The position numbers and the translations under genes are program-made. Positions 1 through 64,000 of a stretch of 64,000 nt of DNA are shown in pieces. Each line of letters begins with the position of its first letter. Position 1 is the first letter of the stretch. Origin of the DNA: Haliotis cracherodii (taxonomy: Eukaryota); assembly GCF_022045235.1 (NCBI RefSeq), contig NW_027266343.1, positions 49,600,001 through 49,664,000 on the forward strand, given 5' to 3'. Below the pieces are notes generated by a model. It was given only the letters and a program-made list of their open reading frames with translations, did no database searches and was not told the DNA's origin.

Positions 1-179
1 ATCTACTTGCCATATGGACTAAAAAAAAAGAGAGCGGGGATCTATTCGCCATATGAGCTAAAGAGTGGGGATCTTTTCCCCATATGGATACAATGTGTTA
101 AGCCCATCTCGGCTGATCCCCACAGTGATAGGGTTAGAATACTGTTACAAGCTGCCCACAACCCGACTGCCCGACTGAC

Positions 180-324
180 CTTGACATGGGGGTGAGGTGA
201 GCACATCCCCAGTTGTCAGGTGGACTGCTTCCCCATGCATCACCACATCACCGAAGCCAGGCAGGCTCTTACACCTCAGTCTCTCCTGGATATCTTTATT
301 TGCCAACGAGTCTGCCTTGCTGCT
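180..324 (-). CDS. DNAAF9: DNAAF9/C20orf194 (Shulin) orthologue, internal exon; gene continues beyond the left edge
   Basis: gatgtag|AGC acceptor and CAAG|gtcagt donor; 145 bp, phase 0 to 1. Encodes SSKADSLANKDIQERLRCKSLPGFGDVVMHGEAVHLTTGDVLTSPPCQ(G), collinear with recalled human ...[26 protein letters not shown]. Confidence 0.8.
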
Positions 325-666
325 CTACATCAACAAAATAACACACAGTGTACACATTTAGAAATTACCTTGGAAATGTTCGGCAAAGGTTTTTAATATA
401 GCTTATTTGATATCCTGTAAAACTTGTAGACATAAATTAATCCATTTCTCTTTCTATGTGAAGGACAGGGACTTAACAATGGTGAAACTAAAGGAAGATA
501 AACAAGATGCAATAATTCAATTTTTAACAAGACATAAGCTGGGATGCAATTTGTCACTAGTGGATTGACAGTTTATCGGGACACAACTTGAGTCCAGGAG
601 GGTGGGTTTCCGATCTGCTGTAGTCCAGGCTGACATGGGGTCACTGCATGGAGATTGGCCACTTAC

Positions 667-737
667 TGCCCACATCTGGAACCTTGGCAGGTGACTGGTG
701 AGAACGAGAACATCACTGCTGATTGTCTCCGGCTGGC
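667..737 (-). CDS. DNAAF9: DNAAF9 internal exon
   Basis: gttgcag|GC acceptor and GCA|gtaagt donor; 71 bp, phase 1 to 0. Encodes (G)QPETISSDVLVLTSHLPRFQMWA, matching recalled human [20 protein letters not shown]. Confidence 0.88.
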
Positions 738-1102
738 CTGCAACACCCACAGGTGAATAATCATCTTTCAGACAGGTCTAGAAAAAATGGCCACGGGCAC
801 TGGCCCAAATGAATTCTGTCTGTCAAGTTAATGATGAATAGAAACGTAAATTAAATTCTAATTGAATAATCAAATTAATATTTTGACAATAACATGTTTA
901 AACACTGAACAGCAATGACTTAATTCCATTCAAAATTTGCAGAAATCTGCAAACAATTGTTATTTTGTTAATCTCCAATGAACATGCCGACAATCCACAC
1001 CTGTATAACTCCGGCTGAAAGGAAGAGGTTCTCACAGTTTCTAAATCAGCTTCTATAGTCACGGTATTCCTGGTTACGTTAATGTCTCCTTCAGTCCATT
1101 TA

Positions 1103-1623
1103 CAGTAAACTACGGTTATAATGAACATGCTCATAATCAACTGACGGACATAACAAACTGTTCTTTTGGTCCAGGCCATTTGCCATATGTTTTATCATAT
1201 AAAGTTGATTGATATAACGAACACACTCATAACGAAACAACGGATATAGCGAACTCACTTTGTGGTCTCGCATGTACTCTGTCAACGCTAATGTTTAAGT
1301 GTCTAACAAACTGTTCATCCCTCACGTGTCACCAATCAAAACGCTGCTGTTCAAAGCATCAATAAACAATTGAAGGCAACTGATTTACTCTTAAGTACTG
1401 ACACCTTGTCCTCAAATTACACCCTCAATTAACAATAGTAACACAGTGATTGAAGTGGATATATTCTGTACATGTACAGTGCACACTTTTGTTATTTATC
1501 ATATACATGATGTCACATGACTTAGAAATAGATGTCTGACAGTCAAAATGCGTATAAGTAACAATGGATATAACAAACTAAAATTAGTGGTCCCTTTGAG
1601 TTTGTTATAACCGTAGTTGACTG
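1103..1623. mobile_element. Tc1/mariner (pogo/Tigger-like) MITE, family M1
   Basis: TIRs CAGTAAACTACGGTTATAA / TTATAACCGTAGTTGACTG flanked by TA on both sides; related copies at 5960, 23284 and 34876. Confidence 0.85.
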
Positions 1624-1934
1624 TACCTTAACAAAGCAAGTGAAGAAGCTTTGGCACACTAATAGCACACAGCTTACCTGGTGAAACCTTCCACCACCAG
1701 GCATCCCCCAGCACCAACTACCATCACTCAAGATTAGCCATTTTGTGCCCACTTATGGTTAAATAACTTACAAATCTGTTAATTTTATCAAGATACAACA
1801 TGTATAAAGTGAAATTAAATGTTTATTTTTTCTGAATAGTGAAAATAAATAACATCCCCATTAGTGTTCATTAATGTTACAATCCCTGAGGATACACTAC
1901 ATGTAGCCAAAAAGTCCACAAGCCCATGGAATTA

Positions 1935-2420
1935 GTCTATCAGGCTACTGGGCTATTAGGCTAACAGGCTATCTGGTCTAGTATAGTGGACCATTTGGAT
2001 ATTGGGCTATTTAGCCTAGTATAGTGGACCATTTGGATATTAGGCTATCTGACTAGAGGACCATTTGGATATTGGGCTATCTGGCTAGAGGACCATTTGG
2101 ATATTGGGCTATCAGGCTAGAGGACCATTTGGATATTGGGCTATCTGGCTAGTGGACCATTTGGATATTGGGCTATCAGGCGAGTGAGCATATTTGGCTA
2201 TTAAGCTTTCAAGCTATCTGGGCTATCTGGCTAGAGGACAATTTGGATATTGGGCTATCAGGCGAGTGGACATTTTGGATATTGGGCTATCTGGCTAGTG
2301 AACCAATTGGATACTGGTCTATCAGGCTAGTGGATTTATTTGGCTATTGCGATACGAGGCTGTGAGGCAAGTGAGCTATGACTATGAGGCTACGACCTAG
2401 TGGTCATCAAGCAAGTGGAC
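1935..2420. repeat. 32-bp tandem array (GGCTATCTGGCTAGTGGACCATTTGGATATTG), degenerate at both ends
   Basis: GACCATTTGG recurs at 2091 and 2123 (period 32); best-conserved core about 1967-2345. Confidence 0.9.
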
Positions 2421-2469
2421 CATTCAGTTGTCAATTGCTACAGGGTCTAGTTGGATACTACAATCCCAC

Positions 2470-2624
2470 CTGGGTCGGAGACTGGAATGACAGAGTCTAG
2501 GAAGGACTCCGCAAACACCAAGGAGCTGAGGTGGCCCTTGCCATGGCAACTGGGGACGTCATACAGGGTCATGGTGGCAACCTTCACCAGAAGACTCTGG
2601 CTGCCATCTCGCAGGGAGCTGGGC
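2470..2624 (-). CDS. DNAAF9: DNAAF9 internal exon
   Basis: ttcttcctccag|G acceptor and CCAG|gtggga donor; 155 bp, phase 2 to 1. Encodes PSSLRDGSQSLLVKVATMTLYDVPSCHGKGHLSSLVFAESFLDSVIPVSDP, matching recalled human [36 protein letters not shown]. Confidence 0.9.
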
Positions 2625-3699
2625 CTGGAGGAAGAAATTGGCTTTGATATGACAACCAAATTTCATTTCCCACACTTTTATTACTAATATTTGGTTGAGT
2701 TATTGAATCATTTCAATAACGATCTGACGTTAATGCATGAGTGTAGACTGAATTGCAGGCATGTGGAGGTAGGTGCACCCACAAGCTGTTTAAATGCCTC
2801 GAGACAAGAGTTTAATCAAATATCTATAGAGAAAAATTAGTGGCAGAAATGACAGTATCTGGCACCATATTTCTATATTTCTGCTATTGATTATTGATCT
2901 CTGACTTCACTGATTGGTAAGAGTCAAGCTAAATATTTCATTAGATGGAACTAGCTGGGTAATTGTTTGAATCAGAAGCTAATGAGTCATTATATATATC
3001 GTAGATATTTGCTAGTTCAACAGACATAAAAACAGAACCAAATGATGGGGCAAGTATTGTAACTTTGGAAAAACAACATCTGTTTCTGCAACTTATTGAG
3101 TCTCCATTGTCAACTATCTGGTCAGCTAAACAGTTTCAAAACTGATATTGGGTTATTTACTGAATAGCTAACAAACTTATTACAGTCTCAGGCAAGCCTT
3201 TGCAGCATATATTCCTAAGTGAGAGATAATCAGTCTGAATTATGAGCAGTTTATTCTATATGCTACTCAGAGTCAAGAAAATGTAGAAGAATGTGGGTCA
3301 CACAAAGAGGAGGGATTTTGCTGGCGACAAATGGCATTATCATATCTCCATGTCAGAATGAAGCGATCTGATTGGTCCACATGATCTTGATAAAAGACTA
3401 TGTATCTCACTTTGGAGGGAAATAAATTTCTCAGGGGGGATTAAATCCCTTAAACCCCACCATGAGCAAGTCAGGCTGCACGTGGATTTCTGAGAGGCAG
3501 AATATATCCCACATACCCCGCTTTGAAGTAAAAAGCCACACGCTTTCCTCCCCCCACCTTCGAGTCAATGAAAGTCACGGGACATAGCACAAGTTTACCT
3601 CAGTTCAGTTGAACAGCTTTTTTCTATCAATTTTGGATTTTTACATTTTTTTTACAATGACATATTAAAACATGTTAGTAAGATAACTTTGTTGCAAGA

Positions 3700-3794
3700 G
3701 GATTACGAGGGGTACATGCGGTCTTATGCATCCCCTGTTAGGTTATAAAACCTAACACGGGAAGCATAAAACCCCCATGTACCCCTCGTGATCC
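3700..3794. repeat. About 95-nt foldback palindrome
   Basis: GGATTACGAGGGGTACATG...TGTTAGGTT pairs with AACCTAACA...CATGTACCCCTCGTGATCC around a few-nt centre. Confidence 0.85.
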
Positions 3795-4378
3795 AGCTGC
3801 ATCTCATATTAGGCTATTTTTATGTTTTTATCAACTTTTGATAGGACATATCTCTGCCAAATATTAACAATATCTTGATTTCTTTCACATTTTGGAAGAT
3901 AAGGAGTGAATGTCCTAGAACTTGAACTGATCTGAAACCCTGAAGGAGTCAAAAGAATTGACCAGTTAACTGTTGGATCATCATCATGAACAATGGCATC
4001 ACACACCATGAATATCAACTCATTAACTCATCAATCAGCATAAAGCAAAAATATACCACTCAGTCTTATTTACAGGAATTAGTTTCCCTAGATCTCATGA
4101 TATCTTATGACAATGGGCTAATATTTGCCATTGATCTGAGTCCTACGACGTATCCAGCAGGCAGAGTACGTCTCCTTGCCATACTTGGCAGTGTTTGAAA
4201 CTAAGGCGACCCCTAAACTCTGAACTGTTCACATCTAGGTAATAACAAGGGCCCTTTGACTTTAATAATTAATTTTTAAAACTGTTTGTTAACACAGATT
4301 TGTTTTATGCAGATTGAAAGGAATACGTTGTAAAGGAGAAATGACATAAAGTGACCAAGTGACAGAATTCCCCCCCAC

Positions 4379-4423
4379 CTGCCACAGTTGTCAACAGCTT
4401 CTATAGTAAACTTGACACTTGAT
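4379..4423 (-). CDS. DNAAF9: DNAAF9 internal 45-bp exon
   Basis: ttcctgtttcag|A acceptor and GGCAG|gtgggg donor; phase 2 to 2. Encodes (R)SSVKFTIEAVDNCG(R), matching recalled human SKMTFHIHAVNNQGR. Confidence 0.85.
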
Positions 4424-4685
4424 CTGAAACAGGAAGAAAATATAAACAGAACACGTTCAAATTATCAAGTTGAATTGGTTTGAGTGGAATCATTTGACAC
4501 AATGAAATTCCTACTTTCATATAATTGTTTCCAATTGGATTAAAAACCAATAATGACACTTCCCAACAGGCCAATGACACGTGTGTGCCCACAGTATGTA
4601 ATCAGTTTTGAATTCCCCAATAGAGGGAAACAACGGCATGTATTTGGTGTAACAGCATTGTGCCAGGGTTCAGAGTGAAAAAAAC

Positions 4686-4925
4686 CTCAACACAAGACTG
4701 TATGACAAGGGGATGACGTCAACTTTCCAATAGTCAACTTCTCTTCATGTCGAGCAATATTCCCGCAGCTACAGGCTTTGGTGTCATTTCACAACCTTAA
4801 AGTTCAATCAAGCATGTTCTTTCTACGCAGATTTCAAAGAGTGTCATATTACTTTCGCTCAAAAGTTGTTTGATCAGGGTTACAGTGAGTAAACGTGTCA
4901 GACACTCCTTGATAACATCGCATCA
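4686..4925 (+). mobile_element. Decayed Penelope-like retroelement RT C-terminal fragment
   Basis: Frameshifted translation LNTRLYDK-DDVNFPIVNF-FMSSNIPAATGFGV-ISQ...ACSFYADF...KLFDQGY fits the recalled YDKRDDFNFxIVNFP...NIP...YGVYISQL...QGY motif of invertebrate PLE reverse transcriptases. Confidence 0.7.
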
Positions 4926-5190
4926 ACATAGTGAGTGAAAGGGCCTGGTTTTAGGCTGCTTTAGGAAATATAAAGTGATATCAGAACAGGGGGCATCAGA
5001 GATGGACTTCCAGTATTGTACCATTTCAATCCTGGGTGAACACGCAACATTTTGTTGCAACCATTCATTGCCCCAACATAACAGCATCGTAGAAGAAATG
5101 ATGTTGTACGACCTCACCTCCAGCATGGCATCTTATGCCAATGGGATTGCTGCATTCTACCCTGCCATTGATCTTTGTCCTACTACATAC

Positions 5191-5273
5191 CGATCAGACA
5201 GATAGTTGAGGAGAGAAGAAGTCTTCAGGTCACCACAGTCGTCATGGAGAGTCTGGACAGCCTTCAGCCTCGC
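5191..5273 (-). CDS. DNAAF9: DNAAF9 internal exon
   Basis: ctgttgcag|GCG acceptor and GATCG|gtatgt donor; 83 bp, phase 0 to 2. Encodes ARLKAVQTLHDDCGDLKTSSLLNYLSD(R), matching recalled human AKEVAEQTL...; phases fit both neighbouring exons. Confidence 0.85.
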
Positions 5274-5447
5274 CTGCAACAGCATTGCAACATCGCCAAC
5301 ATAAATATCAAGAAACTGACAATTTCACTATGAATAAGATCTCCTCTGCTAAATGAAACTTGTTTTCAAACAGTCATATAATGAGTGAATGGGGTGTGTT
5401 GTCAGTAATGTCTCAGGTATTCCACAGCTGCCTAGATAGATGAGGAG

Positions 5448-5798
5448 GTGAGGTGAAATTGGGTTTAACGTCGCGCCAAGATTATTGCACTTACATAGCG
5501 ACGTGCATGCACGTGCGAGTGTTTGTGTGTGGCTGCTTGTACTAGTCCGGACTGATGCCGATTTATAGTGCTAGCCCACTGAGATACCATGCCGCAGTTT
5601 AACATGAATACCCCACTCAGACGCAGTATACTGACTCCGAGCCAACCAGTCCTTGTTTTAACCCCTTAATGCCGAGCACCAGACAAGGTAACAACAAGTA
5701 CCATCTTTTAACGTCTTTTGGTCTGACGCGGCCAGGGATCGAACCCCGGACCTTCCGCTCTCCGGGCGGACGCTCTACCACTAGACCACGGAGGCAGT
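5448..5798 (-). mobile_element. tRNA-derived SINE family A, full length
   Basis: Minus-strand A box TGGTCTAGTGG, B box GGTTCGATCCC, (TCACC)n tail; perfect 15-bp TSD TAGATAGATGAGGAG at 5433-5447 and 5799-5813. Confidence 0.93.
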
Positions 5799-5959
5799 TA
5801 GATAGATGAGGAGCGCAGACCAGTCAACAAGTGTAAATAGTTTGAGCAATTATCCAAGCTGTTAGTGTATGACGACACACAACTAGCTGAGTTGCAGACA
5901 AGTCACACATGAGAGTTGGTCTTCAGTAAGCAGTAAGCAAACCAACTCATTACATACTA

Positions 5960-6134
5960 CAGTAAACTACGTTTATAATGAACACGCCTATAACGAACTG
6001 ACCGATATAAAAAACTTATTTTTTAGTCCCGGGCATTTGCTGTACATATGCTGCATATATGCTTATAACAAACTACGGTTATTACAAACTAAAACTAGTG
6101 GTCCCTATGAGTTCGTTATAACCGTAGTTTACTG
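5960..6134. mobile_element. MITE family M1, short copy
   Basis: TA|CAGTAAACTACG ... CGTAGTTTACTG|TA. Confidence 0.85.
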
Positions 6135-6557
6135 TATGTGGCCATTTCAGTTTCTTTCTTACAATCATTGGAACTAGGGACCTATTTAGCCCTGGAATTC
6201 TCCCGGGCGTATCCTGTCATGGAATCCCTTAGAGGAATGGCATGATATGATTTATAAACCTGAGCCATATTCTTGTTGAATACAGGAAACATAATGGGTA
6301 TAACAATACTTTTGTTTATATTGTGAGATGACAATGTGTTTGACACTAGTGAAACCACAAAGTCTGACTTGTCCAAATTGCTTAAGCTCTGTCTCAGAAC
6401 CCACTGCACCTTGACACAGGCTACAAACCATGCTAAGAATCAGGGTCACATCTTTGCATAGGTCATACTTACAAACCCAAAGTCAGCACTAAATTCTAAA
6501 ATTTAGACTGAAAGCAGAAAAAGTAGGTCCAACCAGATGTTAGGATGAGGACAGATA

Positions 6558-6738
6558 GAGTGAGTAAATGAGTGAGTAAGTCAGTATGGTTTTTATGCCG
6601 CTTATAGCAATTTTCCAGCAATATCACGGTGGGGGACACCAGTAATGGGCTTCACACATTGTACCCATGTCAGGAAACGAACCCGGGTCTTCGGCATGAC
6701 AAGCGAACTCTTTAACCACTAGGCTACCCGACTCCCCC
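6558..6738 (-). mobile_element. tRNA-derived SINE family B
   Basis: Minus-strand A box TAGCCTAGTGG, B-box-like GGTTCGTTTCC, (ACTC)n tail; closely similar to copies at 33159 and 42513. Confidence 0.9.
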
Positions 6739-7199
6739 TGACAGTTGGAGAAGGAAGTACTTTAGGAGAACAGCTTAACTGGCAGAAATTCAGTTTGCAC
6801 TGGGCACATGGACAAGTAATACAGTTCCTACCTGTAACTGAAGGATTGACCTTTGAATTTCAACTTCTTTTATTTTTTCGATGTGATGTTTTGGTGCAGG
6901 TACCAGTATATTAATCAACCAAGTGAGCAACATCTTGGTAGGCTTCCCTAGGCTTCATCCATTTTCACCATTTGCAATCCTGTTTTTATTAATCTCTGTC
7001 TTCTTATTACCTTGTCTATGAATCTTGGGTAAAGGTACCCACACTAAACACTGCATTGAGAGAACCACAGAAGCTGAAATTCAGTGGATCCTGCCTCCAG
7101 TGATACTCCAGTTTGTAAATGCCACGGTAATTTACACTTGTCAGAGGGGTTCACAAAGTCTGTGATCTTGACTACTAGTTGATGGACTTTCACTTTTGT

Positions 7200-7340
7200 G
7201 GAAGCCTTGGTGGCTGAGTGGGTTAGATTACTGACTTTGTGTGCTGACGATTAAGTGCCTCACTCTGGCAGTATGGGTTCAAATCCTGGATGGGACTAAA
7301 CCCCAAAAAGTATGAGAATCTGTACTTTACAAAGAAAGTG
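7200..7340 (+). mobile_element. tRNA-like SINE head (family E)
   Basis: A box TGGCTGAGTGG at 7211 and B box GGTTCAAATCC at 7276; no intact cloverleaf. Confidence 0.65.
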
Positions 7341-7377
7341 TTATCCCAAATATAACACTGAAAGATGATGTTCCTAC

Positions 7378-7462
7378 CTGAGTGACACTGAGAGTGTGGG
7401 CGTACGTCTTGATTCCCTTCATGACTGCCTCAGCCATAGCCTTGTACACCAGCATCAGGTAC
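7378..7462 (-). CDS. DNAAF9: DNAAF9 internal exon (most 5' exon recognised in the window)
   Basis: gtgtttgcag|G acceptor and CAG|gtagga donor; 85 bp, phase 2 to 0. Encodes YLMLVYKAMAEAVMKGIKTYAHTLSVTQ, matching recalled human [28 protein letters not shown]. Confidence 0.88.
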
Positions 7463-7634
7463 CTGCAAACACATTACACTAGACGTTATGTTTACTGTAT
7501 ATCATCGTCTATAAAGTGACCCCGGCTATAAGGCGACCCCCTTGTAAAGCCCTCAAAATTCATATACCTGGTACCCATCTATAAAGCGATCTGGAATGAA
7601 GCACATCACCATACACATACACATCCTTCTATTT

Positions 7635-8300
7635 GCCATAAAAATGTGTGTGTCTTCCGCAGAGAAAAATTACATCGTATCCCTTCAGTGAATTCAAGTA
7701 AACAAACAGGTGATAACAATGAAACTTCGTCAATACAGATTTGAAATTTGAAATAAAACATCACTAGACATGTTGATTTACTGTTTTGATAGTATTTCCT
7801 GTTCTGTTAGACATTCTTTAATATGCAGAGTTTTGTCTGTTTGTCAATTAACGCAGCAATCAGCGATATTGATGGAGGCCTGTAAAAAATTGAGTCTGGA
7901 TCAGATAATCCAGTGACTGACATCGTGAGCATTGATCCATGAAATTTGGATACGATGACATTCATAAACCAAATCAGCTAACCTGACCACCCAATCCTGT
8001 TAGATGCCTCTTACAACACGCATAGTTGCCTTTTATGGCAAGCATGGGTTGCTGAAGACCTGTTCTAATCCAGATCTTCACGGATATCTTATTTATATGC
8101 AGAGAGTAAGATTACTGTAACTTTAAAGAATATTTTGATACAATGATTGGAAGAATATATTTCAATATAGTGTTATTTTAGTTGCAACTTTACTATATAT
8201 AATTGAAATAAATCAATAACCATAAACCATGCACTTTTGTACAGCTGATCGCTATTGCAGCATAGTGGTTACACATGGAACAAAATGACCAATCACTGTC
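7635..8300. repeat. Unclassified interspersed repeat interrupted by a family D element; paralogue at about 27050-27300
   Basis: Shares CATCGTATCCCTTCAGTGAATTCA.TAAACAAACAGGTGATAACAA and GTATTTCCTGTTCT...ATGCAGAG with 27082-27235. Confidence 0.7.
7831..8085 (-). mobile_element. SINE-like retroposon family D (no tRNA head)
   Basis: Homologous to the plus-strand copy at 42014-42221; TSD-like ATATGCAGAG at 7821-7830 and 8095-8104; empty-site paralogue near 27218. Confidence 0.8.
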
Positions 8301-8304
8301 GATG

Positions 8305-10086
8305 CTTCACAGTTCCACACCAATACTTGTCATGGCTTATCAACACCAAGGTTTAGCTTCATGCTTCCACACCAATACTTGTCATGGCTTATCAACACCA
8401 AGGTTTAGCTTCACAATTCCACACCAATACTTGTCATGGCTTATCAACACCAAGGTTTAGCTTCACGCTTCCACAACAATACTTGTCATGGCTTATCAAC
8501 ACCAAGGTTTAGCTTCACGCTTCCACAACAATACTTGTCATGGCTTATCAACACCAAGGTTTAGCTTCACAGTTCCACACCAATACTTGTCATGGCTTAT
8601 CAACACCAAGGTTTAGCTTCACAATTCCACACCAATACTTGTCATGGCTTATCAACACCAAGGTTTAGCTTCACAATTCCACACCAATACTTGTCATGGC
8701 TTATCAACACCAAGGTTTAGCTTCATGCTTCCACACCAATACTTGTCATGGCTTATCAACACCAAGGTTTAGCTTCACAGTTCCACACCAATACTTGTCA
8801 TGGCTTATCAACACCAAGGTTTAGCTTCACAATTCCACACCAATACTTGTCATGGCTTATCAACACCAAGGTTTAGCTTCACAATTCCACACCAATACTT
8901 GTCATGGCTTATCAACACCAAGGTTTAGCTTCACGCTTCCACACCAATACTTGTCATGGCTTATCAACACCAAGGTTTAGCTTCACGCTTCCACACCAAT
9001 ACTTGTCATGGCTTATCAACACCAAGGTTTAGCTTCACGCTTCCACACCAATACTTGTCATGGCTTATCAACACCAAGGTTTAGCTTCAGGCTTCCACAC
9101 CAAAACTTGTCATGGCTTATCAACACCAAGGTTTAGCTTCACAATTCCACACCAATACTTTTCATGGCTTATCAACACCAAGGTTTAGCTTCACAATTCC
9201 ACACCAATACTTGTCATGGCTTATCAACACCAAGGTTTAGCTTCAGGCTTCCACACCAATACTTGTCATGGCTTATCAACACCAAGGTTTAGCTTCACGC
9301 TTCCACACCAATACTTGTCATGGCTTATCATCACCAAGGTTTAGCTTCACGCTTCCACACCAATACTTGTCATGGCTTATCAACACCAAGGTTTAGCTTC
9401 ACGCTTCCACACCAATACTTGTCATGGCTTATCAACACCAAGGTTTAGCTTCAGGCTTCCACACCAATACTTGTCAGGGCTTATCAACACCAAGGTTTAG
9501 CTTCATGCTTCCACACCAATACTTTTCATGGCTTATCAACACCAAGGTTTAGCTTCACAATTCCACACCAATACTTGTCATGGCTTATCAACACCAAGGT
9601 TTAGCTTCACAATTCCACACCAATACTTGTCATGGCTTATCAACACCAAGGTTTAGCTTCACGCTTCCACACCAATACTTGTCATGGCTTATCAACACCA
9701 AGGTTTAGCTTCACGCTTCCACACCAATACTTGTCATGGCTTATCAACACCAGGGTTTAGCTTCACGCTTCCACACCAATACTTGTCATTGCTTACCAAC
9801 ACCAAGGTTTAGCTTCATGCTTCCACACCAATACTTGTCATGGCTTATCAACACCAAGGTTTAGCTTCATGCTTCCACACCAATACTTGTCTTTGCTTAT
9901 CAACACCAGGGTTTAGCTTCAAGCTTCCACACCAATACATGTCATGGCTTATCAACACCAGGGTTTAGCTTCACGCTTCCACACCAATACTTGTCATGGC
10001 TTATCAACACCAAGGTTTAGCTTCACAATTCCAAACCAATACTTGTCATGGCTTATCAACACCAAGGTTTAGCTTCACAATTCCAA
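8305..10086. repeat. 52-bp minisatellite, about 34 copies
   Basis: Unit CCACACCAATACTTGTCATGGCTTATCAACACCAAGGTTTAGCTTCACRMTT; same phase at 8321 and 8581 (5 x 52). Confidence 0.97.
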
Positions 10087-10353
10087 AACAACAAAATGAA
10101 TAAGATAACAAAAGGTGGAAAATAACAAAGGGGAGAAACCAACAAGGGAAACCAACAAATGATTGGCGCTGAAAGATGATTGACAACAGACAATGGAAGC
10201 CAACACTTTACAGTAATTAGGATGAAAGTATGGAAGCCAGTACTTAAGTATCATAAATAGGTAATAGGTAATGGACACTGGACACTTGTTATCTTATCAT
10301 TTTTGTTGTCCTTACATGTAATTATATATGCTCTCTGCCTCATGGCATTCATT

Positions 10354-10393
10354 CACCTGATGAAGGAGTAAGCATATACTCCGAAACGTTGTG
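10354..10393 (+). ncRNA. Minimal hammerhead ribozyme motif of Penelope-like pLTR type
   Basis: CAC-CTGATGA-A-GGAGTA(agcata)TACTCC-GAAA-CGTT-GTG: intact catalytic boxes, 6-bp stem II, palindromic AACGTT stem III, 3-bp stem I. Confidence 0.75.
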
Positions 10394-13097
10394 TTCCTCA
10401 TAATTAGAGGAGTTGACATCCATGTATTCTCTTCCTTAAATTGGTCCATGTACATCAACAGAGAGTACCTAGTCTCTATGCCGGCAGATATATGCTGGTT
10501 GGATGTGTACATGCTTCTAATGCAGCCCGTAAGCATGGAAAGTGTTGTACTTAATACATGCAAACTTTAAAGGATGTACGATGCATCCTTCATAGTTAGG
10601 CTCAGAACTTTTCAACCCTTGCAAAAACTGTACTCTTTACAACCAAAACTTAATATAATTTGACAAATATCCTAAAAAACATGACTATCTTCTTAATTAA
10701 CTATATTTGACAAGAGATGGAAAAACAATATTTTCATTATCAAATCAATTTTTGGATGAAACTAGCTCTGATGCTTTTGGCAGTATTGACATTATTCTGA
10801 AACAATATATTATCCTTTCCTCATGCAATGTCTTGATGGATGACACGGAACTTTCTTTATCAAGGGAGAATTTTTTTTCACTTAATCTCCAATACGAAAT
10901 AGGTGATTTTCAGCGGGAGCCATTGAGCAGTTGGCATATTGGGTTACTTTCCAGCATGTGAACAATACAATAATCATCAACTAGTGGAGGTCTGAACTTG
11001 AAACTACAGGAGACCACCCTGCGAAGGAGATGATTAGCGTTTACATGCGACAGACAGTATCAGAATCCTTGTCCAAATCGATTCCATGGAGAATCATTCA
11101 CTTCAGAGAGTAAGACTTGTAAACTGCTGGGCAGACAACCAGTAATTGATTGAAAATTCAAAGTTTCTTAGGATGAAGCAATCCTGGGCTAATGACAGAT
11201 AACTAAAATCAAGTATTTAACTAACATCTCTGATATTTTAAGATCATGTCCTTTGAGGTTGTCGTATATCAACATCAGCCATGTCAAGGCCTTGTTGCTC
11301 ATTTCGTGGAAGAGGGAAACAACCATTACTTAATGGAAAGTAGCTTGTCACTGAAACATTGATTGAATGGGACATCTAAGTAAATTGAAAACTTTTTCCC
11401 CTGTTTATGAGGAAAATTGAAGTACAAAGACATTTCTCATGAAAAAAAGGACAAAGTGTATGGGGATCATACATAACCATAGTTATAATTAGCATATAAA
11501 TGGAGAAAACAAAAAGTGTAATAATGTTTGCCATTACTGGTTGGCAGCGTTCAGCTGTGGTTGTCCTCAGTGTGGCTACAGTTGGCAAGAACTGGCTTCA
11601 GTGAACATCACAGTGATGAAGTGTAATCTTCATCAGTGTTCCAGCATTACATCCTCTTAGTTTTATGTTTAATAGATGCTATATTTGTCCCCCGTCCTTA
11701 CGCACAAACTTGTGTCATGCCAACTTTTACAGAGTGAGCCATGTTGGCTGAGAGACAACTAACTGCCACCAGAGGGAAACAGAGCCACTAAAACAAGTAC
11801 CAGTATACACCAGGGACAAAGCTGCCCACGGCTTATTATATAAGTACGCAAAGACCTTTTTGACAGAAGAGGGAGGAATTCTTTTTATGTAGCAATTTGC
11901 TTTCAGCAAATGTGTAATTATGTTGACAATAGTCACAATATATTGTGTTATTATGTTTAGTTTTAACAGTACCCAATCATCCATTTTAGTATACATAAAA
12001 AAAGGTGGAGTATGGTCAGTGTTTGAAATAAAAAATTTGCAGGCTGCCATCAGGACCTCCGGCTTTATAAGCTGCAGGCCCTGACTAAACTCTTCAGGCC
12101 CATATTTAAAAATCTGCAGCTGATTGTGACATATAAATCGAAAAGTTTATTTACTGCAGGCAATAAGGACCAAAACAAATTTGAAATCGTATCGTGTAAT
12201 GATTATCTGACAAAAAACGTTTTTTAATATTTTTTTAATGACATACTCTCATACTCACACTGACCTTCAGAAACTGAAAATGATTCCCTCATGACATGCC
12301 TTGAAACTGTTTGATAGTCATGGTATTGTGACCACACTTTCAAGTGTTTCCTCTGCTTCTTGGCATTATATATTACTCAAAAGAAGTTAAGGACCACCCG
12401 AATCTTTCCTATTACTTTAGTTAATCTGTCATGGCATGATATACTCACAGCCAAAAGAAACGCGAAACAAAGAAACATAAAGAGAAGTATGTAATTAAGA
12501 AGAGATGTGCAAGATATGTACCAATTAATTACAAAACTAACAATCAGTCAAGCGTTACCACGGAGTGTCTTTATTCTTATCACAATATGCTGCACGTGAT
12601 TTCCAAACTCTACATGCTAATCCTGCAATCTTAAAATATGACAATAGTCAACAGTCACCCTCCAAGTTATCTCAAAGTCCAAGGCACTATATGGAAATAA
12701 AAGCATAAAAAACCTTTCCATATTCAGAAGAAATCTCATTTGTACTGACTATTTCATGAGCATGAGTATATGAATCACTATCAAATAGGGATGATACCTG
12801 GTGTTCTCAAAAAGGTGAGTGTATCCTTCCCATCAGTGGCACCCATCACAAACACATGCAAAGGCAAATCAATTGTTCACCTGAAAAAGCATCCGTCTGC
12901 TTCAAGGTAAGAGGTCTTCACTGTAAAGTTACCATACTGCTGATAACTCCTCAAGATTTACTTTATATTTCAAGTTGAGTAGTGACTGAATAATTATTGC
13001 TTCATGCCACACCAGCAGTCTTTCAGCTACTCACCGCGATATATTTCAAGTTGACAGTTATTCATATAATGAATGTGATTCTGAACAATGGATTTTA

Positions 13098-13440
13098 CCG
13101 TATTCGACGTAATAAGCGTCCCGCTCTAAGCACCCACGGAGATATTTGCTAATATATTGGCTCGTGAAAATCTCAGTTAGCACCCTTTCCGATTGATTAA
13201 TATACACCAGACTTATTTATTGGTGTATAATATGCACTTGTGTGTTATATGCACCCTTAATTATGGGCAATTAAATCCTGTAAAAATATATCTGTCGTAT
13301 ATAAACATTTCAGGCTGTCAGCATTAACCACGAAATTTACGATCTATCAACTCGGTTTTTTTCACCTAAATAATATTCTAATAAGAGCCCCCTATTTCTA
13401 ATTTTGAGAGTGCCCTGGGTGCTTATTACATCGAATACGG
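13098..13440. mobile_element. Tc1/mariner-type MITE family M2 (uninterrupted copy)
   Basis: TA|CCGTATTCGACGTAATAAGC ... GCTTATTACATCGAATACGG|TA. Confidence 0.9.
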
Positions 13441-15260
13441 TATATATGTTTTATTAACTATATTGTACTTTTCTTCTCGCAAGACAAGGCATGAAATATG
13501 TTTCAATACTGAAATGATTGGATAATGTCCAAAATTTCCTCAGGATGAGATGAATACTGATGATCTGGTAACAGCACTGCTAGCATGATTAATGAATCTA
13601 CAGAATCAGAGATGCGCTGTAAGCATACTCCAACCGAGAATATATATAGTCACATGCTGTTTCATGTGGCTGTTTAATGAAGCTTTCACTGTATGTCATG
13701 TTTTAGGGCGATGGCAAACAGCCCCTAGGGCGTCAGGCTCTCCCTGCATGTGTGTTTTAGGACGATGGTAAGTGCTCATTGGATGCAATATGCTAAATAA
13801 TACAGAGATTACTATCCACATGGGAGAAAGTTGCGGCAGAAATTCTGCGACGAACAGATAATTTTATTTCATTTTGAAGAAAAACTTAATTTATTCTCTC
13901 ACATTTTTTTACCCGGTGTTCCATCATCAGGTCATGGCTGTGAAAAACACACACAGCTAGCAATTTTCAAAATCCTTGGCTGCAGCCATAGTAACTGATG
14001 AGATAACAGAATAAATATACACCATAGCAAAAGTAAGATCTATCACAACATATAAAAAATGAAAGAAGAATATTGAAGGTGACATACTTCAACAGACAAT
14101 ATCTCTGATACAACTTTCACCATATTTGCCCATAAATAAAAGCAAAAGCCTGTCAGTGGATACTTAATTTCAAGCCAAATGAAACCAAGAGTGGTATCTC
14201 TGGCAATCTTCTCCACAGCACCGAGCACATGGAAGCTGTTCATCCATCATGCTGCTTGCGGTATAGGGTTGTTACAACATCACCATTGATCCCTTTAACA
14301 GGCCGTACTGTGTTGGTCTCACCACAAGCTACGAGGCCTGCTCCACAAAGCGATCTAATAGCTACGACTGTTGTAAGCAAATGCTAAAGAATGGGAGTTA
14401 CGATCGTCTTAGCGCCGTTTCGCTCTTTGGACTGTTGAGCTTCCAAACTGCCACAATACTATCATCCATGATTCACACCACTAGACTAAATTATCCCACA
14501 TAAATACCATATCTAGCACAGAGTGTGGCATTGCAGGCTTTTATTGGTGGTATGTAGTTAACTCTGTCTCCTGGATGATGTACTGAGGCTGGTTCATAGT
14601 GCAAACAGTGAGCGTCTTATATGTAAGTTGTTACGTATATGAGCGTCGAGGGAATCCATATTGAAAATTGATGAAGTCTGTCACCTCTTTGTCTAGATCA
14701 TGAGAAAGTGGGGAATTCTAATAATTTAGATCATGTAATAAGATTGTTGGAATTATTTGTCTTGTTTTCAATAATCTTCTCTCCAGAGATTTGTGAGGAA
14801 TCTGACCATTTGTTCATTATCAAACTTGAATACTTGAGAAATTACTTCATAATGCAATAAAACGTGAATCATTTCTGGAATATTAGATAATTCAAAGTTA
14901 TTTGATGTTCTTGTCTGGTCTGGTTTTCAAGCATAAGATCATAGCACTCTTTTCCAGATAACCTTTAGCATCTCCTTGACTTGTGTCTTGCTTCCCTATA
15001 AGAATAAAATGGCGGAATCAACTTTTTTCAATATAGCATATTGAACCACTATCTTTCTTCTTTTGATTGTGACTGAATTATAAGTATTATGAAAACCGTT
15101 ATTTCTTTTTCTACTCAGATCTGCTTACAACTAAAACACTTTTGCTCTCATTATCTGAAACTTCTACACAATACATCTATCAATCACCTTTGATACATGC
15201 ATACATGCGTGCGTGCGTGCGTGCGAGCAAGCGCATATGCATTGGACAAGACCAAACACA

Positions 15261-15710
15261 TTTCCTAACTTGCCTTTCAGCATATGTCGGTATGTTCACA
15301 GCAAAATGTTATCACCTTTTCCTAACTTGGATTACAGCATGTCGGTATGTTCACAGCAAAATGTTATCATCTTTTCCTAACTTGGATTACAGCATGTCGG
15401 TATGTTCATAGCAAAATGTTATCATCTTTTCCTAACTTGCCTTTCAGCATATGTCGGTATGTTCATAGCAAAATGTTATCATCTTTCCCTAACTTGCCTT
15501 TCAGCATATGTCGGTATGTCCACAGCAAAATGTTATCATCTTTTCCTAACTTGCCTTTCAGCATATGTCGGTATGTTCACAGCAAAATGTTATCATCTTT
15601 TCCTAACTTGACTTTCAGCATATGTCGGTATGTCCATAGCAAAATGTTATCATCTTTACCTAACTTGCCTTTCAGCATATCGGTATGTCCACAGCAAAAG
15701 TTATCACTTT
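15261..15710. repeat. 57-bp minisatellite, about 8 copies
   Basis: Unit TTTCCTAACTTGCCTTTCAGCATATGTCGGTATGTTCACAGCAAAATGTTATCATCT; explains the 19-aa periodic ORFs. Confidence 0.95.
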
Positions 15711-17278
15711 CATATTTATTCAAGTCCATAAACTTCTTTATAAATTCCCCTGGAATGAGTTTACGCAATAGCAGTGTCTCTTGCTGCTATAAACAGCAAA
15801 GATAACATTATTGAAGCAATGGAAAATGTGTTATGTACGTTTACTTCTTTCAATAACTGAACATGTTATATTCTCTTTCATCTAAATATTCATTGTTTTT
15901 TATGTGTAATTTCTAACTTATTTCAACTAAAGAATAAGCATAGTTCATAGGAGAAAAAATACAAAGAGCGATCTGTTGTATTTGAAAACTCATTAATTCA
16001 GTACAAGAATAGATAAGCTACATATCCTACACAACTTTATTACTTGCTTTGTTCGTTATTTCCATGAATTCGCAATCATGATTGTCTTACCATCAAACCT
16101 GATAGCTCGTTTCATTTTACTTGTTTGTACATCAATGTTTGGAAGTGATTTATTCTGATTACTTGTCTTGATATTATTCAGGATGTTGAAGATTGGGAAG
16201 TAATCAAAATGAACAAAGAAAGTAATTCCAGGTTTACAAGAAGTTTGGTCACTGTCATTGACATCAATCTTGTGAACATGTTGTGCTGGCTATCATCCCA
16301 GATCTGAGGGTTGTCGTACACTTTAGTCAGCCACACTGCACCAGCCATTGTACAATACGTACACAATCACGCAATGTGGAAATAAACCTGTTAGAGTTGT
16401 CTCTCAGTATAGACCTTTGCAGCACAATATGAGTATATTGATCATGTCACATTAAGAACTCCCATAATGGGAGGGGGCAGGGTGCACCAATTGTCTAATG
16501 TGCAGAATTTGCCAGACAGAGTAGTTTTTCTGAACTGAGCCAGGATCTGCTGATCATGGGTTCCCGCACAGATTATGATACTTGGTGTTGCAAATTACCA
16601 GGGCCGATATTTAGCAGACTTTCTGAACACATTACTCTAATACTGTTTAACTGAGAGGCACATTAGAATTAAACTAGAATAAAATTGTATTACACAATGA
16701 AAATTATTGATACAAAAAAAACCCTGATATACAGTTTTTTCTTTTAACTATTGACCGTCTACAGCTAAGCTATTACAAGGCAATACTTTGGCTGAATACA
16801 ATTGCAAAATCAAGACCTCTGGAAGGAGAATCTAGCTCATCATTGTGTGTCAACTCTAGGGAAGGGGACATCTCTACAGTTAATTGTCCTTCATTCAGGG
16901 AAAAAGGTATTCACTGTGCCAGCTGAGTATATGGCTAATCAGGAAATGGAACAATCAGAGCCTTGCAATACTTTCTAATGATGTATTACTTTATTTAGTT
17001 TGAATATGACAAACAGAGACTTTGTCTGCCATCTCTTGGGCGCATTGTAATTTGCATTAATCCATGATGAACAAATGATGTGAAAATAGTTGCAAGATGT
17101 CAGACAATAACCCATTAACTGTCTGCAATGATTTGGAGAAGGGCAGTGTGTATCATTGTTACTTGGCATCAGGATCATGACAACTCAGAAAATAGTATTC
17201 CTTGTAACATGGGCCCTTTGGATGAAAAAAATATTACTGCAACCAATATATATTCCTTTTTAATGCAATTTATACATA

Positions 17279-18759
17279 CAGTAGTCGACGTAATAAGCGC
17301 CTTGCTCTAATAAGCCCCCATGGTGATATTTGCTAATATATCGGCTAGTGAACAATCCCAATTAGCACCCCTTCCGATTGATCAATGTACCTTTACATGC
17401 ACCCTTAATTATGGGCAATGAAATTCTGGAAAAATATATCTGTCATATATAAACATTTCAGGCTGTCAGCATAAACCACAAAATTTATCTTTCAACTCAC
17501 CTCAACTCTTTTTTGTCACCAAAATAATATTCTAACAAGAAAGAAGTGAGCAAAGCTCACATACCCCCGTTATTCCCGCAGGTCAACAACAAATAGTAAA
17601 TAGTTTGTTAATTAATGAAATATTACATATTTCTAACTGATTTTAACTTCAATGTTTTAAAAACTAAGACTGAGTTTCAGTGACAATTGGCCCCCCTACC
17701 CCCCACCCCCCACCTCCCAAGTTGTAGTACGATGTAGTAGATCACCATGAACACCTCTGAATAAAAATTTGATTGAGGAGTTACATAAGAAGAATTATCA
17801 AAAGGACCAAAAACTGTTGATATAAAAACAATATCATATAAGAAATTCACTAAATTAATCATTTCCATCTAGCCTTAACTGGTAAAGAATTCAAACTATC
17901 ACAAAGCACAGATACTTATGATGATCTACATGTATGGAAACAATTTTTGAAAATATATTATTTATACAAAACCAGTCATCAAAATTTCTAAATTCCATCA
18001 TGTTTCCATGAAAACAGCAAAAGACTAAACTTTCTGAATGTTATAAAAGATAAAAAAACAATCATAGCGGTTAATGTAGCAAGTTTGCTGAAGCTAGGAT
18101 ACATAATATTGTAAACATGGATCATACAAAAACTCTACCCAAAATTTATTTTTCACCATGATTCCAAGGAAACGGCAAAAATTAAAAAATTCTGAATCTT
18201 CAAACTAGCAAAAGGCTCAAGTACTCATTGTGGTTAATGTGTGTAGAAAGTTTGGTGAAGCTAGGGTGCATAGTTAAAAAGATATAGGCCGTACAAAACA
18301 CCCACCCTAAAAGTTTAAGTTCCTAATGTTTCCATGGAAACGGCAAAAATTAAAAATTTAGAATCTTCAAACTAGCAAAAGGCACAAGTACTCATTGTGG
18401 TTAATGTGTGTGGAAAGTTTGGTGAAGCTAGGGTGTGTAGTTAAAAAGATATAGGCCGTACAAAACAGCCACCCTAAAAGTTTAAGTTCCTTATGTTTCC
18501 ATGGAAACGGCAAAAATTAAATAGTTCCGAATCTTCAAACTAGCAAAAGGCACAAGTACTCATTGTGGTAAATGTGTGTAGCAAGTTTGGTGAAGCTAGG
18601 GTGCATAGTTAAAAAGTTATGGGCCGTACAAAAGCTCGGACAGAAGGACGGACGAACGGAATGCTATATACCCCGATTTACTTCGTAAACGGGGGTATAA
18701 TAAGAGCCCCCTATTTCTTATTTTGAGAGCGCCCTGGGCGCTTATTCCATCGAATACGG
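17279..18759. mobile_element. MITE family M2, split by a HINE insertion
   Basis: TA|CAGTAGTCGACGTAATAAGC ... GCTTATTCCATCGAATACGG|TA; collinear with 13098-13440 on both sides of 17535-18699. Confidence 0.9.
17535..18699. mobile_element. Non-autonomous Helentron (HINE-type) element with about 167-bp internal repeats
   Basis: ACAAG start, hairpin GTGAGC-AAA-GCTCAC, sub-terminal IR ATACCCCCG / CGGGGGTAT, about 4 units (18005, 18163, 18331, 18498), GGAC microsatellite, terminal hairpin; inserted in A|A (TT) without TSD. Confidence 0.88.
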
Positions 18760-19144
18760 TATTATTGTTTAGATGCATTTTCATTTGAATGCACTTCTAG
18801 ATATAAATCAAGATGACTAGTCATAATCAGGGCCTGTAAGTCATGAAGTGTCTCACTGACTGAGAAAACAATGTTGAGAAAATGTCAGACAAATGGTGAT
18901 GATGAACACAACATAATATGAGTCACCTGTATCATGAGATGGGTACCGACTATGGTCAGCAATGAGAGTGCCACATAGACAACCCCCCAACATGCTGACC
19001 ATTTCTAAATGCTGACATGGTAAAGGTGCACTGGGTTTCCTAAGGTGTCATCACTGATTTTCAGCGGTCCTTTCATATAATTTTCACAGCCTTTCGACCT
19101 TTAACCATCTGTTTCAGCAATAATAAAGACTGGTTTGTCTCTTG

Positions 19145-19430
19145 CACTGATGTTTATTTAACATGTTTCTGCGTGCTGCATTTACTAGTTTGGACTTAGG
19201 CCAGTTTTATGGTGCTTGCCCACTGAGACACAGTTTAATGTGGATACCCCACTTAGACAGTACATGACTCAAAGTTGGCCAGTCCTAGCCATATGCTCTA
19301 TACTGACTGCCAGGCAGGGTAACAAGAAGGACCTTCTTTTAATGACTTTTGGAGTGATGCGTCAAGGGGATGTAGCCATTGATCTTCTGCACTCCGGGCA
19401 GACGCTGCATTCACTGCACACGCTGAGCAA
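19145..19430 (-). mobile_element. Diverged SINE family A copy
   Basis: Collinear similarity to 5448-5798 (CCCACTGAGA, ATACCCCACT.AGAC, GGTAACAA, CTCCGGGC.GACGCT). Confidence 0.7.
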
Positions 19431-19865
19431 ATGATGAGGGATGTGTTTACAAGATATCAAGAGATCAACTTCCTCAACAGATATTTGTTTCCGGAGGTTT
19501 AATTACAACTCAAATAAAACACATGCCTTAATCTAAAATCAATAGTCTGTTATAGAATGTTGAGTGCTTTTTGATGAGATGATCATCTAATCTGTTATTA
19601 ATATGAAATACCATTTTCTTCTCAATAGCAATGTCAAAATCAGTGAAGTTCACACAAAAATCACCAAAAGAAATTGAGTTAGCGATGAAGCAGAGAAAGC
19701 ATGATGATTGACTCTTGCAAAGGAAAAGTTGAAAGGCAAGTTTTCCAGAACAAGATATTTGCGGAAGACAAACTTGGTATATGCCAAAAGGATCCTGCAG
19801 TACTACATCAGAGAGAACCTACATCAGTGTAGCTGTATCACCATGGCAGTGCCTGGCAATGAATA

Positions 19866-20650
19866 CAGCCTTTGAAATTCAAGCTAGTCCGCTAACCTGG
19901 GACAAGTAACAATCCAATGCAGTGTTCCCACTGGTTTTTGAAGATCCCAGTCCTGGTGGACTGGCAACTCTAAAAATTACCAGTCCCCTCTAATTTTTGT
20001 CAGTCCCAACTTTCAACAAATAAAAAAACATGTGAATATTACCTGGTTTTCATTCTTCCAACTTCATGTTCAGTGCGGTGTACGTTCATAGCTGCCAAAT
20101 GCAATGCTGTCATCTCTGATGTAACTTAGTTAAATCTACATGTCATTCACACAAAGTTCACTCACAATTTTCTCTCTGTTTTTTTTTAATATTTAACTTT
20201 GGCTCGAGACTTAATAGTTGGAACATACATGTATAAATATTCATCCCTCGAAGCAAAGCAAAATGTTATTTTCTTGCACGAAAAATAGACATGGGAAACC
20301 CTGATGGTAACAGACAAGCTGAGTTCTTTCAAAAGATATACTTATACGAATATTGCCACTGTTTGCTTCAACAACAAAATTTATAAGGTACCTTATTTTC
20401 CAGTCCAAAGGGACTGACAGTCACATGAAATACCAATCTAAGCCTAATTTTACCTGTAAAAATACCGATGAACGGGAACACTGATCAAATGATCCCATTT
20501 GTAGAAAAATCAAAGCAATGAGAATTGGTTCCGAACTATAGCCCTCAAATGCAATTAGTTAATGAGGGCTACCACCATTGAGATTTTTACTTGTCTTCAG
20601 CATGGTTCAGTAGCATGGGGCAAGCAGACTAGCATAATTTTCGAAAGCTG
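19866..20650. mobile_element. CAG-terminal TIR element hosting a nested hAT-like MITE
   Basis: CAGCCTTTGAAATT / AATTTTCGAAAGCTG termini; TSD not clear. Confidence 0.55.
19920..20483. mobile_element. hAT-like MITE
   Basis: TIR CAGTGTTCCC / GGGAACACTG with an 8-bp TSD ATCCAATG / ATCAAATG (one mismatch). Confidence 0.8.
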
Positions 20651-21514
20651 GCAATGTGATAAACGTTTTAAGTTTACAACAACATAATTTTTTAATGTTA
20701 CTTAGCTTTCCCATTGGACAAAAGGTTGGTCACATGACTGCAAAACTGATAAGAGTATGATCGAATCATTTTGACGCCCAAATACTTTTTTTTACGGGAT
20801 AATACTTTTGAAATGACGTAAACACTGACGGACTACTTACACATTCCTGGGGAAACCCCTGGGAATTCCAAAGCATGAATACACAGAGAAGGGTTGTTTC
20901 TTATCATTTTGACCAGTTAATCTTGAACTAGCATTTTAGCATACATTAGGATAAGTCAGAGAGTTTACCTGCATGACCCATCCAAAAGAACTAAACAAAG
21001 AAATTGCTCATCCAAACTTTTGACTCAATCAGTGTCTAGACAGACAAGTATAAGCGCTCTATAAATTTATGTGAGTATCTATTTGACACCTTTATAATCA
21101 CCTTTAAATGAACGTCTAAATGATCAATGATGACTAACACTTGTAATCACCAGTTTCATGAACAACTTCGAAAATTTCTCCCAGCACGTCTCTCACATTG
21201 GTCATTTTGACATCCAGTATTTGATGTAAATGTTTTACCATGCACTGTCACATTGACCGATTTACTGAGGTAGTTCTTCAGAGACCCATTTCATCCAATG
21301 ATGATATTATTTGAAACCAAACTACAAAATATGTGTCAGTAGAGACATTTGAGCATACATATGCTTATTTAACCTTTTAATAAACTATATTTATTCAGTG
21401 TTTCAGTTGGTTGCTCTATGGCTCTCTGGGTAAACATGTATGGGGTCACACATACTAAATGGAATTGTGTAATACATCCCTCGAGGTATAAAATAGTGAC
21501 ATAAAAGATTATAA

Positions 21515-21615
21515 GAATTGAATTTCACTTTTTGTCGCAAACTCTGACGTTCAGTCCATAAAGTTTGGCCCTTACTCTATGGAGGTTCATACTCACGCAA
21601 AGTGAAAGTCAATTC
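21515..21615. mobile_element. Small TIR element
   Basis: TAAGAATTGAATTTCACTTTT / AAAAGTGAAAGTCAATTCTTA inverted repeats in an ATAA / TTAA context. Confidence 0.6.
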
Positions 21616-21747
21616 TTAAATGCAGATTATTTTGTAGCATGTATGTCATCATATATATCATGTCATATGCTGTAAATCGTGAAAATAATGTCTCACCCAA
21701 TTATTGCGAGTGTTGACATAGGTCATGAAATTAATGCGAGTAGCCCA

Positions 21748-23092
21748 GTATACATGTATCATGTCCAGGTGTTATTGCTGTGTGTGGCAGAAGGTATACA
21801 TGTATCATGTCCAGGTGTTATTGCTGTGTGTGGCAGAAGGTATACATGTATCATGTCCAGGTGTTATTGCTGTGTGTGGCAGAAGGTATACATGTGTCAT
21901 GTCCAGGTGTTATTGCTGTGTGTGGCAGAAGGTATACATGTATCATGTCTAGGTGTTATTGCTGTTTGTGGCAGAAGGTATACATGTGTAATGTCAAGGT
22001 GTTATTGCTGTGTGTCGCAGAAGGTATACATGTATCATGTCCAGGTGTTATTGCTGTTTGTGGCAGAAGGTATACATGTATCATGTCCAGGTGTTATTGC
22101 TGTGTGTGGCAGAAGGTATACATGTATCATGTCTAGGTTTTATTGCTGTGTGTGGCAGAAGGTATACATGTATCATGTCCAGGTGTTATTGCTGTGTGTG
22201 GCAGAAGGTATACATGTATCATGTCCAGGTGTTATTGCTGTGTGTGGCAGAAGGTATACATGTGTCATGTCCAGGTGTTATTGCTGTGTGTGGCAGAAGG
22301 TATACATGTATCATGTCCAGGTGTTATTGCTGTGTGTGGCAGAAGGTATACATGTGTCATGTCCAGGTGTTATTGCTGTGTGTGGCAGAAGGTATACATG
22401 TATCATGTCCAGGTGTTATTGCTGTGTGTGGCAGAAGGTATACATGTATCATGTCTAGGTGTTATTGCTGTGTATGGCAGAAGGTATACATGTATCATGT
22501 CCAGGTGTTATTGCTGTGTGTGGCAGAAGGTATACATGTATCATGTCTAGGTGTTATTGCTGTGTGTGGCAGAAGGTATACATGTATCATGTCCAGGTGT
22601 TATTGCTGTGTGTGTGTGGCAGAAGGTATACATGTATCATGTCCAGGTGTTATTGCTGTGTATGGAATAAGGTATACATGTATCATGTCCAGGTGTTATT
22701 GCTGTGTGTGGCAGAAGGTATACATGTATCATGTCCAGGTGTTATTGCTGTGTGTGGCAGAAGGTATACATGTATCATGTCTAGGTGTTATTGCTGTGTG
22801 TGGCAGAAGGTATACATGTATCATGTCCAGGTGTTATTGCTGTGTGTGGCAGAAGGTATACATGTATCATGTCCAGGTGTTATTGCTGTGTGTGGCAGAA
22901 GGTATACATGTATCATGTGTAGGTGTTATTGCTGTGTGTGGCAGAAGGTATACATGTATCATGTCCAGGTGTTATTGCTGTGTGTGGCAGAAGGTATACA
23001 TGTATCATGTCTAGGTGTTATTGCTGTGTGGCAGAAGGTACACATGTATCATGTGTCGGTGTTATTGCTGTGTGTGTGGCAGAAGGTATACA
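21748..23092. repeat. 46-bp minisatellite, about 29 copies
   Basis: Unit GTATACATGTATCATGTCCAGGTGTTATTGCTGTGTGTGGCAGAAG. Confidence 0.97.
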
Positions 23093-23283
23093 AGGATTTC
23101 AAAACACTTCTTACCCTACATCGCTGTTTTTCAGATCTGTTGATTTGTCCTCATCTGGAAAGAGAAAAAGATATTTTACTTTCCATGGATCATTGATTCA
23201 AACACTGTTTCTTAATCCTCAAATAGAATGTGGTTTGTTGTTGTCTAACACTGCACTCAATAAAACTCAAGCTATATGATGTA

Positions 23284-23430
23284 CAGTAAACCTCGGTTAT
23301 AACAAACTCAAAGGGACTTCTAATTTTAGTTCATTATAACCGTAGTTCGTTATAAGCATATATACAGTAAGTAAGTTCGTTATATCCGTCAGTTCGTTAT
23401 AAGCGAGTTCGTTATAACCGTAGTTGACCG
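23284..23430. mobile_element. MITE family M1, reverse orientation
   Basis: TA|CAGTAAACCTCGGTTATAAC ... GTTATAACCGTAGTTGACCG|TA, with reiterated GTTCGTTATA motifs. Confidence 0.85.
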
Positions 23431-24303
23431 TATGTAATATATATATATATAACTATATATATAAATATATAATCTGTAATCACTTTTCCCTGAAGATAAA
23501 ACTGAAACATGTAGCAATATATATATACATATATATAATAATAATAATTATATATAATAATTAATGTCTTCCAGGACTGATTAATTCCACACGACAAATA
23601 CTATGAAGCTAAAATGCTGCCTCATCAATAGTGCTCCAAATGTGCATCTGCCAAGGTTCCAATGCCCTGCATGGGATCTACTTTTAATGCTAGTATTGGC
23701 TGAGCAAAGGTTTTCAGACAGATTAAAATCTCGCAAATAGACTATTTTTGTCGCAAGCCCCACATCATACAGCTATGGAATGAGATGGACCCCTCCGCCA
23801 GGAACCATCAAGATCCTGTCTCAAGATTACTCACTTTCTGTGAAGGACCTCACTTTCAAGTCAGATACTTCCCACCATAGGTGAGTGTAACTTACATATC
23901 CCCTGACCAATTGCCGATTGGCTATTTCAGATCATGGTCTTGGACCCCCATCAAAAGATATCTGCGATCTAAATCATGTTTGACACTGACAAAGACATCT
24001 GTCAAGTGTAAATATTTAATGGAGGATGAGGTGGGGAGGAGAATCTCCAGAGTGCACCTCTGATAATGAGTTGTGCCAACCATGGAACACCCTACAGCGG
24101 CCACAGGAGGGTGAGGGCATCGATCCTCACTAACCAGATCTCATGTAGTACCCCTGTGGGACATGAAGGTTATTCTTTATCATTAAGTTTGAAATACTGA
24201 CGGGTGATGTTCCTTCTAAATTTTTTCCTTCCTGATATGATCCCGCCATTTCTTGCTGCTATGATTTGTGTTTGATTGTGATGCCTGGTCATCTTGTTTG
24301 AGT

Positions 24304-24580
24304 GAGTGAGTGAGTTGGGTTTAACGCCGCTTTTAACAGTATTCCAGTTATATCATGGCGTGGCAGCATAATGTGAGAGGAAAGCCCGAAGTGATGCAGG
24401 TCTCAGACGTTTCCCACTTTGGTGAAACCCACAAGCACGGGTATAGTACTGACAAACCTAGAAACATAATCGGGGCGACTCGGGATTTGAACCCACAATC
24501 ATAGGTTTCTGGCGTGCCCAAGGGACGCAACTCTGCATAGCGAATCACAGCGCCTTAGATGACTGGGCCACCCGTGCCCC
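24304..24580 (-). mobile_element. tRNA-derived SINE family C, full length
   Basis: Head GGGGCACGGGTGGCCCAGTCATCTAAGGCG...GGTTCAAATCCC, (ACTC)n tail; 12-bp TSD TCTTGTTTGAGT at 24292 and 24583. Confidence 0.92.
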
Positions 24581-25489
24581 ATTCTTGTTTGAGTTGCAGG
24601 TGTGTACGAGTACGTCACATACATATCACATCTTAGTGATCATCATGTAATTTCCCCTGTGCAGAACTAGAAGAGTCATTAGCTGTTAACTATTCCGTTC
24701 AGCAACGTGATTAGTATCCGCCTGAAAGGATGAAGGATGAAATTCGACAGAACATGAAGACATGCTTATTTCAAACGATGCATGTCAGTTGTTTGCTGCA
24801 TTCATTTCAAAGAAAACATCCAGTAGATTTATCTTAAACAGGATTTCCCAAATATCTGGGCTCCACAACTGCCAAATCACCATTAAGCAAAACCTCTTGA
24901 TGTTATGTTATAAACGTGGGTTATTTCTCACTTGTTGACGAGTAACTGATATCAAGTCAACACATCAGTGTAAGTGAGTGATGAATGCTCCCAACAAATA
25001 TTACAGTACTATAACTGTGTGTCAGATGAGGTGAAATGGGATTTAACGTCGCGGCCAAGATTATTGCACTTATATTGCGACATGTGTGTGCATGCGTGCG
25101 TGCGTGCGTCCGTCTAGATGTTTACCACTGTGGTGAAACCCAGAGAACAGAATGGCACAGACAATCCAAGGGAAGGGTGATAACTAGGGATAATTTGGGA
25201 TTCAAATCCATGATCATCCAACCCTGGCATGGCTAAGTGGAATGCTGCGCGTTGAATTCCAAGCCACCAATGCCCCAAAATGAAATAGAACCTTTTTAAG
25301 TGAAAAATAGCAATGTGAAACACTTGCAAGAATTTCAAGTAAGATGTTAAAACTTTTGGACAGATACCGTTCAAATCAGTTTATAAATAGATAAAATATA
25401 ACTGGAACATTCTTCCAGACTGCTTGAACACAATCTCACAAGCAACTACAATGTCATTCAGGGATAAAACGACAAAAAAGACTGCCACA

Positions 25490-25735
25490 TCAAAAGCAGA
25501 TTTTTGTGAATTTTCCTCGAAACATTACTTTCTTCAACATAAGGCACCTGTGACTACAAAGTCCGAAACAGTTGTAGAACTTTGATGTCAGTGATCTCAT
25601 CCTCATGGTAATCTCCTTGCACATACAACAAAGACATTGACGGTACTTTGGATGGTTCTCAGTCGGCACGGCACACGATAATGAGACAAAGACTATGAAT
25701 AAATACATAGCCAGACAAAACCTGAAGCAGGGCAT
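25490..25735 (-). CDS. Candidate secreted cysteine-rich cationic peptide, 81 aa (97 aa from the upstream ATG at 25783)
   Basis: ATG in a CAAACATG context; hydrophobic leader MPCFRFCLAMYLFIVFVSLSCA|VP; 59-aa mature part with 8 Cys and 12 K/R versus 2 E; CATAAAAG TATA-like box at 25828-25821. No homologue recognised. Confidence 0.45.
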   Translation of the reverse strand: MPCFRFCLAMYLFIVFVSLSCAVPTENHPKYRQCLCCMCKEITMRMRSLTSKFYNCFGLCSHRCLMLKKVMFRGKFTKICF

Positions 25736-26778
25736 GTTTGTCCATCTCTTCACTGTAATGAAGGAACGGGAAGACTGGAACATCCTCGTCTTGCTGGGCT
25801 CACTGTGATGGTGACAAACCCTTTTATGTACATCTCTCTGTTATTCCAAGGGACAATTTTAGGAAGTAATGAAATATGGGGGACCTTAAGTGGCCAATTA
25901 CTGTGTGAGTCAGACATGTAAACTGGATAACCTCCTGATTAATTAGGTGTTACAGGAGGTCATAGCATCAAGCATTATCTAATTAAGCATCACCACAACG
26001 CCTGCAATGTCTGTTTCTATTCAATTAGCACAACAGACCAGTTCATAACATTCTGTCTCAAGTCTAATACAACTCAGCCAATTCACATCATTTGAAAGAT
26101 GTTGTCTTGTGAAGTTACAAAAATGTTGGCTGAAACTTCATTTCGACACCTAATGCAACTAAGCTTCCCAAAATACATGTCTCTCGAGAGAAAAATCAAG
26201 AAAAATGGGTTGATGGCTGGAGGCTGTTTTTGAAAGGATACCATTGCTGAGCGTTGCTGGAGAATGGAGTCTTTCTATCATGAACCTTTCAAGGGTACTG
26301 AGTGAGTAATGATAAATGATACTGATTGAAGAAAACTACATGCCACTTTTAATCCATTAACTGTTACTCTGAAATAAATCGGAAACATTGAGTTGGAATA
26401 AAATGCTAATATGGAATTAGGAGTTTTACAGTTCTAAGAAGAATTCTTATTAGCTCCTTGTGAAATGACATCCAATAAAGACAAAAATACATTAATTTCT
26501 ATAGATTTCTTCCCCAGATTAATCTCATTGTTGCCAGATAGCCAACTGCCGTGCCCTGAACAGCATGGGCCACTAAGCAATATTGTAATATGGCTATCAG
26601 TGGTTGGCTCATTGGCACACAAGGTGTGCCCTGACATCGGACACAATCAGGCCTTAATCAACACGCTTGGAAGAATCAGCAACTACTGTGATATTATGAA
26701 GTTAATTCACATATACAGCACAAGTGCTAGGTTCGCACATTTTAAATTTCTTCAAACTACTAACTGGAATGACTTCGA

Positions 26779-26900
26779 GAGTGAGTGAATATAGATTTAA
26801 TGAGATTTTAGCAATATTCCAGCCTTATGAGGGCAGGGAACACCAAAAATGGGTTTTACACATTGTACCCAAGGGAGAAGTCCAACCCAACTGATGAGTG
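26779..26900 (-). mobile_element. Degenerate SINE family B copy
   Basis: TTTTAGCAATATTCCAGC...ACACCA.AAATGGG.TT.ACACATTGTACCCA. Confidence 0.7.
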
Positions 26901-27570
26901 AAAGAACAGAAATGTTAAATATGATGCTGGATCAATCAGCATGGAGAACTTGTGACAGTGAGTGAATATTATTTAATACAGCAGTCCGCAATATTCTAAC
27001 TTCCATGTTTTCTTGAGTATAGTGCAGTATTCAGTATTTCGAAAAAACGATTTTTCGAGTATTATGTGCATAAAGATACTTCATCGTATCCCTTCAGTGA
27101 ATTCAGTTAAACAAACAGGTGATAACAAAATGAAATCTGATATTAAAAAAAAAAATCACTGCAGAAAGTGATAAGCCATTTTAATTGTATTTCCTGTTCT
27201 CATAGGCATTGCTCTGTATGCAGAGATTAAGATTATGTATATTACGTATATTATATTATTTTGTAAAGTTGGAAATAGCAATCAGCAGTACACAATGCAC
27301 CAGTGATTATGGTGTGCATAATGTGCACATCCCTCTACACAGCTGTGTTCTTTGGAGAAAAAATTGGCACTAAATATGGTACATCATGGCAACCTGTGAA
27401 TAATTGATTCGGATTGAGGCAAATCAGTGACTCAAAGCATGTGCAATGTCATACGTTGTTTGGGTGTAATGACTCGCAACCAGCCAAGTGACAGAGCCTA
27501 ACAATCTGAGCATTCCATTAGTACTGGAGACAAACCACCGGGGCATTTGAACTGAAATCTATGCTAAGAT

Positions 27571-28520
27571 AACGAAGGGGTGGCTGAAAAGCTATAAGTC
27601 TAACTATGATTGACTGTATTGATGGAGGTGGTTGCTGATTATTTGTCACAATAATCCCCTCCAAGGTCCACACACTTCTGCCAACGATGCTGGAGTGCCT
27701 GAAGTCTTCCTCTTGGTAGTGTAAAAACTCCTCCACAGCAGAAACGATGTTATCATTTGCATAATGCTTGCCAGACATTTTTTTCTTCAAGTTTGGGAAG
27801 AAGTGGAAATCTGGTGACACCAAATCTGGTGACTACGGAGGACGATCAGTGAGTCCCAAACCACTGTCATGGATTGCAGTCACGACAATAGACTTGTACA
27901 CAGGTGCACTGTCCTCGTGTTACAACACACCTTTTGTGAGTTTGCCACAAAGTTCAGCCTTCATATTCTCACTCAGTTGCCTTAGCCAATTAGCATAATG
28001 TTCATAAAAAGAGAACTCAAGACAAGTTACATGTCCTGGTTACAAATCTTTCAACAAAGTCTGCTTCAAACTGACAAAATTCTCACAGGAACTGTTTGAT
28101 GGGCATTTTTAGAAGGTGGTAAGTAACAGATATTTGAATTCAATAATGATGATTATAAAAAATCTTGTCTTTATGCTCATGAGCAATGACGAACCTGGAG
28201 CAGAAGCCTTGGAAGTTTGATACCTCCGAATGTTCTCAACACACTCATGAGAGATGCCTTCTGTATTTGGCTACGTGACGTGGGGTCAGTCGTCCGTTGT
28301 CCATATTCATATTTAATCAACATTTTACGCAGTGGAGGCAATCACAGGTCTTCTTGATCTTGGATCAACCTCATGGCAAAGGAAGGATAGTCTTCCCCTA
28401 AAGTTGACACCATGGTTGTTGCAGTTAGCCCTTTCAGCCGGAGAAATTTTTTCCATTTTCATCTTCAAAAGTTTCAAAATGCAGGCAATTTTGGAGTTAG
28501 GAATGAAAAATAACAAAAAG
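27571..28520 (-). pseudogene. Decayed mariner transposon (transposase pseudogene)
   Basis: Interrupted motifs MEKI..FLRLKGLTA..MVSTLGEDYPSFA, KASA, GKLTKGVL*HEDSAPVHKS and RPP*SPDLVSPDFHFFPNLKK (mariner HPPYSPDLAPSDF); end resembles a TACGAGGGG..TGAAAAG TIR. Confidence 0.85.
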
Positions 28521-29576
28521 TAAATGGAGATAACAACTTCTTCTCCATACTTGCATACAAATTTCAGATCACAAACTATCATATTTTTAGATGATATTTG
28601 TCTAGCCTTAAGATAAGGCAGCACTGGTGGAAGAGTTTTCACAAATGAACCCTCCTGCAAAAATGGCCACCATGCAAAACTACAAATTTTGAACTATTTC
28701 TAGTGGCCAAACAGCAAGTTGAATTTAGAGTTTAGGATATGCTGCAATATGTTTGCTTCCAGATTTGGAAAATGTGACTTAATCATTCTAATGTAATTCA
28801 TAAACATCGTGAACATTAACACTCTTATCAACTTCGGGTTACTCATAAAAATTTGATGGCTGCTTCACATGGCAAACTTGCCACCTTCCGCAGGAAATAA
28901 ACGACTTCATTGTTGTTAATTAAACAAAAGAATGGACCTGGAACAATATTCATTGTTTAATGAACATATAATGAACTCTTCTAATTAATTGAAGATGAAA
29001 CATTATGCAACAAAACTGACGAAAACACAGTGTTTCATAAAAAATCATTTACATTTCATCATTTATCAGATACAGTAACCGCAACAAAATGTAGTAAACT
29101 GGAACACCACACAGAACAGTCGCTATTTCATGTCCTCTCACTTTGAATATATTCACACACTGCCAAACACCTAGAAATCTGAAAATGGCAGTTTGTTGTC
29201 TACAGCATGCCAATAAAATGAACATCTGATCGTGGTAAACACATCTGCTAAACAACGCATAACTTCACTCGTGAATGATTCCTCATAAAGTTGATAATGA
29301 ACAGAAATACAGAAATATTTATGCAACTAGTATTTCGTTTCAGTTGACAATGCTCATTATCCAATAATATACACATATTTATAAATATTTCCAGTGGAAT
29401 AAATAAGTGTTTGAAAATAGGGTAGACAAGGCTTTATAATCCTTTAACAGTAGTTCCATCATAATTTGAGTTACAAACATAAAAGTTCAATTACAGTTTT
29501 AAATGTTTGAAGATGAAATGTCTCTTTGATAATTAGCAAAATCTCATCACAAATTTAATTGCTTTTGTACCAGAAG

Positions 29577-29731
29577 CAGCGATAGAAATTGGCACTAGTC
29601 CTGTAGTCCTTGCCAAACTGCGCAATAGTTAAGGTATCATAAGGACTAGTAGAAATTTGCCATTTTTGAGGGTTTTTCTATATGTTATCATTATAAGGAC
29701 TAGTGGACTAATTATGTTATTTTCTATCCCT
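29577..29731. mobile_element. About 155-bp CAG-terminal MITE family M3
   Basis: CAG.G.TAGAAA / TTTCTA.CCCTG termini with ACTAGTCC / GGACTAGT motifs; copies at 39235, 46589 and 61942; no consistent TSD seen. Confidence 0.8.
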
Positions 29732-30835
29732 GCAAGAGGAGATTTTTCTCTCATATTTAATCATTTCCAGTATAATCCCAGCAAAAAACACACATCGGTC
29801 CACTACAAATACACACAGGTCCATTAGAAATACTAACAGGTCTTTTACAAATAATGCATCAGTAGACATTCACATCTTGAAACTATATACCTTCAATACT
29901 TCAAAGCATCTGAATCAATAACTACCAGTTGACAGAAAATAAAAGCACAGACATTTCTCCTGATTCACAAGAGAACAAATGATTTCTGCATCTTCAAACA
30001 TCACATGCTCTTTTTCTGTAACTGAAAAACTTTTGAAAATCGTACAATTGTGATGAAATTTCAACTCTCCAATTCCTTCCGACAAATAGATGATGTTAAG
30101 ATTAGTGTGTTTTGTTGCAGCGGCTGTGCTCAGCATACAAACTAAGGGGTTTTGTTTCTGAGATGGTTCTCCTCCCCAGCTGATGAGGGGCCCCATCATG
30201 CAGAATGTTGACAGCTTCCATCACAGTGAAATGCGTCTGTTTTAAAAAGCTCTTCATTTTGCCATCATCTGGATATTTCACACACCCCAGAACTCATTAC
30301 ACTTGGCAAAGGTTCTTCAGCATGAAAGAAATCATTACAAATTGGAGCAGGAAATTATGTATATTTGAACTGACAGTTTGCTTCAAATTCCTATCTGGAA
30401 TCAACAAAATACTTGTCGGAATCCTTTCGGAAGAGATCAATGTAATGAACATCAACATAAACCTTCAATTGATTTTCTTTTTCAGATACAAAAGAAAGTT
30501 ATGAACTTTAAATGAAAAGTGAAATGTTCTGGGAAATTCAAACAAGGAACACTATGACATAAATCTCCATTCTGAAGGAACACACTCTTTGATCATCTTG
30601 TTTATAACATGGATTCAAAGCAACAAGCAAGTGTATCTATAAAAGTCAGTTTTATATTTTAAATCAATTATGGCATGTGTGAATACCCCTGCTCCTTCAC
30701 AGAGCCTGATGTCTCCACAACGGTATAAGTGTGATGCTTTAGATGACTAGTGCACCAGTGGCCCCTGGTGGAAGAACAAATAACAAGTTACACAAATGAA
30801 TTTGTTGTGTATTGTGTCTTAGTCAGTAGTAATTT

Positions 30836-31005
30836 TGGGACAGGGGTGGCTCAGTCGTCTAAGGTGCCGTGATTTGCTGTGCAGAGTTGTGTCCCTTGAG
30901 CATGCCAGAAACCTATGATTGTGGGTTCAAATCCCGATTCGCCCTGATTATGTTTCTAGGTTTGTCAGCACCTGCCCATGCTTGTGGGTTTCATCGAAGT
31001 GGTAA
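30836..31005 (+). mobile_element. SINE family C, 3'-truncated
   Basis: GGGGTGGCTCAGTCGTCTAAGGTG...GGTTCAAATCCC, collinear with the reverse complement of 24304-24580. Confidence 0.85.
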
Positions 31006-31093
31006 AAGTCTGGCTTTCCTCTCAGAGCACAGTCCCTATATCCCAGCAACCTGTATGACCATCTGGACCAGGAAAACCTATTACGGGAAACAT

Positions 31094-31998
31094 GACCCCA
31101 GGAAGTGTCAGGGTGTAACATGTAGGGAGGGAGAGGTCACTGTAGGGAGTTTATACATCTCCCTCTGAACCCCAGGAAGTGTCAGGGTGTAACATGTAGG
31201 GAGGGAGAGGTCACTGTAGGGAGTTGATACATCTCCCTCTGAACCCCAGGAAGTGTCAGGGTGTAACATGTAGGGAGGGAGAGGTCACTGTAGGGAGTTG
31301 ATACATCTCCCTCTGAACCCCAGGAAGTGTCAGGGTGTAACATGTAGGGAGGGAGAGGTCACTGTAGGGAGTTGATACATCTCCCTCTGAACCCCAGGAA
31401 GTGTCAGGGTGTAACATGTAGGGAGGGAGAGGTCACTGTAGGGAGTTGATACATCTCCCTCTGAACCCCAGGAAGTGTCAGGGTGTAACATGTAGGGAGG
31501 GAGAGGTCACTGTAGGGAGTTGATACATCTCCCTCTGAACCCCAGGAGGTGTCAGGGTGTAACATGTAGGGAGGGAGAGGTCACTGTAGGGAGTTGATAC
31601 ATCTCCCTCTGAACCCCAGGAAGTGTCAGGGTGTAACATGTAGGGAGGGAGAGGTCACTGTAGGGAGTTGATACATCTCCCTCTGAACCCCAGGAAGTGT
31701 CAGGGTGTAACATGTAGGGAGGGAGAGGTCACTGTAGGGAGTTGATACATCTCCCTCTGAACCCCAGGAAGTGTCAGGTGTAACATGTAGGGAGGGAGAG
31801 CTCACTGTAGGGAGTTGATACATCTCCCCTGGACCCCAGGAAGTGTCAGGTGTAACATGTAGGGAGGGAGAGGTCACTGTAGGGAGTTGATACATCTCCC
31901 TCTGAACCCCAGGAAGTGTCAGGGTGTAACATGTAGGGAGGGAGAGCTCACTGTAGGGAGTTTATACATCTCCCCTGGACCCCAGGAAGTGTCAGGGA
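31094..31998. repeat. 74-bp G-rich minisatellite, about 12 copies
   Basis: GAACCCCAGG at 31241 and 31611 (5 x 74); units almost identical. Confidence 0.97.
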
Positions 31999-33158
31999 GT
32001 TAAAACACATCCTTCAGGACCCACAGAGCCGTCAGAGTGTAGCTAATGACCATCTCCAGACAAGGAGGCTAGGACTGTAACTATCAAGGCAACAAGTTAA
32101 TGTAAATGAAACTGGTATTGATCTGTGAGGATAAATATGATATCTCCATGAGCTGGTGGCCTCTGATCACCCCCACTGGCCAGCACACCAACACAGCACC
32201 AAGCCACACCACAGCATCAGATGGACCACTTTTTCTTAAAATGTCTCCCTTGTGAGAGCGCCAGTAGAGCCTCTATAAAGAAAATTAGATTGCCTCAATT
32301 CCAATAAAATGAAGCAAAGACTTTTGATCTGGGGAGAGGGAACAACTAGACAGAAACCCTCTTACACTCACTATCAGTTTAACGCCAAAGTTTGCAGCCA
32401 AAGCTTTCTTTTTTTATGAAGGAAAGCTATAAAATTCCAAAAAGCCCATCAGAGAGAAGCTGAGTTGTGATGATCAATGGAAAGCAAACCTGGCACAGCT
32501 TCATTCACTGCATTTATAATCATTTCTCATGATATCAGTGGGTTTGATGCTTGTGATAAATGCCAGTCTGCCCTTGAATCAAACATGACAGTGCTGGGTG
32601 GGGTCTACTCTGGATCCCCATCACTGATAAACAGATGATTTGCTGTTTGTTCTTTCACCAAAAGGCATGTTCCTGGGAAGGATTATTGATATTATTGGAC
32701 AGTATTAATCCCATCAGTAACTTAAATGATAAAGAAATGGAACAGCTGAGAGACGACATAATTCATGTTTACAGAACTTGTCTGAGAGAGTCAAATCATT
32801 GCTCATTATTAAGAGAGTAACGACATATTGAACAATCGCAATTGTTTGCCCTACGATAGTACTATATCGATGTGGCAGGTATGAATTACCAAGAATACAG
32901 GTTGTTGTCATTTCATTTATAGTTTTGACTCTAACAGTATCATCTTTAAACGTTAGTCTAAAGTTATAGGCTTGTTCATTGGCTTGTTTTAAAATACTAA
33001 ACGCTACTTGCACGTCAGCCATTGCACTTCACAACAATCAGAACACATCAACGATCGCATCGCAGAGCACTTAGGACTTAACAACAAATCTAAAGGTAAG
33101 TATAATGTTTTAAGGGTTGTATATATTTAAGTACTGAGTAATAATGGTATTGACATAT

Positions 33159-33335
33159 GTGAGTGAGTGAGTGAGTATGATTTTACGTCGCTTTTTAGCA
33201 ATATTCTAGCAATATCACGGCGGGGGACACCAGAAATGGCCTTCACACACTGTACCCATGTTGAGAATCGGACCCGAGTCTTAAATATTCGGCGTGATAA
33301 GCGAACGCTTTAACCACTAGGCTACCCGACCGCCC
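33159..33335 (-). mobile_element. SINE family B
   Basis: (GAGT)n ... TAACCACTAGGCTACCCGACCGCCC on the plus strand. Confidence 0.9.
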
Positions 33336-34007
33336 ATGTTTAACGTAAATTAATTAAGGGTGAAACGATACACAGATATTCCGATGCATCGCAATACTTG
33401 ACCCACGATACAATATACGATAAAGGTGGGCCCATTTGTTTGTCTTATCAAGGAGTTATCGTTCTTGGATGGTTGCCACAATCAAAATGTGTTGATGACA
33501 ATGTCATTATTTCTGTATAGTATCATTTATTGCATATTTTTTCTAAGGAACGATATTAGAATTACTCCTTTTATAACTGAAATGGTTTGTGATATTAATT
33601 TGTTGTATTTATTGATAAATGTGTATATGCTAATCCTGAACTAGTTTGTATTCCCTATACATGTGTGTCAGGGTGTCTATCTGTCAATAGACAAAGAAAT
33701 AAGGTCTTGTAACCTGTGTCTGGTCTTCCTGTACACCTACACAATTCCGGTTACATCAACAGGAATTTTTAAATGAAAGTAATGATACATCCAACACATC
33801 CAAGGTTAAATACTGAGGAATAAAAGAGGAATAACTGTTTCATTGGCATTCCAGAAGTTGGTGAGTAAGTAAGAAAACATAAAAGCACACTCCCGCTTGA
33901 TAACAGTGTAAGAATCTACATCGCAAGGTTACAATAAACCAGAAGTTTTTATCCAAAAAGTATGTTTTCCTAAAAGAGGAATACCAAGCTTTTACAATCT
34001 AATTAAA

Positions 34008-34465
34008 ATCAGATCCTAGTTCTGAACGATCTGAAGACATCCCATTAGGGGTCACGTCAGAACGACCTTCCATCCGACCAATCACTGTGTTGCTTACCAG
34101 ATTATGAAAGGGACTGTCCAAATGTGAATTCTAATCATGTAATCTCGAAAACTTTAACATGGGGTATTCCGAATGATAGCTACGGGTTTAACGACTGAAT
34201 CCTTACATTCTACACCATCTATTAGTCATTCCAGAATGTTTTTTTGTTCAGGTTTCAAATTTGTAATCAAGAATTTGTAAAAATATGTTTCGAAGCGTAG
34301 TCGCCAATTTAAAATTTGTGCCGTAAAGCACGAGAAAGCTGGTTTCTGATTGGTCATTCCATTAGTCGGTCAGTTCAGTTCGGTTCGCGTAAGGTCGGTC
34401 TGACGTGACCCGTAATGGGATGTCCTCAGATCTTTGTTTAGCAGTAGCAAGAACTAAGGTCTGAT
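34008..34465. mobile_element. Long-TIR MITE family M4
   Basis: ATCAGATCCTAGTTCT...GACATCCCATTAGGGGTCACGTCAGA versus TCTGACGTGACCCGTAATGGGATGTC...AGAACTAAGGTCTGAT; second copy at 43447. Confidence 0.8.
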
Positions 34466-34875
34466 ATCAATGAGATTGAAGCTTTTACTTCGTGACAACC
34501 ATAACTGACAGATCAAAGTGTGACATAACGGTGTTTGTTGAGAGCTTGTTATGTATGTCATTGTTTCTGCCCATGTTCAGTGAACTTGACATGACAATCA
34601 ACTCCAATATGTCAAGAATTTTTTTTGTCTCTGTATCAATGCGAGCAAAGAAATTGTTTGAACTCCACTTGAACATTAATCACACTAAAACTCTCAGGTA
34701 TATATTTAAGTCTCTTGCCCTTAACCACCAGTCTCAATACCATCATTGTGCGAGGTGTCACCTCGATCGTTAGATTTCATGATAACAGCATAAAGAGATA
34801 AGGTTGCCTTTTAGCTCAGCAATTTCGGCTGAACCGCCTCCTCTATGGAACTCATGAGGGTGGGTGAGTTACTTA

Positions 34876-35037
34876 AGTAAACTATGGTTATTATGAACTC
34901 AAAGGGACTACTAGTTTTAGTTTGTTATAACCGTACTTTGTTATAAGCATATATACAGAAAAGGGTTGGGATAAAAAAACAGTACATTATATCCATCAAT
35001 TCATTATAAGCATGTTCGTTATAAAAGTAGTATAGTG
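34876..35037. mobile_element. MITE family M1, diverged
   Basis: AGTAAACTATGGTTA...GAACTCAAAGGGAC...GTTCGTTATAA. Confidence 0.75.
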
Positions 35038-38000
35038 TATATCTACTAGGAGTAACTTTTAGTATTGATAAGATTTAATGTTTGGCGCACAACTAAGATA
35101 TTTTGTTGTAATCGCTCCAGCTTGATAAATGTGTAAGAATCTACATAGAAACATCTCTAAGTGCAAGAAACCAGCAGTTGTTATTGATAAAGTTGTTCCT
35201 TTCCTCATTTAGCCAGACATTAAGTTAACAGAATGGAAGTAAATACATTATGATCAAACTTTCTTTTCTGTGGCACAAAGATTTTACATCAAAGTGGAAG
35301 TAACAAAATCTGCTCCAAGTAATGATGATACAGAATTACTGCAATTCTGACTTAAGTAATCGGGTTGCTTCAATAGTTACACACAAAAACAAACTAAAAG
35401 CTTGCTACACAGAAAGAAAAATAATATATCGCAAACAGCGCAAATGACCACTTCAGAAATAAATACAATAAGTTTGCAAATGCATTCTCATTATTTCAAT
35501 GAAAGGAAATTTTGATGAATTGTAAGATGTCTTTAAAGAGAGAAAGCAGGTCAGTGCTGACTACTGCAGGAGAAAGCATGTCTGGATCAGTTTGCACATC
35601 TGCCTGCCTTGGCCTGTGCAGCTCAACCCATTTTCCACAGTACAGTTGGCTCCATAAGCAGACTAATTTCCTAATTACACTCCGGAGAGACAATGACAGG
35701 ATGGCGGCAGGAAGTATTTGTCTGCCAAATGCTAACATTAATCCTGCTATCGGGTAATCAAACATCAGCACGCATTCCATCACAACAACCAGCCATCCAA
35801 CATGCCTACATTCACTAAAACCCCATACATTTAATTTTGTCTAACAAAGGTCTGACTCGCCGTGCTTTTATTCTGATTTTCAAAGACAAAGGCTTTGAAA
35901 TTTCATCTGAAGTCTTCCCTTAGGTAATAAATGATCCCATTCTTGGTGTTTAATGAGAAAAGGGAACAAATAAAGGCTGATCGCTGCCAATCTGTATTGA
36001 TCCTCCACACAATTATTTAATATAGAGGAAGTGCCTAGCAGTAACTGTAGTAGCGGAGTGATGAAGTCTTGTTACAGATAGGACATATGTGGATTGTAAT
36101 GCAGTAAGCAACAGGGGATGGTGGGGAACATCATCGCCCCATCATAAAGACTAACCATCATCGCCAGCTTCTCATTGGCTGCGGGGGAGCAATATCACCA
36201 AATTGAAGGTAATGACAAATACTAAAGATCAAACCCATTTTCACTTGATCGATGGAGTATGGGAGAGAACCGAGAGAAGAGTTCACACAGAAACAGACGC
36301 CGACTGCGGTGTGTTCACGTACAAACCCGCAGGACATTTGCTGATATTTCTCACTTCAATGTACACTGAATGATTCCCAATTGATGCAACTTCCAGAATG
36401 TGCCCAATTGCTCCTCCCTTTCATCTGTACCATTAGATGAACTGCAACTGTAGCTGAAATCGTTTTTAATGTGGAACCTTTAGCCACGTTAATACCTTCA
36501 TCTACCAGCTATAGAGAGTAAGAGATGAGTTTTTGTCAGTGTCGTGGATGTTCTGCCATGCATGGGTATTGATCCGATCCGTCACTTGGGGTGATACAAC
36601 TTGAAAGGGACATCAGTCGGAGAGGTGACCTCAGGCTGCTTGTGACCCCTCACTCCTGGCAATCAGAACTGCTCAGAGCGCTTCACTGCATGGCTGGCTA
36701 TAGGCAAGGCGGGAAATCTGGTGTCAGCTAACGACAAACAGAGGACGTCTGCCAACCTTTACTCACTTGACTGAGGCTGTCATTCACACAACGGGAAACA
36801 GACACCTTTGATCGCAATTAATGACTTCATATTGTGTGATTGAGTTCATCTTCCACCACTGTGACATGTGGGTAACCCACGCCTGTGGAACTGTGGCCTA
36901 GCAACAGATTACAGCTCATGTGATGTAACAACTCTTGTGATATCCAAGCAGCTCAAAGTGTCATGGACTAAAACATCAGGCAGAATCTGGAAGGCAGTTT
37001 CCTTGAGAAGAACTCTTCAAAACTAAACATTTCCTCAATGGAAGAGACAAAAGAAAGGCATGTTCGACATTTTTGACACATAAACCTGTAGAGGCCCATT
37101 AAAGGATGGTACTTGCTGAAGAACTCTAATCGGCACTTCAACATTCTGGCAAGTTCTTAATTGGACAAAGTGAGGATAGTAATTGCCACAACCTGGAAAG
37201 CTAGGTCTGAGTCATATTCTGACTGTGACAAGTGGACCTAATCTGACCTCCTCTGTTGCCCTGCACACCGCGATCTGGGGAATTAAAGACTGGTATTGAT
37301 TGTCTGACCACTGTCCAACATTATCTGAGACGGTGCTGAAACTCAGAATTGAGAGGCACTTTTCTTGCCTTCAAACTGTCTGAATCTGATGCTATGACAG
37401 CTTTATAAATTGTGGAGAAAGCCCCCTTACAGGTAAGAATTATATGTGACACAAAGCTTTCTGGAAAATATCAAACACTCAATTACACCAAACTTATCTA
37501 ATTGTGGCTCTGCTTGTAAACACCACTGTCTCATCAATTATTCAGTCATATGTCATTAACCTAACTGGCACTGATTATCCGAGCACATGTGATATGGTGA
37601 TGTGATCAGTGCCAGGTCTTCACAAGATGTCCACGATGCCAATGTTCTTGACGACAGGACATATTTAAAAAACTTGAACATGTAGATGTACCATTTTTAA
37701 AGCTGTAGCTCAAATATTTGCGACCCACTCATTAAAACCAGATGCAAGGCAAGATAATATATTATTTTGAACCATGAGCATAATAATTTTGGGGAAAAAC
37801 ACCTTGTAACACTTGGAACAATGTCAATTTTGTGGCAGACAATTTCCTATTTTAAACATCCGGAAGCATAAGTATTGTTTTCACAAATTTTCTGGGACAA
37901 TTAATTTTTTTTCATAAAATCACAGGGCACCCCATCCCAACACAACCAATCCCATTTCAAATAGTCAGTCCCTAAGACTTTAAATAATCTAAACAGAATA

Positions 38001-38551
38001 TCCTTTAGAATATGTACAAACCTCCAATTACTATTTTGTTCAACTTGTAGACAGTTGTCTTACAAAGTGATAATTTTTATAAACTTTTCAACAACATACC
38101 AAAAGTACTGAAACATATAAAAAACATGTTCATCTTTAAAATAGACATTAGTTGCAGGTTGAAGTTGTTTCAGTTATTGATTGCCTCCAAGAATACACGG
38201 AAAAAAGACCACCATACCTCCATTAATCAGTGATGATTTAGCTCCCTTTATCCAATTACCATAGGCGTACACATGCTATGCCTCTTTCCCTCTCAACTTG
38301 TCATCTGACAGACAGAGTCTACATTGTTAGTGCTGAACAAGCATTGCTCACAGCTGTTTCGTAATGGAGGACTCACAGGACACAACACATGCCCTCAGTC
38401 TATTAGATTAAGTATTCCAGACTGTAACCTTCTCCATGCATTGCAATGACATGGAACTGTGTCATCTCACTTAAATTTCACATGGCTTGAATTGTGAACT
38501 ACCATGGCACGAGAGTATCTTCAAAAGCACTCTGACATTCTCCAACATTGA

Positions 38552-38826
38552 GTGAGTGAGTTGTGTTTAACGCCGCTTTTAACAGTATTCGAGTTATATC
38601 ATGGCGTGTCAGCTTCATGCGGGAGGAAAGCCCAAAGTGATGCAGGTCTCAGATGCTTACCACTTCGGTGAAACCCAAAAGCGCAGGTATGGTGCTGACA
38701 AACCTAGAAACATAATCGGGACGAACCAGGATTCAAATCCACAATCATATGTTTCTGGCGTGCCCAAGGGATGCAACTCTGCACAACGAATCGTGGCGCC
38801 TTAGATTACTGGGCCACCCGTGCCCG
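38552..38826 (-). mobile_element. SINE family C, full length
   Basis: Collinear with 24304-24580; TSD CTCCAACATTGA / CTCCAACACTGA. Confidence 0.92.
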
Positions 38827-39234
38827 CCTCCAACACTGACAGTAATATCAGATCTATGGAAGGCAAGGCCAACACAGACACTTGCCAGAACTTCTAGAGA
38901 CGTCATTCAATACTTTTAATTCTATATATAACATATACCATATCTAGGCATGCATTTTTTCAATTCATTCAAAGTAATAGAAATTTGTATAGATCATAAT
39001 TTTATATTTTATTTACAATGAAGTTAAGGGATAAAATGCTAATACTGTTTAAATTGTATTATGTGAAATATTTTTACCATAATATTGACATATGTATTTA
39101 ATTGGAAGAAGTCCTTGTCCCTGTCATGAAAGGCTACTTCTGTCACAAATTATGTAAAAAATTAATCTCATTTGTATAATTTCTATTTTTCTAATCCATC
39201 CAAGATAGAGCGGTGCCGCAAATGAGAATAAAGT

Positions 39235-39390
39235 CAGCGTTAGAAATTGGCACTAGTCCTGTAGTCCTTACCAAACTGCCCAATAGTACAGGTATCCTAA
39301 GGACTAGTAGAAATTGGCCCATTTTAAGGGTTTTGCTATATGTTATCATTATAAGGACTAGTGGACAAAAACTGTTAGTTTCTAACCCTG
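39235..39390. mobile_element. MITE family M3
   Basis: CAGCGTTAGAAA ... TTTCTAACCCTG. Confidence 0.82.
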
Positions 39391-40477
39391 AAAGTTATAC
39401 TCATTGTATTTGAATATGATTGTGATTTTTGACACCTGTCAGTCAAAATGAACTGTAATATGTACAGTGTCAACCAATTCACATCCCATGTCTTAAGATG
39501 AAGTATGTCCAATGGTATGTCCTATCTAATCAGTGCTGGAAGTTAAGCATGAAAGTCAAGAGGTCCCTGTCATTACTCTAATGTTAGATTCAGGGGTCCT
39601 TAAACTAAATCTGGACAGCAGAAAGTTTAAATCAGGATCTCGGTCCCTCCTAATTTCTGCCACAGCTAATAATTTAAGATGTCTAACGAGATCAGTCTGT
39701 GATTGAAGACTTTGGCCTTTGGCATCAAATTAAAGATGTCAGTTGTATAATTTTTGGTATCAATGTGCTACTAGTAACTGTCATAAGAAAGCCTCTCACA
39801 ACATATATTAACGCAATCTATAGCAACATTCTGAAAGATGCAGCTTAAAATCATAGACTAAACTTCAAACAGGAAAATACACAGTGTCATATAAAACAAA
39901 AAAATGAAATAAAGCCCATTTTATGACAGGCTGCATATTGGACAAACTTTCTTTAAACTACAACATCCCTGGATTGTAACCTTGTTTCTTGATGTCCTAA
40001 CCCTGTATGATGCCATCAATGGAATATCACTACACACTACAATATGTATGTTTGTTCATAAGCTTGAAAGGGAGGTGAGGGGAAATGGGGTTCAACGTCG
40101 TGTTCAAGAATTGTTAACAGTTTACCTGAAAACACTGTAATGTTAAAACATTTTTCCCATTTCATGTAATTGTGTTGTTCAAACACCTAAAGTCATCAGG
40201 CTACAGAGACAATGATGTGCACAGAAATGAGACCACATCAGGTCATGTATGTGGATAGAGAACGCAAAGTTGGGTGTCAATGTTACTGATGAGCCTTCTA
40301 CATCTCTGAATAACAATTCATATAAGAACACAGGAAGTGGCAACCTGAGTGATATGGCATTTGGACCCAAATGACAAAAAGAAATACGTTCTTCTTACTG
40401 AAATACTTAATTATAGTGTCAAGTGGACATCCCCACCCACTGAAGGTTAAAACTTGAAAAATGTGGACCACCATTGT

Positions 40478-41240
40478 AAAATATAGTGCTACGGCACTGT
40501 AGCTCACCTGGATATGAAGTCAGTTTGATATATCAATGAAGACAGGTTGATACTTAAATATTCAAACATATGTTGAATCTCACAACAAACTAAACAAATA
40601 CTAAAGTTTGTACAAAAATGGCCAAGTAATGGCCATAAATAGCTTTTTCAATATGGCTGCCATGGAGGGAAAATCGGATTCAAACCTCTTGAGCTCATTA
40701 AGCTTTCATAATTATTGGGAAAAATCATGTGAAGGTTGACCTTTATTGGAAGTTGGATTCTGGGGAGATAATGTCTACATTGCAAGGGAATGCATGCTGA
40801 AATAATTTTGGAGTATGGTCAAATAAAGATCAAAATGCAAAATATAGTGAAAATCAGACCAGCCCCATTACTATCTACACCTGTACCAAATCTCATAACA
40901 TTTTGAAAGAAAAGGTTGAGTGATGGCCGTAAGAAGATTCAGCTTTCAGTATGGTGTGTTTGAACCTCAAAGGTCAGATCAAGGCCACAATTTACGATAT
41001 AAAAACATCGCAAAACGGAACATATCATTACATGTTAAGCCAAATAACTAGCTACATATGTACCAAATTTCATGATATCTTGTAAATAAATAACCAAGTC
41101 ATGGCCATCAATGGGCTTTTCAATATGGCAGCCATACTGAAAAACAGATTCAAACCTCTTGGTGGGAACAAGTATGTGATATCTCAGCTTCGCTGGTTCA
41201 GTGGTTTCCGATAAGACTAACTTCAGACAGGTGAGCTAAA
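40478..41240. mobile_element. Older HINE/Helentron-type element
   Basis: Hairpin AGTGC-TACG-GCACT followed by sub-terminal IR TAGCTCACCTG (40500) / CAGGTGAGCTA (41228); degenerate internal repeats (TTTTCAATATGGC.GCCAT, GATTCAAACCTCTTG, GTACCAAAT.TCAT). Confidence 0.65.
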
Positions 41241-42013
41241 AGCCGTGGATCTGCCTCTGTACAGGTAAATGATATTCATACAATTCAAATGAATTAACTT
41301 TCATAGGCCATTTAAAGTTTTTGCAAGCATCCAACTAACTTTGTTAAAAATAATACAATCTATGTTTATGTTTTTGTGAATGTAAATGAATAATTAATGA
41401 AGGCCATTCTGAGAAGTAGATCAAATTGAGAGCTGCTTGTGAGTTGCCATAGAAACATGACCTGAGAAGGCGAGGGTTATTACTAAAGGGGGGTCCTCTG
41501 GCATTCACTAGATGGCTAGATTGCTAGATGCACTGCTTGGGAGACAGTCCCAATCACATTAATCACTTGACCATCAGATCAAATATTCAAGCATGCACAT
41601 GGCCCAGATCACACGTCATGTATCCATGGTACAATGGAAGATTGCATCAGGTGAACAGAGGTAGGACATTGTTTCTGTTATGTTTCTGTCTTGTTTTATA
41701 CATTTTCTCAACCAATTTGACCAGATGCTTGAGGTCAATTTAAAAAAAACAAACAGTCTTGTATAAATTATTGCCTTATTTTGAATCTGAATTTTGAAAC
41801 TATTGATAACAAGAACACATTTTACATTCACTGTATCAAATGCTCTTGGATAACAGATATACCATTTTTTTATTCACAATTAAAAGCTCCAAAATGCAAA
41901 TTCCAAATTGCATCTTTTTTAATAGTTTTGTTACTGTATCTAAGTTCTTATCCTCATTACTGAAAACTCAACCAGGACCAACATAGGTAATTGTAACGTC
42001 ATGTCTGCAGAGA

Positions 42014-42221
42014 CCCTGCGAAGATCCGGGTTAGAAGTGGTCTTCAGAAACCCATGCTTGCTGACTTGGTTAATGCATGTAATTGAATCCCAATAGCGTA
42101 GATCGATGCTCATGATGTCAATCAGTGGAATGTCTGGTCCAGGCTCGATTATTTACAGACCGCTGTCATATAGCTGGAACATTGCTAAGTGCAGCGTTAA
42201 ACAACAAATGACCAAACAAAC
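42014..42221 (+). mobile_element. SINE-like family D, internally deleted
   Basis: GAAGATCCGGGTTAGAAGTGGTCTTCAGAAACCCATGCTTG ... GCTGGAACATTGCT ... GCGTTAAAC, with a (AAAC)n tail. Confidence 0.8.
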
Positions 42222-42431
42222 AGGGCTCCAGAAAAGTTTCTCAGCCAGTGAATATTTACTCACATGTCATCATTCACATTAGGTGTTTCACGGTTTTCTC
42301 CAAGTATTGAATATATTTTTAGTCCCTTGGGTCCAGTCTATTAGGTATTTTTGAATCAATTAGAAGACATTCTAAAAATAATTCTGCTTAAATGCTGTTT
42401 CAGCTATATCATTAAATCGATAAATGTCCTG

Positions 42432-42943
42432 TTGGCTTAAAAACAATAAAAAAATGGTTCTCAGGCAATGGTTTTTGAAAATATAGTATGGGCGGGTGGT
42501 GTTCAAACTAGTGAGTGTGTGAGTATGGTTTTACGCCACTTTAAGCAATATTCCAGCAATATCACGGCGGGGGACACCAGAAATGGGCTTCACACAATGT
42601 ACCCATGTCGGGAATCGAACCTGGATCTTCGGTGTGACGAGTGAGCGCTTTAACCATGAGGTTATCTGACTGCCCCTTGTTCAAACTAGTATGTAACCAA
42701 ATAAACAATTGTGTAACGGAATAAACAATTTTGTACAATTAACCTGGGAAAGTGCCTCCCTACATAAATGGATTCCTTGATGAGTAAAAACTGGACTATA
42801 GTATTTGACTACCGTTGGACCTGGAATATTTAAGGATTTTCTGGGTTGTTTTTTTAAAAATGGAAATAAAAACGAAACGTGCGGTGAAGTTTATGATGAT
42901 GTGGGCGGTGCCTGAGAGCCAAGACTATTATTTTTTTAGCCTA
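42432..42943. mobile_element. TIR element hosting a family B SINE
   Basis: GGCTTAAAAACAATA...GGTTCTCAGGCA versus TGCCTGAGAGCC...TATTATTTTTTTAGCC. Confidence 0.6.
42513..42677 (-). mobile_element. SINE family B
   Basis: B box GGTTCGATTCC on the minus strand; 13-bp TSD TGTTCAAACTAGT at 42500 and 42678. Confidence 0.92.
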
Positions 42944-43446
42944 ATATTAAAGTGAGACGTAGCCCTTTCGTACATTATTCACTGCAGTCAAGTTTATGTG
43001 TAGGTGATGCCTGTAATTGATCAGTACCAGTGAATAAAGATCTGTAAAGATAATCAGGTATGCAGTTTAAATAGAATACATTGGGTTATTACGAAAACAG
43101 TGTTGTCATGCAATTGTTTTTTATATTTTTCTTGCAAATTTGTACTAAAGCAACTGAAAACGATTGGGTTCTCATAATATTTTTCTGTCTGGAGCTCTGT
43201 AACATTGAAAGTGCCAAGTACAACGCAGTCAGTAGATAATCAAGTCTGGGCCAGCCACACATTGTAGGCATCCAATCAGAATCTTAGTTGGCTCTTTAAC
43301 TGACAAGATGATGCCAACCACTCATAAGCCCTAAGATGAAACAGACAGACAGATATATGATCCTCAATTCTGTCCAACGCCAACAATCCGACTTATACAC
43401 TGAGTTTCTCCCTATTCTTGTTGATTGTTATTGGCAATCTCTTTCA

Positions 43447-43947
43447 AATCAGATCTTAATGGTTGCTACCGCTACACAAAGACGTTTCAGATCATGTCAG
43501 AACGACCTTCCATCTGACCAATCAGAGCATCACTTACGAAGCCGTAAAAGTGAATGTCCAAAGGTGTTTTCTGAACGGGCAACCTTAAAAAGATTATCAC
43601 AAGGTATTCCAAATCAAATCATAATCTATCTCCTACTTCAATGGGATAAACATTTGAAATGGAGGAGACTTTCCATAGGCCTTTGGAAGTACAGTCTTGG
43701 CCATCTATTTGACTTTTCATAATTTTCTTTTGTTCAGTTTTCAAATTATAAATTAAGAACACGGTCACAGAAGTGACCATTTTGAATCAGTGCTGTAAAG
43801 CTCGATAGAGCTGCTTTCTCATAGGCTAATGTTGACTTCCTGTTAGTAATTTCATCGGTCGGTCAAAGGATGTGAAAGGTCAGTCTGATGTGACCTGTAG
43901 TGGGATGTCCTCATGTCTTTGTATTACAGTAGAACTAAGATCTGATT
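43447..43947. mobile_element. MITE family M4
   Basis: AATCAGATCTTA / TAAGATCTGATT termini; shares GTCAGAACGACCTTCCATC.GACCAATCA with the 34008 copy. Confidence 0.8.
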
Positions 43948-46588
43948 ATAATGACAATGATTATGAGATAACCAAGCATTTATAGCAATGTCATTATTTT
44001 CTCAGGCCATGGCTTGGCCAGTTCAACTGGATGCAGCAAATTGACTCTTATGTGCATACATGTATGCATATTCAAATATTTTATCATAAGAACATACACT
44101 TTTCAAAGTTAATTCATAAACCATCGACAATGAATCAGGACAAAACATCAAAATTTAGAAATTCTTTTCTTCTTTCTGTTTCATCCTTGACTTAGTTTAG
44201 ACCAATCACTTCTCATTCATTTGGTGTACAGGATAAGTTGTTTTATTTTTACCTAAACACTATGGTAATATGCTTTTATGATTTTCTGTGATTTTATGAG
44301 CCAATTTCTATGTGTTATGTGTATGGTTGGGCTAACACTGAGGTGATTGTGGCTTTAATAGCATCAAGAACTGGCTATAATCTTTCTAAACTTCATCATT
44401 TACATATGCATCAAATAATACAAGATTCAACATCAACCACATGGTTCCTGACAAATGCTATATAGCTAAAACAACAAATAGCTACACACATAAAAAATAA
44501 TTTAAACTGTCCATAATTTTACCAATCAAATGACAGATGAATAAAATCAACCCAAACTTCAGTAATTATACCGCTGTAACATCTGACCACTTCCTCCAAA
44601 CTACTGATACGTCTCAGCCATGCTGACGCTGAAAGCTTTCATCCGCATCTCAAGTGCATTCCATTATTAACTTATGTTGAACTGCACTCGATGCCACACA
44701 GTAATCTCTACAAATAACAGACAAGATGCAACAGCAGCCAACACCTCTAACTCTGTTATGATAATAGGTGTCACATATAAACCTGATCAATATTCTTGAA
44801 AGTCTTTCAACTTTACAATCAATATAAACACTCCATAACCCATTAGTATATGATCAATATCACCCCATTACGTAGTTTACCCGTCACAAGTTATAATAAA
44901 TTTATACAACACATTTATTGACAAGGGAATATGTAGTAAAGGTGATGGAATGGCAATAAATCATTACACCAATTGAAACACAGGACACCAGTTCCTGCAC
45001 CAGAACCTTCAGACACGGTGTATATTTATAGCAAGCAATCCAACCCAAACTGAAAGGACATCTGAGCATTCTTGCAACACCAAAGGGCAACCATGGTCAT
45101 TTCAAGTGGCTATTTGCCATCTGATTGGTGGTTATCTGCACATCATCTTGTAATGAGATCTTCCCCTGAATTAGCTGCCATTAGTCCGATGACTTTCGTT
45201 CTTTATCACCTTCAAAATGTTTCTTCCAACATCAGATGAAGAAATTGCTGTGTAATTTTGATTGGTTGGCCCTGACAGATTCATTGAATCCTTTGAGATG
45301 TAGTAAGATTGGTGCTTCCCAAAAGATAACAGTATTATCAATGGTTCCCTGTCTCGGGAGCATCTACATGCCGGTGCAGCTTACCAAGTGACAAAGTCTC
45401 ACAACAACCGGCTTACTGCAAGCCATCTGATAGCGGAAATACAATTACATCATATTAAAGGATAAAGGGTCTTCCCAATACAATTATGTAACTTCAAGGG
45501 ATCTGATCAGACCATTGATGAAAAAGGAGAATCCTCTTGTAATCTGTCTGTCAATAGTTGTTGCGGCCCAGCCAGACACAGCGGAGAACGAGGTCACAGA
45601 CTCATACGAATATCTTCCAGTGTTACCACATATTCAATTATCACATTCAGACAAAAAAAACAGTAACACGCAAAATACACATTTTGAAACTGTACCTAGC
45701 GTTTGACTTAATGCGATATCTGCTACTTTTTCAATGACACAATCCTTAATTTGAGGTATGACCAAAATGATAAGGATGCCTTCAAATATCGTGATTTCGA
45801 TGTATCTATATATTTTTAACGTCAAATTTGTACCAAATTCAAATTTATGAATATCAAAACTAAATTAATAATTCACAACCACAGACACGTTTACATTTGT
45901 TGACATTACCATGGCTGAGATGGACAGAAAGAAGACAGAAAATTCAATTATAATATTTAATAGATCCACCTCGTTCATTATTAGCACTAGGTTGATTGAT
46001 TGCAGGTCAAAATAAGAAATTTTAATCTATGCATACAAAATAACTAATTTTGTTAGTAATTGATATATTGATATTTTGTGATACTTTTTAGTCAATATAT
46101 TGAGACTATTCCAACTAATGACGCTCCCAAATGTAATTGCCTGTATAACGTACCAGGGATTCAACCTCACTAAGTCAGAGGACACTAAGAGGGCATCAGT
46201 GTAGGATCAGGGGCAAAGTTGATTGTAGATGAGGAAACTAGTGGCTGCACTGTTAACCTCCACAATGGTTTACTCAAATACTGATATTTACATCTAAAAA
46301 CATATCAATAGAACACCTCTGAGCATCTCGGGTTTAATATGTTTAATTTTAATTGAAATCCATGAATACATGCATTGAAGTTCAGTATAAGCATAAAATA
46401 ATTTTACAAAAGCAACAAGTTGATAAATATGCAGAAGCTAACATGTTTACAAAAATAATGTAATCATGATATTAAAACTAAAACTTGAAATACCGGGTAC
46501 TACTTTTGTTATACAATATTGAAACAATTTGTGATGGATTATGTGCACATCGGTGCGCTCATGTTTGCATCAATATCGAAAACATTAA

Positions 46589-46743
46589 CAGTGATAGAAA
46601 CTAACAGATTTAGTCCACTAGTACTTATGATGATAACATATAGCAAATACTTAATAAGGTCAAATTTCTACTAGTCCTTATGATACCTTAACTATTGCGC
46701 AGTTTGGCAAGGACTACAGGACTAGTGCCAATTTCTAACACTG
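46589..46743. mobile_element. MITE family M3, reverse orientation
   Basis: CAGTGATAGAAA ... GGACTAGTGCCAATTTCTAACACTG. Confidence 0.82.
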
Positions 46744-48809
46744 ATCAAGGTTATGTTTCAGAGATGTGATACAAATTTTATTCCTCCAAAAATAGAACTT
46801 TGTTCCTAATTAATTATTCTTAGCAATATTTATTCTTAGAAAAAAGTTTCTTGAGAAACCAAACTGAACATCACAGCAGATCAAAGTTGGGCTCAGTCAG
46901 TTTTCAAGGTAGAATACAGTACCAACTATTTTCAAGGTGGAATACGGTACCAGTCAATTTTCAAATTCAAAGATGAACAAGCGGGAGAAATTACATAACA
47001 TTATATAAGACACTGCTAGCAAGCTGAGAGTGGTATGATGTTGTGTGCTGTATCTTGTGTCTCATGGGATTGCAGTATATCAGGACCCCAAAGAAATTTT
47101 TCACTGGTGAAAAGCCATTTGCTCCAAGTTAGGAAAACCCATTCTTCCCCTAACATGACAGCCCCAGCCATTAAAATGAGGAGTAGAGTACACACTGCAG
47201 GAGGAAGGAACCTGTTTGACAACTTGCCCGTGACAGAATGAAAGTTATTGGAATGGTAGAAAAACACTTGCAATCATCACATTTATCATCCGCAATCCAC
47301 AGATCATTTTGCCCTTGCCAAATGTTTCTCAACCCGACAGTTTAGATTTTGATGAAATAGGTTTTGTAACAATCGATATAGACAGAGTTTATAAAGCATC
47401 ACCATTGGGACTCAAGAGACCACTTTTTGAAACAATGTTTTCAAATAATATTGTCCGTGCATGTCATTCTCAATCCTACAATCAGTCAACACAGACATTA
47501 GGAATAGTTTTAGCCTGATTTTCAAAACGTGTTCTTGTCAACGTGATGATATTTCTATCTAAAAAGGGACATGTTTTTGTAGCATGCTTCACTCTCTGCT
47601 CCTCGTTGTTGAATCATGGGTCAAGATGAGAAACCAAACTGAACATCACAGCAGATCAAAGTTGGGCTCAGTCATATGTGACTTGACACATAACCATGGC
47701 TAAAATATTCGTAAAAACTTTGAAAGCCCATAAAAGTTTGAACAGCTCCCGAGGATTTACTCTTCTCATTTCAAATATGTTAACGTTTTTGCCCCTGTTA
47801 ACCTAATCTATTGACACTTTCCAAAGTTCGATCAAAATGTAAATGTGTCTGCAGTAAAAACAAGAGTAAAAGCACTCAGGCTAGGAATTCCCCATCACCA
47901 TTAGATAACTATCAGGTGATTGACTTGTCCCCATGTAAATTATCCATTCCTTCTGCCATGATTAATTCATGAACCGATAACACTATCATTAGCACCACCA
48001 AAGCAGAAAACTAGCAAATCGCCACGGTGAAAGCAGAAGCAGCGCTCCTTGTACCTGATTTAAGCTTATATCTTCATGCTTGTGTGAAGCAAGTGAAATC
48101 GGGGGCATAACTCTGTGCCAAATTGGATTCATTTCTCTTAATTTTCTTTGCAGTATACACCAACGATGCTGGGAATCTATTAGCCCTACAGGTTTTCCTG
48201 AACTGATGCTGAACGAGACACACATTGACACAATTGGACTCACACATGTGACAACTTAAGGAGAGCTACATCCAAATCAGATTCCCTGAAAATCAATATT
48301 CTTCAGAAAAATTCCCGTTGTATGATTGCCATTGGGAAAGATAGAGACCACTGCTTCCATTCTTCCATCAGGAACTCAGTGAGTAACACAGAGGAAAGTT
48401 TACAACCGGACAAGGGTGTCGTGCTACACAGGGAGTTTGATGCGTTGACCTATCAGTATAGCCTGCCCAGCTACTTGTGTGTGACAGATCCAGGACGGAC
48501 ACATTTGTAACACTGTCACCACGGAAGTACTAACATTGAGATATTGACTTTTATCAGGATCGGATTCTATAACTACTTATTCAGGTCAGTTCACATTAAA
48601 ACTGATCATTCTCACCAATAACATTTCCTAACTCTAGAATTTAATTATTGACATACAATTGGAATATATACTTGTATTCATCTGTTGGAAGGTTTGAAGT
48701 TATCATCTGTTAAAAGATTTGAAGTAACTTTATGCTGAGCCAGTGATTATATCAAACACAGATCACCACAATATTTCAAATTGTCATATGTGAAAAAAGA
48801 AGCGGCTAT

Positions 48810-49877
48810 ATGACAATGAAGATGCCCTATTTCGTGTTGTACCCGAAAAATGATTTTCCGTTCCTGATCCCACCTCTGAAGCACTGCCTGACCACCCATG
48901 CATTGTGTACAAATGGCCTCCAGCCAGCTAACACCACCCTGTACTGGATGGAGATCAGTGACTATTTCTGCTTCCTGGCACTGCCTGTCATCATCTCCTT
49001 TGCCTTCGTCACCGAGATCATCAGCATCATCGTCTTGTCCAAGCAGATTAGGATGTCCCTAGACACGTACCTGCTGGGCCTGTCTATAGCAACAATACTC
49101 CTCATCTGTTGCACAGTGGTGTTAGTGCTTCAACACTACATAGGTTACCATCCAGTGCTTACCTACATCCAGGGCTATGCCATAAGCTGCCGGGACTGGT
49201 TTTGGTACACTACTATATGGCTTATTGTGATGATGAGCTTTGAGCGGGCACTCACCGTGTCCGCAACCCGCTCTAGCACCCTGTGTACTTCTGCTCAAGC
49301 AGGTGTTGTGGTTGTGATGGTGTTTTGTGTAGGTCTTGTAAGCGCCTTACCAAGATTCTGGGAATACGCAGCTACAGGTGTTTTTGATTCCTCACGTAAT
49401 GTCACAGTTCTCATTTCAGAAAAGACGGAGTCAACAACCACGCCAGAGTACAACACAATGTATTTCTGGTATGTTAAAACTATAACGCTATTTCTCCCTT
49501 ATTTCATGATGCTTTCAATCTCCATAACCCTCAGTTGTAGGACCAGACGTTCCACCATGACACGGCGCTACATGTCTGTCAAACACTCCAGCGGACTAAC
49601 TCTAAACCGTAAGATTAAGGAGGAAATAGCCTTGTCGAAACTTTTAATTCTGATAATCAGTGTGTATGTGATATTCACCACACCATTCTGTCTGCTGGAC
49701 CTGCTAGCGTATGCCCTGCCGGGCTGGATTAGTTCAGACAGTCGTATGTTTGCGAGTCTGTACAACCTGTTCAGTGTCAGCTTCTTTCTCCACTATGCCC
49801 TCCATCTTATCCTTTACTTCTGCTACAATAAACAATTCCGTCTGACGCTCCTGGCCCTATGCTGCTGCTGTTGTTGA
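48810..49877 (+). CDS. Intronless class A (rhodopsin-like) GPCR, FMRFamide-receptor/sex-peptide-receptor/GPR139-142-like, 355 aa
   Basis: Seven hydrophobic segments; YLLGLS in TM2, WLIVMMSFERALTV in TM3, LPRFWE after TM4, FLPY in TM5, FTTP in TM6, LILYFCYNKQFR in TM7/helix 8; N-glycosylation sites NTT and NVT; terminal Cys cluster. Confidence 0.93.
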   Translation: MTMKMPYFVLYPKNDFPFLIPPLKHCLTTHALCTNGLQPANTTLYWMEISDYFCFLALPVIISFAFVTEIISIIVLSKQIRMSLDTYLLGLSIATILLICCTVVLVLQHYIGYHPVLTYIQGYAISCRDWFWYTTIWLIVMMSFERALTVSATRSSTLCTSAQAGVVVVMVFCVGLVSALPRFWEYAATGVFDSSRNVTVLISEKTESTTTPEYNTMYFWYVKTITLFLPYFMMLSISITLSCRTRRSTMTRRYMSVKHSSGLTLNRKIKEEIALSKLLILIISVYVIFTTPFCLLDLLAYALPGWISSDSRMFASLYNLFSVSFFLHYALHLILYFCYNKQFRLTLLALCCCCC

Positions 49878-50547
49878 TGAAGCAGCAGCATGGGTCAGAC
49901 GGTCAAGCGAGGGCATGAACAGACCATCCCATACACCTCACTACCATCACACAAGGAATTGCTGTAAGGCAAAACTTCTCACTGTCCTAGCTGACCTTCT
50001 GGATTACACAAGATAAAAAAAATAGAAGTACTTCCTTTTCACATATGCCTGTGTAATAGCTACATGGTTAAATGGTTAGATGTTTATGTTAAGAACTGGT
50101 AAGGAAGAGATACAAATTGAAATTAAAATTTAAAATTTGACATTAAAAATCAAAGTACTTTTTTACATTTTTCATCAACCAAGAAATACGAAGTGCAATC
50201 TGTTCATATATTCATTGCCATCAATAATTTCATTTGTGTGACTTTGTGCGTGAGAGAGCCTTGCGGAGCCTAGCTAGCAGTGTATGAATGAGGCTGATAC
50301 ACGAAACAAAGCAAATGTTTTGATAGTGTAATGGTTTAGATTTGTGTAGTCTAGAAATTTACATTAATGCTTTTAAACTGTTTTGTTACATCAGCCCTTA
50401 TCACAAGCAATGGCTACAAATGCTGACACATACTCCAAAATGTTTTTGATATATATTTTTTAAATTCTTCATGCCTTTTGTTTTAGACAATCATATTTTT
50501 TCCAAAGGTTGTTACGACAAGGTTCACTTCATGTCTGTATTATGTAC

Positions 50548-50553
50548 AATAAA
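50548..50553 (+). terminator. Candidate polyadenylation signal of the GPCR
   Basis: AATAAA about 670 nt after the stop, followed by GTTGTGG and T-rich sequence. Confidence 0.5.
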
Positions 50554-50705
50554 CATTGGAAACTATATACAAGTTGTGGCTACTAACTCTGAATTTTAGT
50601 TCTCTTTTGAGAGAATCTTGAGTTCACTAAACATGAGTCAATTAAACCAAACATTTGGGAAGGTCGTACCAAAGACTGATGATTGATGTTCTGCAGTATT
50701 ACCTT

Positions 50706-50853
50706 CAGTGTTGGAAAATTGAACCGACTACCAGTCCAAGATTAGTTACATTTGAACAGGATTGCTAAAATGTTTTCTAAAATCTACCTTTCCACTAGCT
50801 GTCAAATATTGTCTGACTGGCTGGCTTTAAATTCAGACAAGTTTCCAACACTC
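50706..50853. mobile_element. Small CAG-terminal TIR element
   Basis: CAGTGTTGGAAA / TTTCCAACACT. Confidence 0.55.
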
Positions 50854-51084
50854 CTAATTTGACCTAACAAGGCCAGGAGTCATCAACATTGACATTAATC
50901 AACCTATCTGGGTGTTGCCACCACGCAGACACATATCATGTCAATTGCCTCTAAAATCTGGGATGGGCTTACACTAATACAAAACACAGTTTCTATTTAC
51001 AAATTACAAAGCTGAGATAAAATTAGTCATAAAATAACTGTACTGAGACAGAGGCTGAGAGAGGCACAGCCACACCAATACAAA

Positions 51085-51668
51085 CTCAGACAAACAGATA
51101 CACACAGACACACACACACAGAGAAAAATCTCAGACACACACACACATGGACACAGACAGACACAGTTACACACAGAGACAGACACGACACAGAGAGACG
51201 CTGACACATACACACACACACACACACAGACACAGACACGCACAATGGTGAGGTGAGGTAAACTGGGGTTTAACGCCGCACCCAAGATTATTGCACTTAA
51301 ATAGCAACATACGTGCGGCTGCTTGTACTAGTCCGCACTGATGCTGATTTATAGTACTAGTGCTAGCACATTGAGATACCATGTCGCAGTTTAACATGAA
51401 TACCCCACTCAGACACAGTATACTGACTCAAGAGCCGACCTATCTTTGTTTTAGCCCCTTAATGCCGAGCACCAGCCTGAATAACAACAAGTACCATATT
51501 TTAATGTCTTTTGGTATGACGTGGCCGGGGATCAAACCCTGGACCTTCCGCTCTCTGGGCGGACACTATACTACTAGACCACGGAGACGGTCGACACATA
51601 CACGAACACAGACACAGACACAGACACAGACACGGACACGGACACGGACACGGACACGGACACACACA

Positions 51669-51699
<31 letters not shown>
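51085..51699. repeat. Compound (AC)n/(ACAGAC)n/(ACGGAC)n microsatellite interrupted by a SINE
   Basis: Seen directly on both sides of 51247-51592. Confidence 0.9.
51247..51592 (-). mobile_element. SINE family A, full length
   Basis: Collinear with 5448-5798. Confidence 0.9.
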
Positions 51700-51701
<2 letters not shown>

Positions 51702-52749
51702 AGAATAGTGCAGTGACCATGTCAGAGTGACCCTGAGGCTGAGATTGCCTGTTGATGCCACCCTCATGGGGCCATTATCAGTGCGTAGCAGTGCAGCTGA
51801 CAGTCCTTAATCACCATCAGCATTGTCACACACCGTTAATGTCACTTGGCTTCACGGGCAGCTGTATGGAGCATTCAATGCCTCACTAACATAGTGATGT
51901 ATAACTCCATCTACATCTTATAGTAGGGGAAGCAGAGAATGACAAAACTGCAGGAACTTGGATGAAAAAAATGAAATTCAATTGAGGGGGGAAAAGAACC
52001 ATACCTCCAATGCAAAAACACTTGGATGATGCATCCAATGCGTTTATTGGTGTTTTTGTTTCTGTAACTGATTGCATCTTAATGTGGTTGGCAATGATAA
52101 AAAAAAGAGCCAGCAAAAGTAGACCCAGCGTAGACAGTCAAAGCTGCAACGAAGGAAATCTTCCTGTGATCTGAGAAAAAAAATGCTGATGCTTTTTTCA
52201 GTTTCCAACATGCAATGATTTTATTTCAACTAGAGTGTTGCACAGATCAAACAGTAAGATGATGGACGTGTCAAGAGGTTATGTGAGAGTATCAGTTCTA
52301 AGCCTAATCAGAGGAATAAACCACGCACAAATAACATAGATACTGGAGTGTTTCCTGGGATATAGTCTATCATATACACATAAGGGCTGAAACATGAAAG
52401 ATTACGCAGTGTTCAACAATAAGCATGAAAGTCAACAAGTCCTCATCATGGACCCATATTAATAGTTAAAGATCAAAGGCCTTCTATTTTTGATTAGTTC
52501 TTTTGAGGACTAAATTTAAAGTAGGTGTTCAAAAACATTTTTTTTTTAATAATTTAATAAGAGATTGGTATTGCTACTAATGAACATCTTCCCGAGGCAA
52601 GAGAGTTAACTGACTATAAAAGTCCAGTTTCCAACCTTGCCGAACTAAAGATGCTAATGAATGAAAAACAAACAAGTTTAAACATGGCAAGATGCCAAAA
52701 GATAATTGGGTAAATATGGGTTTTTCAGATTAAAAACGATGTTTTATTG

Positions 52750-52804
52750 GTCTGTTTTCAGTCGTACAAATGGGTATCTCTCATTTGTACGACTGAAAAC
52801 AGAC
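52750..52804. repeat. Perfect 23-bp inverted repeat with a 9-nt loop
   Basis: GTCTGTTTTCAGTCGTACAAATG-ggtatctct-CATTTGTACGACTGAAAACAGAC. Confidence 0.95.
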
Positions 52805-53302
52805 TAAAACAACATTTTTTTATACATATTGTTCACCATTTCTTACGAAAAGTGGTAACAAAATGTCATTTCACCTCATTGCAAAACAGTCAGCCCAAAC
52901 TATTTTTGGTCAAAAGTCATTTCATCCTTCACAGGATGGGTTTTCTCCATCTTTCTCATAAACTTACCAAAATAATTACAACACCTAAAATAAAATCCAT
53001 TTTCATAGAAGCATGCACAACTCAAGACTCCCTGACACACCCTCAGTTTCAAACAGTCTCAAATGAAGTAACTTTATGATGAATGCATCTTTTCGTGTTT
53101 CTCAGTTGCCTTAATACGATGTCATACTGTTCAAACTATCACAAACAGAGAGTGATACCTCATCAGAACAACAGGATAAGGTTAGTTACAAAAAAAGTAA
53201 GCTGTCTTTGTAAGGTTGGCATTCCATTAAAAAGAGAATAGAGTAAGTACAGAGTTGCTTACATGAAACTGGGAATTTGCCCCTGATACATAAACGATAC
53301 CA

Positions 53303-53510
53303 AGGCTCTCGGGACTTCCATCACTTATTCACTTGTGACACTGATGACCTATAATTCCTCCTCATTGGATGTTCTCCATATAATCATCTATGCTCACTCA
53401 CAAAACCAGAAGCTTATAACTATGATTTTAGAACAATTCAGAAGTAGCCAATGAGCAAGGAGGAATTACGGATCTGTCCCAAGAGAATGAGTGATGGACG
53501 TCCTGAGCCC
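53303..53510. mobile_element. Foldback MITE with about 70-bp imperfect TIRs
   Basis: GGAC.TCCATCACT.ATTC...TAATTCCTCCT.CATTGG versus CCAATGAGCAAGGAGGAATTA...GAATGAGTGATGGACGTCC. Confidence 0.7.
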
Positions 53511-53626
53511 AGATTAAATTGTCGAGAAACATCCACCGTTTTGACACGTGATAGATAACCCATAGGTCGGTGTTTCAAGTAGGTTATTATATATATTTCC
53601 AATGATCATGTTATGTAACAAAATGA

Positions 53627-54010
53627 ACCAAGAGTCATCAGAAGATGACAAACAAATCCCCCGGTCCCCACATTTTGAAAGAACAAATCATCTGACTGTT
53701 ACTTTAAGTTCAACTAAATGATAGAATTTCTATCTAATCTGTCTGTCTGTATACAAGATTTGTTATTGAGCTATAAACACAATACCATGGAATTGGGATT
53801 CAGAACATTGTATTTCTATGTAAGGTACACACCACTATAAACAGAGTCAAAATCAAACATGTTGCCATGGAAACAGAAAGAAATATAAATTCAAAACATC
53901 CCTAAGTAGCAAAAGGCACCATTTGACAACCTGGTCTTTGTGTGTGCAAAGTGTCATCAAAGAATACCTATCAGTTTTAAAGATATGGTACGGACATACC
54001 ACCTTAACTG
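53627..54010. mobile_element. Truncated HINE-type element with one monomer related to the 167-bp unit
   Basis: CAAG, hairpin GTCATC-AGAA-GATGAC, ATCCCCCG; monomer motifs CCATGGAAAC, TAGCAAAAGGCAC, GTGTGT..AAGT, AAAGATAT.G. Confidence 0.6.
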
Positions 54011-55082
54011 ACCGATCAGCAATGAGAACCACTGAAATGAACATATGAAAAGTAATTACACTTATGGTTAATGTTACTGCATTTGAATAACAACAAATTG
54101 TTTTCCAACATGCTTCAATGGTTATGATGTATGTCAGTTTCCCGTCTGTACAATGATATTGCTGATTATCAGCCAGAGTAGGACAATAAGTCTGTTGAGG
54201 AGTATTGTATCCATGGCCAACTCGAATGCACCAAGGTGACCGAGGGTCTGCTGTCAGAGCTACAGACTACAGTCCTTATGCTGCTCACTTAAGAACTAGC
54301 TAGCTGCTGTACATCAGTATATCACACGGAAGGTCAGCATGGATGCAGGTACCAGGGGTATGACATATTCCAGGAGTGGTTAGTGTCATCCTGGGGACTC
54401 GCATCAAATGCCAATAAAGTTATCCTGCTTCGTCCACTCCCAGCAACATATGCTGTTGCTGTAGATCTTGTAGCTCAGCGATTTACCAGAGTTCTTACAG
54501 CAGGTTGTTACAAACTCCGGTAATAAACAACATCCTCTACATGATGAATATTCTTCCCTTACAAGTTGGAATCAAGTAACGAGATGTTATCAATCATATT
54601 TTGTGTAAGCCTCATCAATATTCATTGCACTTACAGTGTATTGATTCGACTTAACATCCTACCCTCCAGAAGCTGAGATGGGAGGAGTGAGAGAGCAGGC
54701 ACTAGTAGTCTACTCACTCAGTGGAAATACAGGCGCTCAGCCTTCCTGGCTTGCCTGCACAAACATGGAGGAAGTAACGAGTCAGTTAGAAACAGTACTT
54801 TAACTCTACATAGTTAACATAAATATTTGTGGTAATAATTAGAAAATATTTTAAAACTTAATTCTCAGAGCTTGGAATATTACATGCAAATCTAAAAATC
54901 TGAATCTAAGTCGGATTGCGTGTTCCAACTAATGTATTGGGTGCTTGAAATGCTGAAATATGGCACATGGTGATACATCACACAACATTAAATATCACGC
55001 TAGATTTCCTACAGTGTCAACCATATATTAACAACTTTAAATTCATAGAGATTTAAGATGTCTGCATCTCAAAATATTATCA

Positions 55083-56090
55083 ACAAGTATTTGTCACAGA
55101 GTGACGAAATATCCCCCGCCTGTACACCATAGTACCAAATATGAAGACAATCCAGCGATTAGTTCTTGAGATATTGTGGCAACACCGTTTTCCAACTCCA
55201 AAAACAGATTTGCCTGTTGTGACCTTGAAAATGGGGTCAAGGTCACCAAATCTGACAGGTGTATGCGGTGTCTGTATATACACTATAGTTCCAAATATGA
55301 AGACAATCCAGCGATTAGTTCTTGAGATATCGCGGCAACACTGTTTTCTAACTCCAAAAGCAGATTTGCCTGCTGTGACCTTGAAAATGGGATCAAGGTG
55401 ACCAAAACCGACTGGTGTCTGCGGAGTCTGTATATACACCATAGTTCCAAATATGAAGACAATCCAGTGTTTAGTTCTTGAGATATCGCGGCAACACCGT
55501 TTTCCAACTCTAAAAGCAGATTTGTCTGCTGTGACCTTGAAAATGGGATCAAGGTCACCAAAACCGACTGGTGTCTGCGGAGTCTGTATATACACCATAG
55601 TTCCAAATATGAAGACAATCCAGTGTTTAGTTCTTGAGATATCGCGGCAACACCGTTTTCCAACTCCAAAAGCAGATATGCCTGCTGTGACCTTGAAAAT
55701 GGGGTCAAGGTCACCAAAACCGACTGGTGTCTGCGGAGTCTGTATATACACCATAGTTCCAAATATGAAGACATTCCAGAGATTAGTTCTTGAGATATTG
55801 CGGCAACACCGTTTTCCAACTCCAAAAGCAGATATGCCTGCTGTGACCTTGAAAATGGGGTCAAGGTCACCAAAACCGACTGGTGTCTGCGGAGTCTGTA
55901 TATACACCATAGTTCCAAATATGAAGACAATCCAGTGTTTAGTTCTTGAGATATCGCGGCAACAAACAGGTGGGACGTACGGACGGACGTACGGACGGAC
56001 GGACAGACGGACGTACGGACGTACGGACGGACGTACGGACGGTCGTGAATACTATATCCCCCGCTTCGCGCTTTCGCGCGGCGGGGGATA
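55083..56090. mobile_element. HINE/Helentron-type element with a 156-bp internal array (about 5.4 copies)
   Basis: ACAAG, hairpin GTCAC-AGA-GTGAC, sub-terminal IR TATCCCCCGCC / GGCGGGGGATA, units at 55141, 55297, 55453, 55609, 55765 and 55921, (GGAC/GTAC)n microsatellite, terminal hairpin, A|A site. Confidence 0.9.
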
Positions 56091-58084
56091 ATAATGTCAA
56101 ATCTAGCCTTTACTATATCTACCCCTGATCCTGAAACGGATTCAAAGTGTCAATTTGGGCCCCTGACCGATGAAAATACTTTGCAAACATTGTAGACAGT
56201 GACGCTTATATCAGTTTACACATTCTTCCTGATTATTGTGAAACTTAATGACATTTATTGCTTCTGGAACATGCCAGCCAATTGCCATGATGTTCACACC
56301 CTGTAATTGCCCAATCACAACATCACACTTCCTACTGGCCAGTTTGTATGATAAATAAGACATGTGAATTGATCCCAAACACTCTGTTCTGAAAATATCC
56401 TCTCTGCAGTTATAATTTCACAATTCTTCAGACAGATATAGGTCAATCTGTCTGGATCCATCTCAAAAGACCAACTAAAATTAACATCTCTTCCTTTATT
56501 GCACAGTAATCCACTCGGAACCGAATAGGGACATGACTGGCAGAGATCCATGTGCGACTCCAGCCAGCATCATGACAACTGGGTCTGTTCCAACACACCA
56601 TTGTAGTGTGTGGTAGGCTGAGGAGTAAAGTGCTCAGAACACTAGCGGGAAAGAGCCCTAATGTAGCAATAGATCACAAAGCTGTAGTCATTGAAAGCAT
56701 AAGGATGCAATATCTATCAATAACCACCCTGCATGGAGACAGTGATGGATCCTTGTGGGACATCGTGATGATTAAGTAAACGTGTAGAAGGGAATCATGC
56801 ATTATGGCAAAATGTTTCGGACCATTCATATTCATATTTCTTTACACTTGCCCAATCTGACATAGATAAAGAGTCCCATCAAGGGAAGATAAGGATGACT
56901 GTTGGTATTCTGTAAACACAGCACAACTGCCATGTATGGGAGTGTTTAACGGCACAACGTAAGTCAGTCAATCGCCCATATGAAGCCAGGAATCTGAGGA
57001 TCACAGGCTCAAAGCAAAATCTTCCAAGATATGGCATCAAACTAAAAAGAAATTAATTCCCATTTTACAACATGTTGCATGTTGCTTACGACAAGGGCGA
57101 GTGAGAGTAGAGTCACAAGGTTCCTTGAACTCTGACATCACTTTGTTGCATCTCATTGTGTGCATCATATATCAATGGAATGAAAATTGATGGAAAGTAT
57201 GTAAATATGCAAGATCTACCATACAACAGACACACATTCTCACAGATATTATGTTTTCTTTCAGATAAACATTTAACCATATAAAATTAAAATATTAAAA
57301 AAAGATACAAAGAATTAATTATGCTTTTATACAAAACTTTTAACACTGAATGATTGCCCTATATAAGCTTCTGCAGTAAAATATGAACTTGGCACAGTAG
57401 TTAACCAGTGTATCAAGACAAATACACTGGACAGTAACCATCTTCTTGTCTCTTTTGGACGGTTAGATTAATTACTTCATTTGGAGTTTGATAAAGACCA
57501 GCAGACCTAGTTAAAACAATCTTGGCCCTGACTCCCTTGTGTAACCTGTTTCTGTATCAGTCTGAGGTGGTCTGTATACGTTACAATCAATGACGTCACC
57601 CAGCCTACAGTGGAGCATGGCATTGATTATCAAATGTACATAAACTACTCTGTTTGGAGTGAAGGTGTCTGTATATTTACTGAGTATTATTTCGGCCTCA
57701 TTGAACTGAGCAGAAGCCACTCATAAGTGGAAGCTTCATCGATACTACTAACAAAACTGTCCTTGTGTGCGTGTCCTACAGAGAGGAATAACATGGCGCA
57801 ACCGTTTTATCACCTCATAATGTATTTTCAGTTTCTTGTACACATATCAAATATCTGCTTGTTAAAATGTCTCCATATTGTATTAGTTTTGATTTGTGTC
57901 AATCGAATCAATAAACAGAAACTTTCTGTAATTATAATAGAAAGAGGCAATTATGCTACACTGATCAAACAAAGCCAGATGATTCACAACAAGCTCCATG
58001 ATGAATACTGCAATGGTATTGCTTTCATCTTTGCAATGAGGGGACAAAACTACTCTTGAACCTGTCTCCATAGACTCTGTGAGC

Positions 58085-58770
58085 AGTCAACCAGTTGCTA
58101 TTAGCCTGATAAGGCTGAGTGAACCAACAACTATTAGGGTGAGTGAACCAACCACTATTAGGCTGAGTGAACCAACAACTATTAGGCTCAGTGAACCAGT
58201 CACTATTAGGTTCAGTGACAGTCACTACCGGGCTCAGTGAACCAACCACTATTAGGCTCAGTGAACCAGTCACTATTAGGTTCAGTGACAGTCACTACCG
58301 GGCTCGGTGAACCAGTCACTATTAGGCTCAGTAAACCAACAACTATTAGGCTCAGTGAACTTGTCACTATTAGGCTCAGTGAACCAACAACTATTTGGCT
58401 CTGTGAACCAGTCACTATTAGGCTCAGTGAACCAGTCACTATTAGGTTCAGTGAACCAGTCACTACTGGACTCAGTGAGCCAACAACTATTAGGCTCAGT
58501 GAACCAGTCACTATTAGGTTCAGTGAACCAACAACTATTTGGCTCTGTGAACCAGTCACTATTAGGCTCAGTGAACCAGTCACTATTAGGCTCAGTGATA
58601 GTCACTACTTGACTCAGTGAGCCAACAACTATTAGGCTCAGTGAACCAGTCACTATTAGGTTCAGTGAACCAACAACTATTTGGCTCTGTGAACCAGTCA
58701 CTATTATACTCAGTGAACTAGACACTACTAGGTTCAGTGAACCAGACACTATAAGGCTCAGTGAACCAGT
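58085..58770. repeat. 24-bp minisatellite, about 28 copies
   Basis: Unit GTGAACCAGTCACTATTAGGCTCA with variant GTGAACCAACAACTATT. Confidence 0.95.
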
Positions 58771-59777
58771 TTTTATTGGTTGGATTACACAGTCTCTATT
58801 TGAGTGGCTTCAGAAAATATAACAAAATCTTATTTATGTTCTTAATTCTTGTTTTGAGGAAAAATCAATGCAAGAATGTGACCATTTCATTTTCACGAGA
58901 CCATAAAGGGCAATGCAAATTGAAGGAAAAACAGGAGTCCTGGACCACTGAACTATATGTAGATACAGTATAGTGTAGAACAACAGATGTCATCTGTACA
59001 TCATATCCTAGCATATGGATCTGCTGAACAAACCCTATCAAACCACAAGGCCGGCAAGTCTTCGAACCTTACCCACCTCAATCAGTCCATGGATATCTAT
59101 ACCAATCACATACCTGATCAATGAATGGGGAATGGTTGATTAGTGTCAGCTTCATGATCCATGTCAAGAACGACATTGACCAGTGTTTGCAAAATAATAC
59201 CTTGGGTCAGGGCTAACTTGTTTCAAGACTGTCACTTTCTCTTCAACTACATGCCAATGCACATAAAATAAATGAAAATTCATAGTGACCAATTACCTGC
59301 ATAAGTGAGGGGCCAGGTGTTAGGGCTGGGAACCCATACTGCTGAGAATTGGGGTAATGTTTTTTTCAGAGGTCAAAGACATCCATCTCTTGGCAGTTTT
59401 AGACACTGCCTGTGCCATACATCCTGTCTGTTCTTGATCACCGAGCCAGACTCTCTAAGTTTATTCCCTCGCCTGTAGGTGCCATCGTTCTGTCACCTAA
59501 CTTGCAGAATAATCTGAGTGTTTACAACATCTATCATTTCCTGTTCTATTTCGTATTTGAAACATTCTATTCCCATGTGGTAGATCTTGATTTTCTGGCA
59601 TTAATGCTGCATCTGTGAATATATTCCTGACAGTCAAAGATCTGACTTGGGCTTTGGATCTGACCAGACAAGAAAGGGCATTAACCTTCCTACACGCTTG
59701 TCTACAAATATATGAGCACTCTGGGACACAACATGTTCTGATGCACCACATCACCCCTCTCCGGGAGTACCAAATCC

Positions 59778-60420
59778 CTAGCCCATGTCATCCTACCAAG
59801 GTGGCATACAGTACAAATATCTGGTGTCCTGCACACTAACACCCACTGTCCCTGGCCCATGTCATCCTACCAAGGTGGCATACAGTACAAATATCTGGTG
59901 TCATGGCCACCAACACCCACTGTCCCTGGCCTGTGTCATCCTATCAAGGTGGCATACAGTACAAATATCTGGTGTCTTGTCCACAGACACCCACTGTCCC
60001 TGGCCCATGTCATCCTACCAAGGTGGAATACAGTACAAATATCTGTGTGTCCTGCTCAACAACACCCACTGTCCCTGGCCTGTGTCATCCTATCAAGGTG
60101 GCATACAGTACAAATATCTGGTGTCCTGCTCAACAACACCCACTGTCCCTGGTCCATGTCATCCTACCAAGGTGGCATACAGTACAAATATCTGTGTGTC
60201 CTGCCCACCAACATCCACTGTCCCTGGTCCATGTCATCCTACCAAGGTGGAATACAGTACAAATATCTGGTGTCTTGTCCACCAACACCCACCGTCTCTG
60301 GCCCATGTCATCCTACCTAGGTGGCATACAGTACAAATATCTGGCGTCTTGCATACAAACACCCACTGTCCCTGGCCCATGTCATCCTACCAAGGTGGCA
60401 TACAGTACAAATATCCCCTG
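59778..60420. repeat. 74-75-bp minisatellite, about 9 copies
   Basis: GCCCATGTCATCCTACCAAGGTGGCATACAGTACAAATATCTG at 59781, 59855 and 60003. Confidence 0.95.
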
Positions 60421-61376
60421 TCTTGCCCACTGGTGTCTTGAGACACTAGGTGTCTCAAGTCCAACTGATACTCTTCAAGTTTAGTGGCACAATAAGAAAC
60501 CACATGTTTCAAGATGAATCTGCACTCCAAACCATGTGCCTATATTCTCATCCGACTTTATCCTTGTGTTCTGGAATGTGACACTAGACACAAGGTGTTT
60601 CATGATCAATCTACACTCTTCAGCCACTCAGCACCTGCCAATGTTCTCATCCTTACTCAATCACAGTGTTTTGGCACATGACAAGACACCAGGTGTTACA
60701 GGATCAATTTGCACTCCTAAGCCATTAAGCACTTGCCCTTTTCCCTCCCCACGTCCTGGGACATGACACTAGACAGCAGGTGTTTAATGATCAAGCGGAC
60801 TCTTCATGCAGCCACTCAGCACCTTCTGCCAAGCTTCTGTTTATTCCTCCCTGATCCTCGCCTAATCTGCCCCTAGCCCTGACCCACCCCTGCACCATCA
60901 GCTGACCCTGAAACTGACCCCAGAGACTGACTTCTCCACTACCCATCCTGATTCCGACCTACTCAGGCCGATATGTGTTACAAGACGAGTCTACAAGACA
61001 GTAAGGGGCCTTGTCATCACCAAGTTGGTATTGATTTCTGGAGTTTGAAAGCTCTTCAGATCCACTTCTTTCAGTACTGCTCCCATTAAAAATAAATTGA
61101 ATACTGTCATACATCAGCCACGCTGGATGGAAGTTCTGGAATTCTCTGAGAGCCAACAAAGGAACTACCAGACAGCCGCTAAAAGACATTGTCATGAGTT
61201 TGAGGTCTATCTTAATAGACCTAACTTAGGAGGGTGAGGTCAGGAAGGTAAACTGACTAACAGAACTGTCCTCACAGAAACATTTCATTAAAGTATCTCG
61301 TCTAGAACAGTTGATAAATCTGCCAGTTTCTCCTGAACATAATCAGAAAGTCTTGTGAACAATGTCTAACTAATGA

Positions 61377-61517
61377 GTGAGTGAGTGAGTGAGTTGGGTT
61401 TAACGCCACTTTTAACAGTATTCCAGTTATATCGCGGCGTGTCAGCTAAATGTGGGAGGAAAGCCTGAAGTGATGCAGGTCTCAGACGTTTACCACTTCG
61501 GTGAAACCCACGAGCAC
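61377..61517 (-). mobile_element. 5'-truncated SINE family C
   Basis: 3' half only, with a perfect 13-bp TSD GTCTAACTAATGA at 61364 and 61518. Confidence 0.9.
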
Positions 61518-61941
61518 GTCTAACTAATGAACAATATAGTGTGACATGTTAGTCAGCGATGTTCTGATAATGGAAACTGAGGTTGGTTCATCCATCAAGA
61601 CATCTGTAATCAATTATTTTCCCCATGTTCTTTTGAATTTCAACCACAAATGAAACTAATTAAAAAAAATAAAAAGTCACATCACATTAAATTGATGCCT
61701 TACTGCACAAGCTTAAGAACATGTGAAGCTTTCATAAAGTGAAATGTAACATAATTTAAAAATTTAGTGTCAATCAAAATGGAACTGACAATGATTTATT
61801 TGAACATTAAAGATGTATTCCCTTAATCAATCATTGATTGCTGTCTTAGACCAATAATTAGACATGAAAGTTTAACCATTCCAACACTTTATGTACTCAA
61901 CAGAACCTACTGATTGTTGATTGTAGCTTAATGCTCAAAGG

Positions 61942-62097
61942 CAGAGTTAGAAATTGTCACTAGTCCTATAGTCCTTGTCATACTGCCCAATAGTTGAGGT
62001 ATCATGAGGACTAGTAGAAATTTGCCATTTTTAAGGGTTTTGCCATATGTTATCATTATAAGGACTAATGGACTAAAAATGTTAGTTTCTACCACTG
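61942..62097. mobile_element. MITE family M3
   Basis: CAGAGTTAGAAA ... TTTCTACCACTG. Confidence 0.82.
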
Positions 62098-63966
62098 ATT
62101 AAGGTACAAATCTGCTAGTGTAAAAAATACCAATCTCAACTATTTTGAGATGAATAGTGTTCAGGAAAAAAATTTTGATTTGGACTTGCTCAAGCAATGA
62201 GAACATATATGCATTTTATGAAAAATAGAAATACCCAATTTCCCGATAGCCTTTCCAAAGGGCCTGATTTTCTTAGGTGAGTGATTAATAGTTTCCCTGA
62301 AGACCAATAAAAGTAAACTGATTCCCATTCAATGATACAAAGTCTTCAAACGACCCACTCAGATAAAACACAGGGAGAAGAGTCTCCACACCAATAAACA
62401 TCTGCCCAGCATGCAATGCCAATGTACTGGACAACAACATAGTTCCTGGTGCAGTGGGGCCCTGAGTGAGACAACTCACTGATAGATATACACCAGCAAT
62501 TTATCTCAGGAACAACTTAACATGGTAGGCCATTCCATTTGAAACACACTATCTAGATAATAAACTAAATCTGTGGAACCATAATAACAGATTATCTACA
62601 AGTTATAGTCAACAAACTAAGCTAGTCATTATCAAGACCTTACACCACTGATGGTAGTCCGACAAACTCCAAATGGCATAGACAGTTTATTACTCTTCCT
62701 GGACCCGGTGCTGTACTTCAATGGAAGGAACTGAGATTAGTTTTGAAGAAAGCAGATGCAATTCAGATGAGGAAGATGAACTTAATGGAAGCATCCCTCT
62801 GTTTCCCCATCAGTGGAAGGCAGTACTGTGTAGAATTGAAGCTGGATGTCTCTCTATCACAATCCCATCAGTGTAAGCATATCAAATCATAATACTCATC
62901 CAGGCTTGGGTTGAAAGCAGTGGGGAACGTCATTATAAGACAGAGATATTTCTATGAATAAATGATTGTGTCATAAACCACAACACATTAACATTGGAGT
63001 CTGAACGTCGGCATTGAGTTAACTACATAAGTGATTGCTAAACACACCCTAGTGCTGTGCTAGAATCAGTTTTCATCAATCAATTCATACTATACGGATA
63101 CATGAGTTCAGGTTGCATTATAACATCCAACTGAAGAATCTGTTTTGGAGTCCAGGCTTGGAGTGAGTTCAAAAGTTCAATGGAAGATAAAAAAAATAAA
63201 TTCCATCAATTTTGAAACGTACCCACCCAACCCTAAAAATTAATTGTTGAAATGTCGACACCTTCAAAGAGATTCTTTCGTCAAACCAATCTACTTCCAC
63301 AGACTTCTCAATGCTTCTTAAATCAGGTGATGTGGTAGAGCTATCAAGAATGTCAAGATGACTGTATTTACACTCATCTCAGTGTCACAGAGATGCTGAA
63401 TGAGCGAGTACAAATATGACAATTTGAGCTGTTATTTATTGACTGAATATTACACTGAAAATCCCTTGAAAAGTTTCTTCAGATGGCAAGTTGCAGACCT
63501 GTTAACCCCTTCCCTAACCCCAGCATTAAGAAATTACGATTATTATCCGACATAAAACTCCTGAACTGCTCCTGAGGCGAATTGGGTTTGACATCAATGC
63601 TGAAAGAGAGCCCTAGTGACCCGGGCTGTAGACGCTTACCAAGAAACAAGGTATGGCTCTGACAGGCCAAGGATGACAATCAAGGTGAATCAAATCAAAA
63701 GAGATTAGCTACAATCAAGGTGGGATTTGATTCAATGATCAGCTGATCCTGGCATGACCAAAGGAGGTAATTGTGCACTAGGAAACTCTGCTAATTGATA
63801 CAGTGCTTGTCTCTTGAGATCCTGGCATCATCAGTGTGCTCCTTCAGTTTCCAAATTTAGACTTGGTAGTTTCTCAGATAAACCTTTGGTTGAATTCTCT
63901 GCAGTGAACTTGAGGTTGGCTCCAATAGTATCCGAATCTTTTTTACTCAATTTTCTTTTATCATTA

Positions 63967-64000
63967 GGGGGCGGTTGGGTAGTCTAGTGGTTAAAGCGTT
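63967..64000 (+). mobile_element. Start of a SINE family B copy, cut by the window edge
   Basis: GGGGCGGTTGGGTAGTCTAGTGGTTAAAGCGTT matches the family B head. Confidence 0.75.

Follow-up and report, generated by a model that had tools for sequence, protein, structure and literature searches.

Orphan secreted cysteine-rich peptides are, as a general kind, already known from molluscs, and to our knowledge few defence peptides have been described in abalone. The CS-alpha-beta peptides (defensins, mytilins, myticins, and macins) are secreted and cationic, contain eight cysteines, and share a CSH motif, in which the spacing is CxxxC in the helix and CxC in the strand. The cysteines of the helix precede and pair with those of the strand in this motif (PMC5116183). 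The gamma-core word of these peptides (GXC or CXG) sits in a beta-hairpin. Mytilus MgCRP-I and oyster CCCGS are lineage-restricted and secreted, are expressed at very low levels, and are without a proven function in the available portions of PMC4558851 and PMC8398477. MgCRP-I forms a multigene family with four exons, the coding region extending over three, and its C-C-CC-C-C array follows a propeptide of ~15 residues that ends in KR or RR (PMC4558851). CCCGS has eight cysteines in 42 aa and provides a precedent for a very lowly expressed eight-cysteine orphan (PMC8398477).

Among signalling peptides, eclosion hormone and the CHH-ITP group carry six conserved cysteines. Helical hairpins stapled by disulfides are found in the plant alpha-hairpinins and in the nemertean neurotoxin B-IV. 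In Platynereis, the CLCCY precursor contains a dibasic propeptide and the array C-x6-C-x6-CC-x4-C-x8-C-x6-C-x-C, and CCRFamide is a four-cysteine peptide that ends in RF-G-KR (PMC3890597, in the portion available). The clionin of H. discus hannai, as read by eye from part of PMC6523705, has the array C-x3-C-x2-C-x10-C-x4-C-x4-C-x11-C. The nacre of abalone contains low-abundance mini-proteins rich in Cys, His, and Arg that are overlooked by proteomic surveys, according to the available part of PMC6003135.

In this report, an open reading frame (ORF) from Haliotis cracherodii, known as black abalone, is compared with these systems. It lies in a stretch of 64,000 nt, referred to as the window. 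In our view it is a credible but unproven gene for an orphan secreted peptide, and it falls outside every family examined. The coordinates of the features are included in Table 1.

Table 1. Features of the locus, in positions of the window
Feature	Position	Strand	Basis or remark
ORF, 81 codons (81 aa)	25735-25490	minus	unannotated, uninterrupted, located in an intron
Predicted signal peptide, 22 codons	25670..25735	minus	our heuristic on hydrophobicity and residues (-3,-1)
Mature peptide as predicted, 59 aa with 8 Cys, net charge +10	25493..25669	minus	translation; low-confidence two-helix model
Stop codon TGA	25490..25492	minus	low-divergence block ends here
Inferred 5' leader	25736..25797	minus	start site inferred from TATA spacing
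Putative TATA-like box CATAAAAG	25828-25821	minus	sequence
Low-divergence upstream block, likely proximal promoter/enhancer	25829..26252	minus	listed changes and motif positions
TATAAA, possible variant polyadenylation signal	25380..25385	minus	weak
DNAAF9-like host intron, phase 1, >40 kb	23155..64000	minus	extends past the end of the window
Seven DNAAF9-like exons	23115-23154, 7378-7462, ~5191-5273, 4379-4423, 2470-2624, 667-737, 180-324	minus	
Single-exon rhodopsin-family GPCR	48810-49877	plus	Pfam 7tm_1 E 6.5e-12; antisense in the same intron
Dispersed repeat, which we take to be SINE-like	25020..25280 (approximate limits)	unstranded	contig depth very high over 25005-25146 (4/4 runs)

The ORF and the predicted peptide

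An earlier note on this DNA had described a minus-strand ORF of 81 aa with a mature region of 59 aa, an eight-cysteine framework, and a charge of about +10, and all of these were reproduced from the sequence. The cysteines of the predicted mature peptide are at positions 12, 14, 15, 17, 34, 38, 42, and 58, which gives the framework C-x-CC-x-C-x16-C-x3-C-x3-C-x15-C. Seven Lys and five Arg less two Glu account for the charge; Asp is absent and two of the 59 residues are His. When the mature peptide was scanned for processing signals, no amidation signal was found and KK occurred once, internally. The predicted signal peptide has a hydrophobic N-terminus and ends in S-C-A, with V-P following the predicted cut. 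This N-terminus passes our own heuristic, which random windows pass ~2.8 times each. The even cysteine count that the earlier note had claimed holds with the predicted cleavage after residue 21 or 22 and is lost with cleavage after S20, which would leave nine cysteines.

The DNA had also been called non-repetitive, and this was borne out: no second copy of the ORF was found within the window, and in two DNA runs of a related organism (organism C) the depth over 25289-26770 was that of approximately one contig, which indicates a single copy in organism C at 80% likeness. An origin of the ORF from a transposon or other repeat was considered and is unsupported, since both the window and, at that likeness, organism C show one copy.

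The host intron and the nested GPCR

The ORF lies in an intron, as had been stated before, and the intron belongs to a DNAAF9-like gene with the same orientation. The frame at 2471-2623 matches Haliotis DNAAF9-like proteins, and the residues encoded by the exons agree with H. cracherodii protein P0005, also at one site where H. rufescens has another residue. The exon of 40 nt at 23115-23154 codes for about aa 352-365, and no exon for aa 1-351 was located in the window; the ORF is therefore sense-nested, and the phase-1 intron around it exceeds 40 kb. A minisatellite array with a 46-nt unit stops ~20 nt from the donor of this 40-nt exon.

The GPCR that lies antisense within this intron is present in NCBI as an exact sequence and clusters at 90% with proteins of H. 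asinina and H. rubra. Its H. asinina relative is named 'vertebrate ancient opsin-like', and the GPCR itself gives a weak match to the Srw chemoreceptors (E 0.009). The nesting looks conserved, since the GPCR contigs of H. asinina and H. rubra are equal in extent to their DNAAF9 contigs. A ligand-receptor pairing of the peptide with this GPCR was considered, co-location being the one point in its favour. The GPCR sequence ends in CCCCC.

Chance expectation and codon usage

A signal-like ORF with at least eight cysteines occurred in 4 of 400 copies that an order-4 Markov model produced from the non-tandem window, and one with at least eight cysteines and a charge of at least +5 in 1 of 400, by criteria that were chosen post hoc with the ORF already known and by a heuristic that was revised so as to detect it. 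This corresponds to ~180 such ORFs by chance in a genome of 1.18 Gb (the size given in the available part of PMC9709981), so the shape of the ORF alone is little proof. For 11% of the ATGs in the window a TATA-like word is found 45-130 nt upstream, and the word together with an A at -3 is found at 3.6% of 2647 window ATGs. With both required, and independence assumed, ~7 chance ORFs per genome are expected. The shape of the ORF is thus unusual, though not decisive. The codon usage of the ORF scores -0.06 bits/codon, between the intron (-0.22 +/- 0.13) and two real genes (+0.11 to +0.14, cross-validated), and does not discriminate.

Divergence from a related organism

Four of 24 listed sequencing runs were compared with the region 24650-26770. 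For organism C, two DNA runs from two studies each gave a single contig over 25121-26770 that carries 38-39 substitutions and 7 gap letters. The counts by segment take in listed changes only, with 17 changes falling beyond those listed; most of these 17 probably lie in the last 219 nt, because none is listed there (P 0.006 otherwise). On these counts the ORF has 1 change in 246 nt (0.4%) and the upstream segment 25798-26252 has 2 in 455 nt (0.4%). There are 5 in the 187 nt of the 3' flank, 3 in the 62 nt of the leader, and 13/312, 10/182, and 6/299 in the outer flanks, so that the leader and flanks differ at 2-5.5%. The lone listed change in the ORF, at position 25605, is M44R and is common to organisms B and C. 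The ORF has no indel among the listed changes, and its frame and all cysteines are kept. The next listed changes beyond the stop codon are at 25486, 25474, and 25470.

The block 25490-26252 as a whole has 6 listed changes in 763 nt as against 34 in 980 nt elsewhere (Fisher P 1.4e-4; scan-corrected P 0.0016, for a uniform rate and with natural patchiness ignored). A third run (run X1) shows the same contrast, with 1 change in 174 nt upstream and 6 in ~180 nt outside. Within the ORF, 1 non-synonymous listed change was observed against 6.8 expected (P 0.009) and 0 synonymous against 1.6 expected. The absence of synonymous changes would also be compatible with constraint on the DNA and not on the protein. 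The contrasts are sensitive to the changes beyond those listed: with 4 of them placed in the ORF the contrast between ORF and flank is gone (P 0.32), and with all 12 of run X3 placed in the block the contrast of the block is gone (P 0.57). Additionally, 128 of 694 flank windows of the length of the ORF are equally quiet. The earlier note had looked to frameshifts, stops, and lost cysteines in relatives as evidence against a gene. None was found in the one relative compared, at a distance at which a neutral ORF would keep its frame and cysteines in 20-35% of cases.

The upstream block

A cluster of motifs at 25861-26027 contains sites for AP-1, ETS, NK2, four homeodomain sites, CCAAT, T-box, a nuclear-receptor half-site, GATA, and Runx, by consensus sequences that we presume to be those of the respective factors. 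Promoters of immune cells typically carry sites for AP-1, ETS, GATA, and Runx. In a stretch of 200 nt directly above the box, 12 matches to 9 motifs of a panel of 24 consensus motifs were found, five of the nine having been spotted by eye beforehand, and the score of 13.0 is the highest in the window, where other sites reach at most 9.3. When 18 held-out motifs were used, the site ranked in the top 9-10% only. Of 200 shuffled panels, 4 placed the site in the top 1%, and 40 gave some window an equally high score. Both listed changes of organism C in the upstream block fall outside the motifs. It is moderately supported that the block is a cis-regulatory module. A reading of the block as a non-coding RNA was rejected (Rfam best E 3.8, folding z -0.85).

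The leader, the start codons, and the 3' signals

The earlier note had proposed a TATA-like box, a short leader, and a start codon in a stated sequence context. The box, CATAAAAG, and the sequence CAAAC ahead of the ATG are present as described. The short-leader model itself overlooked two intervening ATGs: one in frame at 25783, which would give a precursor of 97 aa, and one out of frame at 25745, which opens 28 aa. If the in-frame ATG is the start, the out-of-frame ATG would be harmless. Both upstream ATGs are missing in organism C, where two of the three differences in the leader fall on the A of these ATGs. A candidate 3' splice acceptor (polypyrimidine-AG) is also present, with its first exon base at 25752, and ranks in the top ~2% of 7498 AG sites by a rough matrix. 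The lack of a clear polyadenylation signal that had been pointed out was confirmed in the 840 nt downstream of the ORF, where neither AATAAA nor ATTAAA was found and the only candidate was the TATAAA at 25385.

Searches for homologues, folds, and reports of the peptide

A Pfam search of the peptide at E up to 10 returned FANCI_S2 (E 0.097) and nothing else, with HMMER filters that drop weak matches. There was no homologue in 5.8 billion proteins of near and longer lengths, nor in 1.84 billion representative proteins, a size at which remote homology over 59 aa cannot reach significance. By exact look-up, four start variants were absent from the collection that holds the annotated Haliotis DNAAF9 and the nested GPCR. 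PDB sequences gave no match, and the ESM Atlas gave no relative, with a recognition of 2277 that is just below the 2300 mark and is uninformative either way. Among metagenome contigs, none of 225 candidates for relatives was confirmed. When the cysteine framework was searched in metagenomes as a DNA pattern, there was no tblastn match among 120 of ~29,000 stretches, and the best 60 of 251 open frames were poly-Cys repeats.

A single-sequence structure model predicts helices at 7-23 and 28-46 and no strands, with a pLDDT of 56.6. Foldseek found nothing at E 0.001 or better, luffin P1 appearing at E 7.5, and the best VIA-align result (Z 5.5) matched generic helices only. The hydrophobic moment of the mature peptide is not above that of shuffles, which makes a lytic helix of the classic amphipathic type less likely. 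Four peptide motifs gave no match in the literature searched; subscription papers, figures, and further supplements could still list the peptide. There was likewise no motif match in the abalone ganglion peptide lists of the PMC6523705 supplement, as far as it was available, or in 12 of the 27 supplementary files of the shell proteome PMC6003135.

Comparison with described families

The earlier note had not recognised the peptide as a defensin, mytilin, myticin, macin, eclosion hormone, trissin, or attractin. This stands for the defensins, mytilins, myticins, and macins and for eclosion hormone on their cysteine patterns; its description of the peptide as a new family is unsupported, with one copy and no homologues. 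The peptide resembles the CS-alpha-beta peptides in being cationic, in its eight cysteines and predicted secretion, in having CxxxC and CxC motifs, and in a CXG/GXC word. The order of the cysteines is the opposite, however, with CxC at 12-14 and 15-17 ahead of CxxxCxxxC at 34-42 and with no later CxC. The CXG/GXC words, at 34-38, fall in a predicted helix (pLDDT 56.6), the model is without a beta-hairpin, and there was no Pfam or PDB match. The peptide differs from MgCRP-I in its array (C-CC-C-C-C-C-C), in having no dibasic site ahead of the Cys domain, and in an ORF that is uninterrupted and single-copy in the window and, at 80% likeness, in organism C. The likeness to CCCGS is one of description, and CCCGS carries its eight cysteines in 42 aa.

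Of the signalling peptides, clionin has the nearest layout by eye. Clionin, eclosion hormone, and CHH share with the ORF, as predicted, a signal peptide followed directly by one Cys-rich domain with early and middle clusters and a late cysteine. The peptide is far more cationic than these and has no profile match. The spacing of clionin is unmatched by eye in the one sequence compared, and clionin and CLCCY may still be related to the peptide at the level of profiles. The eight cysteines set the peptide apart from eclosion hormone and CHH-ITP, for which no Pfam match was obtained at E up to 10. The spacing given for CLCCY in the available part of its source is not matched by eye, and the word CLCC in the ORF coincides with the family name. 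Unlike CCRFamide as described there, the C-terminus carries neither an amidation nor a dibasic signal. With the alpha-hairpinins and neurotoxin B-IV the peptide shares a predicted helix-loop-helix, a cross-hairpin cysteine register, and a cationic character; the cysteine spacing is different, there is no significant fold match, and the confidence of the model is low. Perlinhibin is likewise an abalone product that is small, Cys-rich, basic, and of low abundance. The peptide, with 2 of 59 His, departs from its Cys-, His-, and Arg-rich composition.

RNA evidence

Two of the runs are guessed to be RNA. They were chosen for words in common with the region, and their contigs (depth 2-4) are blind to start, strand, and level. 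Run X2 gave one contig of 258 nt (depth 2.1) over 25407-25662, which covers the 3' two-thirds of the ORF and a further 83 nt. Run X1 gave a contig at 25785-25958 that bridges the TATA-like box and a second, intronic contig at 24650-24830; these look like pre-mRNA or DNA background. Among the listed contigs of the two runs, none spans the entire ORF, contains a splice joint, or covers the acceptor at 25752. The proposal of a novel secreted peptide gene is partly supported. It draws support from the low divergence of the ORF and upstream block and from the motif-rich block at the TATA-like box, and against it stands that none of these contigs spans the ORF.

Proposed expression and mode of action

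Factors bound at 25861-26027 would drive transcription from ~30 nt below the CATAAAAG box, probably in a cell type that is restricted or inducible. Translation would start at 25735 in organism C; in the present genome it may instead begin at the in-frame ATG 25783. Signal peptidase would cleave near the predicted C-A and V-P junction. By the register of the predicted hairpin, cysteines of helix 1 may pair with those of helix 2 as 17-34, 14 or 15-38, and 12-42, the leftover cysteine pairing with 58. The +10 surface may then bind anionic bacterial membranes or cell-wall polymers.

Weighing the explanations

We consider the chances that the ORF is a real peptide gene to be somewhat better than even. 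It may instead be a chance ORF that is untranslated and lies within or next to a conserved enhancer in the intron, one that serves DNAAF9, the nested GPCR, or some other neighbour, a reading that is possible and that we hold to be doubtful. The numbers of ORFs expected by chance (~180, or ~7 with the TATA-like word and A at -3) agree with such an origin, as do an upstream block that is non-coding and as conserved as the ORF, the absence of any listed synonymous change, RNA contigs that resemble intronic background, and a frame that is unannotated, homologue-free, and neutral in codon usage; TG-rich DNA may by itself yield richness in Cys and Met. It leaves as coincidence that the only eight-cysteine, signal-type ORF of the window lies immediately below the densest motif cluster there, correctly oriented and behind a TATA-like box, and that constraint stops at the stop codon and falls in the leader. 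The ORF could also belong to an alternative last exon of DNAAF9, reached from the phase-1 donor upstream by splicing at the 25752 acceptor, a joint that keeps the frame of the ORF. The product would be a truncated protein (~351 aa) that ends in a hydrophobic anchor and a tail rich in Cys. The rank of the acceptor, the shared strand, and a phase that agrees with the true next exon are in keeping with this. Agreement of frame has odds of 1 in 3, however, the tail is absent from 6 of 6 compared DNAAF9 proteins and from the longer-protein search, and the block above the TATA-like box is left unexplained, so that this reading is improbable. Less probable still, in our estimate, is that a gene once functional is now decaying in the present lineage and is intact in relatives: the upstream ATGs and M44 are unique to the present genome among the organisms covering those sites, but the frame, cysteines, and promoter block are intact, and the first ATG, being in frame, would make the second harmless.

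If the ORF is a real gene, a role in host defence is the probable one. The net charge of +10, the absence of Asp, the lack of an amidation signal, and the single internal KK would favour it, and the single copy, slow change, unremarkable hydrophobic moment, and pLDDT of 57 count against it. The single copy and slow change would suit a signalling ligand, a neurohormone, paracrine factor, or pheromone acting through a receptor like eclosion hormone, CHH, or clionin. The four homeodomain sites and the NK2 site may point to a cell-type-restricted promoter, and the two-helix model and the loose layout likeness by eye to the partly available H. discus hannai clionin agree with this. We think such a ligand unlikely: no Pfam hormone match was obtained at E up to 10, the cysteine spacing is unlike that of clionin, CLCCY, and CCRFamide in the source portions available, and the available abalone ganglion peptide lists have no motif match. 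Even the annotated abalone proteins hold no homologue, which is unusual for a hormone, and the charge of +10 is a further difficulty. Gamete proteins are usually fast-evolving, which counts against a gamete-surface function. That function, together with mucus and a perlinhibin-like shell-matrix role, makes up a further group in which the peptide would bind anionic polymers or mineral, and we judge the group as a whole improbable. The escape of nacre mini-proteins from proteomic surveys (PMC6003135, in part) is in its favour, and the two His and the absence of a motif match in 12 of 27 shell-proteome files speak against it.

Taken as one statement, a single-copy abalone gene with its own promoter in a DNAAF9 intron, encoding a secreted cationic host-defence peptide with four disulfides, is put forward tentatively. 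More tentative still is the proposal that it is the founding member of a class of cationic defence peptides, restricted to abalone, that form helical hairpins with four disulfides on a new cysteine framework. It would possibly have arisen de novo in the DNAAF9 intron through enhancer capture, with starts that differ between sister species. If real, it would be an unannotated secreted peptide with a cysteine framework that is absent from all databases searched, and small enough for synthesis and assay. Withering syndrome is a bacterial disease of black abalone, and the genus has been hard hit (PMC9709981, in the portion available). Additionally, the locus would be a test case for intronic gene birth and for single-exon, same-strand nested genes that annotation overlooks.

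Other features of the window

A Pfam scan of 39 other frames of the window gave none above the cut-off. Broken protein-like frames on the plus strand at 23700-24140, without a Pfam match, give the impression of a decayed retroelement fragment, and a minus-strand frame at 27500-27900, also without a Pfam match, resembles what we take to be a remnant of a mariner-type transposase. Another small signal-like ORF, at 45518-45706 on the plus strand, encodes 62 aa, is acidic and without Cys, and is within chance expectation. Minisatellites are present at 8304-10078 (unit of 52 nt), 21748-23092 (46 nt), 31095-31997 (74 nt), 55123-55964 (156 nt), 58112-58770 (24 nt), and 59775-60415 (74 nt). An element of ~155 nt, possibly a MITE, occurs in four copies and in both orientations at 29577-29732, 39234-39390, 46589-46744, and 61942-62097.
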